Shown here: in pieces, positions 1-64,000 of the stretch
Numbering within the stretch: the stretch's first letter is position 1
How the letters are laid out: each line of letters begins with the position of its first letter
Assembly (NCBI GenBank): GCA_038248345.1
Contig: JBBRXO010000003.1
Coordinates: forward strand, 1 to 64,000
Reading direction: 5' to 3'
DNA length: 64,000 nt
Source: Armatimonadota bacterium
GTDB taxonomy: Bacteria > Armatimonadota > Hebobacteria > CAIYQO01
Position numbers and translations under genes: made by a program
The notes under the pieces: generated by a model
Database searches by the model: none
What the model saw: the letters and a program-made list of their open reading frames with translations, nothing else
What the model was told of the DNA's origin: nothing

Positions 1-190
1 CATGATTTGCGGCGCAAAACGCCGCGAAAGGTAGCAGTAGGACATCCGAAAGTAAGAAATCGGGTAAAAGATGGAAGATTCGGAGTAGATTAGTTATATG
101 TTGTAGCGACTAAATGTTAATATTCTAAAATAGTGCCCTCCGAAGAGGGCACAGAGGGATTCGTCTTATTAATTGTTTTTCAGAGGGTCC
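1..190 (-). mobile_element. Probable end of an IS5-family insertion sequence; the element continues beyond the window edge
   Basis: Minus strand reads CTAG|GGACCCTCTGAAAAAC: CTAG at 191-194 and a terminal-repeat-like 16-mer at 175-190. ADH-like sequence stops exactly at this CTAG. IS5-subgroup elements target YTAR. No transposase is visible in the window. Confidence 0.5.
126..152 (-). terminator. Rho-independent terminator
   Basis: Minus strand GTGCCCTC-TTCG-GAGGGCAC (8-bp stem, cUUCGg loop) followed by TATTTT. Confidence 0.7.
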
Positions 191-650
191 CTAGGTCGAT
201 TGCTACCCCGAGTGGTTCACTGAGGCTGGCTATTTCGGGTGTCAGGCCGTCATATGGAACGGCGCTAATCGCCGGAGAGATCATCTCTTCGGCGAAACCG
301 AGGTAATTCAACATATAGAAATTTCGGACGTCTGTACATAATTCCTGCCGGTCATTGCGACAGTTGCTACAATGTCCGCATGCACTGGATGACTCCAGTA
401 CGACAGACTGGCCGACTTCCAGTTTTTCAACCTTAGAACCGAGTTCCAGAATTGTGCCAGCTACTTCATGACCAAAAGGTGATTCGGCCTTTTCTCCCGG
501 GCTGGTAAGCAGGTCAGAGCCACATATGCCACAAGCATCAACGCGCAGGCGGATCTCGTTTGACGCCAAAGGTCTAAGCGTCAAAGGTTTCAAGGATACA
601 GAGTGATCATTTTTATAGGCGGCAGTAATAGTCCGCTCGTTTGATGTCAT
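180..650 (-). pseudogene. Truncated Zn-dependent alcohol/sugar dehydrogenase (MDR family), catalytic N-terminal domain only
   Basis: CGICGSD, GHE and CxxCxxCx7C motifs plus EPLGVA. Only 156 aa, and the NAD-binding Rossmann half is missing. Confidence 0.8.
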
Positions 651-748
651 TGATTGTTACCTCCAGGATGATTCGCTTGGAATATTATCACCTATTACCA
701 TAGATGTTGTGTATATTTATGACTAATATGGTAGAATATTATGACATT

Positions 749-1573
749 ATGAGCACATTGCCAGAGAATAAAATAGATCGCCTGCCAGAGGCGCTATGGG
801 CGCCGGGGGGAGTAGATCAACGTTCACGAGAGCTCACCCCACTGTACATTGAGCATTTTCACGGCCCCATGGCCAGCCGTCTGATGACCGCCCATCCATT
901 TTGGGAGGTGATCATTATTTGCGACGGGGAGGGGGAGATGAAGACTCGCTATCCCTTCCCACTTCGCCCGGGCGTGATCTGTCTGATGCCGCCGCGAATG
1001 GCCCATAATGAGGTGTCAACCGGGGTTATGGAGATTCTCTGGATTGGCTTGCGCGGCAGCAGGTTAGATCATTTGCCGCGAACTCACCCACTGGTAGCGC
1101 AGTCTTCTGCCTGTCTGCGTAGTGCTCTTGCCTGTTGGAACGTAGCGCGAAATATGTATGGGGAGATTGGCTCTGAAATTGATGGTCTGACCATGGTTCT
1201 ATTTGCTCATCTGCGTCAGGCACTTGCTTCCAGTGGCAACATCACCGCTCATCATTTAGAGCAGGCAGTGGGATACCTGCAGGCACATTACCATGAAGAA
1301 ATAGACGTGCCTGCGTTGGCTACGCTCTGTGGCTACAGCGAAGGTTATTTTTACCGCGCCTTTAAACAGCTCACTGGCAAGACTCCCATTCAATACCTCA
1401 CAGCAATCCGTATTCAAGAGGCGTTACGGTGGTTGGAGCATAGTGACTTTCCTATCAATCGCATAGCTGCAGCGGTTGGCTTTGCTGACCAGCATTATTT
1501 CGCTCGTATAATCAAACAACATACCGGCCGCACTCCTCTCGCTGTACGCAGCAATGCGCGGCTATCCTCATAA
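749..1573 (+). CDS. AraC-family transcriptional regulator (cupin sensor plus HTH)
   Basis: Cupin-like HPFWEV...AHNE region and C-terminal AraC signature (IAAAVGFADQHYFARIIKQHTGRTP). Start uncertain (704-749). Confidence 0.9.
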   Translation: MSTLPENKIDRLPEALWAPGGVDQRSRELTPLYIEHFHGPMASRLMTAHPFWEVIIICDGEGEMKTRYPFPLRPGVICLMPPRMAHNEVSTGVMEILWIGLRGSRLDHLPRTHPLVAQSSACLRSALACWNVARNMYGEIGSEIDGLTMVLFAHLRQALASSGNITAHHLEQAVGYLQAHYHEEIDVPALATLCGYSEGYFYRAFKQLTGKTPIQYLTAIRIQEALRWLEHSDFPINRIAAAVGFADQHYFARIIKQHTGRTPLAVRSNARLSS

Positions 1574-1653
1574 TTTTCCAGGTACATCCCGGCTGTTCTA
1601 TGGACAAATGGCGTCTACATCTCTATCATAATGGTTGTGAAAATATGTGCTAG

Positions 1654-4836
<3,183 letters not shown>

Positions 4837-4942
4837 GGACTCACTTTAAATATGAAGATCGCACAACTACTGGCAGGTAATCTTCACCCGTTGGAGAATA
4901 GTAAATATACAAGAAAACAACATCAAAGTTTGGAGCAATATT

Positions 4943-5941
4943 ATGAACCATCATGAGCGTATCGCACGGATATTTGCCGGGCAATCAGTTGACCGCCCTG
5001 GTTTTTGGCTGGGAAACCCGCATGACGAAGTAAAGCCGCGGTTGTTAGAACATTTTGGCGTCAGCGATGATGAGGCAATGCGCCGACTCATCGGTGATGA
5101 CTGCCGTTGGTATCCTGCCGATTGGATTGCTAAATATAACCACTCGGAAGGCATGTGGGCATCCGGTTCTTACTATAGCGTGTTCGCAGAATGTGAGGAC
5201 ACTGCGACGGTAGACGCCTACCCCTGGCCTGATGCTTCGCATTTTGACCTTGCTCCCTTGCGAACCAAGGTGAGCGAAGGGGAGGGGAGCTGGCGTTTTG
5301 GTGGATCATGGAGTTGTTTCTTTCATAATGTAGCTGATATGTTTGGCATGGAAAACTACTTCATGATGATGTATAGCGATCCTGATGTTGTCCACGCGGT
5401 CACCCGTCAGATGGTAGATTTTTTTCTGGCGGTCAATAAACGGGTGTATACTGAGGCACGCGATACGGTGGACTGCTTCTTCTTTGGTAACGACTTCGGT
5501 ACGCAAAATGACCTGTTGGTAAGTCCGGAAAAATTCAAAGAGTTTATCCTTCCTTACTTCTGTGAGCTTATCAACCAGGCGAAATCGTATGACGTACCAG
5601 TGCAGTTGCACTCTTGCGGGGCGATTTATAAGGTGATCCCCTGGCTCATCGATGCTGGTATTGATGCGTTACATCCATTACAGGCGAAGGCTACGGGTAT
5701 GGATGCAGAAACGCTCATGCGCGAATATGGTGGTAAAATTACTTTCGTCGGTGGGGTAGATACGCAGGAATTGCTTTGGCGCGGTACCCCCCAACAGATC
5801 AAGGATGAAGTAAATCGTTTGCATGATATCTTTGGCGACCGTTGGATTATCTCGCCCAGTCATGAAGCCATCCTGCCGGAAGTGCCCACGGAAAATATCG
5901 TCGCTCTTTGTGAAGCGGCGACGGGGATGACATTGTCGTAG
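4943..5941 (+). CDS. Uroporphyrinogen decarboxylase-family (MtaA/CmuA-like) protein
   Basis: GNDFGTQ, LHSCG, GGVDTQ and SPSHE motifs typical of the URO-D/MT2 barrel. Confidence 0.8.
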   Translation: MNHHERIARIFAGQSVDRPGFWLGNPHDEVKPRLLEHFGVSDDEAMRRLIGDDCRWYPADWIAKYNHSEGMWASGSYYSVFAECEDTATVDAYPWPDASHFDLAPLRTKVSEGEGSWRFGGSWSCFFHNVADMFGMENYFMMMYSDPDVVHAVTRQMVDFFLAVNKRVYTEARDTVDCFFFGNDFGTQNDLLVSPEKFKEFILPYFCELINQAKSYDVPVQLHSCGAIYKVIPWLIDAGIDALHPLQAKATGMDAETLMREYGGKITFVGGVDTQELLWRGTPQQIKDEVNRLHDIFGDRWIISPSHEAILPEVPTENIVALCEAATGMTLS

Positions 5942-5999
5942 TTAAGCGAGACAACTTGCTCGGTGTGAGCTGAGTCTATGGGATCGGAGATGTAGATTT

Positions 6000-6725
6000 A
6001 TGTGGAAAATATTTACGCAGCTAGCTTCAACCAGCGCCGATGGATTGGATTTGTATAAGATTGTTTGGAATGCAGCGCCAATCTCAAAAGTGGTATTTTT
6101 CCTGTTAGTGGCTTGTTCCATATTGTCGATAGCGGTGATCATCGAGCGATGCCTGGTGCTTTGGCGTGCCCGTGCCGCTATGAATATGACCAGAGATCAG
6201 CTGGAGTCCTGGTCATTACGTAAAGACTGGGCGAAGGCGCGTACCGAGATGGAAGTCGCCGAGCGGGAGACAAACCCATTGGGGGCAGTGTTGCGCATCG
6301 GTTTAAAAAACTGGCAGGGGCTGGTGCAGGCGGGCGAAAGTGACAAGCAGAGTATGGAGGAAAAAGTTACGGAAGCGGTAGGTCGTGAGCTTCGTCTGGT
6401 GCGGGCGGGTCTACGTGCAAATCTCCCAATACTGGCTAATATCGCCTCAGTGGCACCCTTTATTGGCCTCTTTGGTACGGTAATCGGCATCATCCTTACC
6501 TTTGATGCTATTGCAAAGACTGGCTCAATGGGGCAGGATCTGGTCGCGAGCGGCATCGCCGACGCGCTCATTGCAACGGCAATGGGCCTATTTGCGGCTA
6601 TCCCGGCAGTAATCGCTTACAACATTTTTACGGATAAATTCAATATCCTCATATTGAATATGGAAGAGATCGCTATGCAGTATGTCTTCCCACTGGTAGA
6701 GAGCTACCCGGGCGAGAGGGAGTAA
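6000..6725 (+). CDS. MotA/TolQ/ExbB proton channel protein
   Basis: Three hydrophobic helices; APFIGLFGTVIGI and GIADALIATAMGLFAAIPA. Confidence 0.92.
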   Translation: MWKIFTQLASTSADGLDLYKIVWNAAPISKVVFFLLVACSILSIAVIIERCLVLWRARAAMNMTRDQLESWSLRKDWAKARTEMEVAERETNPLGAVLRIGLKNWQGLVQAGESDKQSMEEKVTEAVGRELRLVRAGLRANLPILANIASVAPFIGLFGTVIGIILTFDAIAKTGSMGQDLVASGIADALIATAMGLFAAIPAVIAYNIFTDKFNILILNMEEIAMQYVFPLVESYPGERE

Positions 6726-6728
6726 GCG

Positions 6729-7145
6729 ATGCGTCACTATAGCCTAGATGAAGAAGACAGCCAGATAGCTGTTATCAATATTATCCCCCTGGTGGATGTG
6801 GTGCTGGTCTTACTCATCATCTTCATGGTTACTACGGTTTTTGCTCGTGATAATGCAATGAAGATAGAACTGCCCAAGGGTAGCCAAGCAGAGCAGGCGC
6901 TGCAGAAACCGGCAGAGATTTCGGTGACGGTGAATAAAGACGGGTTGATAACGGTGAACAATAATCCTTGCGAGGTAAAAAACCTGAAGACTTGTGTCCT
7001 CGCGTTGGTGAATAAGAGTGGCAAAACAGTCGTAATCCTGCGTGGTGACAAAGGTGCGTTGTACGGCACAATCATACCAGCATTAGATCAGATAGCAAGT
7101 ACCGGTGTTACTGTGACGTTGGCATATACTCCTAATCCCGAATAG
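6729..7145 (+). CDS. ExbD/TolR biopolymer transport protein
   Basis: INIIPLVDVVLVLLIIFMVT and LRGD motifs; directly follows the ExbB-like gene. Confidence 0.92.
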   Translation: MRHYSLDEEDSQIAVINIIPLVDVVLVLLIIFMVTTVFARDNAMKIELPKGSQAEQALQKPAEISVTVNKDGLITVNNNPCEVKNLKTCVLALVNKSGKTVVILRGDKGALYGTIIPALDQIASTGVTVTLAYTPNPE

Positions 7146-7196
7146 CGAAATTGTGCTTCATTAGTTACCTGATTATGCGGGTACGTTCATTGTTAT

Positions 7197-7205
7197 TGGT
7201 ATAAT
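7197..7205 (+). promoter_or_regulatory. Extended -10 promoter upstream of the acs cluster
   Basis: TG-G-TATAAT, followed by RBS GGAGG and the ATG at 7226. Confidence 0.5.
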
Positions 7206-7225
7206 ACGGTTATGGAGGAAGTTTA

Positions 7226-7480
7226 ATGCCTAAACGAAATTGTCCGGGACAGGATACCCAATATTGGAAGCACGATGCTCTTTTCGAGGAGCCGTGTGTG
7301 CATTGTGGCAAATCGCTTGAATTCTTCAAAGATGACCTGCGGCGCCTATGTCCGCAGTGTGGCAAATATACTGTAAATCCAAAGAATGACCTTGCCTGCG
7401 CTGCCTGGTGTGCCTCAGCTGCTGAATGCCTGGCCCAAATGGGGCGACGGACATCTGAAGAGGATAAAGAGGATGAGTAA
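7226..7480 (+). CDS. Small Cys-rich metal-binding protein (Zn-ribbon or Fe-S-like)
   Basis: 84 aa with 8 Cys (CPGQD, CVHCG, CPQCG, CAAWCASAAEC) and an acidic tail; strong RBS. Confidence 0.8.
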   Translation: MPKRNCPGQDTQYWKHDALFEEPCVHCGKSLEFFKDDLRRLCPQCGKYTVNPKNDLACAAWCASAAECLAQMGRRTSEEDKEDE

Positions 7481-7673
7481 GGGAGTGCAGTGGCATACCT
7501 TACTAGACCCATTAGTAGGAAAGTACTATAGCGCACTAGATTACTATTTGGTAGTCTGATAGTACGATGAATTTTGCACCATATTACCATAAAGTAGCAA
7601 TAGTACTATGGTAGAATGGCAAAGTAGAAGTAGATTTGCAGGGTTTCTTGCATTTGAATCTGGTGGATAGCAA

Positions 7674-8465
7674 ATGGCACTTAAAATCGCAATAACCGGA
7701 AAAGGCGGCGTAGGAAAGTCGACGCTGGCAGGTACGTTGGCACGTTTATTCGCTGGCGCGGGGAATCGGGTACTGGCGATTGATGCTGATCCCGATGCCA
7801 ATCTTGCTTCCGCGGTAGGCTTAACCGCGGATGAGCGGGCCTTACTTCATACTATTGCCGATGAGCGTAAACTCATTGAAGAACGGACAGGGGCCAAAGT
7901 ATCCCAAGTTGGCCAGATATTCTCCCTCAATCCAGACGTCACCAATATCGCTGAACAATATGCAGTGAATCATGCAGGTGTAGATGTGCTAATCATTGGC
8001 TCGGCACAGCGTGCAGGCGGCGGTTGTGCATGTCCAGAGAGCGTATTACTCAAATCGCTGGTGCGTTATCTGGTGCTCAAGCGTGATGAAGTGGTAATAT
8101 TAGACATGGAAGCGGGGATCGAGCACCTGGGACGCGGCACTGCTATGGGTGTCGATTTGATGATCGTAGTAGTAGAACCGGGACAGCGAAGTGTGGAGAC
8201 TGGGCATCGAGTGCATGATATGGCGCAGAGCCTGGGGATTAAAGAATTTGCTGTGGTGGTAAACAAATCCACTGTGGGCGACGAAGATCGAGCGTGGATG
8301 AATCGTGAATTTGGCGCTGATTCTGTCATTGGGTTGATTCCCTTTGATGCACGTATTGCCGAAGCTGACCGCACCGGCCAGGCGCTGGTTGATCTGGCGG
8401 ACGCCGAAGTATTGGCGCCTTTTCAAGCGATATTTGAAGTATTGCAAGAGCGCGATAAAGCATAG
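7674..8465 (+). CDS. cooC: CooC-type nickel-insertion ATPase
   Basis: GKGGVGKS, DADPD, GGGCACP and DMEAGIEHLGRG motifs. Confidence 0.92.
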   Translation: MALKIAITGKGGVGKSTLAGTLARLFAGAGNRVLAIDADPDANLASAVGLTADERALLHTIADERKLIEERTGAKVSQVGQIFSLNPDVTNIAEQYAVNHAGVDVLIIGSAQRAGGGCACPESVLLKSLVRYLVLKRDEVVILDMEAGIEHLGRGTAMGVDLMIVVVEPGQRSVETGHRVHDMAQSLGIKEFAVVVNKSTVGDEDRAWMNREFGADSVIGLIPFDARIAEADRTGQALVDLADAEVLAPFQAIFEVLQERDKA

Positions 8466-8488
8466 CATAAACCTATAAGGAGTCGATT

Positions 8489-9547
8489 ATGAATTTTTCA
8501 CCGAAATGTACGGCTACGGCCATTGGAAGTTTGCCCCACGCTAAGGCGGAAGACGCCGTGCGCGTAGTGCTGGATAGCATCCCCGATGCGCCGATTTGGC
8601 CACAATTGCCCGCCAATGGCATGAACGAACAGATGGAGATGCAGTATTCCGAGGGTCTGCCGCGCGTAGTTATTGACCGCGTGAAAGAGCGCCTCTTTAT
8701 CGACACCACCGGTGACTACTCGATGGACTTGGCGACCTTCTATGAGAACTACATTATGGAGAATATGGATTATTTTCAGATCACTCCTGAATTCTCCAAG
8801 GGTTTCTTTGCTATGGAAGCGGCGCTGAAGGCTGCTGGTGGTATCCGCCCCTTCGTAAAAGTGCAGACCACCGGGCCGATCAGCTTCGGGCTGACTATCG
8901 TGGACGAGAACAAGCGCGCAATTTACTATAACCCGGAATTCATTGATGTGATAGTAAAAGGGCTGGCAATGAAGTGCCGTTGGCAGATTGAACGTTATAA
9001 AGGCTTTGCCGAGAACGTCATTTGTTTCGTGGACGAGCCGATCCTCTCCGCCTTCGGTTCCTCTACCTATGTTAGCGTTTCGCGTGAAGATGTTGTCGAG
9101 AAATTGGGCGAAGTTATCGGTGTGGTTCATGATGCTGGCGCTATTGCGGGCGTACATTGCTGTGGCAACACCGAATGGTCGATCCTCATTGATGCTGGCG
9201 TTGACCTGGTGAATTTTGATGCCTTCGACTTCGCTGACACGATAGCGCTATATCCGAAAGAGATGAAAGCGCACCTGGAAGCGGGCAAAGGATTAGCCTG
9301 GGGCGTGGTGCCCACCAATAGCGCGAAGATCCATGACCAGACGGTAGAGAGTCTAATCGCGAAGTTTGATGCCGGAGTTGATAACCTGGCCAGAGCTGCT
9401 GGTATTGACCGCGAATTGATCCTAAACCAGGCGATGATAACCCCTTCCTGCGGTACCGGATCATTGCCCGTCGCCGATGCGGAGATGGTCTTTAGTTTAT
9501 TGGGGCAGACCAGTATTGCATTGCGACAGCGCATGGGCGTTATCTAA
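8489..9547 (+). CDS. Core (folate-independent, MesB-like) methionine synthase, a MetE C-terminal-domain homolog
   Basis: AIGSLPH, WPQLP, TGPISF, VDEP, GVHCCG, WGVVPT and ITPSCG (Zn-ligand motifs); single ~350-aa barrel inside the acs cluster. Confidence 0.72.
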   Translation: MNFSPKCTATAIGSLPHAKAEDAVRVVLDSIPDAPIWPQLPANGMNEQMEMQYSEGLPRVVIDRVKERLFIDTTGDYSMDLATFYENYIMENMDYFQITPEFSKGFFAMEAALKAAGGIRPFVKVQTTGPISFGLTIVDENKRAIYYNPEFIDVIVKGLAMKCRWQIERYKGFAENVICFVDEPILSAFGSSTYVSVSREDVVEKLGEVIGVVHDAGAIAGVHCCGNTEWSILIDAGVDLVNFDAFDFADTIALYPKEMKAHLEAGKGLAWGVVPTNSAKIHDQTVESLIAKFDAGVDNLARAAGIDRELILNQAMITPSCGTGSLPVADAEMVFSLLGQTSIALRQRMGVI

Positions 9548-9580
9548 TAAGCGAAACCGAAGGCATTTGGGAACAAATCA

Positions 9581-10360
9581 ATGAGTGCAACAATCGCAGT
9601 TACCGGGAAGGGAGGGGTCGGAAAAACCACCATCTCTTCCCTTATTATTCAGTGGCTCGTAGCCACCGGGAAGTCGCCAGTACTGGCGGTGGATGCGGAT
9701 AGCAACGCCAATTTGAACGAGGCACTCGGTGTTGAATACCGGGCATCTGTAGGCGGAATTCGCGAAGATGCACGTAAAGTAGTAAAAGAGTTGGCGGGCA
9801 TCGCCAAGCAGGAGTTCCTTGACCTGCAGGTGCAAGCGGCGTTGGTAGAGGAAGAGGGTTACGACCTGATCGTGATGGGACGCCCGGAAGGTCCGGGTTG
9901 CTATTGTTTTGCCAACAATGTACTGCGCGAAGTTATACAGCGGCTGGCGAACAACTATAGCTATATTGTCATTGATAATGAGGCCGGGCTTGAACATCTG
10001 TCGCGCCGCACCGTGCTATCAGTTGATTATCTGATCATCGTCTCGGACTGCTCGGTACGGGGGGTACGTACCGCCGGTCGCATCGCCGCGCTGGCGCAGG
10101 AGATGGGCACACCTGTGAAAGAGCGCGGTTTGATTGTCAACCGGGTGCCGGGTGGTGTCTTACCCGCTGGTGTGCAGGCAGAGGTGGCGGCCACCGGGTT
10201 GACATTGCTGGCGGCTGTTCCGCATGATGCCAGTGTCGCCGAGATGGATGGCGGCGGTTTTGCAGTCGCTTCAATACCTGCCGATGCACCTGCCCGTACG
10301 GCCATTAATATTTTACTCACAAATCTGATGTCCCGCGAGCCGGTGATATCTACGACATAA
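9581..10360 (+). CDS. acsF: CooC2/AcsF nickel-insertion ATPase
   Basis: GKGGVGKT, MGRPEGPGCYC and DNEAGLEHLSR motifs. Confidence 0.88.
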   Translation: MSATIAVTGKGGVGKTTISSLIIQWLVATGKSPVLAVDADSNANLNEALGVEYRASVGGIREDARKVVKELAGIAKQEFLDLQVQAALVEEEGYDLIVMGRPEGPGCYCFANNVLREVIQRLANNYSYIVIDNEAGLEHLSRRTVLSVDYLIIVSDCSVRGVRTAGRIAALAQEMGTPVKERGLIVNRVPGGVLPAGVQAEVAATGLTLLAAVPHDASVAEMDGGGFAVASIPADAPARTAINILLTNLMSREPVISTT

Positions 10361-10405
10361 GAATTCTAATCAAAAGTTGAACCTAACCTGAGGAGCTAAA
10401 CCCTG

Positions 10406-12358
10406 ATGTCAAACGCGCTAGATCAAAGCCCAGCGGATACTCACTCAATCGATCAGGCTATCAATACGATGATAGGCGTCGCCAAGAGTGAAGGTATCGC
10501 CACAGTATGGGATCGTTATAAGACCCAGATGCCCCAATGTAAATTCGGGCTCACCGGTGTTTGCTGTAAAATATGCCATATGGGGCCGTGCCGTATTACG
10601 CCGAAAGCCCCGTTAGGGATATGTGGCGCCAATGCTGATACCATTGCTGCCCGCAATTTGCTACGCGAGATCGCCGCCGGTACCGCGGCGCACTCCGATC
10701 ATGGTCGCCACCTGGTGAAGACACTGCGCCAAGTAGCGCAAGGACGTGGTGGAACCTATAAGATCACTGATCCACATCGTCTGCATGAGGTTGCCAGCGC
10801 ATTTGAGATTGAGACGGAAGGGCGCGATGACCTGGCGATTGCCGGGGATTTGGCGGACTTTTGCTTCCAGCAATTTGCTTGGTCAGAAGAGCCTAACTTC
10901 ACCTTGCGGATGGCGCCGGAGAAACGCCAGGCGTTGTGGAAAAAGTTGGAGATTGAACCGCACGGGATTGATGCCGCAGTAGTGGAGTTGATGCACCGCA
11001 CACACATGGGCGTCGACCACGATTACCGTCACCTTATCATGGGTGGGCTAAAATGCTCAATCGCGGACGGTTGGGTAGGGTCATTGATCGCCACTGCGGT
11101 GTCAGACATTTTGTTCGGAACGCCGAAGCCGTTGCGGAGTACTGTTAATCTCGGTGTCCTCTGTGATGATAAAGTGAATATCATCGTCCATGGGCACGAG
11201 CCTACGCTCTCCGATATGCTCGCAGTTGCCGCTATGGATGATGAGCTACTTGCTTATGCTAAGTCGAAAGGCTCTGATGGCATAAATATCGCCGGTATTT
11301 GCTGTACCGCCAATGAGGTATTGATGCGGCACGGCCTGCCAATCGCCGGTAATTTCCTGCAACAGGAGTTGGCTATCATCACTGGCGCAGTCGAGATGAT
11401 GATCGTAGATGTGCAATGTATCATGCCGTCGTTGCCGGAAGTGATGAAGTGTTTCCACACCAAGCTGATTAGCACATCTGAGATAGCGCAGACAATTAAC
11501 GCAGAACAGATTAACTTCGAGGTGGAGCATGGGTATGAGCAAGCTTGTGATTTGATTCGTATGGCTATTGATAACTTCGCGAATCGCGATAATTCACGAG
11601 TGAATATCCCCAAGGAATCAATGGATCTGGTAGCAGGGTTTTCTAACGAGGCCATTTTCCAGATGCTCGGTGGGCGCTTCCGCAGCACTTTCCGCCCGCT
11701 CAATGATGCAATTATTGATGGGCGTGTCCGTGGCGTGGTAGGTATCGTCGGTTGCAACAACCCGAAGGTACGTACCGACGAATCGCACGTAATACTCACT
11801 CGCGAGTTGATCAAAAATAACTACCTGATATTGGAGACCGGCTGTGCCGCTATCGCCTGTGCGAAGAATGGTCTGCTAACACCGGAGGCTGCATTAGAAT
11901 TTGCTGGTGACTCACTGCGTGAAGTCTGCGAAGCGGTGGGAATACCACCGGTGTTGCATATGGGTTCATGCGTGGACAACAGCCGTATTCTACTCGCCGC
12001 CACCAACGTCATGCTTGAAGGCGGGCTGGGGACAGATCTCTCTGATTTGCCGGTAGCTGGCGCCGCGCCCGAGATGATGTCGGAGAAGGCTGTCGCCATC
12101 GGGAGTTATTTCGTCGCTAGCGGCGTTTATGTGGTGTTGGGGCAGCCCCTCTATGTGGAAGGCAGTGAGAACGTCACCAAGCTCCTCACAGAAGAGATGG
12201 AAGATATCACTGGTGGTAAATTCGCCTGGGAGCCAGATCCGTTGAAGGCTGCAAAATTGATTATGGATCACATCGAGAAGAAGCGTGATGCCCTGGGCAT
12301 CAATGCCAAGAAGGAGCGAAAGTTGTACGACATGAAAGAGCGGAGGGAGCTTCAATGA
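10406..12358 (+). CDS. cooS: Anaerobic Ni-CO dehydrogenase catalytic subunit
   Basis: D/B-cluster motif CKFGLTGVCCKICHMGPC; C-cluster ligands HGHEP, ICCTANE, DVQC, GCNNPK, TGC, GSCVD; catalytic Lys in SEKA. Confidence 0.97.
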   Translation: MSNALDQSPADTHSIDQAINTMIGVAKSEGIATVWDRYKTQMPQCKFGLTGVCCKICHMGPCRITPKAPLGICGANADTIAARNLLREIAAGTAAHSDHGRHLVKTLRQVAQGRGGTYKITDPHRLHEVASAFEIETEGRDDLAIAGDLADFCFQQFAWSEEPNFTLRMAPEKRQALWKKLEIEPHGIDAAVVELMHRTHMGVDHDYRHLIMGGLKCSIADGWVGSLIATAVSDILFGTPKPLRSTVNLGVLCDDKVNIIVHGHEPTLSDMLAVAAMDDELLAYAKSKGSDGINIAGICCTANEVLMRHGLPIAGNFLQQELAIITGAVEMMIVDVQCIMPSLPEVMKCFHTKLISTSEIAQTINAEQINFEVEHGYEQACDLIRMAIDNFANRDNSRVNIPKESMDLVAGFSNEAIFQMLGGRFRSTFRPLNDAIIDGRVRGVVGIVGCNNPKVRTDESHVILTRELIKNNYLILETGCAAIACAKNGLLTPEAALEFAGDSLREVCEAVGIPPVLHMGSCVDNSRILLAATNVMLEGGLGTDLSDLPVAGAAPEMMSEKAVAIGSYFVASGVYVVLGQPLYVEGSENVTKLLTEEMEDITGGKFAWEPDPLKAAKLIMDHIEKKRDALGINAKKERKLYDMKERRELQ

Positions 12359-15300
12359 GTAAGATAATCGCCGCCTCCGCAATTAGAGGCGCTCATAAAA
12401 TTGTCAATGACGCAGAAGCTATGGTTCGCAAGGCCATAGCAGAAAAGGGCGCTGACTGCGAGGTTGGATTCCCTGATACTACCTATTATCTACCGGTTAT
12501 TTATTCTTTACTCGGTAAAAAAGTAGAGAAACTGGCTGACATGGAAGATATCCTGGCGGAATGTCGCAATCTGTTGCCACCCATACCGCGCGACGGCATC
12601 TGGCTCCCGTATCTGGGCGGTACGCTTGACTCCGGCATGGCTACACTATTTGCCTTTGAGCTGATCGAGGCGTGCAAATACCTTATCGGTCCCAATCCGG
12701 TGAACGGCATATGGCTAGGAGCCGCGGGCGATGTCATCATCCGTGAGCGCGGTATTGAGTTCGTCGATGGCTCCGCCCCTGGCTTTGCCGCCGTGGTAGG
12801 AGCGGCACCCGATAAAGAGACCGCCGTGAAGATAGCCCATGAGCTGCAGGAGAAGAACCTCTATATCTTCCTGGCGGGCAATACCAATGGCGTCTCCTTC
12901 GCAGAGCAACTGGAAGAAGCGGGCGTGGAACTGGGCTGGGATACGCGCCTGGTGCCCTTTGGCAAAGATATATCCTCCGCTGTTTACGCGCTGGGGTTTG
13001 CCAATCGTGCAGCGCTCTCCTTCGGCGGTGTTAAGCCGGGTGACTATGCGGCAAACTTGAAGTACAACAAAAACCGCATCTTCGCTTTTGTTATGGCTCT
13101 CGGTGAAGTGACAGATGAAGACTATGCGGCGGCTGCTGGAGCTATCTCCTACGGTTTCCCCACCATCGCCGATACTGACATACCGGAGATTTTGCCCACG
13201 GGAATCTGCACGTACGAGCATGTGGTGGCAAATATCCCCCATGACCGTATTGTGGAGAAATGCCTGGAAGTGCGTGGCTGTAAGATCAAAATCACCAAAG
13301 TACCCATCCCGGTATCATATGGCGCGGCTTTCGAAGGTGAGCGTATCCGCAAGGAGCAGACCTTTGTAGAATTCGGCGGCAACAAGACGCACGGGTTTGA
13401 GTATGTAACCACTAAAGAAATAGCGGATGTAGAGGACGGCAAGATGACCGTCATCGGCCCTGATGTAGATGATGTGGAGGCAGGCAGCGCTCTGCCGCTA
13501 GCCATCTGGGTTGAGGTCGCCGGACGCAAAATGCAGCCGGACTTTGAGCCGATCCTGGAACGTCAGATACATCACCTCATCAACGGTGCCGAAGGCATCT
13601 GGCATATGGGACAACGCGACATCATCTGGATGCGCATCAGCAAAGCCGCCAAGGAAAAAGGCTTCAGCATCAAACATTTCGGTGAGATCATTCACGCGAA
13701 GTTGCTCAATGAGTACCCGGCCATCGTGGACAAAGTGCAGGTAACGCTGGTTACCGATAAGGACGAAGTAGAGCGACGGTTGGACATTGCGCGGCGCAGC
13801 TATCGCGAACGCAACCTGCGCGTAGAGTCGATGACTGACGAGAGCGTTGACACCTTCTATTCATGTCTGCTCTGCCAGAGTTTCGCCCCCAACCATGTCT
13901 GCGTCATCACGCCGGAGCGACTGGGTCTCTGCGGCGCTTACAACTGGTTAGACGGCAAGGCCGCCTATGAGATTGACCCCACCGGCCCCAATCAGCCGCT
14001 CATCAAAGGTGAATGTATCGATCCGGTGCGCGGGCAGTGGAAAGATATCAACGAGTACGTCTACTCTAACTCTAAGCAGACCATTGAGCGTTTTAACGCT
14101 TATTCAATGCTGGAAGACCCGATGACCAGTTGTGGCTGTTTTGAGGCTATCGTCGCCATGCTGCCGGAGTGCAATGGGGTGATGATCGTCAACCGTGAGT
14201 TCCCCGGCGATACTCCGGCGGGAATGCGATTCTCTACACTGGCGGGGAGTACGGGGGGCGGGCAGCAGACTCCCGGTTTCATCGGCGTCGGCAAAGCCTA
14301 TATTGTCAGTAAGAAATTCATCTCGGCGGAAGGCGGGCATAAGCGCATCGTCTGGATGCCGCGTGAGCTGAAAGAAGCGCTGAAAGAAGACCTGGAGTTG
14401 ATCGGCAAACGTCTCGGTATTGAGAACTATTGTGATCTTATCGCAGATGAGACCGTCGGGTCAGATACCGCCTCTGTCAACGCCTATATGCAGAAGGTCA
14501 ATCACCCGGCGCTGACCATGTGGGATGTAACCACCCCTTCACCGGAATGCGCTGCCATTGACGCTGCGCGCGGCGTTGTAGCTGCTACCGCTCCAATTGA
14601 GGCGGATGCTCCGGTGGTAACAGCAAATGTAGAAAAAGCAGCAGCGCCAGTCGTTGCCGTGGCACCGACAGCAGTTGCTGTGGCCGCCCCGGCGCCAGTG
14701 GTAGCTGCAAATCAAGTAGATGGTCTGTCCTATGTCATATCAGTACTTGATAAAGTGCGTGCCACGGGCGTTGCACCGGTTGCTGGTACCAATATGGATC
14801 AGCAGATGGCCGCCTTGCAGATGTCCACCGCGGTGAATCTGCTGACAGCTGGCGCCAATATGCTGCTAATGTACAGTGGCGCACTCGGCCAGGTACCGGT
14901 GGCTCCTGTTGCGTTGCCTATTGCTCACACGGCAGTAACGGAAGTAGATGTGGCAGTGGCTCCGACGGTTCACCCGATAGCTGCCACATGGGATACCCCG
15001 ATACTGGTTAAAGAGAAACTGGTTACCTCGGCGAAAATTGCCGTCCCCGCTACCTTTAAGATACCGGGCGAAAGCGCTAGCTTGTCAGTTCGTGAGGTCA
15101 CCCTTGGTGGTAGTGGTACGCGCACCTCGTCGCTCACCCTCGGTGGAGCCAGCGTATTGCCCTTCCGCCATTACGAGGGTAACATTGGGCGCACTCCGGC
15201 AATTGCTATGGAGGTATTTGACCGTCTGCCACGCAACTACCCACAGTCATTGCGGGACGCCTACGGAGATATGCTCACCGATGCGCCGAAGATGGCGAAG

Positions 15301-16008
15301 TACTGCGTCGAGGAGCTAGGCGCGCAGGCAATCAGCATTCGTTTGGACAGCACCCACCCGGACAATGAGGACACCTCTCCGGCGGCCGCGTGCGACTTTG
15401 TACAGGGCGTGCTTAGTGCCGTCGGTGTGCCGATTATTGTCACCGGCCCCAGCCATTACGAGAAGAACAATGCCGTGATGAAACAGGTAGCAAGCACCTT
15501 CACTGGCGAGAACTTGCTGCTGAACTGGGTGGAGACGGATAACTACAAAACCATCGCCGCCGCCGCCATGGCATATAACCATTGTATTGTGACGCAGACC
15601 CCGATTGACGTGAATATGGCTAAACAGTTGAATATTCTCGTCACTAATATGGGGCTAGCTCCCGAAAAAATCATCATCGACGCGCTGACCGGCGCGCTGG
15701 GGTACGGTCTGGAGTACACTTACTCGGTGATGGAGCGTATCCGTAGCTCGGTCTTCACCGGAGACAGTATGCTGGCATTGCCGATGTTAGGCACGCCCGG
15801 CTACGAGATCGCCAAAACAAAAGAAAGCAAAGCGCCGCAAAGCTCCTTCAAAAATTGGGGCCCAGAGAGCGAGCGGGGCGCATTACTGGAGATCGCAACT
15901 GCGATGAGTTTGCTCAATGCTGGCGCTGATCTGCTGGTGATGTATCACCCCATCGCGGCAACAACCGTGAAGAAAAAAATTGCCGAGATGACTCGGTTAG
16001 AGGACTAA
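12355..16008 (+). CDS. acsB: Acetyl-CoA synthase (AcsB) fused to the corrinoid Fe-S protein small subunit (AcsD)
   Basis: A-cluster motifs FYSCLLCQSFAPNHVC, RLGLCG and DPMTSCGCFE. After a linker (~14520-15060) the ORF continues into an AcsD barrel (VREVTLG, GGASVLPF, TPIDVNMAKQLN, ALGYGLEY, GADLLVMYHP). Overlaps the cooS stop (ATGA). Confidence 0.93.
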   Translation: MSKIIAASAIRGAHKIVNDAEAMVRKAIAEKGADCEVGFPDTTYYLPVIYSLLGKKVEKLADMEDILAECRNLLPPIPRDGIWLPYLGGTLDSGMATLFAFELIEACKYLIGPNPVNGIWLGAAGDVIIRERGIEFVDGSAPGFAAVVGAAPDKETAVKIAHELQEKNLYIFLAGNTNGVSFAEQLEEAGVELGWDTRLVPFGKDISSAVYALGFANRAALSFGGVKPGDYAANLKYNKNRIFAFVMALGEVTDEDYAAAAGAISYGFPTIADTDIPEILPTGICTYEHVVANIPHDRIVEKCLEVRGCKIKITKVPIPVSYGAAFEGERIRKEQTFVEFGGNKTHGFEYVTTKEIADVEDGKMTVIGPDVDDVEAGSALPLAIWVEVAGRKMQPDFEPILERQIHHLINGAEGIWHMGQRDIIWMRISKAAKEKGFSIKHFGEIIHAKLLNEYPAIVDKVQVTLVTDKDEVERRLDIARRSYRERNLRVESMTDESVDTFYSCLLCQSFAPNHVCVITPERLGLCGAYNWLDGKAAYEIDPTGPNQPLIKGECIDPVRGQWKDINEYVYSNSKQTIERFNAYSMLEDPMTSCGCFEAIVAMLPECNGVMIVNREFPGDTPAGMRFSTLAGSTGGGQQTPGFIGVGKAYIVSKKFISAEGGHKRIVWMPRELKEALKEDLELIGKRLGIENYCDLIADETVGSDTASVNAYMQKVNHPALTMWDVTTPSPECAAIDAARGVVAATAPIEADAPVVTANVEKAAAPVVAVAPTAVAVAAPAPVVAANQVDGLSYVISVLDKVRATGVAPVAGTNMDQQMAALQMSTAVNLLTAGANMLLMYSGALGQVPVAPVALPIAHTAVTEVDVAVAPTVHPIAATWDTPILVKEKLVTSAKIAVPATFKIPGESASLSVREVTLGGSGTRTSSLTLGGASVLPFRHYEGNIGRTPAIAMEVFDRLPRNYPQSLRDAYGDMLTDAPKMAKYCVEELGAQAISIRLDSTHPDNEDTSPAAACDFVQGVLSAVGVPIIVTGPSHYEKNNAVMKQVASTFTGENLLLNWVETDNYKTIAAAAMAYNHCIVTQTPIDVNMAKQLNILVTNMGLAPEKIIIDALTGALGYGLEYTYSVMERIRSSVFTGDSMLALPMLGTPGYEIAKTKESKAPQSSFKNWGPESERGALLEIATAMSLLNAGADLLVMYHPIAATTVKKKIAEMTRLED

Positions 16009-16021
16009 AGGGAGCACGAAG

Positions 16022-17365
16022 ATGGCATTAACTGGTCTGGATATCTTTAAAATATTGCCCAAAACCAACTGTACTGAATGTGGCGTGCCCACTTGTATGG
16101 CATTTGCCATGAAGTTGGCCGCCAAAAGTGTCGAGCTCTCCGCTTGTCCGTATGCCTCGGAAGAGGCAAAGACAAAGATCGGCGCGGCGAGTAAGCCCCC
16201 GATCAGGTTGGTCAAACTCGGGCCAACTGATCGTGAGGTGTTACTGGGGAACGAAACCGTGATGTTTCGTCACGAGAAGACCTTCGTTCATCCCCCAGCC
16301 TTCGCAGTAGCCTTCTCCGATGAGCAATCAGCGGGCGACCTGGCGCATCTCACCGCTACTGTGCGTGAATATTGCCTGGAGCGCGTGGGTGAGGAGCTTA
16401 CTCTCGATCTGGTACTGATTGAAAACACCAGCGAAGAGGTAGAGCCGTTCATAGCCGCTATCCGCGCAGTGGCGGCCAGCGCCGGACGCGGGGTGATCCT
16501 GAAGAGTAGCAACGTGGCGGCTCTGGAAGCTGGTGCGCAATTGCTGGAAGGTCAGCGTCCCTTATTACATGCGGCGACCACCGAAAATGTGGATGCCGTG
16601 GCAGCTATTGCGCTGAAATACAAATGCGCGGTGGTAGCGCAGGCCGCGACGCTGGATGAACTGGCGGCGCTGACAAAGAAGCTGGCCGCGCTGGGTGTGC
16701 AAGATATCGTGCTCGATATCCCGGCGGATAATATCGCGGCTACGCTGCAGAATAATACCCTTGCGCGTAAGGCGGCATTGAAGACCGCTTTTGAACCGAT
16801 GGGCTACCCGGTCATCAACTTCGTTGTAGAGGAAGACCTGCCCAGTCTGGTGGCAGATGCTTCGACTTTGATCTGTAAATACGCGTCGATCCTGGTGATA
16901 GATACACTTTCCTATCAGGCGCTATTGCCGTTGATGATGTTACGGCAGAATATCTATACCGACCCGCAGAAACCGATCCAAGTAGAGCCGAAGATCTACC
17001 CCATCGGGGAGCCGGATGATAATTCACCGGTACTGGTTACTACCAACTTCTCGCTGACATACTTCATCGTTTCGGGAGAGATTGAGAACTCAGGTATATC
17101 CGCGCACCTCGTTATTGTCGAATGCGAAGGGATGAGCGTGCTTACCGCCTGGGCAGCCGGGAAGTTCTCCGGCGAGAAGATCGCGCAGTTCATCAAATCC
17201 TCCGGCCTGGAACAGCAGGTTAAAACCCGCCGCCTCATCATCCCCGGCTATGTCGCGCAGATCAGCGGCGACCTGGAAGAGGGGCTGAAAGGCTGGGAGA
17301 TAGTCGTCGGACCGCAAGAAGCATCCGACCTGGGGCCGTTTATGAAGCTACAGGTGGGTAAGTAA
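16022..17365 (+). CDS. acsC: Corrinoid Fe-S protein large subunit
   Basis: PKTNCTECGVPTCMAFA [4Fe-4S] motif, ETVMFRHEK, LRQNIYTDPQKP, TTNFSLTY, SVLTAWAAGKF. Confidence 0.96.
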   Translation: MALTGLDIFKILPKTNCTECGVPTCMAFAMKLAAKSVELSACPYASEEAKTKIGAASKPPIRLVKLGPTDREVLLGNETVMFRHEKTFVHPPAFAVAFSDEQSAGDLAHLTATVREYCLERVGEELTLDLVLIENTSEEVEPFIAAIRAVAASAGRGVILKSSNVAALEAGAQLLEGQRPLLHAATTENVDAVAAIALKYKCAVVAQAATLDELAALTKKLAALGVQDIVLDIPADNIAATLQNNTLARKAALKTAFEPMGYPVINFVVEEDLPSLVADASTLICKYASILVIDTLSYQALLPLMMLRQNIYTDPQKPIQVEPKIYPIGEPDDNSPVLVTTNFSLTYFIVSGEIENSGISAHLVIVECEGMSVLTAWAAGKFSGEKIAQFIKSSGLEQQVKTRRLIIPGYVAQISGDLEEGLKGWEIVVGPQEASDLGPFMKLQVGK

Positions 17366-17414
17366 ACCCAGCGGCCACCTCCAGGCCTTTGAGCTAGAAA
17401 CTAGGAGCAAAAAT

Positions 17415-19337
17415 ATGCCTATAGTTCGCTTTCTACCCGGCAATACCACTGTAGAAGTCCCCGTTGGCACTCTCATTCATGAGGCGGCTATCAAGGCGGG
17501 GATAGAAGAGTTACATCTTCCATGTGGTGGTAAAGGTACATGCGGGCGGTGCCTGGTGGAGATCGTTGAGGGCACGACAGATGGGGTGGGACACTCGCAT
17601 TTGGCCGATGCTTTGGCTGGCGGGCGGCTAGTGATGGCGTGCCAGACGAAGGTGCGCGAGGATATAACCGTTGGCATACGCCCCAAGCATGATGACACTA
17701 TGCGGGTGGTGGGTGACAGTCATTTGCTCATCGGCGATGACCTGTTGCCGGATATTGATGATCTCTCACCGCTCTACCGCTTTGTGCAATTGACGGTACC
17801 CGAGGCATCAATTGAAGAGCATTATAGTGACTGGCAACGCATCGTACGGCTGTTAGGCGACTGGGATCGCACATTGCCAACTTGCCCCCTGAACGTTACA
17901 ACCGATATTACAGTATTACGTCAGCTAGCCGAGGTATTGCGAGCACAGGATGGCCGTGTGACAGTGACTATCCGCGAGGAAGATGCCGGTATACACGTTC
18001 TAGCGGTGGAAGCCGGGCATGTGGAAAAGAAAGCCTATGGGCTGGCAATCGACATCGGCACAACCACCGTGGCAGTGCAACTGGTTGACCTGGTTGCGGG
18101 CCGTGTAATAGCGAGTCGTACTTCTTATAACGCACAGATTCGCCGTGGTGGTGATATCATCAGTCGTATCGACTACGCTCGCACACCAGAGCGGCAAGAG
18201 GAATTACGTGGGCTGGTGCTGGAGACATTGCGTGAATTGATCGCAGATACTCTCGCCTGTACGCGTACTGATTCGCAAGCGGTGTATGCAGCTTTCATCG
18301 CTGGCAACACTACCATGATCCACCTGCTACTCGCCCTGCCTCCGCGATACATTCGCGAGTCACCATACGTACCCACCGTCAACACCGTGCCAACGCTTAC
18401 CGCCGCCGAAGTGGGACTACCGATCAACCCTACCGCAATAGTATCCTGCGCGCCGGGGGTGGGTAGTTATGTGGGCGGCGATATTACTGCTGGATTGCTC
18501 TGCACCGAGTTGACGACTAACAGCGAAGAGGTGTTTCTCTTTTTGGATATCGGCACCAATGGTGAGATTGTGCTGGGTAATGCCGATTGGTTGGTCACCT
18601 GCGCCTGCTCTGCCGGGCCAGCTTTTGAAGGTTCTGGTATCAAGTGCGGTATGCGCGCAACTGACGGCGCTATTGAATACTTCGCTATAGCACCTGGAAT
18701 GCAGGAGATTAGCTACGATGTTATCGGTAATGGTAAACCAGCGGGTATCTGCGGTTCTGGCCTGATTTCGCTACTGGGCGAGTTACTATTGCGCGGTGTG
18801 GTTGACCAAATGGGGCGTTTCAATATGGAGCTGCCCACCGACAGGCTTATAAAAACACCTAACGGTAATGCCTTCGTGCTGGAGTTTGCCGCTGAGACGC
18901 AAGCTGGTGCTGACCTTTTCATTACCGAGGCAGATATTGAAAACCTGATGCGCACGAAAGCGGCGATTTATGCTGCTTGCGCGCTCATACTCGATAATGT
19001 CGGATTGGCTTGGAGCGCAATATCGCATGTCTATATCGCAGGTGGTTTTGGGCGCTATATCCAGATAGATGACGCTATCATGATCGGGCTGTTGCCTGAC
19101 TTGGAGGCCGAACGCTTCCATTATATCGGCAACTCCGCCCTCACTGGCGCTTATATCGCTTTGTTGACCGCCAAGGGCCGGCAGCAACTAGCCACCACCG
19201 CTGCGCGCATGACCTACATCGATTTAAGTAGCGATCATCGCTACATGGACAGCTACCTAGGCGCACTCTTCCTGCCACATACAGATATGACGCAATTCCC
19301 CACCGTGGCGGAGAAGATGATGGCGGCGCGGGCATAA
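17415..19337 (+). CDS. acsV: ATP-dependent reductive activator of corrinoid protein (RACo/AcsV; 2Fe-2S plus ASKHA ATPase)
   Basis: CGGKGTCGRC, DIGTTT, YVGGD, DIGTNGE, SAGPAFEG, GICGSG and AGGFG motifs. Confidence 0.93.
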   Translation: MPIVRFLPGNTTVEVPVGTLIHEAAIKAGIEELHLPCGGKGTCGRCLVEIVEGTTDGVGHSHLADALAGGRLVMACQTKVREDITVGIRPKHDDTMRVVGDSHLLIGDDLLPDIDDLSPLYRFVQLTVPEASIEEHYSDWQRIVRLLGDWDRTLPTCPLNVTTDITVLRQLAEVLRAQDGRVTVTIREEDAGIHVLAVEAGHVEKKAYGLAIDIGTTTVAVQLVDLVAGRVIASRTSYNAQIRRGGDIISRIDYARTPERQEELRGLVLETLRELIADTLACTRTDSQAVYAAFIAGNTTMIHLLLALPPRYIRESPYVPTVNTVPTLTAAEVGLPINPTAIVSCAPGVGSYVGGDITAGLLCTELTTNSEEVFLFLDIGTNGEIVLGNADWLVTCACSAGPAFEGSGIKCGMRATDGAIEYFAIAPGMQEISYDVIGNGKPAGICGSGLISLLGELLLRGVVDQMGRFNMELPTDRLIKTPNGNAFVLEFAAETQAGADLFITEADIENLMRTKAAIYAACALILDNVGLAWSAISHVYIAGGFGRYIQIDDAIMIGLLPDLEAERFHYIGNSALTGAYIALLTAKGRQQLATTAARMTYIDLSSDHRYMDSYLGALFLPHTDMTQFPTVAEKMMAARA

Positions 19338-19358
19338 TATTTTGATTGTCGAGATGAC

Positions 19359-19449
19359 TGTAGGGGCACAAGGCTTGTGCCCAAGTCTTAACCATACGAT
19401 TTGTATAATAGAAAACTCGGAAAGAGGGCACATGCCATGTGCCCCTACA
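19359..19449. repeat. GTAG-type REP doublet (REPIN)
   Basis: GTAGGGGCACAAGGCTTGTGCCC (19360-19382) and inverted partner GGGCACATGCCATGTGCCCCTAC (19426-19448); each unit is internally palindromic. Confidence 0.8.
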
Positions 19450-19477
19450 ATATTTAACGGATACAGGAGGACTAATT

Positions 19478-20374
19478 ATGAAATCACTTCTCGAACGCCT
19501 TGCCGCCGGTGAGATCCTTATCTCAGACGGGGCCATGGGCACTTTCCTTCAGGCGAAGGGCCTGCAACCCGGCGAATCTCCTGAGGCGTGGTGTTGCTCG
19601 CATCCGGACGCTGTGAAGAGTATTGCCGAGGCTTACATTGCTGCTGGCTCGGATATTGTTGAGACCGATTCCTTCGGCGGCACTACTTTCAAGCAGCGCG
19701 AATTCGGTCTGGCAGATAAGGTTGATGAGTTCAACACTGCCTCTGCCAAGCTAGCCAAAGAAGCCATGGGCGACAAAGGCTATGTGGCGGCATCGGTAGG
19801 CCCCACCGGGCAAATTGTCGAGGATGAGGGCGGCGATGTCACCGAAGAAGAGCTTTATGAAGCCTTCAAACAGCAAGTAATCGCGCTGGCCGCTGGCGGT
19901 GCCGATGCGGTCTGTATTGAAACCATGTCATCCGTTACTGAGGCAGTGCAAGCCATCAAAGCCAGCAAAGATAACACTGACCTGCTGGTGATTGCTACCT
20001 TCACCTTCGAGCCAGGTGCGCACGGCTTCCGCACAATGATGGGCGTCACCCCTTCGCGCGCCGCCGGGGAATCGGTGGCCGCCGGCGCCGACATCATTGG
20101 CGCTAATTGTGGCAATGGCATCGCTAATATGATTGAGATCACCCGCGAATTGCGCGCCGCCGCCCCTAATACCCCGATCCTTATCCACGCGAACGCTGGT
20201 ATGCCGGTATTTGAAGACGGCAATACCGTATTCAAAGAGACTCCTGCCGACATGGCAGCCCGCGTAAAGGAATTGGTCGAAGCTGGAGCCAATATAATTG
20301 GTGGTTGCTGTGGCACCACGCCTGCGCATATAGCAGCGATGGCAGAAGTGGCACGGGGATGTGGAAAAAGCTAA
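19478..20374 (+). CDS. Stand-alone homocysteine S-methyltransferase domain protein (MetH N-terminal-like)
   Basis: DGAMGT, SVGPTG, IETMS, GANCG, ANAG and GGCCGTTPAHI motifs; RBS AGGAGG; no pterin or cobalamin domain. Confidence 0.9.
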   Translation: MKSLLERLAAGEILISDGAMGTFLQAKGLQPGESPEAWCCSHPDAVKSIAEAYIAAGSDIVETDSFGGTTFKQREFGLADKVDEFNTASAKLAKEAMGDKGYVAASVGPTGQIVEDEGGDVTEEELYEAFKQQVIALAAGGADAVCIETMSSVTEAVQAIKASKDNTDLLVIATFTFEPGAHGFRTMMGVTPSRAAGESVAAGADIIGANCGNGIANMIEITRELRAAAPNTPILIHANAGMPVFEDGNTVFKETPADMAARVKELVEAGANIIGGCCGTTPAHIAAMAEVARGCGKS

Positions 20375-20409
20375 TCCAGTAAATACCGCCATAGCGTTTT
20401 AGCTACGAG

Positions 20410-20446
20410 AATGCCCGGCGAAGAGGCTTCGCCGGGCATTGTTTTT
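20410..20446. terminator. Terminator between the convergent acs cluster and rplY
   Basis: 14-bp perfect stem AATGCCCGGCGAAG/CTTCGCCGGGCATT followed by GTTTTT. Confidence 0.85.
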
Positions 20447-20454
20447 GCTTGAAA

Positions 20455-21051
20455 TTAAGCAACCGTTTCTTCAGGAGCTGCTTCCGCAACCACGCGCAGT
20501 GGCTGACGGATATGTGCTACGCACTCGGTGGGGTTGTCGAGTAACTCACAACCTTTAGGAAGTTCGATAGCACCGGCTTCCAGGATATCGCCGATCATCA
20601 TCGCGGAGATGTCGTGCTTCACATTGTCAGGCACGGTGCCGGCGGCACTGCGTATATGCAACGTGTGCATGCTAATATCCAGCATGCCGCCCATTGCGAC
20701 GCCGGCGGCTTCGCCTTCCAGCACCACAGTTACAGTCACTTGCAGTTTTTCTTTCAAGGAGATGCGTTGCAAGTCGAGGTGCAGGGGAATCTGTTTGATC
20801 GCTTCGCGCTGCACGGATTTAACCAGTGCCAGTCCGCTGTCTTTACCGTCAATCAACAGATTAACCAGCTGTGAGCCGGAACTGCTTTCATGCAGCATGA
20901 CGCTCAACTGTCGCAGTTCCAGCACCAGTGATACCGGATCGCCATGTCCGTAAACTGATGCGGGTATGAGACCCTGATGGCGCAATTGGCGCGACGAGTT
21001 TGTGCCAGTGCCTGTGCGAGATGAACAGGTTAGCGTAGGATACATAGTCAT
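20455..21051 (-). CDS. rplY: 50S ribosomal protein L25/Ctc
   Basis: SRQLRHQGLIPASVYG, KSVQRE...HLDLQRI, GEAAGVAMGG; two-domain Ctc length. Confidence 0.9.
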   Translation of the reverse strand: MTMYPTLTCSSRTGTGTNSSRQLRHQGLIPASVYGHGDPVSLVLELRQLSVMLHESSSGSQLVNLLIDGKDSGLALVKSVQREAIKQIPLHLDLQRISLKEKLQVTVTVVLEGEAAGVAMGGMLDISMHTLHIRSAAGTVPDNVKHDISAMMIGDILEAGAIELPKGCELLDNPTECVAHIRQPLRVVAEAAPEETVA

Positions 21052-21242
21052 TTTAAGCTTCCTCTCTGATACACAGATGGTTGGAGGCTACCAAGGAGAC
21101 TGTTTAGTGACTCGCGAGTCATCCAACAGCTCTACGGGAAGTCATTACCAAAAATGGTCAATATAATGATAACAGTATTCGTGATTACTGTCCAATTTTG
21201 GCGTAACACCGCCCGGAGATTAGTATTAATGCTGCTAGACGA

Positions 21243-21326
21243 CTAGGCAGTTCCGCTGTTTGGAGCCTTGGAAACCTTCACTTTTTTAGGTTTCTTGGTA
21301 TCTTTTTTCGGAGATTTATCTCCCAT
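21243..21326 (-). CDS. Small Lys-rich peptide, 27 aa (MGDKSPKKDTKKPKKVKVSKAPNSGTA)
   Basis: Clean ORF below the track cutoff; AAAGGA RBS 8 nt upstream of the ATG; strongly basic. Confidence 0.55.
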   Translation of the reverse strand: MGDKSPKKDTKKPKKVKVSKAPNSGTA

Positions 21327-21716
21327 AGCGTACATCCTTTCCGATATCGAATATCCGATCTCTAAGATTACTCACACTAACAGGAATACCGGCCAGTGTC
21401 AAATAGTAGTAGGTATAATTTTTCCCATTGTTTGTCTGATTATCATGACACAACGAAAAAATGTATCGATTTTAGAAAGCCGACGATAAAACTCGCCTGC
21501 TACTGGTTGGCTTTTCTGATATAAAAGCCTGGTAAAGTGGATAACCAGGATATCGCTGACAATGCAACAATGCTTTAAAAAACAGTACCAGTAGGTTGAT
21601 ACTAGCAGGATACAGCTCCGGTACGATTTCACTCCCGTGAAATATCTCACAATGTGGCGAAAGCGATGATTTAAGTAAATAATAGTAGGTTGTTTGCTTA
21701 CTAATAATTGCTACTT

Positions 21717-24331
21717 CTACGACCACTCAATGACGAAATAGCAGTTATCGGCGGCATTGTGGCGATACCAGGTGTTCTGGGTTTCTTCATCAGGATAACT
21801 GATATGGGCGTAGGTTTCGGTGCTTTCGACAGCAGCAGTCAGATTATTCCAGGTAACCGGCGCGCCATTGATCCATTGCCAGTGTTCATCACGATAGAAG
21901 AGTCCCAGATGATAATTACTTATTAAACTGGAATCACATACACTGGAGAGATAACGAAACAACGCCTGGGTGGATCGCTGCGAAGTTGGACATGCGAGAT
22001 GGCCACCCTGGCTTTGGCAGAAGGCTTCCGCGTCGTGCCAGGTCATCTGGTGCGGGATGGCGATAAATCGGAAACCATCACATTCAGTTACCCAGCGAGT
22101 GAGGTCTACAGTAGAGGTAGACGCTGATTGAGAAGGCATCCAAGCGCGTAACGCCTGATGGATGGGATCAAGCACGGAGAGAACATAACCGACACGATGA
22201 CTATTAATCTGGCGTAACGTAGGGATATCAGTGAGATCAGGTAGTGCCTATTGATGTATGATATTGAACTCCAATTGGCGTAAGGGTAATTGGCGCAGTA
22301 CCGTGGCATTCGATGCTGTGAGCTGAACACCATCCAGTAAAAGTACCGCCAGCGGTTTACCAGCTAATGGAGTAATATCCTCAATGAGAGTCTGGCGGCA
22401 GTCCAGAATAGTGAGGGGACTACTGGCGAGCGGGGATAGATCACGTATCGGATTCTTTCCGCACTCCAACCGGTGCAGTGGTAAACCCTGAAGCGGAGTT
22501 AGATCGGTAACATAATTCACCGTGAGCATAAGCTGCAATAATGAAGATCCGCTAAGTGGAGTCAGGTCGGTGATCTTGTTAAAGCGACAATCCAGCAATC
22601 TCAAGTGTATCCCTTGTAAAGGTGATAAGGTAGTGATGCCATTTGAATGGCATTGCAGACTCTCCAGAGGTGTGCCGACCAATGGGGAGAGGTCAGTTAT
22701 CTGATTATTATTAAACTCGCATTCCGTTAATGGCATCCCTCGTAGCGGAGATATATCAGTAATCAGGTTGGATCCGCAATCTAGAGTTCGTAATGGCATG
22801 CCCATTAAAGGTGAGAGGTCATTGATGCTATTACCTTGGCAGTTCAATAAGGTTAAAGACATGCCAGCGAGTGGTGTGAGCGATGTAATGCCAGTTTTAC
22901 GAATATTCAGACGCTGTAACGACATACTGGCTATAGCGTTCAATATCGTTTGCTTCTCCTTGGCTGTCGAATTGATAAATAGCTGTCGGAGGCGATCCAC
23001 GACTAAATGTGGAGTTTCGTCTGTACGATTCAAGGCCAATAGTTGTGTCAACGTCGTCATTACTCCGGCGATATCATGTCGCGTCAGACGAAAAAGCGCT
23101 AGCTCGCGCAATGCCTGCTGAGCAAAGGGATGATCGACGCTAATCCCGATCGTTTCCAGGGCTGCATCTTTAGCGTCGCCATGATGATCTGGCATGGCCA
23201 GGGCGGCGAGATACGCTGCCTCATTGCGCAAGGCAGGGTCAGTGATCTCCTTACCAGTACGTACAAACCACTTCCAGGCGAGTTCAGCTGCGCCCTGCGA
23301 CATCAGCACGCGCCCGGGTTCCAATATCGATACATACATGGGGGAACGACGTGAATGAATGCGTAGCTGGCGGATATCCGCGCTACCCTCATTAAAATGG
23401 CGTCCTAGCGCCACGTAGCGACAGGTATCGCCGGTGAGGGAGAAAGGGGCATGGTATTCCATGATGCGTTGGCCATCTATTTCAGCATAAAAGGTATCCC
23501 GTTCACGCCAGAGTGACACACTGAATTGCGATGCTTCATGGTTTAGCATGATGTTGCACACAGACAACACTTCCCAAGTACCATGTTGCACTGTTTCAAA
23601 GGTGATATGGTCATAATTCTGCAGGTGTAAGCGATAGCCAGTAAGGAGATCACCAGAGACGGCGAGGTAGATATTTATACCATCGTGCAGGCGATTATCA
23701 ATAACAACATCCAGGCAGGCCTCTTCTGATAGGTCACCTTCCCAACGCAGATGAGTCCACCAGAAGGCCGGGAGCAGGCGGAGCATCCCGTCTTCCAGCA
23801 CGATACGCTCAGGAGCAAGGTGTTGTGGCGCCTCCAATTCACTCGCGAAGTCCTGATACCAGTAGACGTTTAAGCGTGCATCGAGTTCTTGAGTCTGCGA
23901 AAAATCAGCCTCGAGTACAGTATTCCAGTGTACCTGAAAAAGCTCGCTTTGCTGCACAGTACCCATCCCAATATTCGCAGAATCAGGCGCTGGTGGTAGT
24001 TCCTTCCGCTTTTGCGAGGGAGTTACCCCGAAGTATTTGTGGAAGAGGCGAGAAAAATAGAAACTGTCGGCATAGCCAACTGCTTCGGCGACAGCAACTA
24101 TCGTCAATTCATGATTTAGCAGCAGTGTGGCGGCTTTTTCCATGCGAAGTGAAAGCAGATAGTGAATGGGACTCATGCCGAAAAATCGCTTGAACCTTTT
24201 GCAAAAGTAATTAGGGGTGATGCAAAGAGAAGGGCGAGATCATCTAATGATATCGCCTCGACGTAGTGTTCTTCCATGTAGGATTTTACACCGATGTATG
24301 TATATGGAATCTGAGCCTGATCATTTTGCAT
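21717..24331 (-). pseudogene. AraC-HTH / beta-sandwich / LRR / C-type lectin multidomain regulator, interrupted
   Basis: Reconstructed MQNDQAQ...YMEEHYVEAISLDDLALLF|CITPNYFCKRFKRFFGMSPIHY (1-nt frameshift at 24224-24226). About ten 22-aa LRRs. In-frame TAG at 22250-22248, after which the same frame continues into a C-type lectin (TWHDAEAFCQSQGGHLAC...WQWING...YFVIEW). Confidence 0.8.
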
Positions 24332-24688
24332 ATTATAGTCCGGGTGATACCTGACAAATTAAAGCCGAATGAGGGAAATGCATATTCAATTATGCCGGGA
24401 AATTGCGTAGTAAGTAGACCATTACCCCAACGCCAATGATTATGTTGAATTAGAATACTGTGAGTATAACGCAAAAAGACTATTTTATCCAGATATTGGC
24501 CTTTCTAGTCCATGTTATCTTTGCCAATGACGATATACAATGAATTATTAGAGTTGTACACAAGCTGTTTTATAGCTAAAGTGCCCACCTTTCCTATCTT
24601 CTCCGTGTCCTCTCTGCCTCTGTGTTGAAAAAAGAATGGAATAACGGTGAGTTAAAGATTAATATCGCATTAAAATTCGTTTTTGCTA

Positions 24689-24716
24689 TTGACAACCAGA
24701 AAAAAGCTGGTATAAT
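24689..24716 (+). promoter_or_regulatory. Sigma70-type promoter for the pilin-like gene
   Basis: TTGACA-N16-TATAAT with TG extension. Confidence 0.75.
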
Positions 24717-24798
24717 TAAAAGTACAACTTATACGGTTTATCGGATGTTTAAGCTGGTCTGCCGGAAAATTTAATAAGTTGAAAAAAAGGAGAAGATT

Positions 24799-25965
24799 AT
24801 GTATTCATAACTACGTCGAGGGTTTACCCTCATCGAACTGCTGGTGGTTATCGCGATCATCGCGATTTTAGCCGCCATTCTCTTTCCCGTGTTCTCTAAG
24901 GCTCGTGAAAAAGCCCGGCAGACACAGTGCCAGAACAACCAACGCCAGCTGGCCATCGCCATCAGCATGTACACGCAGGAGCACGAAGAGACCCTGCCCT
25001 TAAATGCTACCGTTTGGCAGTCACTGAAATTGACCTCGGCACTCTCCTCCAACCAAGCCGCTTTAGCAGTAAGCAGTAGCGTAACCAAATGCCCGAACAA
25101 ACCACAGGCTAATGGCTATGTCTACAATGGTATGCTCTCCGGCGTCTCCCTGGGCGATGCCAGCAAGGGCGACCCCACCGGCGTGTGGATGATTGCTGAT
25201 GGAAATTCAGCTGATCCAGCTATGCCCAACGTAGCTTCTGGAATAGGTGATGTAGACGGCATTCGCCACGCCAACAGCTTCATTGCCGCCGCCCTGGATG
25301 GCCATGTGGAAATGAACAAAACTGCCGACAAGGTCGCCTGGAATGGCCGTGCTGGCAACTACGGTTTGCTGTTGTATAATAACCCGAATCTTTTTGCTGG
25401 TATGACATCAGGCTTAGTTACAACAAGTGGTTCGTTAACAGTTTCCCCACAAGCGCAAGCTGCTGGTACAGGAGAACCTTACAACTCTACTATCGTCTGG
25501 TTTGATTCACCAAACAATAAACTGACGTTAAATGCAGCAGCTCACGGACATTCCTCTGCTTCTATTGACTTTGCTTCATCTGTTGCCGGCGCTAACTATT
25601 TTGAAGTAACAGGAAGTATTAATTTCAGCAAATCTTGTTGGAGCGGCGATTCTGGCGGTGGTGCTGACCCAGGCGTATTAACCTTTGCTTCTGGTAATAC
25701 TCCTATGGTAGTCATCAAAGGAGTGGGGAATACATCTATTACCGTAAATGATACAACTGTACCTGGTATTAGCCCGACTGCAATCAATCTCTTCAAAGTA
25801 ATAATCCGTAGTGACAACACCGTCACTGTCACTATTGGTGGAATATCAGTCAATACCACCGGTGGCCCAATCAACAAGATAACATTAGATTTACCGATTA
25901 CTACTAGAGATACGCAAAGTCAATGCATCGCCGAATTATCCAATCTCGGTATTTTGGCAAAATAG
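24799..25965 (+). pseudogene. Prepilin-type N-terminal cleavage/methylation, DUF1559-like protein with a premature stop
   Basis: RBS AAGGAG, then ATG TAT TCA TAA CTA CGT CGA GGG TTT ACC CTC ATC GAA = [31 protein letters not shown]...[13 protein letters not shown]...DGHV. Confidence 0.8.
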
Positions 25966-25977
25966 TTCGACCGATAA

Positions 25978-26067
25978 TTAGAAACAAGCGACAACCCCGC
26001 CGGCCTCATCTACAACCGGGTACTGTCCGCCGCAGAGATCAGCGCACTGGCAGCTGGGAAGCAATAA
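25978..26067 (+). pseudogene. Orphan C-terminal remnant of a LamG/ConA-like domain
   Basis: Translates ...GLIYNRVLSAAEISALAAGKQ*, matching the LamG C-terminal IYNRAL-x3-EI motif; only 29 codons with no start codon. Confidence 0.55.
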
Positions 26068-26182
26068 GCCGGTAGTTTTACTCTGCGGCAAACGACGATG
26101 GCGCTGCTGATCTATCAAATCAGTAGCGCCATCGTTGTTCTGCAATTTCCTCACCCTCACCGATTTCAGCTATAATAATCCC

Positions 26183-27331
26183 ATGGACAATCTGCCGCCT
26201 TTATACTTGGATTACGCCGCTACTACGCCGCTGGATGAGCACGTGCTTGCCACTATGCGCCCTTATCAGGAGAATGTTTTTGGCAACCCTTCCAGCCAGC
26301 ATTCTTTTGGCCGCACTGCCCGGACCGCGGTGGATGCTGCGCGTGACATGGTGGCAGATCTACTGGGCGCGCGCTCTTCCGAGATTATCTTTACCAGCGG
26401 CGGCACTGAGGCTAACAATATTGCTCTCAAGGGTGTGGCTCATGCCGCTGTTGTACGTGGCGGAAATCATCTGATCACCACCGCCTTCGAGCACCATGCC
26501 GTTCTGGCTCCCTGCAAAACTCTGGCGCGTGAGGGTTTTCTGGTTACCTATTTGCAAACAGATACTAACGGCTACATATCCGCAGCGCAGGTGGCAAATA
26601 GCATTACCCCTGCTACCACGCTGGTCTCGGTGATGCTGGCGAATAACGAGATCGGTACTATCCAACCCGTGCGTGAGATCGCCGATATCTGCCATACTCA
26701 GGGCGTCTATCTGCATACCGACGCTGTGCAAGCTGCCGGAGAATTTGTGCTCAAAGTCGATGAATTAGGCGTTGACCTGCTCTCGTTGAGCGGCCATAAA
26801 ATATATGGTCCTAAAGGGGTGGGGGTGCTTTACGTTCGTTCTGGTGTGCGTCTGCAACCGCAAATGGACGGCGGCGGCCAGGAGATGGAGCGCCGTGCTG
26901 GTACCGAGTCTGTCGCCGCCATCGTCGGCTTCGCCGAAGCCCTCCGTCTCGCGCACGACCCCGGCGAGATTACCCGTCAACAAATTCTTCGCGACCTGCT
27001 CATTGATGGCCTGTTGGCGCTCCCTGGAACTACGCTCAACGGCGGCCGCGCACCGCGTCTGTCCAACAACGTTAATGTCAGTTTCGCTGGTATCCCCGGG
27101 GAGACGATGCTCGTCGCCCTTGATCTCTCCGGCATTGCTATCAGCACCGGTGCCGCCTGCTCCGCGGGTGCGGTGGAGGCCAGTCATGTATTGTTGGCAT
27201 TGGGCCGTTCCCCGGCCGTCGCCGCTGAAGCAATCCGCTTCTCGCTCGGCCGTGCGACGACTGAAAGCGATATCATCCGTACCCTATCCACCGCCCAGGA
27301 GATAGCAGGCAGATTAAGGAACATAGCGTAG
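26183..27331 (+). CDS. iscS: Cysteine desulfurase (IscS/NifS type)
   Basis: YLDYAATTP, GNPSS, FTSGGTEANN, HTDAVQ, SGHKIYGPKG and STGAACS motifs. Confidence 0.92.
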   Translation: MDNLPPLYLDYAATTPLDEHVLATMRPYQENVFGNPSSQHSFGRTARTAVDAARDMVADLLGARSSEIIFTSGGTEANNIALKGVAHAAVVRGGNHLITTAFEHHAVLAPCKTLAREGFLVTYLQTDTNGYISAAQVANSITPATTLVSVMLANNEIGTIQPVREIADICHTQGVYLHTDAVQAAGEFVLKVDELGVDLLSLSGHKIYGPKGVGVLYVRSGVRLQPQMDGGGQEMERRAGTESVAAIVGFAEALRLAHDPGEITRQQILRDLLIDGLLALPGTTLNGGRAPRLSNNVNVSFAGIPGETMLVALDLSGIAISTGAACSAGAVEASHVLLALGRSPAVAAEAIRFSLGRATTESDIIRTLSTAQEIAGRLRNIA

Positions 27332-27393
27332 ATTATTGACGCCCGCTCGCTATCGGGGTACGATTAATGCAAATGTTTATTCGGGGGTGGGTG

Positions 27394-28374
27394 ATGAATA
27401 GTTGGCGGCGTTGGCTGGCGCTCATATGTGCTATAGCGGTAATGGGGTTTGCCATGGGGGCGGGGTGCGTCGGCGGGTCATCTGTTGCAGCCCCTGTCAT
27501 TACGCCCAAGTTTGACTTTGACCGTGCTTTTGCTGATCTGGATAAACAACTCACCTTCGGTTTCCGGGTGCCCGGAACACCTGCGCATCAGAAGGTACAG
27601 GAGTGGATTGTGGAACAGATAAAGCCGTCTTGCGCCACGGTTACCTTGCAACCGTTCAAAGACACGCTGGGCGGCAAAGAGGTGCAGATGAATAACATCA
27701 TCGGCAGCATCCCCGGCAACGGTAAGGCTCCCCGCGAGGTGGTAATCGTGGCCGCCCATTGGGATAGTCGCCCTACCGCCGATTACGATCCCGATGTAAA
27801 GAAGCGTCTCACTCCTATTCCCGGCGCCAACGACGGTGCCTCCGGGGTGGCAGTATTAATTGAGATTGGCCGTCAACTAAAGGCCAACCCCATTACACGC
27901 GACGTGCTCCTGGTTTTCTTTGACGGCGAAGATTTTGGCACCTACCCGGATCAGGATCAAGACCGCAACATCAGTAAGATGCTCCTTGGCTCCAAATTCT
28001 ACGCGAAGAATCTGCCTACGCCGAAACCATCATGGGGTATATTGCTAGACATGATCGGCGACAAAGACCTGGCTGTCTACCGTGAGCCAAACTCGGATAA
28101 GTATGCCAAGGAAGTGAACGACCGTGTCTTCGCTGCCGCTAAAGAGATGGGTTATATGCGTACTGGCAAAACCTCCGGTTTCATCGACAAGCCCAACGCC
28201 TTTGCTATAGTTGACGACCACATCGCCATCAATGAAGCTGGGGTGCCGATGATTGACCTGATCGACTTCAATTACAAGCCGTGGCATACTACATTAGATG
28301 ATATCACCCAGGTAAGCCCGGATAGCCTGAAGATCGTCGGCAATACCGTGCTGTATGCGCTGCAGATGCCGTAG
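27394..28374 (+). CDS. M28-family peptidase / glutaminyl cyclase-like lipoprotein
   Basis: Signal peptide with AGC lipobox; AHWDSR, GANDGASG, DGED, LDMIGD, DDH and WHT motifs. Confidence 0.88.
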   Translation: MNSWRRWLALICAIAVMGFAMGAGCVGGSSVAAPVITPKFDFDRAFADLDKQLTFGFRVPGTPAHQKVQEWIVEQIKPSCATVTLQPFKDTLGGKEVQMNNIIGSIPGNGKAPREVVIVAAHWDSRPTADYDPDVKKRLTPIPGANDGASGVAVLIEIGRQLKANPITRDVLLVFFDGEDFGTYPDQDQDRNISKMLLGSKFYAKNLPTPKPSWGILLDMIGDKDLAVYREPNSDKYAKEVNDRVFAAAKEMGYMRTGKTSGFIDKPNAFAIVDDHIAINEAGVPMIDLIDFNYKPWHTTLDDITQVSPDSLKIVGNTVLYALQMP

Positions 28375-28385
28375 AGAAAAACCGG

Positions 28386-28524
28386 ATCCACCCCGTAAAC
28401 GAGGTGGCTAGCAAGGGCAAGCACGCTAAAGCGCGCTGTTTTCAATTCGTAAATTACGTGGTCAATGTTCTTAGCGCCCTTTAGGGTGCTTTCAGTTGTT
28501 AGCCACCTCCTTCAGGGGGTGGAT
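28386..28524. repeat. Pair of 52-bp imperfect inverted repeats (REP/MITE-like)
   Basis: ATCCACCCCGTAAACGAGGTGGCTAGCAAGGGCAAGCACGCTAAAGCGCGCT (28386-28437) matches the reverse complement of 28473-28524, ATCCACCCCCTGAAGGAGGTGGCTAACAACTGAAAGCACCCTAAAGGGCGCT. Confidence 0.8.
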
Positions 28525-28541
28525 TAAGGTAAAAAACCAAA

Positions 28542-29567
28542 ATGGATGAACGGATAATTTCAGGCAAAGAAGCCATTGAAGACGTGGTGAGCTCCTCGGC
28601 GTTGCGCCCGTTGACTTTGGCGGAGTACATCGGGCAGACGCAGATCAAGGAGAACCTGTCCACCTGTATTCAGGCGGCGAAGGGGCGCGAGGAGACGCTG
28701 GACCACGTGCTGCTCTACGGCCCGCCGGGGCTGGGCAAGACCACGCTGGCGCAGATAATCGCGCATGAGATGGGCGCGGAGATAGTCTGCAGCAGCGGCC
28801 CGGCGATGGAGCGCGCCGGCGACCTGGTGGGCATCCTTACTAACCTGCCGAAAAACTCGGTCTTCTTCATAGATGAGATTCACCGCTTGCCGCGCGTGGT
28901 AGAGGAGTACCTCTACTCGGCGATGGAGGACTTCTCCGTCGACTTCATGATCGACAAGGGCGCCTTCGCCAAGAGCATCAAGATGCCGGTGCAACGCTTC
29001 ACGCTGGTGGGGGCCACCACGCGAGCGGGCAAGTTGACGGCCCCACTGCGTGAGCGTTTCGGCATATTTTACCATCTGGAATTCTACCCGGTGGAGGAGC
29101 TGGTGAAGATCGTCAACCGCTCGGCGCGCCTATTGAAGGTAGAGATTGACGCCCCCGGTGCCGAGGAGATCGCCCGCCGCAGCCGTGGCACCCCGCGCAT
29201 CGCCAACCGCCTGCTGCGCCGCGTGCGCGACTACGCCCAGGTGAAGGCTGACGGCATCATCACCTGCGAGATAGCCGATACGGCACTGCTGGCGTTGGGG
29301 GTAGACCGGCTGGGACTGGATGAGCTGGACCGTAAGCTGCTGCGCACCATCATCGACTTCTACCAGGGCGGCCCGGTAGGCGTGGAGGCGATAGCCGCCA
29401 CCATCAATGAGGAGAGCGAGACGCTGGTGGACATGGTAGAGCCATTCCTGCTGAAGATCGGCTACCTCAGCCGCACCCCCAGTGGTCGCAAAGCCACCCA
29501 CCTGGCCTACCAGCACTTCGGCCTGTCGCAGGGCGATGTTACGGCGGGGACGTTGTTTGGGGAGTGA
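28542..29567 (+). CDS. ruvB: Holliday junction branch migration helicase RuvB
   Basis: [46 protein letters not shown] and GGPVG motifs. Confidence 0.97.
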
Positions 29568-29695
29568 AGGCGGTTGGTGGTTTAGGTTTAATTCACAGGA
29601 TATCAGGATTAGAGGGATGTGGGTGAATTGAAAGCTTCACGCTGGCTATGCTTTGGACATTTTTTGTTAGTTTCAACTGAATAGGCGCATTAATC

Positions 29696-29840
29696 GGGGA
29701 CTGTCCCCCTCCTGCCGAAGGATCAGCTGTTTCGACAGGGTGGGGACAGTCCCAACCGGAGACTGAATACGAAAGAGAGGCTAACTATGGTAGGTATAAA
29801 TCTCGATTATGCCGGCTACTGTGCGCGAGGACAGTCCCCG
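29696..29840. repeat. Cluster of short GGGGAC(T/A)GTCCCC palindromes
   Basis: Copies at 29696-29708, 29742-29753 and (partial) 29829-29840. Confidence 0.6.
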
Positions 29841-29930
29841 GTTAGCGCCGGTTTTTTGTGCTAGTCGTCCGGTAAAAACTGCTGGTAACGTTATTGCAGA
29901 TAGCCAGGCAAATATTTGAGGACGCACACG

Positions 29931-30719
29931 ATGGCAACTAATAAATGTCCGAAGTGTGGTGAATAATTGGCGGAAGATGGCATTAGCTGCGACCACTGTG
30001 ATGCGAGTACTTCCGACATTCCATCAAAACAGATTCCGATGCCTCCGCCTCCTATCATTGCGGGCAGTAAGATGGACGATAAAGAACCGGTCATGAATCC
30101 GCTGGCCGGCTGGTCGCTTTTTCTGGGGATCGCATCCATTTATCTGTCAATCATTACCGGGATTGTCGGGCTGGTACTGAGGATACTGGCGATTATGCAG
30201 ATTCGAGCTAGCCAAGGACGCCAGAGAGGAATTGGATTAGCTGTCGCCGGCATAATCACCTCTATCATCCTCTCCATATTTATCGCAAGTACATACTATG
30301 GAATGCTAAAATCGGTGCGTTCGAAAGCTCGCCAGACGGTGTGTATGGATAATCAGCGACAAATGGCCACAGCAATTGCGGTTTATATACAGGATCATGA
30401 TGGCAACTATCCTACCGGTGATTTCTTTGCATTGATAAATAGCCCACAGAGCAGCCCTTCAAATACAACCATATTGCGGTGCCCAGAAAGCAAACTCGCC
30501 AACGGATATGGTTACAATAATAACTTGCGTGGTAATAACGTAAAGATGGTAGCAGATCCTGCTACCACGATACTTACAGCCGATGGCACGGGATTGCCCT
30601 TCTACACTTCAGCTGATATTGCCCCCAAACGGCACAAATACTTCTTCATCGCTTCCTTTGTCGATGGGCATGTAAAAGCGAAAAGCGCAGAAGATAAGAT
30701 ATCGTTGGAGATTAATTGA
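29931..30719 (+). pseudogene. Zn-ribbon / DUF4190 / DUF1559-like membrane protein with a premature stop
   Basis: RBS GAGG, then MATNKCPKCGE*LAEDGISCDHC (TAA at 29964-29966). Followed by hydrophobic helices with RGIGLAVAGII and KARQTVCMDNQRQ...DGHV. Confidence 0.75.
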
Positions 30720-30876
30720 CGAAAGTTTTTCTGTAGCCATGTAATACATTGAGGCACATCAGCTTTAATCCCGATAAATGTCGGTAAATTTCTAGTGAAT
30801 TATGCTTGCGCCAACCCCGATCCTCTGATATATTACGCATAGAGGCAAACAACGAAGGCATTACGGTATATACATC

Positions 30877-32475
30877 ATGACGCAAATCTCTCCTATAAAA
30901 TCAATCCCCGGTCTTTGGCGTACTGAAGCAGATACTTGTGGTTATCTGCTGGTACGCAATGGACGAAGTCTGCTTATCGACTGTCCAGTGCAGGAGCTAT
31001 CGAATGAGCTGACCGCAAATGGCTTGCCATTTCCAGAGATTGTCCTGCATACCCAAGTACAGGAAGAGCATACTCGCGAATGGGCGGCTTTCCCTGCAGC
31101 AACGGTGTATGTGGCGGATAATTGCTTTGATATCGCTACACTTAACAATGAATACCGTGCGGCCAGCAACACTCGCTGGCCGTTGTCGCGCGAATGGGAT
31201 TCTCGCGGCGAAGAAATATACGGTATCGCTGGCTGCGTCACAGAGCGTCCGCCGTTGCAGCCGCTCAATGTAGCCGGGCTTCTTGTACCAGGAGATTCTT
31301 TTACCTGGGAGGGCATCATCCTGGAGATACTCGCGTTGCCAGGTTCGGGCAAACGCGCTATCGGTATTTATTGGCGTGAAGTAGGCGCTCTCTTCTCCGG
31401 TGATCTCATTAGCGCGGGTGGCTATCTCGTTAATTTCTACGACCTGGAGCGCGGCTATGGCCTAACCAGTGGCTATCAGCAATTACATGACTCGCTGGGG
31501 TTGGTATTAAATCTCAACCCAATCCTGTTACTGCCCAGCACCGGGCCTGTTATTGAGCAACCTGTTGCAGATATTGCGGTACTTACCGAGCGGCTAAGCT
31601 GGATGAAAAACTCGCCAAACCGATCAGGTATTGCCCCCGCTACTGTAGTACGTGAATTCGGACGTTATAAAGAGATAATGCCGGGTATCTACCAGAACAA
31701 CAACATGGGCAATATCATTCTTTATGTCACACCAGCGGGCCAGGGATTGATAATTGATCCTGATCCTTGTGTCTGGCTTGATTGGGATGCAACGGTGACA
31801 GAGGTGCATGCTGACTTCGATCTACTCGAGCGCGAGACCGGCCTGAAGTGCATTGAGTTGGCGTTCATCACCCACTATCATGGGGATCATTGTGAGTTCA
31901 GCGATTTACTTCGCCAACGCTATGGTACGCAAATATGCGCCACTCCTGACGTTGCGGCGGTTTTGGAAGATCCTTACAGCTATCCCTATCCCTGCACTTT
32001 TGAATGGTATGACCTATCATTTGATCATGTTGCTGTCGACAGGAAGTTACCTTATGAGGAATCTTTCGACTGGCACGGTATTTCAATCATGCCAATTCAC
32101 TCGCCAGGTCACTGCTATGCACACTCCGGTTTTCTGATCCCCTGGAATGGCATTCTCACCGCTTGTACGGGTGACACAGTACAATATAGCGGTGGAGATA
32201 TATTTAGTGATCTCCCCATCAGCTATAACGATACCGCCTGGCCAGACTTTGGTTTTGCTATCACTTTTCAACGCTTGCTACAAGCGAAACCTACCCTTAT
32301 TCTCGGCGGGCACAGCAACTTTTTCTTTGATCCTGATCAAGCTGTACTTCGTAAGATGCTAACCGTGTATGAGGAAACAGAAAGCCTTGTCGCACAACTG
32401 GTTCCTGATGGTGACCTCCGCAAATATATGACACCTCCTGGCTTCGATGCCCTACGACCTGCGCAGACAGTTTAA
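30877..32475 (+). CDS. Tandem MBL-fold metallo-hydrolase
   Basis: Two MBL domains: C-terminal THYHGDH, SPGH, TGD, GGH intact; N-terminal motif degenerate. Confidence 0.8.
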   Translation: MTQISPIKSIPGLWRTEADTCGYLLVRNGRSLLIDCPVQELSNELTANGLPFPEIVLHTQVQEEHTREWAAFPAATVYVADNCFDIATLNNEYRAASNTRWPLSREWDSRGEEIYGIAGCVTERPPLQPLNVAGLLVPGDSFTWEGIILEILALPGSGKRAIGIYWREVGALFSGDLISAGGYLVNFYDLERGYGLTSGYQQLHDSLGLVLNLNPILLLPSTGPVIEQPVADIAVLTERLSWMKNSPNRSGIAPATVVREFGRYKEIMPGIYQNNNMGNIILYVTPAGQGLIIDPDPCVWLDWDATVTEVHADFDLLERETGLKCIELAFITHYHGDHCEFSDLLRQRYGTQICATPDVAAVLEDPYSYPYPCTFEWYDLSFDHVAVDRKLPYEESFDWHGISIMPIHSPGHCYAHSGFLIPWNGILTACTGDTVQYSGGDIFSDLPISYNDTAWPDFGFAITFQRLLQAKPTLILGGHSNFFFDPDQAVLRKMLTVYEETESLVAQLVPDGDLRKYMTPPGFDALRPAQTV

Positions 32476-32484
32476 GGAGAAAAT

Positions 32485-32832
32485 ATGTGTAAAGCTCATG
32501 CAATAGTCCATGCCGGCATTTGTGGATTTGTCACCGAGGTGACGGCCAGTGGAAATGATGACCAGGAAGTGACGTTCACTATTACCAGCCCCTGTGCCAA
32601 TATTCAGCGGTTAGCGGCTGCATTGCCTGCTGATATTGACGCTTATTCCGAGATCGGCACTGGATATGCGGGGATAATATGGACGGCGGCGCACAGTATT
32701 GTACGCGGAAATTGTAGCGGTTGCATTGTAGCTCCCGCTATCTTCAAAGCAATGCAGGTTGCTGCTGGACTTGCTTTGCCAGCCGAATCGGTGATAAATA
32801 TCGAACGGGTGGGGGAGGATACCACTTCGTAG
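32485..32832 (+). CDS. Small Cys-containing conserved protein (DUF6951-like)
   Basis: GICGFVTEV, SPCANI, CSGCIV and VAAGLALP; RBS AAGGAG. Confidence 0.6.
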   Translation: MCKAHAIVHAGICGFVTEVTASGNDDQEVTFTITSPCANIQRLAAALPADIDAYSEIGTGYAGIIWTAAHSIVRGNCSGCIVAPAIFKAMQVAAGLALPAESVINIERVGEDTTS

Positions 32833-32868
32833 CTAAGCTACGAAGTGGTAAAGGCAGGCACAACTTGA

Positions 32869-35800
32869 TCAATCCAAGAAAACGCCAGCTATATTGGCAC
32901 GATTGTTCTGGTCAGAGTTGATAGCATTCTGTGTGACAGTCAAGGTACAGGAACCGATGAAACGGTACTGCAGTACTACGTGCCCTTGCGTGCCATCAAA
33001 TTCGGCAAGCGTCCAGGTTACACCATTGACCGCATCACCGATAGAGTAAGTCGCGGGGGGCGCTGCGGCACCGCTACGAACAGTAGTTACTACCGTAATG
33101 GTATGGACAGCGTTATCGGTAGCCTTAATTGATACTGCTCCACTGCTGCCCGCAGTATTTTGCTGTACCTTGCCAGTGTGGTAGGGCCCCGTATTCACTC
33201 CATCAACTTTGATGTTTAATGAATTCCATCCGTCACAGAATCCAAAGGTATCAGTCGTGAAAGTATCAATGAAGGGAGCCGATATTGTGCGTTTTGTCTC
33301 CATTCGAGCCCCCCAGCGGAAGAATGCGAATCCGTGGCGTCCCACGGAGCGCGTGGCGATCTCTCCCTGCCCGCCCCAGTTCAGGACAGCAGCTGGCTGG
33401 CCGGCAGCGCCATCCGCGGGCTTTTTAGAGTCTATCTCCAAAATGCGTCCGGTGGAATTCGTGAGCGTGGTAGCCATTACTCCATAGGAGTTGACAGGCA
33501 CATTGGTGATTCTGACATTGATAGTATATTCTGTGGTAATTACACCTGAAGTGACGGTGAGTATCAGGGGAACAGTTGACCCAACAGCGAGGTTCGTCGC
33601 CGGGGTTACTGCTATAGCCCACAACTTCCCAGTGCGCCTGGTGGCTTTTACCGTCAGGCCAATGACTGGTTTCGCGGTGATATTGTCAGCAGATACCAGT
33701 GCATTTACCTGCCGGATATCGCCCGGAAACGCATACAGCGTGGTGAGTTTATCAAGTTGTTGTGCGGGTATTTGCTGATGGGCGGCAAAGCGTACTACGC
33801 CTTCTACGGCGTGGACGGGCCCATACGATTCTCCTTCGCCAGTGGTATCAATACCCGCCAGCCAGTAATAGAAGTCACCAACTCCTGGGACATCAGTGAT
33901 AGTCGTTTCGATGACGTCACGCTTGATTGCCGCCGCATTTATTGGGTCAGGTGTATTGCCTCGGTAGATGGTGTACGCTTGCGCCCCGTCTATCTCACTC
34001 CATGTTACCTGCACTTGCGTATTCGCCATTCCCCAGGCCGATGGATTCATAGCGAGGGGGTTTGCCGTTTCCTTATCTGCTATCCATGAGTAGCGTTGCA
34101 TCACCCCGTCCTTATCATTTTGATAGAGCGCGACGTTAAAGCGCAAAGGCGCTGCCATATCTAATCGCTCTTCGCTGATGTTGACATCACCCTGTCGTTT
34201 TATGGTGACTGGCGCAGTTTTAGCTAACTCCGGTAGATAGGAAAGCGGTATCTCGGCTTCCAGCGTATAGCCCCGTCCATCCAGGCGTTCTTTTACAGCT
34301 ATCTGCACACCGGGCATCGCAGCGTAGCCGGTGAGGTAACTGGGAATTGCAGTGGGGGTGTCACCGTAATACTTACCTTTATTATCCAGCGGGCGCATAG
34401 TAGATGACGGCTCCAGCGGGGCTGAGAGGGGGCGGCAGGCGTTGGCTATTCCGACCAGATTGCCATTCTGGCGCACTGCACTTAGCAGGATGCGAGTATC
34501 ACCATTGATAGCTTTTGTACGATCCTGCGGCGTTGCTGGCCCCAGCAGCAACTCTATCCCTTCCAGTTGATCAAGCTTACTGGTTGTGGCATTCCCCGCT
34601 AGCGGGGTGGAGTCTATTATATCGGCAAAAATACACAGCTTGCCTGCATCGCGGCGCAGGCGCACATCAGCCTGTAATTTATCCCCATTAAGTAAAGAGA
34701 TTGCTGGCACATCTGGCGCCCATTCCCAGTCATATCCATCGACCCCCATATAGCGCCCACCGCTGGTGAAAGGCCAGGTGGAATAAGGGATAGTCCATTG
34801 ACCGGCTGGTGGTGTGGCAAGCTGTATGCGTGGGGGGGCTGATGGTAGTTTAACGTTACCGTCGAGACGTGTTATTTGATCACCAAAGACACCATCGATC
34901 TCCAGCACACGTGCGTCTTCAGTACTTACGGCGAAAAGCAGATGCTTGCCGGTTTTGGGGTCCTTCAGGAAAAGGCCCGGCTGTACATTCTCCACATACA
35001 TCGCGGTTGGTCCAACATCTGTCCATTTTCCCCGGTTATCAACGCCGCACACCCATCCCAGGGTCAGGCCATCGCTGGTGTAGGCAGTGAAGTTAGAATT
35101 TACTTCAGCAGCAACTATCACACCGTCTGATTCGCCAGTGAGATTCATTAGCAAAATATTGTCGCCATTGCGGTAGAAGCGTCCATCATGATGACCGATG
35201 ATCCACTTCACTTTCCCATCTTCGACTTTTATCAGTCGAGTTTCTAATGCGCGATCCCATGCATTTAGTCCCCGATCTGGACCTACATTCCCAACTATGT
35301 AGCGGATGTTACCTGGCGCTGGTGGTGCTGCGAATCGGAAATAATTTATCTGTTCGAATATCGGCGTTAGATCCTGGTCAACATGCGAAGTGTAACTACC
35401 GTTGGAATAGTAGGGAACACCGCGGGCATCAATGCGTGCGGGCTTCATCACACCTGTGCCGGTGTACAGATTCAGGTTGCGGTCTATCCAGACGAAAGCA
35501 TCCTCGCTGGGCGTTTTGGGATCCATCTCATCCGGTTGTATCAGGCCATCACCGTTGGCATCAGCCCATATACGATTCTCTGACTTTATCCAGGGGGTGG
35601 TGTGGACGGCAGCGACCGGTTTCCAATTTCCATCTTCCCATAGCCATATGCCAGACCATTCACCACCTGGCAGCCAGAAGTAGCGTTTGCCGTTCTCGCC
35701 AGTGAAGGCCAGCGCCCGATTGTAACTGATAGCGGAAGCTTTGGACATCAGATCAGGCTTGGCCGTTTGATCGATGCCGTTCTGTGTTAAATTGTAGATT

Positions 35801-37885
35801 GCTTCCACACTCCAGGCGCCTGCCGGATTTCCTGGATCGCGTTTATAGGCAGCATAGTCAATTTTTGCCTTGATATAATAGGTGGAGCCTTGATGTGCCT
35901 GATAGTAAACTATCGACATATCGTCGAGGTCAGTGCCCACCACGACGTAGCCCGTCGGGCCGTAGAAATCTTCTAACCATTTGCCGTCGGTTGTCATGCG
36001 GGCATAGCGGCGCGGTGCGTCCGCCTGTTCTACTAACCACAGGTTGCCATCTGGGCCGATGGCAACCTGTCACATTGCGGAATTGCAGTGGATCATACTT
36101 AGTTACTGTTGCCGGGCGACCGCCTTTGGTGCCGAAGGTGGCAAGTAGCTTTCCGACGGCGGAGAATTTTTTTATCTGCTCACTGGCACCCAGGTCGGAT
36201 ACGTAGATTTGTCCGGCCGCGTCCACCGCTACGGCACGCGCTGCTTCAAGGTCGGTTATTATCGGCTGTGTTTGGCGAGTAGCAGGATCGATACTTACTA
36301 CCTGGGTCCCGCTACATGCGAGAAGTTTTTTGTCTGATGTACGGAAGAGGCCGCCAGGCTTTACCAATGATATATCAGCCTCAATAATACCAGTATCCAG
36401 ATTTATCACTATTATCCGATTATCATCATAGCTGGAGATATATGCCATATTTCCAATTACCGCCATTCCCATGACAGTGGCTTTGCCCAGTGGAATGGGA
36501 GAATTTTTCGTGCCGATATTTATCGGACGTCCAGTCTGTGCATCAAGGCGCACTAACAAAGGTGCAGCGTTTGAGCCGTACACCATATATGCATATTTGT
36601 CATCAGCGGCCATCGCCAGACCGGCCCCAAATACTCCCGTACTGGCAAACCATTTCGCTTTCCCATCTACTCCAATTTTTCGCAGGCAGCGTTGCCCCTC
36701 TTCCACTGAGTTGAGCATATAAATGCCATTGGCATCGGCAGAAATGGCAGATGGGCCACCATGAGTACCTCCAATAGACCCCATGCCATCTTCCGTGCGA
36801 TAAACAGGGCGGCCAGAATTGCCCACACTACCATAGAAGCTGGTCTTAATTCCGTCAAAATAGCCAACACGATATTTATAGTCGCCGGGGGGCATTGGGT
36901 GACCGCTACGGTCGCGGCCATTCCAATAGATAGTATGCTTGCCTTTTTTTAGCATAACTGCGCGTAGCAGTTCACTCACGACCCAGCCTTTATCATCCGT
37001 TACAATTACGCTAGTGGTGACGTTTCGGGGTAAATCAAATACTATCGGGGTGCCGGGGCCAGTAAATACGCCTTCCTCATCCTGGTTGGCACGGGGCTGC
37101 GGACGTGGTCCGGGATCGGTGGCGTAGAGTTTCATCTTACCCCACGCACCCGGGTACAGGCGTGCCTCGGTCGACATATCCATGGTGGCGTTTGGCCCGT
37201 TGCCCGTGCTGTGCCACCAGGCAGTAGCCAGGTTCAACGTGCCAGCCGGATCGCTGAAGATCACCTGCAGATCGAAAGGCACCTGCATACCGTCAGTAGG
37301 GACGTAGCCGAGAGTGGTCCAGGGGATAGCTAGCTCCGCCAGATATCCGTCCACTTTTTGACGCAATATGCACTTTACCTCCAGTACTGGAGCGACAAAG
37401 TCAAATGCTACTTTGCCCGCGGCCTCGGTGAAATATGAATACGGGCGTTTCTCCGGCCATTGTGGACGCATCGCTATGACCATTGGTTTACGATCAATCA
37501 TTGCAACCATCAATCGCTGGTTGGCGCCTTTCCCGCCCGCTGGCCCGAAGCACAAGCTAAGGGCATCACCGCCCTTCAGCAGCTCTTGCGGAATTGCCGA
37601 AGCATTCTTCAGGGGGCTATCATCAATCACTTCAATTAAGGCATAGAGGGCGGTAGCATCATAGGCTAGTTTGAAGTTGACTACCGCACCATCCGCACCG
37701 AGCACGACCTGAATGGATTTCTGTGCTGCCCAATCGGCGGCATTTCCATCAATAACGCGAGGGACTGCAGTCTTGACCGCGGCAGCTGAAGGGGCTACTT
37801 GCCCCCATCCTGGGCTGACCAGGCAGATAAGCAACAGTATCGCAATAAGCGAAACTGGCAGAGCAGAACGGCGCTCGCTGTTCAT
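32869..37885 (-). pseudogene. Giant secreted CBM9-like / FlgD-Ig / NHL-repeat protein, frameshifted (~1670 aa if joined)
   Basis: Signal peptide, DDSPLKN...GGD, WNGRDRSG and NHL repeats. The 35930-37885 frame switches at ~36064 (RNVTG|AIGPDGNLWLVE) into the 32869-35997 frame. Confidence 0.75.
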
Positions 37886-38211
37886 TATAGACCCCCCTAG
37901 AGCTGATGTGGTTTCACTTCATTATCAAACCGGTTAACTTGTAATTATACAGTATTTTCGACAAATTTACAAGGTATAGACAAAAAATCTCTGTCTACTA
38001 GTTCATTTTTTTGCTTACAGAAGCACTCAATCCGTGGTATTCTGTACCAATATTGATGGAGAATTGCTAACAGAATAAGTTTTTGAGAAAAGATATAGGT
38101 GTGATAGTTTAAAATCCGGTTCCACATAAGATTCACTGATGCCCTTGGTCATTTGAGGTGAATCAACATCGTTCGAAATGCGTATTACTGGTTATCAAGT
38201 AGGAGATAGGC

Positions 38212-41200
38212 ATGCAGATCAGACAATTATTGTTACTAGTCACCTGTTTATCGATGATTATCATCGGTTTACTTCCAGCTTCCGGGCAGCAGGAACTCTT
38301 TCGTTCAGTGCTGACGGATGCCAATCTGGATCTCGACAACACAACAGAATTCCCCAAGAATATTGACGGCAAAGGTGGATTCGGCAATGCGAACTCGCGG
38401 AATGATGGATTGCTGGGTGCGTTGCACGTACGAGGTGTTCTTGCACCTCACGCTAGCTGGCAAACCGGCGAGACCGACCAGCGCCAGCGCTATCTCCGTA
38501 TTAGCTTTAAAGAATTGGTACCAATCGGTACGTTGATTGGCGGCGGTGGGGAAGTAAGTTATTTAAAGATGGACGCCATGGCCCCCGGCGATGTGATGGA
38601 TGACACGCAATGGGTAAAGGTACTTGCTCCAGACGGACAGGCTGGCCTGACAGTTACACCTTTTCCGCCGGGTGTTTTAACACGTGCGCTACGTTTTAGT
38701 TTCAATGACAAACTTCCGAATGGCGGCGCTTCGCGTTCCGGGTTTGGCGGACTGGTAGTGCTTAAAGCTCGTTTGGACAACTTAACTCCGGAAGCGTTGG
38801 CGTTTGCCTCTAGCCAGGTCACCGGTAGCGCTAACGTTGTTGAACAAACTCGTGTGCAAAATCTGGTAAGCGGAGGCAATTGGAGAGGCGCACCCAAGCA
38901 GGATATATCCCCTGATCATCCTGAGTGGGTTATTCTATCGTGGCCCAAAGCGAAGGCATTCAGCGGTATCGGCTTCGTAAATGCTTTTGCAAAGCGGCTG
39001 GAAGTTGATATGCTAAAGCCGGAAGAGACTGCGCATCCTGCTGTAGCTCCGGAGACGTCCTGGGTTCATATTGCAGGACTTAATTGGCCTATCTGGTGGC
39101 GACCTGCGTATACTGACGCTTACCTTCCCTTTAACGATCTGGTGACGACGCGTGCGTTGCGTGTCCGCATAACTGAACCACTAACCAAAGAAAATGCAGA
39201 TATAGCAGGTTCATCGGGAGGTGGTAAACGAACAGTATCACTTTCTGGAATAATGACATTTACCGACCTGGGCGTTCTACCAACACCTTCGCGTCTGAAA
39301 GTGGTCGCTGAGTTGCCACCGATCAAAATCCCATTAACAATGCCATACAACGGCAACCTGACAATTGCTATTGACGACACCAACGGCAAACGTGTACGTA
39401 ACCTGGTAGGTGACGAGGAGCGGAAATTCGGGCCATTGCAAGAAGCGTGGGATGGACGTGATGATGCTGGCAATTTATTACCAGCCGGGAGATATACCTG
39501 GAAGGCAATCACCCACCAACCACTGCACTACACTTATCAATCGACAGTGAATAATTCAGGTAATCCACCCTGGTGGAAGTCAGGGAGTTGGGGTGATCAA
39601 TCGGGGCCGGGCAGTTGGCTATCGGATCACGCTGCTCCTAACGATGTCACTGTCATTGGAGATAAAGTATTTATCGGCGCCGTGATCGCCGAATCCGGCC
39701 ATACCATACTGGCCTGTGATCTGGACGGGAAGAAGCTATGGGGCACTAAGTGGCTGGAGACGGCAGGCGCCGGTTTCCTCACTAACGACGGCCAGAAAGT
39801 CTATTCAGTGGGTGAAGGTGGATGGATTGGTGAGCGGTTGATGATTCACGAAATTGATCCAATAACTTTCAAATGGCGCCGGGCGACGCAACTAGTATTT
39901 GATACTGGTAATACTCCTACGGGGGGAGTATCCGGCCTTGCCGCACGTGACGGTAAGCTCTATATTGCCTTTAACCATGCTCCACTCTCCTGGACGCGCT
40001 CTGCTATTGCGACGCAGAATATTGATACTGTTAACACCACCGCATTTGGCAACAATTTGACCGGGATGCTACGCACCAAAAATGATGTCCCATCCGGTTG
40101 GGCATGGAGCACGACTAAATCGGCTGATCCGGTTCAGTATTTACGTCTCGCCTTTTTAACGCCGCAACCGATAGGTTCATTCATCTCCCCTAAAGAAATG
40201 GAGATGAGTGTACTCAAGCCAGAAGCAGCATATCCAGGTGACCTGACGAATGATGATCAATGGATTGCTATGCAAGCCGGGCAACAACAGGGGTTGCGGG
40301 TTTATACTGCGCCGGAAAGTACCATTTCGCGTGCTATTCGATTTACATTCCGCAAGCCCAAAGTTGACGGGCAACCGTGGAACGCTGACCTGTCAGGTGG
40401 GCTGTTATTGGCACATAGATTCCAGAATGCCCTGGCTGGCGCGAAGATAACGGCGTCTTCCGGTGTAGTCAAAGCGGATGGTAGCTGGTCAACAGTACAG
40501 CAAACGCCAATTACTATTGAAAATCCTGCCACGCTAACAATTACCTGGCCGGAAGCACGCACATTCCGCGGATTAGGCTTTTTGAATTTCTTCGCTAAAC
40601 GGGCGGAGATATCAATGCTGAAAAAGGCAGATGCTGATCCAGCTACTGCACTTGAAACTGATTGGACGGTATTGGGAGATATCTCCCCGGCTGTGCGCTG
40701 GCGTCCGGCGTATTCCGATGATTATTTCGATGCTGGGAAAGACATTACTACCCGCGCTATTCGTTTACGCGTGTTAGAACCATTGGTGTCAGAAAATACA
40801 GATATCGCAAATGATACCAAGGGCAAGCTAATGACGGCTGGTATTGGTGGCCTGATTGTATTGAAAGCTCTCGGCAATGATCCACAAACGGCTGAGTTAC
40901 CACCGCAGCGTATCAGCGTCGTTAATATTGCTAATGGAAAATGGGAGCAAAATATTTCGGTGCCGGAACCGCGTTTCCCGCATTTCGATGCAGACGGCAA
41001 TTTAGTTGTTGTTTCTGGCAAACAAGTCGTTCGTGTTAGTTTGCCCGACGGGAAGATTACCCCGGTAATCGCGACCGGACTTGATGATCCACGTGGTATT
41101 ACTTTTGATGCGGCGAAGAATATCTACGTTGCCGACGGAAAAACTGAGCAAGTGAAAGTCTTCTCTCCCGATGGGAAATTGCTGCGCACGATTGCTTCCC

Positions 41201-43212
41201 CCGGCGGGCGTATGCTAGGCGCTTATGATAAGACGCATATTGAGAATCCACAAGGTATAGCTATAGATCCGCGCGGGAAATTGTGGGTTACAGAGAGTGA
41301 TCATCAACCCAAACGAACTTCGTTGTGGAGTGCAGACGGTAAGTTCCTGAACGAGTTTATCGGACCCGCACAGTATGGCGCGGGTGGATTCCTGGATCCA
41401 CAGGATAAATCGCGCTTCTATTACAATGGAATGGAGTTCGCGATCGACTGGGCTACTGGTGGTTGGAAGATTAAGAATATCCTTACTCGCAATCAACCAG
41501 CATTAAGTGAAGGTAATACCGATCATCCTGTGTACATAGACAACAAACAGTATATGGTAAATGATCCTTCAGGGATGGGATCGAAATTACTATTGGTCGG
41601 CGAAATCCGCAAAGACCGAGTTGCGCCAATGGTAGTACTGGGGAACGCAGAGATGTGGAAACCGTTTAGCGATGTTCCAGCGTTACGCAAACTAGTATCT
41701 GGGAAGCCGCTATCAGCTTATAGTTTCATTTGGACTGATGCTAATGGTGACGGGATACCTCAAGCTGATGAAGTCACGTTAAGCCCGGAAGGGGTGCGCT
41801 TGAATTCAACTTACTGGCCGACCATCGTCAACAAAAAGCTGGAGGTGCAAATGGGTAATCGATTGCTAAAACCGACTGCCTATACCGCTGCCGGAGTACC
41901 GATCTATAAACCGTTTGGTGTTAAACCGATACCAGCATTCCCTGTCGAGAATATCTACTCAACAGCAGTAGACAGTATGGGAAGGGTGCTGATCAACGGA
42001 CGTCCAGTAACGGCGTACCATGAGGATGGTACCGTCGATTGGACGTATCCGCAGAAATGGGTTGGGGTTCACGATTCACAAGTGGCGCCACTGCATAAGC
42101 CAGGCCAAATGATAGGTGCACTAGGCTTTATCGGGCAGGAAGATGTCCCGGGCATCGGAGAGACCTTCATGCTGAACGGGAACAAAGGTGAGTGGTATCT
42201 GTTCACTGATGATGGATTGCTGGCCGCGACTATCTGGCAGGATTACCGAAACCCAGGGGCGATATCCTGGAATTTCCCCGAAGCTAAACGCGGCCTGTCG
42301 TTGGATGGTTTAACTATTGGGGAAGAGCATTTCGGTGGTGGTTTTGTACGGACGAAGGATGGTAAATTCTACCTGATAGCTGGTCACAACCACAACAGTA
42401 TTGTTGAATTACTGGGACTGGAAAGCATGAAGCGGCAACAAGGATCCATGGCAGTGACCCCACAAGATATGATTGCGGCGGAACAATGGAATATGCGGCA
42501 AGCGATACGCAATGCACAGGTTGAAGCGCCTAAATTCATTCGTGCCAGCACAATAGCGACGCCGATAAAACCAGACGGCGATCTGACGGAATGGAAAGAT
42601 GATTCGTTTAACCCGATCGGTACCCGTGGCACAGCTGCAATATCCTCTGATGCAAAGAACCTGTATCTGGCATATCGTGTCGATAGCAATTTGGCACTGC
42701 GCAATAACGGCGATGATTGGAAAATGCTTTTCAAAACCGGTGATTCTGTTGATTTACAGATCGCGGTGAATCCGAAAGCTAATCCCGTGCGCACAACTCC
42801 TGTACCGGGTGACCAACGCTTGCTGATTACGCTTTTCGAAGGCAAGCCAATCGGTGTGCTCTATCAGCATCGTGTCCTGAATACACCGCAGGCGGAAAAG
42901 AACCCATTTGCTTCCCCCATTCGTACCGAATATGTCGATAAGATTCTCAAACTAGATGTGGCAAATATCGGTATCGCCCGCACTGCTAAAGGCTATGCAG
43001 TAGAAGCCATTGTGCCGTTGGCATTACTCGGCCTGACTCCGCAAAAAGGTACTACCTATAAAATCGACTTCGGCATACTCAGTGCTGACAACTCAGGTAA
43101 CGGCACCCTAGTACGCACTTACTGGGCTAACCAGGCAACGGGCATCGTCAGCGATGTCCCGAGTGAGATCATGCTTACTCCAGGATTATGGGGTGACATC
43201 ACTTTCGAATAA
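38212..43212 (+). CDS. Giant secreted FlgD-Ig / NHL-repeat / CBM9-like protein, 1666 aa
   Basis: Signal peptide; GKRVRNLV...WDGRDDAGNLLPAGRYTW; NHL repeats (PRGITFD, PQGIAIDP); EEHFGG; C-terminal DGDLTEW...LFKTGDSVD...PGLWG. Confidence 0.85.
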   Translation: MQIRQLLLLVTCLSMIIIGLLPASGQQELFRSVLTDANLDLDNTTEFPKNIDGKGGFGNANSRNDGLLGALHVRGVLAPHASWQTGETDQRQRYLRISFKELVPIGTLIGGGGEVSYLKMDAMAPGDVMDDTQWVKVLAPDGQAGLTVTPFPPGVLTRALRFSFNDKLPNGGASRSGFGGLVVLKARLDNLTPEALAFASSQVTGSANVVEQTRVQNLVSGGNWRGAPKQDISPDHPEWVILSWPKAKAFSGIGFVNAFAKRLEVDMLKPEETAHPAVAPETSWVHIAGLNWPIWWRPAYTDAYLPFNDLVTTRALRVRITEPLTKENADIAGSSGGGKRTVSLSGIMTFTDLGVLPTPSRLKVVAELPPIKIPLTMPYNGNLTIAIDDTNGKRVRNLVGDEERKFGPLQEAWDGRDDAGNLLPAGRYTWKAITHQPLHYTYQSTVNNSGNPPWWKSGSWGDQSGPGSWLSDHAAPNDVTVIGDKVFIGAVIAESGHTILACDLDGKKLWGTKWLETAGAGFLTNDGQKVYSVGEGGWIGERLMIHEIDPITFKWRRATQLVFDTGNTPTGGVSGLAARDGKLYIAFNHAPLSWTRSAIATQNIDTVNTTAFGNNLTGMLRTKNDVPSGWAWSTTKSADPVQYLRLAFLTPQPIGSFISPKEMEMSVLKPEAAYPGDLTNDDQWIAMQAGQQQGLRVYTAPESTISRAIRFTFRKPKVDGQPWNADLSGGLLLAHRFQNALAGAKITASSGVVKADGSWSTVQQTPITIENPATLTITWPEARTFRGLGFLNFFAKRAEISMLKKADADPATALETDWTVLGDISPAVRWRPAYSDDYFDAGKDITTRAIRLRVLEPLVSENTDIANDTKGKLMTAGIGGLIVLKALGNDPQTAELPPQRISVVNIANGKWEQNISVPEPRFPHFDADGNLVVVSGKQVVRVSLPDGKITPVIATGLDDPRGITFDAAKNIYVADGKTEQVKVFSPDGKLLRTIASPGGRMLGAYDKTHIENPQGIAIDPRGKLWVTESDHQPKRTSLWSADGKFLNEFIGPAQYGAGGFLDPQDKSRFYYNGMEFAIDWATGGWKIKNILTRNQPALSEGNTDHPVYIDNKQYMVNDPSGMGSKLLLVGEIRKDRVAPMVVLGNAEMWKPFSDVPALRKLVSGKPLSAYSFIWTDANGDGIPQADEVTLSPEGVRLNSTYWPTIVNKKLEVQMGNRLLKPTAYTAAGVPIYKPFGVKPIPAFPVENIYSTAVDSMGRVLINGRPVTAYHEDGTVDWTYPQKWVGVHDSQVAPLHKPGQMIGALGFIGQEDVPGIGETFMLNGNKGEWYLFTDDGLLAATIWQDYRNPGAISWNFPEAKRGLSLDGLTIGEEHFGGGFVRTKDGKFYLIAGHNHNSIVELLGLESMKRQQGSMAVTPQDMIAAEQWNMRQAIRNAQVEAPKFIRASTIATPIKPDGDLTEWKDDSFNPIGTRGTAAISSDAKNLYLAYRVDSNLALRNNGDDWKMLFKTGDSVDLQIAVNPKANPVRTTPVPGDQRLLITLFEGKPIGVLYQHRVLNTPQAEKNPFASPIRTEYVDKILKLDVANIGIARTAKGYAVEAIVPLALLGLTPQKGTTYKIDFGILSADNSGNGTLVRTYWANQATGIVSDVPSEIMLTPGLWGDITFE

Positions 43213-43311
43213 AGAAAGACCAGACCCCCCCCGTCAAAATACATCGACGGGGGGAGTACCTGGATGAATAGAAACCGCTGGAGGCAACTCCGGCAGTAGT
43301 GAACAACGATT

Positions 43312-44232
43312 TTGATAGAGCAACAATTGATCGAAGGTAGTGTTTTTGATATTCAAAGGTTCTCGCTTCATGATGGTCCGGGGATTCGCACTACTGTTTT
43401 TCTCAAAGGATGTCCGCTACGCTGCAATTGGTGTCACAATCCAGAAGGGTGGGAGCGTGCACCGCAACTACGATTGGCAGTAAATAGCTGCACACGCTGT
43501 GGGCGCTGTACCGAGATGTGCCTCCATGACGCCCATCTGGTGACATCGGCAGAGCATCGCTTTTACCCGGATCGCTGCATAAGATGTGGTCGCTGTATTG
43601 ATGCTTGTCCAGTACTGGCATTAGAGTGGGTGGGCAAGCAGATGGATGTGGAAGCTGTTATGGCAGTCGTACGCCGCGACCAGCCGTTCTATCAAACATC
43701 AGGCGGAGGTATGACACTTTCCGGGGGCGAGCCCTTGGTACAACCACACTTCGCATTGGCGCTTTTACAATCGGCACGTACCGAGGGCATCTCAACCGCT
43801 ATCGAAACCACGGCTCGCGCATCATGGGATATTCTTACATCGATTCAGCCTTATGTCGACCTTTTCCTCGTCGATCTTAAACATACAGACCTGGTGCGGC
43901 ATCGCGAACTTACTGGCATAGATAATGTGTTGATCCTCGATAATATCACCCATATGATCGAGGAAGGTTGGCCGGTTATCCTACGTATCCCCTGGGTTCC
44001 TTCGCAGAATGCTGAACAGGGATTCCTTGACGGTCTCATCACCTTTCTATCAGCTTTTGCGACACTACCAAAAGTAATTTTTTTGCTCTATCATCGCCTT
44101 GACCGAAGCAAATGGCAGGGGCTGGGCGGCGACTCACCTATGCCTGATGTCGCCGCCGCTCTGGAAGAGGAGGTAGCGCCCTGGATCAGCCGCCTGGCAG
44201 AGATCGGCGTTGACGCTACCGTATCGAAGTAG
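43312..44232 (+). CDS. Glycyl-radical enzyme activating protein (radical SAM with ferredoxin insert)
   Basis: IQRFSLHDGPGIRTTVFLKGCPLRCNWCHNPE, two CxxCxxCxxxC motifs, GGGMTLSGGEP. Confidence 0.9.
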   Translation: MIEQQLIEGSVFDIQRFSLHDGPGIRTTVFLKGCPLRCNWCHNPEGWERAPQLRLAVNSCTRCGRCTEMCLHDAHLVTSAEHRFYPDRCIRCGRCIDACPVLALEWVGKQMDVEAVMAVVRRDQPFYQTSGGGMTLSGGEPLVQPHFALALLQSARTEGISTAIETTARASWDILTSIQPYVDLFLVDLKHTDLVRHRELTGIDNVLILDNITHMIEEGWPVILRIPWVPSQNAEQGFLDGLITFLSAFATLPKVIFLLYHRLDRSKWQGLGGDSPMPDVAAALEEEVAPWISRLAEIGVDATVSK

Positions 44233-44234
44233 AT

Positions 44235-45263
44235 TTACAGATATACTACCTGTCCAGTTTGTTCTGCTACTGACATGGCCTGCATTACTGTAATAGCAGC
44301 CACAATTTGTGCTGGTGTTGTGATATCTTCGCTGACTTCACCACGTACCCGTTGGGCGAAAAACTCCCAGTCGTATTCTCCGGCACGATAATGGATAATC
44401 TCTTCAGTCACTCCGTCATCTGTGGAGAGGGTGATGTGGCTTACTGGATGATCATCTTGTGATTTAGGGCCGGTATGATAATAGATTACGCCTTTTGTTC
44501 CTCCGATGGTCAAGGCGTTCTTATACATATCCGGACCTCCTACAACAAACGACGCCATAATATTGATAATTCCACCGTCAGCAAAGCCTATCGTCACGCT
44601 AGCATTGTCTGGAGTTGGGCGGTGCGTTTCAATGCGTGCATGGGTTACCTGTACAGATTTGGGGGTATCAAAGATGGTCAACAATCCATTCAAAGGGTAA
44701 ATACCGAGACGAAATATCGGGGCGACCGGGCACCGGGCTGGGTCATCGTACCATGTGCCATCGGCGGGTGTCGGCCCATAGTATGCCCATACATTACTCT
44801 GCGCCAGCACCGGACGCCCGATAGCTCCGCTATCTATCCAGCGCTTAATAATTGCCATCTCACCAAATGGACGCATATTGGGCGAATTGAGATGCACCAC
44901 CCGCCCAAGTGATTTTGCTTCCTCAAGCACAGCCAGCCCCGCTTGTGGATCAATTTCAAACGGTTTCGTCGTCATTACATCTTTACCGGCATTAATGATT
45001 TGTCGGATAAGTCCGGCGCGCCCACTAGGGCCGGTATATAACCCGATGGCATCAATTGCTGGATCGGTAAGCATGTCGTCCAGACTATTCGCCACTATTA
45101 GGCCGTAATCTGCCGCACATTTTTCCGCTTTCTCGCGATCCAGATCACAGACATGCGTTAATTTCACCGGCAAATCCTTGTCGGCCATGAGCATATCGAC
45201 AACATGATGGCCGAAATTAAGCCCCACAAGTCCTAATCGGATCGGATTATCGTTAGATTTCAT
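44235..45263 (-). CDS. Gfo/Idh/MocA-family oxidoreductase
   Basis: N-terminal Rossmann fold LGLVGLNFG, VCDLD, GKDVMTTKP. Confidence 0.85.
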   Translation of the reverse strand: MKSNDNPIRLGLVGLNFGHHVVDMLMADKDLPVKLTHVCDLDREKAEKCAADYGLIVANSLDDMLTDPAIDAIGLYTGPSGRAGLIRQIINAGKDVMTTKPFEIDPQAGLAVLEEAKSLGRVVHLNSPNMRPFGEMAIIKRWIDSGAIGRPVLAQSNVWAYYGPTPADGTWYDDPARCPVAPIFRLGIYPLNGLLTIFDTPKSVQVTHARIETHRPTPDNASVTIGFADGGIINIMASFVVGGPDMYKNALTIGGTKGVIYYHTGPKSQDDHPVSHITLSTDDGVTEEIIHYRAGEYDWEFFAQRVRGEVSEDITTPAQIVAAITVMQAMSVAEQTGQVVYL

Positions 45264-45461
45264 AGTAAACTCCTTCGAGGTTATTAGCCAGTAAAGATAT
45301 TTCGCCGTCGTAACTTGTATACCTGCTAGATATCAACTGTCAGTACAAATAAGGAATAACCGTGATTTCATCCAGTAGCAACGTATGTCGACATTGCGGT
45401 ATAAACTATTATGGTATAGTTGAGCCAGGAAGAATGTGAAGATATGAGGTGAATTACACTA

Positions 45462-45730
45462 ATGCAAATCAAACACAAATATCGCACTGTATGTTCCATG
45501 CTACTAGTTATGGTGTGCGCAATCGCAGGTAGGGTGCAGGATGTGGATTGGCGAATACATGACGCCGGGTGCAATCGCTGATTGTAAATGCTTCTTTCGC
45601 TGATGCACGTGTGGGTTGGGCCACTGGTCTTTGCAATATCATTTCCACCAGTGACGGCGGGCAGACGTTGAGTACACAGTGGTCGAAGGGCGGGCTTACT
45701 GACGACCATGGGAGGTGTGGGAATGAGTAG
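45462..45730 (+). pseudogene. Remnant of a secreted Ycf48/BNR (Asp-box) repeat protein
   Basis: RBS GAGGTG and a signal-peptide-like start; frameshift at ~45579 leads into ASFADARVGWATGLCNIISTSDGGQTL; truncated. Confidence 0.5.
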
Positions 45731-45760
45731 AGTTTGACTATATGGATGATGACCACGTTA

Positions 45761-46861
45761 TCATCCATATATATCTACCGCTCGTTGTTTGAACTCCTGA
45801 TAACAGTTTCCGCCATCACCTGGGAATCCGGCATGTTGCACGAGGAATATGGTTATTAGCCCAAGTTTTTTATTGACTTCCATATTTGTCGAGACCGCGC
45901 CACTATGACCAAAGGTGTTCTCACCGATGTCCCAGCCATATCCGTAGCTTTCCTGCCATGTTGGGTCGGTATGGCGGGTGGTCATTTTGGTAACGGCTGC
46001 TTCTGAAAGATAGCGGTTCCCGGCATATATCCCACCATTTAATATCATCTGGCAGAAGACAGCGCAGTCGCTGGCTGTGGAGAAAAGACCACCGCCCGGC
46101 ATCGCAAAACGGCTTCGATCATTAAAGGGGTAGCGCAACTGAACAAGCAGATGTTCTTCAATGCCTTTTCCATCAGTGGTGGGACGATAGCATTTCGCTA
46201 GTCGTCCTATCTGTTCGTCACTGGGCCAGAAAGTTGTGTCCTTCATTCCAAGTGGGTGAAAGATGCGCTCATCCAGGAAGGTCTCATAGGGGATACCACA
46301 GACCACTTCCACAATGCGTGCCGCAGTATTAATGCCCGCATTCGAGTATTGGTATTTGCTACCAGGAGCAGATTGTAATGGGGTAGCCGCATAGCTGCGC
46401 ACGGTAACGTGCAACGGCAGCATATCCCGCGTCGGACCTTCTATTGACGTGCTGAAGGGTAGTCCGCTGGTGTGGGCCAGTAGGTGGTGAACCGCGATGG
46501 CAGGGGAGGGTCGAACAAGCAGCTGATGCTTATTGTCCTGCTCGGCGACCTGCCACGCATCATTGTACTCCGGCAGGTACTCCGCGACCGGAGCTTCTAC
46601 ATCTACTTTACCTTCATCGACTAGCATCATCAACGCAGTAGCTGCTATTGGTTTCGACTGTGAGGCGATCCAAAACAACGAATCGGACTGCATGGGAGCC
46701 TGCGCTTTGACATCTGCATATCCAACAACTTCCAGGTCAAGCACGGTGTCAATATCAGCCACCAGTAGTACTGCCCCGGCTAATTCGTGTCGATCTACGT
46801 AAGGCTGCATGAGAGCTGCCAACATGTTGTCGGATCCAGTTGAATGAGGACTATAAGCCAT
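45761..46861 (-). CDS. Serine hydrolase, beta-lactamase/esterase family
   Basis: FWIASQSK (SxxK), LLAHTSG, YQYSN, PLGMKDT, GGGLFST and FGHSG motifs. Confidence 0.9.
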   Translation of the reverse strand: MAYSPHSTGSDNMLAALMQPYVDRHELAGAVLLVADIDTVLDLEVVGYADVKAQAPMQSDSLFWIASQSKPIAATALMMLVDEGKVDVEAPVAEYLPEYNDAWQVAEQDNKHQLLVRPSPAIAVHHLLAHTSGLPFSTSIEGPTRDMLPLHVTVRSYAATPLQSAPGSKYQYSNAGINTAARIVEVVCGIPYETFLDERIFHPLGMKDTTFWPSDEQIGRLAKCYRPTTDGKGIEEHLLVQLRYPFNDRSRFAMPGGGLFSTASDCAVFCQMILNGGIYAGNRYLSEAAVTKMTTRHTDPTWQESYGYGWDIGENTFGHSGAVSTNMEVNKKLGLITIFLVQHAGFPGDGGNCYQEFKQRAVDIYG

Positions 46862-46896
46862 AGAATTATCTCTGCTGTGGGATTCGTCTAAATACT

Positions 46897-46931
46897 ATTA
46901 TCTGCAGGGATAAATAATCCCTGCAGATAAT
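46897..46931. terminator. Perfect 15-bp inverted repeat, probably a terminator or stabilising hairpin after the SGNH gene
   Basis: ATTATCTGCAGGGAT-AAATA-ATCCCTGCAGATAAT. Confidence 0.55.
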
Positions 46932-46970
46932 CAATGTCTTTGTTTATAGTTGCTGCTCTCGTCGTAACAG

Positions 46971-48401
46971 CTATTTGGTAAGTTGGCTGAAAGCATCTGC
47001 CGGTATCTTCTGGTTTACAACGTTTGGCCCGCTGTAATAAACGTCCAACGCGTATCCGCCACCCCCCTGGTGGAATACTACTGATATTGGATGTTTCCCC
47101 GCTTTCAAAGCGATAGTGCCTTGTTGCACTACTGGCCCGTGCATACCTTCATTATTCACCACCAGCTTTTCTCCAATGAAAAGTTTGCTTCCGTCATCAG
47201 AGTTCGTGCTGAAGGTATACATTCCATTAGTAGCTACCTCGATATACCCAGAATATTTCACGGCGAAATTCACTTCGCGTTTGCGCATAGCCAGATCGAT
47301 AGTTTTAGTTGTACCACTGGCGGTTGCGGTCAACGCGGGGAAGTCAGGAAGCCCTTGCCAGTCCCCTTCATAATAATCGTAGTTAAGACCGGGAGTAGTA
47401 GTAACTATCACTGGCTCACGTGGGATTTCTTTGGTGAATGTAACCGTGATGACACGACTGTCAGGTTGTCCGTCCATGGCGGCGTAAGCTTTGACGGTGG
47501 TAGTAGCATCAATAGTTACCGGTTTGGTGTAAAGCGCTGATTTTGTATTTGGTTCCGTGCCATCGAGCGTATAGTAGATATTGGCGCCTTTGGCGCCATT
47601 TTGCATACGGACGTTGATGATGAGCGTTGTTGCGTCTAGGAAACTTCCGCCCTTGATGCCTACAGAGAGCGGAGCGCTTTTCATCGCAATCAGTAAACTT
47701 TTTGCCGCTTCTTGCGCTACCAGCGCATTGCCTTCGCCACTGAGGTGTACGCCGTCGGCAGTTAACGCCGGATGCTTTTCGCCACCGGCAGTAATTGTAT
47801 CAGCAAAGGCGAGCCGAAGATCGCAGAGCTCCACATTCATATCATTGGCAACTTTGCGACTGATATCAGCATACTGATCCAATTGCTTGTCGTTTGGGTT
47901 TGTTCCCATCGGTTTTTCGCCGATGACCGTTGGTGTGGCCAATACGACTTGGATTCCCTGTGCTTGGAATTTGGTGATAAGATCGCGTAAGCCAGCTTCA
48001 AATGCATCAGGCTTGGTACCATTTGCGCCGTGCCATACATCATTGATGCCGATATAGATGAAGACCACGGTCGGATCCTTTGACAGCACATCACGATCAA
48101 TACGTGCCTGCAAATCAGGAACCTTATGACCGGAGATACCTGCATTAATAACTGTTACTGCAGGATGACCAGCGGCCAGAAAAGCTCCGCGGAGTAAACC
48201 TAGATATCCATTGGGGCCATCACCACCTGCTGTAATGGAGTCGCCAAAGCAAACAATTCGATCACCATCAATAAAAGGGGTGCCGGGCTGGGTGAGGGCA
48301 GCCAACGGGGCCGGAAGTACAGCTTGTGCCTGGGCTACCACGGTGATAAAGCCGAGGGCAAGGGCACAGCAGAACAGAGGGAACCATGATTTTAGTCGCA
48401 T
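46971..48401 (-). CDS. Secreted SGNH/GDSL esterase with Fn3-associated and PA14 domains
   Basis: Signal peptide; GDSIT, NAGISG, GINDVW, DGVH; IYYTLDGTEP; PA14 SDDGSKLFI...GKHPI. Confidence 0.9.
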   Translation of the reverse strand: MRLKSWFPLFCCALALGFITVVAQAQAVLPAPLAALTQPGTPFIDGDRIVCFGDSITAGGDGPNGYLGLLRGAFLAAGHPAVTVINAGISGHKVPDLQARIDRDVLSKDPTVVFIYIGINDVWHGANGTKPDAFEAGLRDLITKFQAQGIQVVLATPTVIGEKPMGTNPNDKQLDQYADISRKVANDMNVELCDLRLAFADTITAGGEKHPALTADGVHLSGEGNALVAQEAAKSLLIAMKSAPLSVGIKGGSFLDATTLIINVRMQNGAKGANIYYTLDGTEPNTKSALYTKPVTIDATTTVKAYAAMDGQPDSRVITVTFTKEIPREPVIVTTTPGLNYDYYEGDWQGLPDFPALTATASGTTKTIDLAMRKREVNFAVKYSGYIEVATNGMYTFSTNSDDGSKLFIGEKLVVNNEGMHGPVVQQGTIALKAGKHPISVVFHQGGGGYALDVYYSGPNVVNQKIPADAFSQLTK

Positions 48402-48596
48402 ACGAACTCCTTATTTTTTGTTAGATACAGCATTAGACACCGGATCTGCGATACATTACTGGCATATTGTCGCATTATTCAAAAGTATATGCAATATTTA
48501 CGATTTGCTCTATAAGCCAGAATTTGTCTGTTTACATTGAAGATTGCTCTATGGTACCATGAAATACATTCGATACTTGTACAGAAAGGAGAAATT

Positions 48597-49244
48597 ATGA
48601 AGCAGTTATTTTTGCCACGCGTGACGGATTTTACCGTAACCGGCGATGGGTCAAATCCGGCATGGGACTCCACAGCCTGGGAGACGATAACTCGTGTTGG
48701 TGGAGAAAGAGCTTACGCTACCCGCGCCAAGTCGGTCTACTCTACCACCGGGATATACTTTCTGGTAGATTGTGAAGATTTACAACTCACCTGCTCATTG
48801 ACAGAGGATTTTGCTGACCTGTACGTTGAAGACGTAGTGGAGGTGTTCCTCTGGCCAGATGAGAAAACCCCCAACTATTTTGAGTATGAGATATCACCGC
48901 TTAATGTGGAGTTGCCTATTATCGTTACAAATAATGAGGGCGTTTTCCATGGCTGGTTACCCTGGCATTTTACCGGTGAGCGCAAAACTCGCAAAGCAGC
49001 AACTGTCACTGGCGGTGAGCAGGCATCAATGGCCTCCGTCACGGGGTGGTGTGTTGAGTTCTTTATCCCCTTCGCGCTACTCACCGGATTAGGCAATGTA
49101 CCCCCGACACCTGGCATGACTTGGCGTGGTAACATCTATCGTATTGACTACGACGCCAGCCCAACACACTGGGCTTGGGACCCGGACACAAAAACGAATT
49201 TCCATGACTACGAGCACTTTGGTGAACTGGTCTTTGGCGAATAG
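48597..49244 (+). CDS. CBM9-like carbohydrate-binding protein
   Basis: EDVVEVFL, YFEYEISP, WCVEFFIPF, WRGNIYRID and NFH motifs; RBS AAAGGAG. Confidence 0.8.
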   Translation: MKQLFLPRVTDFTVTGDGSNPAWDSTAWETITRVGGERAYATRAKSVYSTTGIYFLVDCEDLQLTCSLTEDFADLYVEDVVEVFLWPDEKTPNYFEYEISPLNVELPIIVTNNEGVFHGWLPWHFTGERKTRKAATVTGGEQASMASVTGWCVEFFIPFALLTGLGNVPPTPGMTWRGNIYRIDYDASPTHWAWDPDTKTNFHDYEHFGELVFGE

Positions 49245-49259
49245 GCGAGAGGTATAGTA

Positions 49260-50435
49260 ATGACTAAACGTGAACGTTTTTTAGCAGCTATGACAAACAA
49301 GGTGCCTGATAGAGTACCGGTGGCGCCTGATTTCTCCAATTATATCCCGGCCCGTCGTACCGGGCTACCATTCTGGGATATCTATTTTAATGGTACCATC
49401 CCACTCTGGCAGGCGTACCTGGATACAGCCGATTATTTCGGAGCGGAAGCCTGGATCGCGTCGTGTTTCGGGGTGCCATTATTAATGGAGCCGACTGCAA
49501 CGGAGTATCACCATGAAGATATTTTCGATGCGAGTAATGACGCCATGATACGCAGGTGGACCATGCGGACGGCACTGGGAGAACTGGATGGGCGCGATCA
49601 ATGTTATCGCTACGATCCGCCCTCACCAGTGGTAAAGCCCATTAAAGAGTTGGAACGCGACTTCCCGATCTGGAAATCTGCGCAATCATTACCACGTGCG
49701 CTAGATATGGCTGTTTGGGACGAAGTACGTGCTGCGTGTGAACAACGAGAGCAAGCATTCGGTGCTACCATAGGGTATCCTGGCTTTCAGGGATGGATGG
49801 GTGTGGTAGAAGATGGCATCATGCAATTGTCAGTAGCAGACATGGAGACACCAGAGCTACTTGAAGAGTGGCTGGAATGGGATATGGCCGTGGGTACACG
49901 TGCGATGGAGCTTCTTATCGCCGCCAAGCCGGACTATATCCTATTGGGTGGCTCCGGTACCATAACCTTATCTTCACCCAGATTAGCCCGCAAGTACGCT
50001 TTGCCCGGGTTAAAGAAGTTCTCCCAGATGGCCAAAGAAGCGGGTATCCCCACCATGGTACACAGCTGCGGCAAGTCAATGGCGCTAGTAGAGATGCTGG
50101 CCGAAGAAACGGATGTAAATTGCCTCAACCCATTGGAGATTCCGCCAATGGGCGATGCCGATCTGGCCAAGGTAAAACGTAAGTATGGACAGCAAATAAG
50201 CCTGATGGGTAACCTGCATACCACTGAAGTTATACTCCATAGTACTCCCCAACAGGTGCAACAAGCAGCAATCCAAGCAATGAAAGATGCCGGGCAGGGT
50301 GGGGGATTCATCCTCTCCACTGGCGACCAATGTCCACGTGACACCCCCGATGAAAATATCTTCGCTTTAGTAGAAGCAGCACATACCTTCGGTGTTTATA
50401 ATCAAGCCACAGGAACGTTGACGGAGTTATCGTAA
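49260..50435 (+). CDS. Uroporphyrinogen decarboxylase-family (MtaA/CmuA-like) protein
   Basis: MTKRER...PDRVPV, VHSCG, MGNL, GGGFILSTGDQCP and TPDENI motifs. Confidence 0.8.
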   Translation: MTKRERFLAAMTNKVPDRVPVAPDFSNYIPARRTGLPFWDIYFNGTIPLWQAYLDTADYFGAEAWIASCFGVPLLMEPTATEYHHEDIFDASNDAMIRRWTMRTALGELDGRDQCYRYDPPSPVVKPIKELERDFPIWKSAQSLPRALDMAVWDEVRAACEQREQAFGATIGYPGFQGWMGVVEDGIMQLSVADMETPELLEEWLEWDMAVGTRAMELLIAAKPDYILLGGSGTITLSSPRLARKYALPGLKKFSQMAKEAGIPTMVHSCGKSMALVEMLAEETDVNCLNPLEIPPMGDADLAKVKRKYGQQISLMGNLHTTEVILHSTPQQVQQAAIQAMKDAGQGGGFILSTGDQCPRDTPDENIFALVEAAHTFGVYNQATGTLTELS

Positions 50436-50479
50436 AGTTGAAGTAAGGTTGAGCAATAGCAGGACTGGCGATGAACCTG

Positions 50480-51796
50480 TTAAACATCATACCGTTTCCG
50501 CAGCCCGTTCTGTGGATCACCTATCGGCGTTCGTTGCGCTGACCCCAGCAGGGCCGCCCGCGATATCGTCAATTCCCCATAGCGGTCGTTGATGGTATCC
50601 AGCGCTCGCTGCAGCGATCTTTTGCTCACCAGGTCTTCCGTCAGCGACAACTGCATCGGATGCTTGCCCAGTTCGCTCACGCTGACGTGCAGTTGGATCA
50701 CCGGATGCGGCAACTGCCCCACCGGCAGGAAGCGCTGCGCCGCCTGGTAGAGCACCTGGCTGTCATCGCTGGCCTCCGGCAACCGGTAGCGCCCGCCGCG
50801 CCCGCGCTCCTCCTCCGGCCCCAGCTCCCCCGCGTAGGCCACCCAGCAGTGGAAGACGCGCCCGCGGTAGCCCCCCCGGCGCAGCCGCCGTCCTACCCGC
50901 TCGCACAGTCGCAGCAGCACGCTGTCCACCTCCTCGCGCCGTGTGGCGGACACCGGCAGGGTTATTGAATGCCCCATCGACTTCTCCGCTGCCTGCCCGT
51001 GATACGGGTTGACGGGGGAAAGGTCTATCCCCTGCCCCCACAGCCAGTACAGGTGGCCCAGCACCCCAAACTCACGCACTAGCCCGGCGCGTGGGAAGCG
51101 CCCCAGTTGCGATACCGTGTAGATGCCCAGCTTCGCCAGCCGCTTCGCCACCCGTGATCCAATGCCGCATATATCCATCAGCGCAATCTGCGGCAGCAGC
51201 GCGGGCACCTGCGCTGCCGTGACGTGGGTGATGCCATCCGGTTTGTGGAAGTGCGACACCAGCTTGGCGATCATCTTGTTCGGCCCGATGCCGATGGAGG
51301 TGGTGACAGTCTCCCCCAGCGCCTCACGCAGCGCCCGCTTGATGGCCTGCGCCAGCATATGCACATCGCCGAACTTCCCCACGATCTCCGTGACATCCAT
51401 GAAGGACTCATCGATAGAGAACGGCTCCACTTTGTCGGTGAAGCTCGTCAGCACCTTCAGCGCACGCGTACACAGCTCCACATACATGTCCATATCGGGG
51501 CTAACCAGGATGATATCGGGACAGAGGCGCAGCGCGTCGCTGACAAAGGTACCTGTTTTGATGCCGCGTTTCTTCGCCTCCGGCGAGGCGGCGATGAGCA
51601 TCGTCCCCCGCGCCGGCCCGCGTATCCCCACCGGCCGATCGCGCAACGGCGGGTACGCCTGCTGCATACAGCGCGCGAAATAGGAATCGAAGTCCAGCAG
51701 AAAGATGACCCGCTCCTCCACCGCCTCCGGGCAAAATGCCGCCTGCGCCTGTGCCTGCAAACTACTCTTCATCGCCGCGCGAAATCCGGTAACCAT
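50480..51796 (-). CDS. dinB: Y-family DNA polymerase IV
   Basis: DFDSYFA, AASPEAKKRGIKTG, SIDESF, SIGIGPNKMIAK, KPDG, GIG and KSMGH motifs. Confidence 0.92.
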   Translation of the reverse strand: MVTGFRAAMKSSLQAQAQAAFCPEAVEERVIFLLDFDSYFARCMQQAYPPLRDRPVGIRGPARGTMLIAASPEAKKRGIKTGTFVSDALRLCPDIILVSPDMDMYVELCTRALKVLTSFTDKVEPFSIDESFMDVTEIVGKFGDVHMLAQAIKRALREALGETVTTSIGIGPNKMIAKLVSHFHKPDGITHVTAAQVPALLPQIALMDICGIGSRVAKRLAKLGIYTVSQLGRFPRAGLVREFGVLGHLYWLWGQGIDLSPVNPYHGQAAEKSMGHSITLPVSATRREEVDSVLLRLCERVGRRLRRGGYRGRVFHCWVAYAGELGPEEERGRGGRYRLPEASDDSQVLYQAAQRFLPVGQLPHPVIQLHVSVSELGKHPMQLSLTEDLVSKRSLQRALDTINDRYGELTISRAALLGSAQRTPIGDPQNGLRKRYDV

Positions 51797-51802
51797 GCAG
51801 TT

Positions 51803-51831
51803 ATTCTACTGCAAACATCTGTGTGTGTAAA
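51803..51831 (-). promoter_or_regulatory. Sigma70 promoter of dinB with an SOS-box-like spacer
   Basis: Minus strand TTTACA-N17-TAGAAT, 6 nt before the ATG; spacer contains CAAAC-ATCT-GTGTG, resembling CGAAC-N4-GTTCG. Confidence 0.55.
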
Positions 51832-51942
51832 GTGGTGATGCGGGGACATTGGGCGGTAATTTGTATTTTTCTTCACAATGCATGCAGGAGTATCGCTTGC
51901 AAATGTCGTAATTGTAAATATCCAAAGTTAAGGAAGTGTAAT

Positions 51943-54081
51943 ATGCCAATTTCGTACCATTCTCATCATAGTCCTATCGGCGCGAATGCGTCGTTTACTG
52001 TAGGTAAGTTCTTCGGTGGTGGAGGCTTTGCTATTGATACTGGCAAGCCAGCGAAAGAGGATGTCTACGTAGGTATCCGCCGTGGTAATGGCCCGGCAGT
52101 GAGCCTGCCGTTTTTTAAAAGTACCGATGCTGCCAATTTGGATATTTTCCTGGTAGAAGGCGCTGCCGAGCAGCCGAATGATGGCATCCAGATACTCGCC
52201 TTCCCGGAAGAGCAGATATCGCGTCAACTGGGGTGGGGGACGGACACCTGGACAGCCCCGGGGGTGACATTCCGCCTCATCACCGCTTTTGATTCTATTC
52301 CAGACCCGACAAGTGCCCCGGCAGATGATGTTAAGCTTGCATTCGTCCCGGCTATCATTGCCGAGGTAACCTTTGACAATTCTACGACCACAGAACCAGC
52401 TACCGGATTCTTCTCCATCGGGGGCGCGTCCAAATCATTGCGTACCGTCGATGATGCCACCGGCGGCGCAGGTCTCACTGGCGTTGCTTTTCAGCGCGAA
52501 TGGGGGATGGCTGCTTCCCCTGCTAGTGGGGCACTATCCTTCGTACACTTTTCCCTCGCTGAAGTGCTGGGGCAAGCGGAACCGGAGACTTTCCGCCTGG
52601 GTGCCACCGGCGGTTTGCTGGTCAATCTGGCAGCCGGTGAGGTGAAGACACTCACCGTAGCACTCGGTTTCTACGAAGGTGACTATGCTACCACTGGCAT
52701 TGATACACACTATTTTTACACCAAATATTTTACTTCCCTGGAGGAAGTGCTTAATTTTGCGTTGGATAATGCCCCGAAGCTCATTGCCAGGTCCGAGCAG
52801 CGCGATGCTGAACTGAAAGCAACGAAGCTGAACGACGATCAGAAGTTCATGATTGCGCAGGCCACGCGTAGCTATTACGGCAACACCGAGTTATTGGAGA
52901 ATGGCGGCAAACCGCTATGGGTGGTGAATGAAGGTGAGTATCAAATGATGAATACCTTCGACCTGACGGTGGACATGCTTTTCTATGAGTTACGCTTCAA
53001 CCCGTGGACAGTAAAGAATGTGCTCGACCAGTTCGCTGAGCGGTACAGCTACTATGACAAGGTGAAGCACCCGGACGAACCGGGTGTATGGTATCCGGGC
53101 GGCATCGCCTTCACTCATGACATGGGCTCACTTAACCAGTTTACCAAGGCGAAGCATTCCAGCTATGAACGTACTGGGTTAGACGGTTGTTTCTCCCATA
53201 TGACGCATGAGCAGTTGAATAATTGGGTGCTTTGTGCCGCACTCTATGTAAATCAAACCGATGATGAGCACTGGCTAGTGCGTCGGCGTTGTATCCTGAA
53301 GGAATGTTTCCAGAGCCTGCTTAATCGTGATGGGCGTACGCCAGAGGAATATGATGGCGTGATGAACCTGGACAGTTCGCGCTGCGGTGTTAACGGGCAG
53401 GAGATTACCACCTATGATTCAATTGATGCCAGTCTCGGGCAGTCTCGTAATAATCTGCACGTGGCGGTAAAAACCTGGGCAGCTTATCTCGCCTTGAAAG
53501 CGATGTTCACACGCCTTGGTTTGCTTGATGACGCGCAATCATGCGAAGAAGCTGCACAACGGACAGCTGCCACCGTGGTCAGTAAATATCTGCCGGAAGA
53601 AGGTTTCATTCCGGCGGTATTCGAGAATGACAATCGCTCCGCCATTATCCCGGCTATCGAAGGTTTGGTCTTCCCCTATCTGCTGGGCGATTTTGATTCA
53701 GTGGCCGTAGATGGACGTTTCACTGAGCTTATCCAGACATTGGTGAAACACCTGCAGACCGTCCTCGTTCCGGGTGTCTGTCTTGATGCCGAGGGACACT
53801 GGTGGAAGATGAGTTCTGCCTCGAATAACACCTGGTTCAGCAAAGTGGCTATTAGCCAGTTCATCGCCCGGCAAATATTGGGGTTTGATTTCGGGGCTGA
53901 AGGCCTGGTTCACGATCGTGCTCATGCTGATTGGCAACGAATCGGCTCCACAGAGTGGGCTATGTGTGATCAGATTGTAAATGGCATCGGGTTGGGGAGT
54001 AGATATTACCCGCGCGGCGTTTCCGATATCCTTTGGTTGGAGGAGTCAGTGGAGACAGCGGTACTGACGCCAAAGAAGTAA
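51943..54081 (+). CDS. GH52 beta-xylosidase
   Basis: HHSPIGANASFT, WVVNEGEYQMMNTFDLTVD, FTHDMG, CFSHMTHEQL, EITTYDS, IIPAIEGL and YYPRGV motifs. Confidence 0.92.
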   Translation: MPISYHSHHSPIGANASFTVGKFFGGGGFAIDTGKPAKEDVYVGIRRGNGPAVSLPFFKSTDAANLDIFLVEGAAEQPNDGIQILAFPEEQISRQLGWGTDTWTAPGVTFRLITAFDSIPDPTSAPADDVKLAFVPAIIAEVTFDNSTTTEPATGFFSIGGASKSLRTVDDATGGAGLTGVAFQREWGMAASPASGALSFVHFSLAEVLGQAEPETFRLGATGGLLVNLAAGEVKTLTVALGFYEGDYATTGIDTHYFYTKYFTSLEEVLNFALDNAPKLIARSEQRDAELKATKLNDDQKFMIAQATRSYYGNTELLENGGKPLWVVNEGEYQMMNTFDLTVDMLFYELRFNPWTVKNVLDQFAERYSYYDKVKHPDEPGVWYPGGIAFTHDMGSLNQFTKAKHSSYERTGLDGCFSHMTHEQLNNWVLCAALYVNQTDDEHWLVRRRCILKECFQSLLNRDGRTPEEYDGVMNLDSSRCGVNGQEITTYDSIDASLGQSRNNLHVAVKTWAAYLALKAMFTRLGLLDDAQSCEEAAQRTAATVVSKYLPEEGFIPAVFENDNRSAIIPAIEGLVFPYLLGDFDSVAVDGRFTELIQTLVKHLQTVLVPGVCLDAEGHWWKMSSASNNTWFSKVAISQFIARQILGFDFGAEGLVHDRAHADWQRIGSTEWAMCDQIVNGIGLGSRYYPRGVSDILWLEESVETAVLTPKK

Positions 54082-54154
54082 GTGAAGCTCATTTCGTTGT
54101 AATTCGCTAAAACCTATGCTAGGATGTGTCTGGTAAATATATGGGGGGATATAG

Positions 54155-55573
54155 ATGTCACGTTTAACAACTATCTTGCTACTACTACTGGTGTTACCTT
54201 GTGCGCTATTGGCGGCGCCAGCAGTATCTCCGATGATGCCGGGTGCCTTCTACGATGGTTCCTGCACGATGGCGCCGCTCTTTGTCGTGAGTGTTTGGAT
54301 GGGTGCCTATGCTGATTATAATATCGACACCGGGGCAATAACGCTCTATTCCCCTGAGCACAAGGTGAGCATGAAAATTGGCAGCGCTAACGCTATCTGT
54401 GATGGAAAGGCGCAGGTGTTCCCGTCGGCAGTCATGCTAAAAGACAACATTATATTCGCCCCGGCGGAGGCTATCGCTTCCGCCTTGGGGGGCGAACTGG
54501 TATTGCCCGGTTCTCCCAATTCGCTGACAATTAGCAATCCGAAAACAAAAGAAAAGTTGCGCCTGTTCCTCGCCGGGCGTGCTGCCCAGGCACAAACATT
54601 GTTCGCCGCAGTAATGGCCGACCGTGCCCTTGATGTACAAATTACCTTGAATGTAAATCCAGAACTGGCACTGGCGACTGACATCGAGAATAACACGTTG
54701 CTCCATGTTGCGGCCGTCAATAACAACCGGAATTTACCCGATCCACTATTGAAGAGTGATTGTACCAGCAAACTGCCCGAGGTAATGACGAATTCTCTTA
54801 CAATCGCTAAATTGTTGCTGGAGAAGGGAGTGAGCCCTAATGCGCATAATCGTGCTGGGGTCACCCCTTTTGCAGCTGCAGCGGGTAAAGGATTGACGCC
54901 ATTCCATCTATTATTGGCGGAGAATGGCGCAGATGTAAATACTACCTTTGCCGGCGGTTTCACTCAGTTGATGTATGCCGTCATGCAGGATAACCTGCCT
55001 ATAGTGCAGTACTTGCTGGCACATGGCGCAGCCCCTGATCTAAAAAACAAAGATGATTTCTATGCGTTGCATTATGCGTTATCTCCTGATAGCACAGATA
55101 TGAAGATTGTTAACGCGCTGCTTGATGCGGCGGCTGATCCCAATATTGTTGACGGGAATGGCTGGACAGCTCTCGATCGCGCCGCCTGGTTTGGTCTGGA
55201 GGATGTAGTGGTGGTATTGCTGGCGCATAAGGCAGACCCCAACTCCTCCATGCGTCTGGAAAAATTGACCCCCCTTCATTCCGCCATAATTGTCCGCGGC
55301 GATACTAGCAGGACACTGAAAGGTGATGGCCTGACGATGGCGCGTGAACTGGTGGCTAAGGACGCGAAAGTGAATGTAAAAAATTACCAGGGTGACACAC
55401 CGTTACACTTCGCGACACGACAGGGATGGTCGGCAGCAGTAGATTTTCTGCTCGCTAGCGGAGCCGATGTCAACGCCCGCAATGAGAATAATGAAACCCC
55501 ATTGCGGATTGCTGTGGAATGGAATTACCTGGCTATTGCGGATGTGCTGGCTAAAAATGGCGCAAAACAGTAA
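54155..55573 (+). CDS. Secreted Cu-amine-oxidase-N-like plus ankyrin-repeat protein
   Basis: Signal peptide; N-domain MKIGS...IFAPAEAIASALG; multiple ankyrin repeats (GDTPLHFA...GADVN). Confidence 0.82.
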   Translation: MSRLTTILLLLLVLPCALLAAPAVSPMMPGAFYDGSCTMAPLFVVSVWMGAYADYNIDTGAITLYSPEHKVSMKIGSANAICDGKAQVFPSAVMLKDNIIFAPAEAIASALGGELVLPGSPNSLTISNPKTKEKLRLFLAGRAAQAQTLFAAVMADRALDVQITLNVNPELALATDIENNTLLHVAAVNNNRNLPDPLLKSDCTSKLPEVMTNSLTIAKLLLEKGVSPNAHNRAGVTPFAAAAGKGLTPFHLLLAENGADVNTTFAGGFTQLMYAVMQDNLPIVQYLLAHGAAPDLKNKDDFYALHYALSPDSTDMKIVNALLDAAADPNIVDGNGWTALDRAAWFGLEDVVVVLLAHKADPNSSMRLEKLTPLHSAIIVRGDTSRTLKGDGLTMARELVAKDAKVNVKNYQGDTPLHFATRQGWSAAVDFLLASGADVNARNENNETPLRIAVEWNYLAIADVLAKNGAKQ

Positions 55574-55582
55574 GGTGGGACG

Positions 55583-56389
55583 GTGGCCGCTATTCAATCA
55601 ACACCAGTGACAGCGATTCTCATTCGTGGTCACGATTATGGAGAAGGCCACCGCCTGCTAACCTTGCTGACACGGGAAGCGGGCAAGATTACTGCTGTTG
55701 CGCGTGGTATTCGTAAACCCAAAGCTAAATTGGCCTCCATCTTGCAGCATTTCACCAAAGCGACGCTTGACCTCACCACTGGTCGCCAATTCGCCATTAT
55801 CACCGGTGCGCAAATGCTGGACTCATATTACGGTTTGCGCGCTGATTTACGCTCCTTCGCCAACGCCTCCTACCTATGTGAGCTTTTTGATGAAACATTG
55901 GAGGATAACCAGGGGGCTCCGGAGTTGTTTGATTTACTCGCCGCGGCTTTGTCGCAAAACGATAAGGGAACTGCAACCGAAATGAGTAACCGATATGTTG
56001 AGATCCATTTAATCTCCGCATTGGGGTATTTGCCGCGCCTGACCCATTGTGCTCATTGTAATGCCCCGCTGGCAGTTGCTGATGAAGCGGGGAAGACGAT
56101 ATGGCCGGTCTGGCTGGGTTTTACCGCAGCGCATGGCGGGGCCTTGTGCATCAATTGCTTGCCGCTGGTACCTGGTGCCCGCCGGATCGCTGCGGGCACT
56201 ATACAGGTTTCCCTATTGATGCTTAACATGGAAATGGAGACGCTTAGCGCACTCAATTTATCGACTCAGCTCAAAAAAGAGATTGAAATTACCTACCGAG
56301 ATTACCTGGAATATCAATTAGGACGTGAATTGCGCAGTTCTCGGTACATAAATGCATTCACCAATGACGAAATATCACGTATAATATAG
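55583..56389 (+). CDS. recO: DNA repair protein RecO
   Basis: DYGEGHRLLTLLTREAGKITAVARGIRKPK; CAHC...CINC Zn finger. Confidence 0.92.
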   Translation: MAAIQSTPVTAILIRGHDYGEGHRLLTLLTREAGKITAVARGIRKPKAKLASILQHFTKATLDLTTGRQFAIITGAQMLDSYYGLRADLRSFANASYLCELFDETLEDNQGAPELFDLLAAALSQNDKGTATEMSNRYVEIHLISALGYLPRLTHCAHCNAPLAVADEAGKTIWPVWLGFTAAHGGALCINCLPLVPGARRIAAGTIQVSLLMLNMEMETLSALNLSTQLKKEIEITYRDYLEYQLGRELRSSRYINAFTNDEISRII

Positions 56390-56463
56390 TCGACTACTGG
56401 GAATACTATATTAGTAAATAGGTAAAATTCAGGAAAGTAGCAGTAGCACAGGTCACAGCAACT

Positions 56464-57891
56464 ATGATAGAACAGACAAAGACATCGGTACTCATCAAAG
56501 CAAAAGCGGGTAACAACGTTCGCCCCCTGCTGATCACCGGAATTATTATCCTCGGCATCGCGCTTATCTTCAGTGCGCTCCTGGTAATTGCTCAACCACG
56601 CGATGGTAAAATTGCCAGTGGTGTTTTCGCGCTGGGAGTAGATTTAAGCGATTTGACTCCTGAATCGGCTACCGCCAAAGTAGCTGCTGTTATTCCCGAG
56701 GTTATCGGCCAGCCGATAACTATGCGTGCGGGTGATGTAGACAAGAAGACTACGTTAAAAGAGATAGGTGTAGCGTTGGATGCCACTGCGGTGGTGAAGC
56801 AGGCAGTAGCTATCGGGCGTACGGTCTCCCCCTTTAAAAATTTGCTGCATATGGTGAAGCTGAGCGAACAGCAGGCGTTGGCATCGTTGCCTTTTACATT
56901 ACAGGATGATAAGGCCAAAGAGATCGTCACAGCAATGGCGAAGGATGTTGATGTACCAGCAAAGGATGCTACCGGTAAATGGGACAGCACCGCTGCGAAG
57001 ATGAAGGTAACCCCGGAGCAGACCGGGAAGAAGCTTGATATTGAAGGCAGTATCGGCAAAATTAAGAGCGACCTGATGCCTGTATTACAAGATTGTCGAG
57101 ATTACCCTCCGACACTGGAGTTACCTTTTGCGGAACAGGCACCCAAAGTAACTGCATCGATACTCGGACAAATAGATAGTCCCATTGGCGATTTCACCAC
57201 CGCCTACGCCACCAGTACTAATAACCGCGCCAGTAACGTAGAGACGGCCGCGAAGACGATAAATAATACCCTATTGATGCCGGGTGAGGAATTCTCTTTC
57301 AATAAGGTAGTTGGCCCGCGTACCGTGGATGCAGGTTTTGTTACCGCCCCGGTGATTATGGATGGTCAGTTGCAGCCGGGCATGGGTGGGGGCATCTGCC
57401 AAGTATCTACCACACTCTATAACGCTGCGCTGCTGGCAAATTTGAAGATAACCAAGCGTAGTCACCACTCGCTGCCAATTCACTACGCCCCTCCAGGTCG
57501 CGACGCAACTGTGGCATATGATTCTTTGGATCTACGCTTCGAGAACAGCACCAATGCCCCTATTCTTATCAATACCTATGCTAGTGACCGCAAGCTGACT
57601 GTGAGCATTTACGGCAAAGGGCCGGCCCCGAAAGTGAACATTGTATTGAGCAATCAATACAATATGCCGATTAAGAACATCAATAAGGTTGATCCCAACT
57701 TGCCCAAAGGCTACACCAAAGTCGAATCCCCCGGTAAAGCCGGCAAAGCTGTCACAGTGACGCGAGTAGTAGGCGAAGGTGCTGACGCCAAACGCGAACA
57801 GCTTTCCAGTGACAAATATAATGGCTCGCCAAGTATCACTATAGTGGGCACCGGGCCAGAGACGTTGCCAGTACCAGTACCAGTAGAGTAG
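56464..57891 (+). CDS. VanW-family protein with PG-binding and G5-like domains
   Basis: N-terminal TM helix; NRASNV, PGEEFSFNKVVGPR, GGGICQVSTTLYNA, HHS, GRDATV. Confidence 0.88.
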   Translation: MIEQTKTSVLIKAKAGNNVRPLLITGIIILGIALIFSALLVIAQPRDGKIASGVFALGVDLSDLTPESATAKVAAVIPEVIGQPITMRAGDVDKKTTLKEIGVALDATAVVKQAVAIGRTVSPFKNLLHMVKLSEQQALASLPFTLQDDKAKEIVTAMAKDVDVPAKDATGKWDSTAAKMKVTPEQTGKKLDIEGSIGKIKSDLMPVLQDCRDYPPTLELPFAEQAPKVTASILGQIDSPIGDFTTAYATSTNNRASNVETAAKTINNTLLMPGEEFSFNKVVGPRTVDAGFVTAPVIMDGQLQPGMGGGICQVSTTLYNAALLANLKITKRSHHSLPIHYAPPGRDATVAYDSLDLRFENSTNAPILINTYASDRKLTVSIYGKGPAPKVNIVLSNQYNMPIKNINKVDPNLPKGYTKVESPGKAGKAVTVTRVVGEGADAKREQLSSDKYNGSPSITIVGTGPETLPVPVPVE

Positions 57892-58040
57892 AGTAGTAAA
57901 GCCACTCACTGGCATACCTGAAACGCATTTAGTATCAAAAATACTACACTTCAATGCAGACTTGACGCCAGTGTACCCCCGGATATTATTTATGCAAAAA
58001 ATCCAGTATGCTAGTTGGCAGGTTACTGCTTAAGGGGATA

Positions 58041-58853
58041 ATGATGGCAATAGCGGCGAAAAAGATATTCCAAGTGATGGCACGTATAGTCGAGATGCGG
58101 GGGCTGAGTACTGGGTACTACCTGTTGAAGGTGGTGGCGCCGGAGATTGCTAGTGCGGCGTTGCCGGGACAGTTTGCCCAGTTGCGGGTGCGCACGGGAG
58201 CGGTAGTTGATCCGCTGCTGGCGCGGCCCATCAGCATTTATCGTGTCGATAGAGAACGCGGAGAAGTGGAGTTCATCTTCAAAGTGCTGGGGCGTGGCAC
58301 TGGGCTACTGGCAGAGAATGTGCCGGACACTGAGATCAGTATCCTTGGGCCGATAGGCAACGGCTTTTCCGTCCCGGATACAGCGCAACATATTGCACTG
58401 GTGGGCGGTGGGGTGGGGATGCCGCCGCTTTATTTCCTAGCAGAGGAGCTGAAGCGGACGCGCCCGGAGCTGCAAGTAACATTCTTCTATGGCGGGCGCG
58501 GCTGTGACGATCTGCTGGAGCTGGACCGCTGGGAGAAGCTGGGAGCCATAGTAGTATCCGCCACCGAGGATGGTTCCGCCTGCCACTTCGGACTGGTAAC
58601 AGTGCCGCTGTTGGCAGCCTGCCAAACTCAGCAATTCGATTACCTGGCGGCGTGTGGGCCGAAGCCGATGTTACGCGCGGTACAGCAGTTGGCACTGGCG
58701 GCGGGCGTCGCCGGACAACTATCGCTGGAGGAGCGCATGGCCTGCGGGGTGGGAGCGTGCCTCGGATGTGTGTGCTCCACTACCGGCGGGCGGCAACGCG
58801 TCTGCGTAGACGGGCCGGTGTTTGCGCTGGATGAGGTGAAATTCGATGGCTGA
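58041..58853 (+). CDS. pyrK: Dihydroorotate dehydrogenase electron-transfer subunit
   Basis: PGQF, RPIS, GPIGNGF, GGGVGMPP, CGPKPM, EERMACGVGACLGC and VCVDGPVF motifs. Confidence 0.93.
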   Translation: MMAIAAKKIFQVMARIVEMRGLSTGYYLLKVVAPEIASAALPGQFAQLRVRTGAVVDPLLARPISIYRVDRERGEVEFIFKVLGRGTGLLAENVPDTEISILGPIGNGFSVPDTAQHIALVGGGVGMPPLYFLAEELKRTRPELQVTFFYGGRGCDDLLELDRWEKLGAIVVSATEDGSACHFGLVTVPLLAACQTQQFDYLAACGPKPMLRAVQQLALAAGVAGQLSLEERMACGVGACLGCVCSTTGGRQRVCVDGPVFALDEVKFDG

Positions 58854-59757
58854 CATGACGGTGAAGATTGGGACGCTGACGCTGAAGAATCCGGTAGTGC
58901 CGGCCAGCGGCACCTACGGCTACGGGCGCGAGTATAGCAGTCTGTACACCCCGGAGGTTTGGGGGGCGGTGGTGACCAAGGGAGTCTCACCGGTTGCCTG
59001 GCCCGGCAACGATACCCCGCGGCTCTGCGAGACGCCGGCCGGGATGCTCAACGCCATTGGGTTGCAGAATCCGGGGGTGGAGAGCTTCATCAGCGAGGCG
59101 CTGCCGTGGCTAGCGCAGTATGACGTGCCGGTGATCGTTAATATTGTAGGCAAATCCATTGAGGAATATGCGGTGGTGGCGGCACGGCTGCAAGAGTGTG
59201 CCGGGGTTGACGCCTTCGAGCTGAACATCAGTTGCCCGAATGTGAAAGAGGGCGGCATCGCCTTCGGCACTGATCCGGCGGCGGCGGCGGCGGTGACGGC
59301 GGCAGTACGGCGGGTGACGAACAAGCCACTGATCGTGAAGCTCTCGCCCAATGTCACCGACATCACCGTTATCGCCCGTGCGGTGGAGGCGGAGGGGGCG
59401 GATGCGCTGAGCATCACCAACACACTGCTGGGGATGGCGATAGATGTGAAGATGCGCCGTCCGGTGCTGGCCAATGTGGTGGGCGGCCTCTCCGGCCCCG
59501 CCATCAAGCCGGTGGCGTTGCGCATGGTGTGGCAGACCTACCAGCGGGTGAAGATCCCCATCATCGGCATGGGGGGCATCACCTCGGTTACTGATGCGCT
59601 GGAGTTCCTCATGGCTGGCGCTAGCGCCGTGGCCATCGGCACCGGATTATATGTCGATCCCTATACTCCGCAGAAGGTGCTGGCGGGGATAGCAGAGTAT
59701 ATGGCGACAGCGGGATTCACTTCTATAGCCGAAATAACCGGATTAGCACAAAAATAG
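58846..59757 (+). CDS. pyrD: Dihydroorotate dehydrogenase 1B catalytic subunit
   Basis: ASGTYG, NAIGLQNPG, ELNISCPNV, KLSPN and GGLSGPAIKP motifs. Confidence 0.95.
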   Translation: MADMTVKIGTLTLKNPVVPASGTYGYGREYSSLYTPEVWGAVVTKGVSPVAWPGNDTPRLCETPAGMLNAIGLQNPGVESFISEALPWLAQYDVPVIVNIVGKSIEEYAVVAARLQECAGVDAFELNISCPNVKEGGIAFGTDPAAAAAVTAAVRRVTNKPLIVKLSPNVTDITVIARAVEAEGADALSITNTLLGMAIDVKMRRPVLANVVGGLSGPAIKPVALRMVWQTYQRVKIPIIGMGGITSVTDALEFLMAGASAVAIGTGLYVDPYTPQKVLAGIAEYMATAGFTSIAEITGLAQK

Positions 59758-59770
59758 TCGTATTCAGATA

Positions 59771-59814
59771 TTGACATGATGGCGCTAAGAAGGATATTGT
59801 TACATTTAGTACAA
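59771..59814 (+). promoter_or_regulatory. Putative promoter with an overlapping Rex-like palindrome
   Basis: TTGACA (59771-59776) -N18- TATTGT; TTGTTACATTTAGTACAA (59797-59814) fits TTGT-N10-ACAA. Confidence 0.4.
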
Positions 59815-60206
59815 GGGAAGATCAATTATTGGAGAGATATCACAATAAGATAAGGTTTTATTGGTAGAATGCCAGGTAATGGCCAGGTATTAATCAGGAA
59901 GCGCACACTGTAGCTCAATGTTTTTCGTCACAATTTCAGGAGGCGGGATGATGAGTATTTTGCAGGAAGCATTCCCAACCATCATCACACCTCCTGTGGT
60001 AGTGATGGTGAATTATTTCATTTGTTGGATAGTCCTCGCTGATTCCCCATCAGCTGGGCGAGAAATTGTGCGGCGTGTGCAATCAGTAAGTATTTATCCA
60101 CTCACTATCCCTGATTTGAAGGGACTACTACGCCTGAGTTTGCTCTTTAGCTAAGCGAATTCGGGCTTTTTTGCGTCTGCATATCATAGACGAACGAGGA
60201 ATCAAA

Positions 60207-60707
60207 ATGGAGAAAATCGAAACAACCTGTACCTGCGGCGAAGAGACTGATGAAGCGAAGCGCGCGCGGATCATCGAGATCATCGATGAATTTAAGGGAC
60301 GTGATGGCAGCCTGATCCAGATACTGCATCTGGTGCAGGGGGTGTATGGATACCTGCCGTTGGAGATTCAGCAGTTGATCGCCGAGAGGATGGATATCCC
60401 CCTTTCGGAGGTCTACGGCGTAACGACTTTCTACTCATTCTTTTCCACGCAACCACGGGGGAAGAACACCATAAGCGTTTGTATGGGCACCGCCTGCTAT
60501 GTGCGGGGGAGCGCCAAACTGCTGAAAAGACTGTCAGAAATGCTGGGGGTTGAGGTAGGTTCTACCACCGAAGACCGCAAGTATACGTTGGAGGTCATGC
60601 GCTGTATGGGTGCCTGTGGGTTGGCCCCGGCGGTGATGGTGAACGGCGAAGTTATTCCACAAGTTAATCCAGAAAAATTGAATCGTATCCTTGATAAGTG
60701 CGATTAG
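60207..60707 (+). CDS. NuoE/HydC-like 2Fe-2S subunit
   Basis: LIQILHLVQ...GYLP, VYGVTTFYSFF, CMGTAC and CMGACGLAP motifs. Confidence 0.92.
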   Translation: MEKIETTCTCGEETDEAKRARIIEIIDEFKGRDGSLIQILHLVQGVYGYLPLEIQQLIAERMDIPLSEVYGVTTFYSFFSTQPRGKNTISVCMGTACYVRGSAKLLKRLSEMLGVEVGSTTEDRKYTLEVMRCMGACGLAPAVMVNGEVIPQVNPEKLNRILDKCD

Positions 60708-60718
60708 GAGAAAAGGTA

Positions 60719-63700
60719 ATGGCAAATATCCCTGAAAAAGTTATCTCCAGAGCTGATCTGGAGTCAATTAAAACACAATACGATGCGCAGCAAAAAGATA
60801 TCCGCTTCCATCTGCTGGTATGTGCTGGCGCTGGCTGCGTCTCTTCCGGCTGTTATGCCGTGCGTGATGCGCTGGTTGCCGCGCTGAAAGATGCGGGGCT
60901 CACCGAGCAGGTATCGCTACAGGAGACTGGCTGCATCGGCACCTGCGACCTGGGGCCATCGCTGGTGATACAGCCGGACGATGTCTTCTACACGAAGCTA
61001 AAACCGGAAGATATGGCACGGATTGTACAACAGCACCTGCAGGATGGACAGGTTATCGAACGCCTCTGCTACTGGGACAAGGACAAAGAGAAGCACGTCA
61101 CCCAGTTGTCGGAGATTGAATTCTTCAAACGGCAACTGCGGTTAGTGACCGGGCGTTGCGGCAATCTGCCGTATCAGTCGGTCGAGGCGTATATCTCCTC
61201 GGATGGCTACCTGGCGCTGGCGAAAGCCCTCACCGATATGTCGCGCATGGACGTCATCGACGAGATGAAACGCTCTGGCCTGCGGGGCCGCGGCGGCGGC
61301 GGTTTCCCCGCCGGCATCAAGTGGCTGGCGGGCTATAACGCGCCGGGCAGCGAGAAGTACATCGTCTGCAATGGCGACGAGGGCGACCCTGGCGCATTCA
61401 TGGATCGCTCGCTGATGGAGGGTGATCCTCACGCCGTCATCGAGGGGATGTTAATCGCCGGTTATGCTATCGGCGCTAATCATGGCTTTATCTATGTACG
61501 AGCCGAGTACCCGCTGGCTATTAACCGCATGGAAGTCGCGCTGCGCCAGGCACGGGAATTAGGTCTCCTCGGTGACCACGTGATGGGCACCGACTTCGCC
61601 TTTGATATTGAGATTCGCATCGGAGCAGGAGCCTTTGTCTGCGGTGAAGAGACCGCGCTGATGGATTCCATCGAGGGCAAACGCGGCGAGCCACGACAGA
61701 AGCCGCCATTCCCCTTCGAGGCGGGTGTTTTCGGCAAGCCGACGATTATCAATAATGTGGAGACGCTGGCCAATGTTCCGCTGATCATCTACCGGGGTGC
61801 GGACTGGTTCACGCAATACGGCACTGAAGGCAGCAAGGGGACGAAAGTCTTCGCGCTGGCCGGTGATGTGCAGAACACCGGCATCGTCGAAGTACCGCTG
61901 GGCATTCCGTTGGGAGAGATCATCTTCGATATCGGCGGCGGCATCCAGAAGGGCAAGCTCTTCAAAGCCGCGCAGACCGGCGGCCCCTCGGGCGGTTGTC
62001 TCACGCGCAAGCATCTGAATACTCCGGTGGATTACGATTCGCTGGTGAAGCTGGGCACTATCATGGGCTCCGGCGGTCTCATCGTCATGGATGAGGACAC
62101 CTGTATGGTGGATGTCGCCCGGTTCTTCCTCGATTTCGTGCAGGATGAATCCTGCGGTAAGTGTGTCCCCTGCCGTATCGGCACCAAGCGTATGCTGGAG
62201 ATTCTGGAGCGTATCACTAAAGGCGAGGGCAAGGAAGGCGATATCGAGTTGCTGGAAGAGCTGGCAATGACTTGCAAAGAGACGGCCACCTGTGGGTTAG
62301 GACAGACGGCAGGTAACCCGGTGTTAAGTACCATCCGCCACTTCCGCGAGGAATATGAAGAGCATATCAAGTATCATTATTGTCGCGCTGGTGTCTGCGC
62401 TGACTTGATGCAGTCGCCATGTCAGAATGCTTGTCCGGCTGGAGTTAACATCCCCGGCTATGTGGCGCTTATCGCCGCTGGCAGGCCGCGGGATGCCTAC
62501 AATCTAGTACGCAAGGAGAATCCATTCCCCGCGATTTGTGGGCGCGTTTGTACTCACCCTTGCGAGAGCAAATGCCGTCGCTCGCAACTGGATGAACCGC
62601 TGGCCATCTGCGACCTGAAGCGCTATGCGGCGGATTATGTCTTTTACAACGAAGAGCCGTATATGGATCTCGTCTTCCCACAAAAACCGGAGTCGGTGGG
62701 GATAATTGGTGCTGGCCCCAGCGGTTTAACCTGCGCCTACTACCTGGCGCGGTTGGGCTATAATGTCACTGTTTATGAAGCTGAGAGTATCGCTGGTGGT
62801 ATGCTGGCGTATGGAATCCCGGAATATCGCCTGCCCAATGCGATCCTCGCAAAAGAGATAAAATTATTGGAGCAAGTTGGTGTAAATATTAAAACTGGGG
62901 TTGAAGTGGGCAAAGATATACTGTTTGCTGAATTGAAAGAGAAGCACAATGCAATTTATATCGCTATCGGCACGCAGTTCCCCAATAAGATTAACATCCC
63001 GGGCGAGGAGCTGCCGGGCGTCTATCATGGCCTGAATTTCCTGCGTGATGTTGCGCTGGGACGCCCGACCACCGTGGGCAAAAACGTGATAGTAATCGGA
63101 GGTGGTAGTACCGCCTTTGATACCGCGCGCACGGCGCTACGCATGGGAGCGGAGAAAGTCACTATTATCTATCGGCGGCAAATCGAAGATATGCCGGCGG
63201 ATGTTCGGGAAATTGATGAAGCTATTGAAGAAGGTATCGAGATCGTTCCGCTCACTGCGCCGCTCGAGTTCGTCGGTCATGAGAGGGTCGAAGGTGTCCG
63301 ATGTGCGCAGATGGAATTGCGTGGTTATGATGATGCCGGACGCCGCAAGCCGGTGCAAGTGAAGGGCAATGAATTCGTCCTCTCGGCGGACATGGTGATC
63401 CCGGCAGTCAGCCAACATTCGGACTTACCTTTCATCGACAAGGATGAAGTGGAACTGACACAATGGGGCACGTTGATAACAGATCCGGAGACGATGATGA
63501 CCTCCATGCGTGGTGTCTTCGCTGGTGGCGATGCGGTGCGCGGCCCCGATGTGGTAATCCAGGCGATTGCCGACGGTAAAAAGACGGCGATCAACATCGA
63601 CCTTTTCCTCGGTGGCGCCGGGGTACTCAATACCGGCGAGGCTATTGAAATCCCAGCGGCAACTGAAGAGAAAGAGGTCGTGGAGCATGAGCGTTTCGCG

Positions 63701-63817
63701 CTTCGCTACCGTGACGCGGAGGGAAGAAAGCAGGACTTCCAAGAGTGTGTCGTCGGATTTCATAAATTGAATGCTATAGCCGAAGCCATGCGTTGTTTGC
63801 GTTGCGACAAGCGCTAA
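60719..63817 (+). CDS. NuoF/HydB-like NAD(H)/FMN subunit fused to a GltD/NfnL-like FAD oxidoreductase
   Basis: Thioredoxin-like 2Fe-2S domain; GRGGGGFP, NGDEGDPGAFMDR, GAFVCGEET, GGPSGG, SCGKCVPCR; then PCQNACP...CGRVCTHPCESKC, GAGPSG, GGGSTA, YRR, FAGGD; ends EAMRCLRCD. Confidence 0.9.
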   Translation: MANIPEKVISRADLESIKTQYDAQQKDIRFHLLVCAGAGCVSSGCYAVRDALVAALKDAGLTEQVSLQETGCIGTCDLGPSLVIQPDDVFYTKLKPEDMARIVQQHLQDGQVIERLCYWDKDKEKHVTQLSEIEFFKRQLRLVTGRCGNLPYQSVEAYISSDGYLALAKALTDMSRMDVIDEMKRSGLRGRGGGGFPAGIKWLAGYNAPGSEKYIVCNGDEGDPGAFMDRSLMEGDPHAVIEGMLIAGYAIGANHGFIYVRAEYPLAINRMEVALRQARELGLLGDHVMGTDFAFDIEIRIGAGAFVCGEETALMDSIEGKRGEPRQKPPFPFEAGVFGKPTIINNVETLANVPLIIYRGADWFTQYGTEGSKGTKVFALAGDVQNTGIVEVPLGIPLGEIIFDIGGGIQKGKLFKAAQTGGPSGGCLTRKHLNTPVDYDSLVKLGTIMGSGGLIVMDEDTCMVDVARFFLDFVQDESCGKCVPCRIGTKRMLEILERITKGEGKEGDIELLEELAMTCKETATCGLGQTAGNPVLSTIRHFREEYEEHIKYHYCRAGVCADLMQSPCQNACPAGVNIPGYVALIAAGRPRDAYNLVRKENPFPAICGRVCTHPCESKCRRSQLDEPLAICDLKRYAADYVFYNEEPYMDLVFPQKPESVGIIGAGPSGLTCAYYLARLGYNVTVYEAESIAGGMLAYGIPEYRLPNAILAKEIKLLEQVGVNIKTGVEVGKDILFAELKEKHNAIYIAIGTQFPNKINIPGEELPGVYHGLNFLRDVALGRPTTVGKNVIVIGGGSTAFDTARTALRMGAEKVTIIYRRQIEDMPADVREIDEAIEEGIEIVPLTAPLEFVGHERVEGVRCAQMELRGYDDAGRRKPVQVKGNEFVLSADMVIPAVSQHSDLPFIDKDEVELTQWGTLITDPETMMTSMRGVFAGGDAVRGPDVVIQAIADGKKTAINIDLFLGGAGVLNTGEAIEIPAATEEKEVVEHERFALRYRDAEGRKQDFQECVVGFHKLNAIAEAMRCLRCDKR

Positions 63818-63835
63818 TCTGAAGGTGAGGAAAGA

Positions 63836-64000
63836 ATGTCAACTGTAAATCTAATTATTAATGGAAAACAACTGGCCGTAGAAGAAGGCATTTCTGTGCT
63901 GGAAGCGGCCAAGCACAATAATATTCTGATCCCCCACTTGTGTTACTTAGAGGGGGTTCATCAGATCGGCGCCTGTCGTGTATGTGTTGTGGAGATTGAA
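63836..64000 (+). CDS. N-terminus of a NuoG/HydA/FdhA-type Fe-S catalytic subunit (runs off the window)
   Basis: MSTVNLIINGKQLAVEEGISVLEAAKHNNILIPHLCYLEGVHQIGACRVCVVEIE; RBS GAGG. Confidence 0.85.
   Translation, partial: MSTVNLIINGKQLAVEEGISVLEAAKHNNILIPHLCYLEGVHQIGACRVCVVEIE

Follow-up and report, generated by a model that had tools for sequence, protein, structure and literature searches.

A natural fusion of acetyl-CoA synthase with the small corrinoid iron-sulphur protein subunit, joined by a conserved helical linker module, in an Armatimonadota genome

The window analysed here, a 64,000-nucleotide stretch of DNA from an Armatimonadota assembly, carries a real acsB::acsD fusion, a single gene encoding both acetyl-CoA synthase (ACS, AcsB) and the small subunit of the corrinoid iron-sulphur protein (CoFeSP or CFeSP; AcsD). 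On balance we favour, by a little, the reading that the fused chain keeps the methyl carrier on a leash beside CODH/ACS, and that a conserved pair of helices within the leash, as predicted, self-associates. The gene and its parts are as follows.

12355..16008, + strand, acsB::acsD fusion gene, 1217 aa (ORF, Pfam, NCBIfam)
12355..14526, + strand, AcsB part, aa 1-724, domains A1, A2 and A3
14527..14718, + strand, short helix after the ACS part (aa about 730-739) and arm 1, rich in Ala, Val and Pro and predicted to be disordered
14719..14880, + strand, linker module, aa 789-842, conserved
14881..15057, + strand, arm 2, predicted to be disordered, running into the AcsD N-terminus
15058..16008, + strand, AcsD (CoFeSP small subunit) TIM barrel, aa 902-1217

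A preliminary description of this DNA had claimed a single 1217-aa frame holding a complete AcsB and a full AcsD barrel, and this is confirmed by the present data. The frame at 12355-16008 (+) runs uninterrupted from an ATG, which overlaps the stop of cooS, to a TAA, and the scan which that description had proposed finds the CdhC and CdhD Pfams in the one protein: CODH_A_N (PF18537) at residues 22-110 and CdhC (PF03598) at 318-472, followed on the C-terminal side by ACS_CODH_B_C (PF19436) at 483-723 and CdhD (PF03599) at 914-1151. The AcsB part is a three-domain bacterial ACS with the N-terminal A1 present; it scores 1073 bits against NF040764 over 10-724 (cut-off 800) and is 46-49% identical to solved bacterial ACS. 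Its six A-cluster cysteines (C504, C507, C516, C526, C593 and C595) align with solved ACS structures and are invariant in 96/96 aligned fusions. The end of ACS, formerly placed near 14520, lies at residue 722-724 (nt 14520-14526). The AcsD part scores 357 bits against NF003376 over 902-1213 (cut-off 280), covering nearly the whole model (4-312 of 313), and falls under the cut-offs of NF040759 (250 < 430) and TIGR00381 (214 < 253); the barrel gives TM values of 0.91-0.94 on the target against 4DJD_D, 2H9A_B and 9FZY_E. The linker exists as described, but measures 177-180 aa by the boundaries found and not about 190 aa, and a consensus scan found no promoter or terminator within it. A separate acsD is indeed absent, since the whole assembly has two PF03599 matches only, in the fusion and in AcsC. 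Of the 23 matching PDB sequences, not one spans both parts, and a search of the ESM Atlas gave no match at 0.9 or above.

The fusion lies in a cassette with the order cooC-mesB-cooC-cooS-acsB::acsD-acsC-acsV-homocysteine methyltransferase, where the label CooC for the two P-loop ATPases is our assumption. The other genes of the cassette are listed below.

7674..8465, + strand, CooC/AcsF-like P-loop ATPase 1 (CbiA-family match)
8489..9547, + strand, MesB-like core methionine synthase (zinc-ligand pattern His/Cys/Asp/Cys)
9581..10360, + strand, CooC/AcsF-like P-loop ATPase 2 (CbiA-family match)
10406..12358, + strand, cooS/acsA, Ni-CODH (D-, B- and C-cluster ligands present)
16022..17365, + strand, acsC, CoFeSP large subunit
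17415..19337, + strand, acsV/RACo-type corrinoid reactivase (four RACo Pfam domains, all present)
19439..20374, + strand, homocysteine S-methyltransferase domain, stand-alone (PF02574)

CooS scores above the cut-off of TIGR01702 (708 > 478 bits) and under that of TIGR00314 (87 < 781 bits), and the acsV product is under the NF040756 AcsV cut-off. The MesB-like protein has no Pfam or NCBIfam match and nothing relevant in the PDB; by the zinc-ligand criteria of PMC7857596 its ligands are H223, C225, D244 and C322, and the same His/Cys/Asp/Cys pattern is found in 37/39 full-length MesB-like copies. The gene acsC, which follows the fusion here, is present in 56/57 loci with the module. Among 34 full-length loci the MesB-like gene occurs in all 34 and the homocysteine methyltransferase in 33, while acsE occurs in none, which shows, as judged from gene content, a conserved cassette with two predicted homocysteine-methylating genes and without acsE. 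It is common to Armatimonadota, Acidobacteriota and Methylomirabilota.

The linker module consists of an amphipathic helix (790-803) and an uncharged one (814-841), which together correspond to AcsD 1118-1131 and 1171-1197 copied in condensed form (blastp E 3e-6; profile-profile comparison with unfused AcsD 93%, E 3.4e-7). Where AcsD has the invariant R1174, E1179 and D1192, the copy carries Q817 (92%), Q822 (99%) and N835 (99%), and charged residues per sequence number 0.04 in the copy against 3.05 in the AcsD source. The core motif of the module is present in 115/120 top homologues. Its second helix has a mean majority fraction of 0.83, close to the 0.86 of ACS, whereas the arms have 0.31 and 0.36; the pN/pS values (n=14 genes) are 0.17 for helix 2, 0.23 for AcsD and 0.62 and 0.68 for the arms, of which only the ranking counts since pS is near saturation. 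At the level of sequence these comparisons show that the module was copied from AcsD and is under purifying selection. The low hydrophobic moment (0.10) and positive mean hydrophobicity of helix 2 are as expected if this helix is buried on all sides. An AlphaFold2 model of the single chain (pTM 0.53) predicts a continuous helix at 814-841 with pLDDT about 50-70 between flanking arms at about 30. A transmembrane anchor was considered and ruled out, since it would not suit ACS and AcsD, which have to work on the same side, and since the hydrophobicity of the helix is only mild; the module may still touch a membrane surface.

The encoded frame shows a covalent AcsB-AcsD tether, and the predicted catalytic ligands of ACS and CODH are shown by alignment to be intact. 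Such a tether makes structural sense, since CoFeSP docks on ACS domains A1 and A3 through its small subunit (10.1101/2024.08.05.606187). The tethering suggested earlier is thus seen in sequence as far as the covalent link goes, and from this link we infer a permanent CODH-ACS-CFeSP unit. In this unit a CooS dimer (CooS2) would bind two ACS via A1 and each AcsD would bind AcsC, giving about 0.5 MDa as estimated from chain lengths. The long arms would allow CFeSP to dock on hyper-extended ACS and then to leave, and the undocked CFeSP could visit AcsV, MesB, the homocysteine methyltransferase or AcsE. By analogy with the archaeal CdhD helix we infer that the linker module self-associates: the uncharged 28-residue helix would pack on its copies and join units into larger assemblies. 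In line with this, a second fused group has a different conserved helix in mid-linker. Tentatively, and with clearly less than even confidence, we propose that bacteria may have evolved their own ACDS-like supercomplex, with a duplicated piece of AcsD as the oligomerising helix in the AcsB-AcsD leash. If so, with two fused chains on each CODH dimer, the helices would tie CODH-ACS-CoFeSP units into megadalton particles or a network, converging on the archaeal CdhD scaffold, and a second fused lineage would have reached the same end by another helix.

A simpler reading takes the fusion as a leash only, giving 1:1 stoichiometry and raised local concentration, with the module as a spacer folded on itself or on its own chain and no higher-order assembly. 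The module is dispensable in some lineages, since 5/120 homologues from at least two separate subclades lack it; these remain fused, with linkers down to 63 aa, which is in line with a leash. So are the unrelated or barely related helices that other fused lineages carry in its place: the linker helices of the other two fused groups show no significant homology to the module (HMM E of at least 0.6; profile probability about 1%). A spacer, however, would require neither conservation of helix 2 at the level of an enzyme nor three fixed charge-neutralising changes, and a helix apolar all round would hardly be buried by two helices alone, so we regard this reading as unlikely. The copied helices might instead imitate the surface of AcsD and bind a partner protein in trans, acting as a docking decoy that builds a methyl-transfer metabolon; candidate partners would be a second AcsC, AcsE, AcsV, MesB or the homocysteine methyltransferase. 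The source helices in AcsD are presumably those of the AcsC-AcsD barrel interface, and segment 1118-1131 of the source hardly varies (0.98), in the manner of an interface. Methyltransferase genes travel with the fusion, and in one genus without the module acsC is found on another contig. Yet mesB is retained in that genus, and the invariant polar residues E1120, Y1123 and M1126 of the source are not kept at positions 792, 795 and 798, so that the original binding chemistry has changed in the copy; we consider such a decoy quite improbable.

It is far less probable still that the chain is a polyprotein cut in its arms into ordinary separate AcsB and AcsD subunits. In its favour are the length, the variability and the predicted disorder of the arms, and three loci (L040, L045 and L055) that are broken near or just past the linker, but the arms contain no conserved site at the majority fractions given above, and 37 of the 57 module loci have a full-length single frame, with ACS, module and AcsD bridged in one frame in 11 more. 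Of the three breaks, two are frame changes in the linker and the third is a deletion within AcsD, and several further loci have all genes broken alike, all of which speaks for sequence errors or decay. The chance that the fusion is an artefact of assembly or a private mutation causing read-through is negligible. The window comes from a metagenome assembly (95.7% complete, 185 contigs) and the junction was checked on assembled contigs, not on raw reads. A contig of run X1, which may be the source sample, spans 14340-17500 and one of X2 spans 14487-15013, both with 0 differences, and a single contig of X4, from another study, covers 10300-17500 free of gaps, with 660 substitutions; the stop or indel in the linker that would betray an artefact is thus not seen in these contigs. 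Another sign named beforehand, that close relatives all have separate genes, is contradicted by two homologue searches in which 120/120 and 120/120 top matches (240 in total) carry both parts. AcsD is part of a frame longer than 1100 aa in 18/61 AcsD-bearing genomes of the phylum, and the fused AcsD domains form one clade in a tree (96/87). As judged from their sequences, the homologues already refute an artefact.

Compared with the bacterial CODH/ACS with free CoFeSP of Moorella thermoacetica, Carboxydothermus hydrogenoformans as well as Clostridium autoethanogenum (reference structures PDB 1MJG, 7ZKJ, 6YTT, 9FZY, 4DJD and 2H9A), the present system has in common the three-domain ACS, AcsD barrel, CooS-type CODH, AcsC and RACo activator. 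It differs in that a single chain holds both AcsB and AcsD, the linker between them being about 180 aa long and bearing a conserved helical module, and in a cassette without acsE and with two homocysteine-methylating genes. In the ACDS of Methanosarcina acetivorans a CdhD helix has been shown to form hexamers to octamers (PMC13370988, preprint). As there, the helix here is predicted to lie on the N-terminal side of the CdhD/AcsD barrel in a disordered stretch rich in Ala and Pro, and ACS and CoFeSP would be held together permanently, as suggested by the fused gene. The analogy with ACDS drawn in the preliminary description is strengthened as to layout, because the linker has a conserved helical module between disordered arms, but it does not extend to membership: a two-domain CdhC without A1 would be expected in ACDS, while here A1 is retained, the ACS link is covalent and the CODH is CooS-type, unlike the CdhA/CdhB-type CODH of ACDS. 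The module moreover derives from the C-terminal helices of AcsD itself, with no homology to the ACDS helix detected. A search of its profile against 1.84 billion representatives gave 22 matches; the 21 inspected are fusion-region pieces or an AcsD C-terminus with no archaeal CdhD among them, so the likeness to ACDS is one of layout only.

The enzyme in this genome likely cleaves acetyl-CoA to supply methyl groups for methionine, as suggested by the lack of matches to MetF, formate dehydrogenase and acetate kinase in the assembly, where missing genes may be unassembled given its completeness of 95.7% and 185 contigs. No PF00384 (molybdopterin enzyme) or PF02219 match was found there, and tblastn with the MetF-like proteins of two relatives gave zero matches; a complete Wood-Ljungdahl set was accordingly not found. 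Acetyl-CoA would yield CO, oxidised by CooS, and methyl-CFeSP, which would methylate homocysteine to methionine. The cassette points in the same direction, with its MesB-like and homocysteine methyltransferase genes and its lack of acsE across the full-length loci. A methyl flow from acetyl-CoA via CoFeSP to methionine has been proposed for Dehalococcoides (PMC7857596). As in D. mccartyi (PMC7857596), a MesB-type core methionine synthase is clustered with acs genes and MetF is lacking; unlike in D. mccartyi, the operon here has an intact CODH and is flanked by a second homocysteine methyltransferase, AcsB is fused to AcsD, and an AcsE-like gene lies elsewhere in the genome. Counted against cleavage are the Fhs, FolD and AcsE-like genes of this genome, all outside the cassette, and the MetF and AcsE of cassette-bearing genomes, of which 47/50 have a MetF-family match and 13/50 AcsE above cut-off; in two relatives the fhs, metF-like and acsE genes adjoin one another. 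A CFeSP working without AcsE in archaeal style was also considered and is unsupported here, the AcsE-like gene sitting on contig C32.

The linker module, the commonness of the fusion and the genome without MetF or formate dehydrogenase match are new relative to the preliminary description. We found no description of an AcsB-AcsD fusion in the literature searched, where survey supplements and the extended figures of the ACDS preprint could list it; it is absent from the available passages of PMC5736913, 10.1101/765248, PMC12827605, PMC13737181 and PMC12289521. Current papers divide bacteria, with a stable CODH/ACS and free CoFeSP, from archaea, where a supercomplex of about 2 MDa contains all the parts. 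On the side of tethering this divide is broken by a natural fusion that is widespread; for the oligomer side, the module is a short peptide that can be tested directly. With ACS and CoFeSP already tethered by nature, the pair would be useful for structures of the methyl-transfer state, so far seen by cryo-EM only at 6.7 A (10.1101/2024.08.05.606187), and gas-fermenting acetogens might be engineered on its model. Because databases name most fused chains 'subunit alpha/beta' or 'acetyl-CoA synthase', acsD may be counted as absent in surveys. Where MAGs are labelled Acidobacteriota or Armatimonadota, the cassette may be a sign of methionine supply and not of carbon fixation.

The preliminary description had placed AcsB and AcsD in one uninterrupted 1217-residue frame with no separate acsD in the cluster, and both statements hold. 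The parts of the gene and its product (residue numbers are those of the fusion protein) are:

12355-16008 (+), acsB::acsD fusion gene, 1217 open codons, the start overlapping the cooS stop
residues 1-724, complete bacterial AcsB (NF040764 at 1073 bits, cut-off 800)
residues 789-842, conserved two-helix element of the linker, called the module below
residues 902-1213, complete AcsD (NF003376 at 357 bits, cut-off 280)

All six A-cluster cysteines align with those of solved ACS chains, and none of them varies in the 96 fusions that were aligned. The AlphaFold2 model, which covers residues 15-1214 (mean pLDDT 76, pTM 0.53), matches ACS structures and also AcsD structures, the latter at TM 0.91-0.94 on the target. 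The only two CdhD-family matches in the source genome (95.7% complete) are the fusion frame and AcsC. A stop or indel in the linker had been named as the sign of an artefact; the contigs of three runs agree across it without insertion or deletion, and one of them, from another study, extends gap-free over the entire operon stretch, differing by 660 substitutions. The AcsB and AcsD parts are not covered together by any PDB sequence. No description of the fusion turned up in the portion of the literature searched.

The fusion is widespread. With the AcsD part as query, proteins of 669-2130 aa gave 1077 matches among 8000 candidates, and with a distant fused fragment as query, proteins of 796-2270 aa gave 1476 among 7997; ACS and AcsD were both present in 120 of the best 120 matches in each case. 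Source labels among the matches listed in the second search include Treponema, Oscillospiraceae, Victivallales and Deltaproteobacteria, and a third fused type with a Chitinivibrionales label was met as fragments. By its closest named homologues the host probably belongs to Armatimonadota. Within its phylum AcsD occurs in 61 of 301 genomes, 18 of which, from six families, have it within a frame of more than 1100 aa. In two genomes of the host's own family acsB, acsD and acsE are separate genes of an ordinary cluster. A carefully built tree of 36 AcsD domains unites the 19 fused ones (96/87) and places 10 stand-alone AcsD, each about 325 aa long, as their sister group; a quick tree of 74 rows also recovers the fused clade, with support 94. 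The 36 rows were chosen by hand from three sets of matches, with one long branch omitted, so the single origin that the tree shows holds just for the groups sampled. Protein P0192 carries the module, its AcsD C-terminal part resembles the second fused group and it stands apart in the tree; it may be a recombinant, or else an assembly chimera.

The linker, 63-303 aa long in homologues (median 188), appears to be more than a leash. The module is found in the linker of 115 of the 120 best homologues (of 1077) and absent from the other 5, with at least two losses. AlphaFold2 predicts it as two helices, a short one (790-803) and one of 28 residues (814-841), flanked by Ala/Val/Pro-rich arms predicted to be disordered. 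The conservation of helix 2 (0.83) is close to that of the enzyme domains (ACS 0.86, AcsD 0.81) and well above that of the arms (0.31 and 0.36), and its pN/pS is 0.17 as compared with 0.62 and 0.68 in the arms. In condensed form, the module copies the barrel segments 1118-1131 and 1171-1197 (E 3e-6 by blastp), and it also matches unfused AcsD in profile-profile comparison (93%, E 3.4e-7). In the residue register taken from the blastp alignment, the barrel-invariant R1174, E1179 and D1192 have become the near-invariant Q817, Q822 and N835. Charged residues per sequence number 0.04 in the copy and 3.05 in its barrel source, the hydrophobic moment of the copy is low, and barrel strand 1193-1196 is predicted to be helix there. 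Against 1.84 billion representatives the module profile gave only 22 matches, and all 21 that were inspected are pieces of the fusion region or of AcsD. The two other fused groups carry conserved mid-linker helices of their own. In the second group (P0257-P0376, proteins with Treponema and Oscillospiraceae labels) this is one helix of about 35 residues, unlike the module and with no significant relation to it in profile comparison; in P0199, P0201, P0203 and P0204 (Chitinivibrionales label) it is a two-helix element.

In C. autoethanogenum (10.1101/2024.08.05.606187), ACS domains A1 and A3 are the docking site of the small CoFeSP subunit, which when docked keeps ACS hyper-extended for methyl transfer, so that a tether on AcsD would join the docking subunit to its target, and the long arms would permit it to come and go. 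Judged by sequence, the fusion would work like bacterial CODH/ACS and CoFeSP; it perhaps also works like the archaeal supercomplex ACDS, but two of the features that define ACDS are lacking. The scaffold of ACDS in Methanosarcina is a helix that assembles into hexamers to octamers and lies within CdhD's disordered N-terminal region; the authors describe this region as generally missing from bacterial proteins and are not aware of any CoFeSP oligomer in bacteria (PMC13370988). The likeness of the module to this helix is one of position and layout. The fixed charge loss of the module fits a helix packing against its own copies; alternatively, the module may dock another protein. A leash combined with predicted self-association through the module is the reading to which we give somewhat better than even chances.

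The surrounding gene order is cooC-like, mesB-like, cooC-like, cooS, acsB::acsD, acsC, acsV and homocysteine methyltransferase. A module scan gave 57 loci labelled Armatimonadota, Acidobacteriota, NC10/Methylomirabilales or unnamed bacteria: 37 with a full-length single frame, 11 with ACS, module and AcsD bridged within a cut or broken frame, and 9 broken or ending early. Among 34 loci of 20 kb, mesB, cooS, acsC and acsV are each present in 34 and the methyltransferase in 33, and acsE was found in none. ACS is about 77% identical across phyla, and together with the patchy spread this suggests that horizontal transfer may have occurred. Upstream of the cassette lies an 84-aa Cys-rich ORF (7226-7480, +) with no Pfam match; several relatives have a homologue next to their acs cluster (8 of the 57 loci at the cut-off used), as does one unfused cluster.

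The source assembly has Fhs, FolD, an AcsE-like gene, a stand-alone B12-binding protein and four [FeFe]-hydrogenase matches, and gave no match to MetF, a molybdopterin enzyme or acetate kinase (at 95.7% completeness). By the criteria of PMC7857596, where MesB is linked to methyl-CoFeSP arising from acetyl-CoA cleavage, the 352-aa gene shows the zinc-ligand pattern of MesB. Acetyl-CoA cleavage for methionine is the likeliest use of the enzyme in this genome, going by gene content. Of 57 cassette genomes 50 were searched for MetF and AcsE; a MetF-family match in 47, mostly in frames of 600-700 aa, and AcsE over the cut-off in 13 argue against generalising the cleavage direction. Two relatives could run the synthesis direction, since fhs, metF-like and acsE genes occur together there.

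In genus g48 (genomes 98-99% complete) a fusion with a short linker and no module (L094:6125-10671 in G135, L096:10458-15070 in G111) adjoins a degenerate CooS of about 400 aa, without D- and B-cluster cysteines and without C-cluster H264 and C300; acsC is on another contig and mesB is kept. This CooS may be a CODH without catalytic activity that is retained as a scaffold for ACS, and acetyl-CoA may be cleaved there to supply methionine.

Elsewhere in the source genome, a 1039-aa ORF (60698-63817, +), which we take to be a NuoEF-like flavoprotein whose C-terminal part is GltD-like, is closely followed by an [FeFe]-hydrogenase match past the window end (G000:C3:64505-65410), and the pair is a candidate bifurcating hydrogenase. 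The overlapping ORFs 32869-35997 (-) and 35930-37885 (-) jointly resemble, by eye, the 1666-aa ORF at 38212-43212 and have the appearance of a single large secreted-type gene that a frame change has divided. At least eight URO-D/MtaA-family genes (4943-5941 and 49260-50435 in the window; contigs C2, C7, C47, C53 and C64), a second RACo-like gene on C149 and the single stand-alone B12-binding protein (C20:749-1477) suggest that this genome has additional corrinoid-dependent methyl chemistry.
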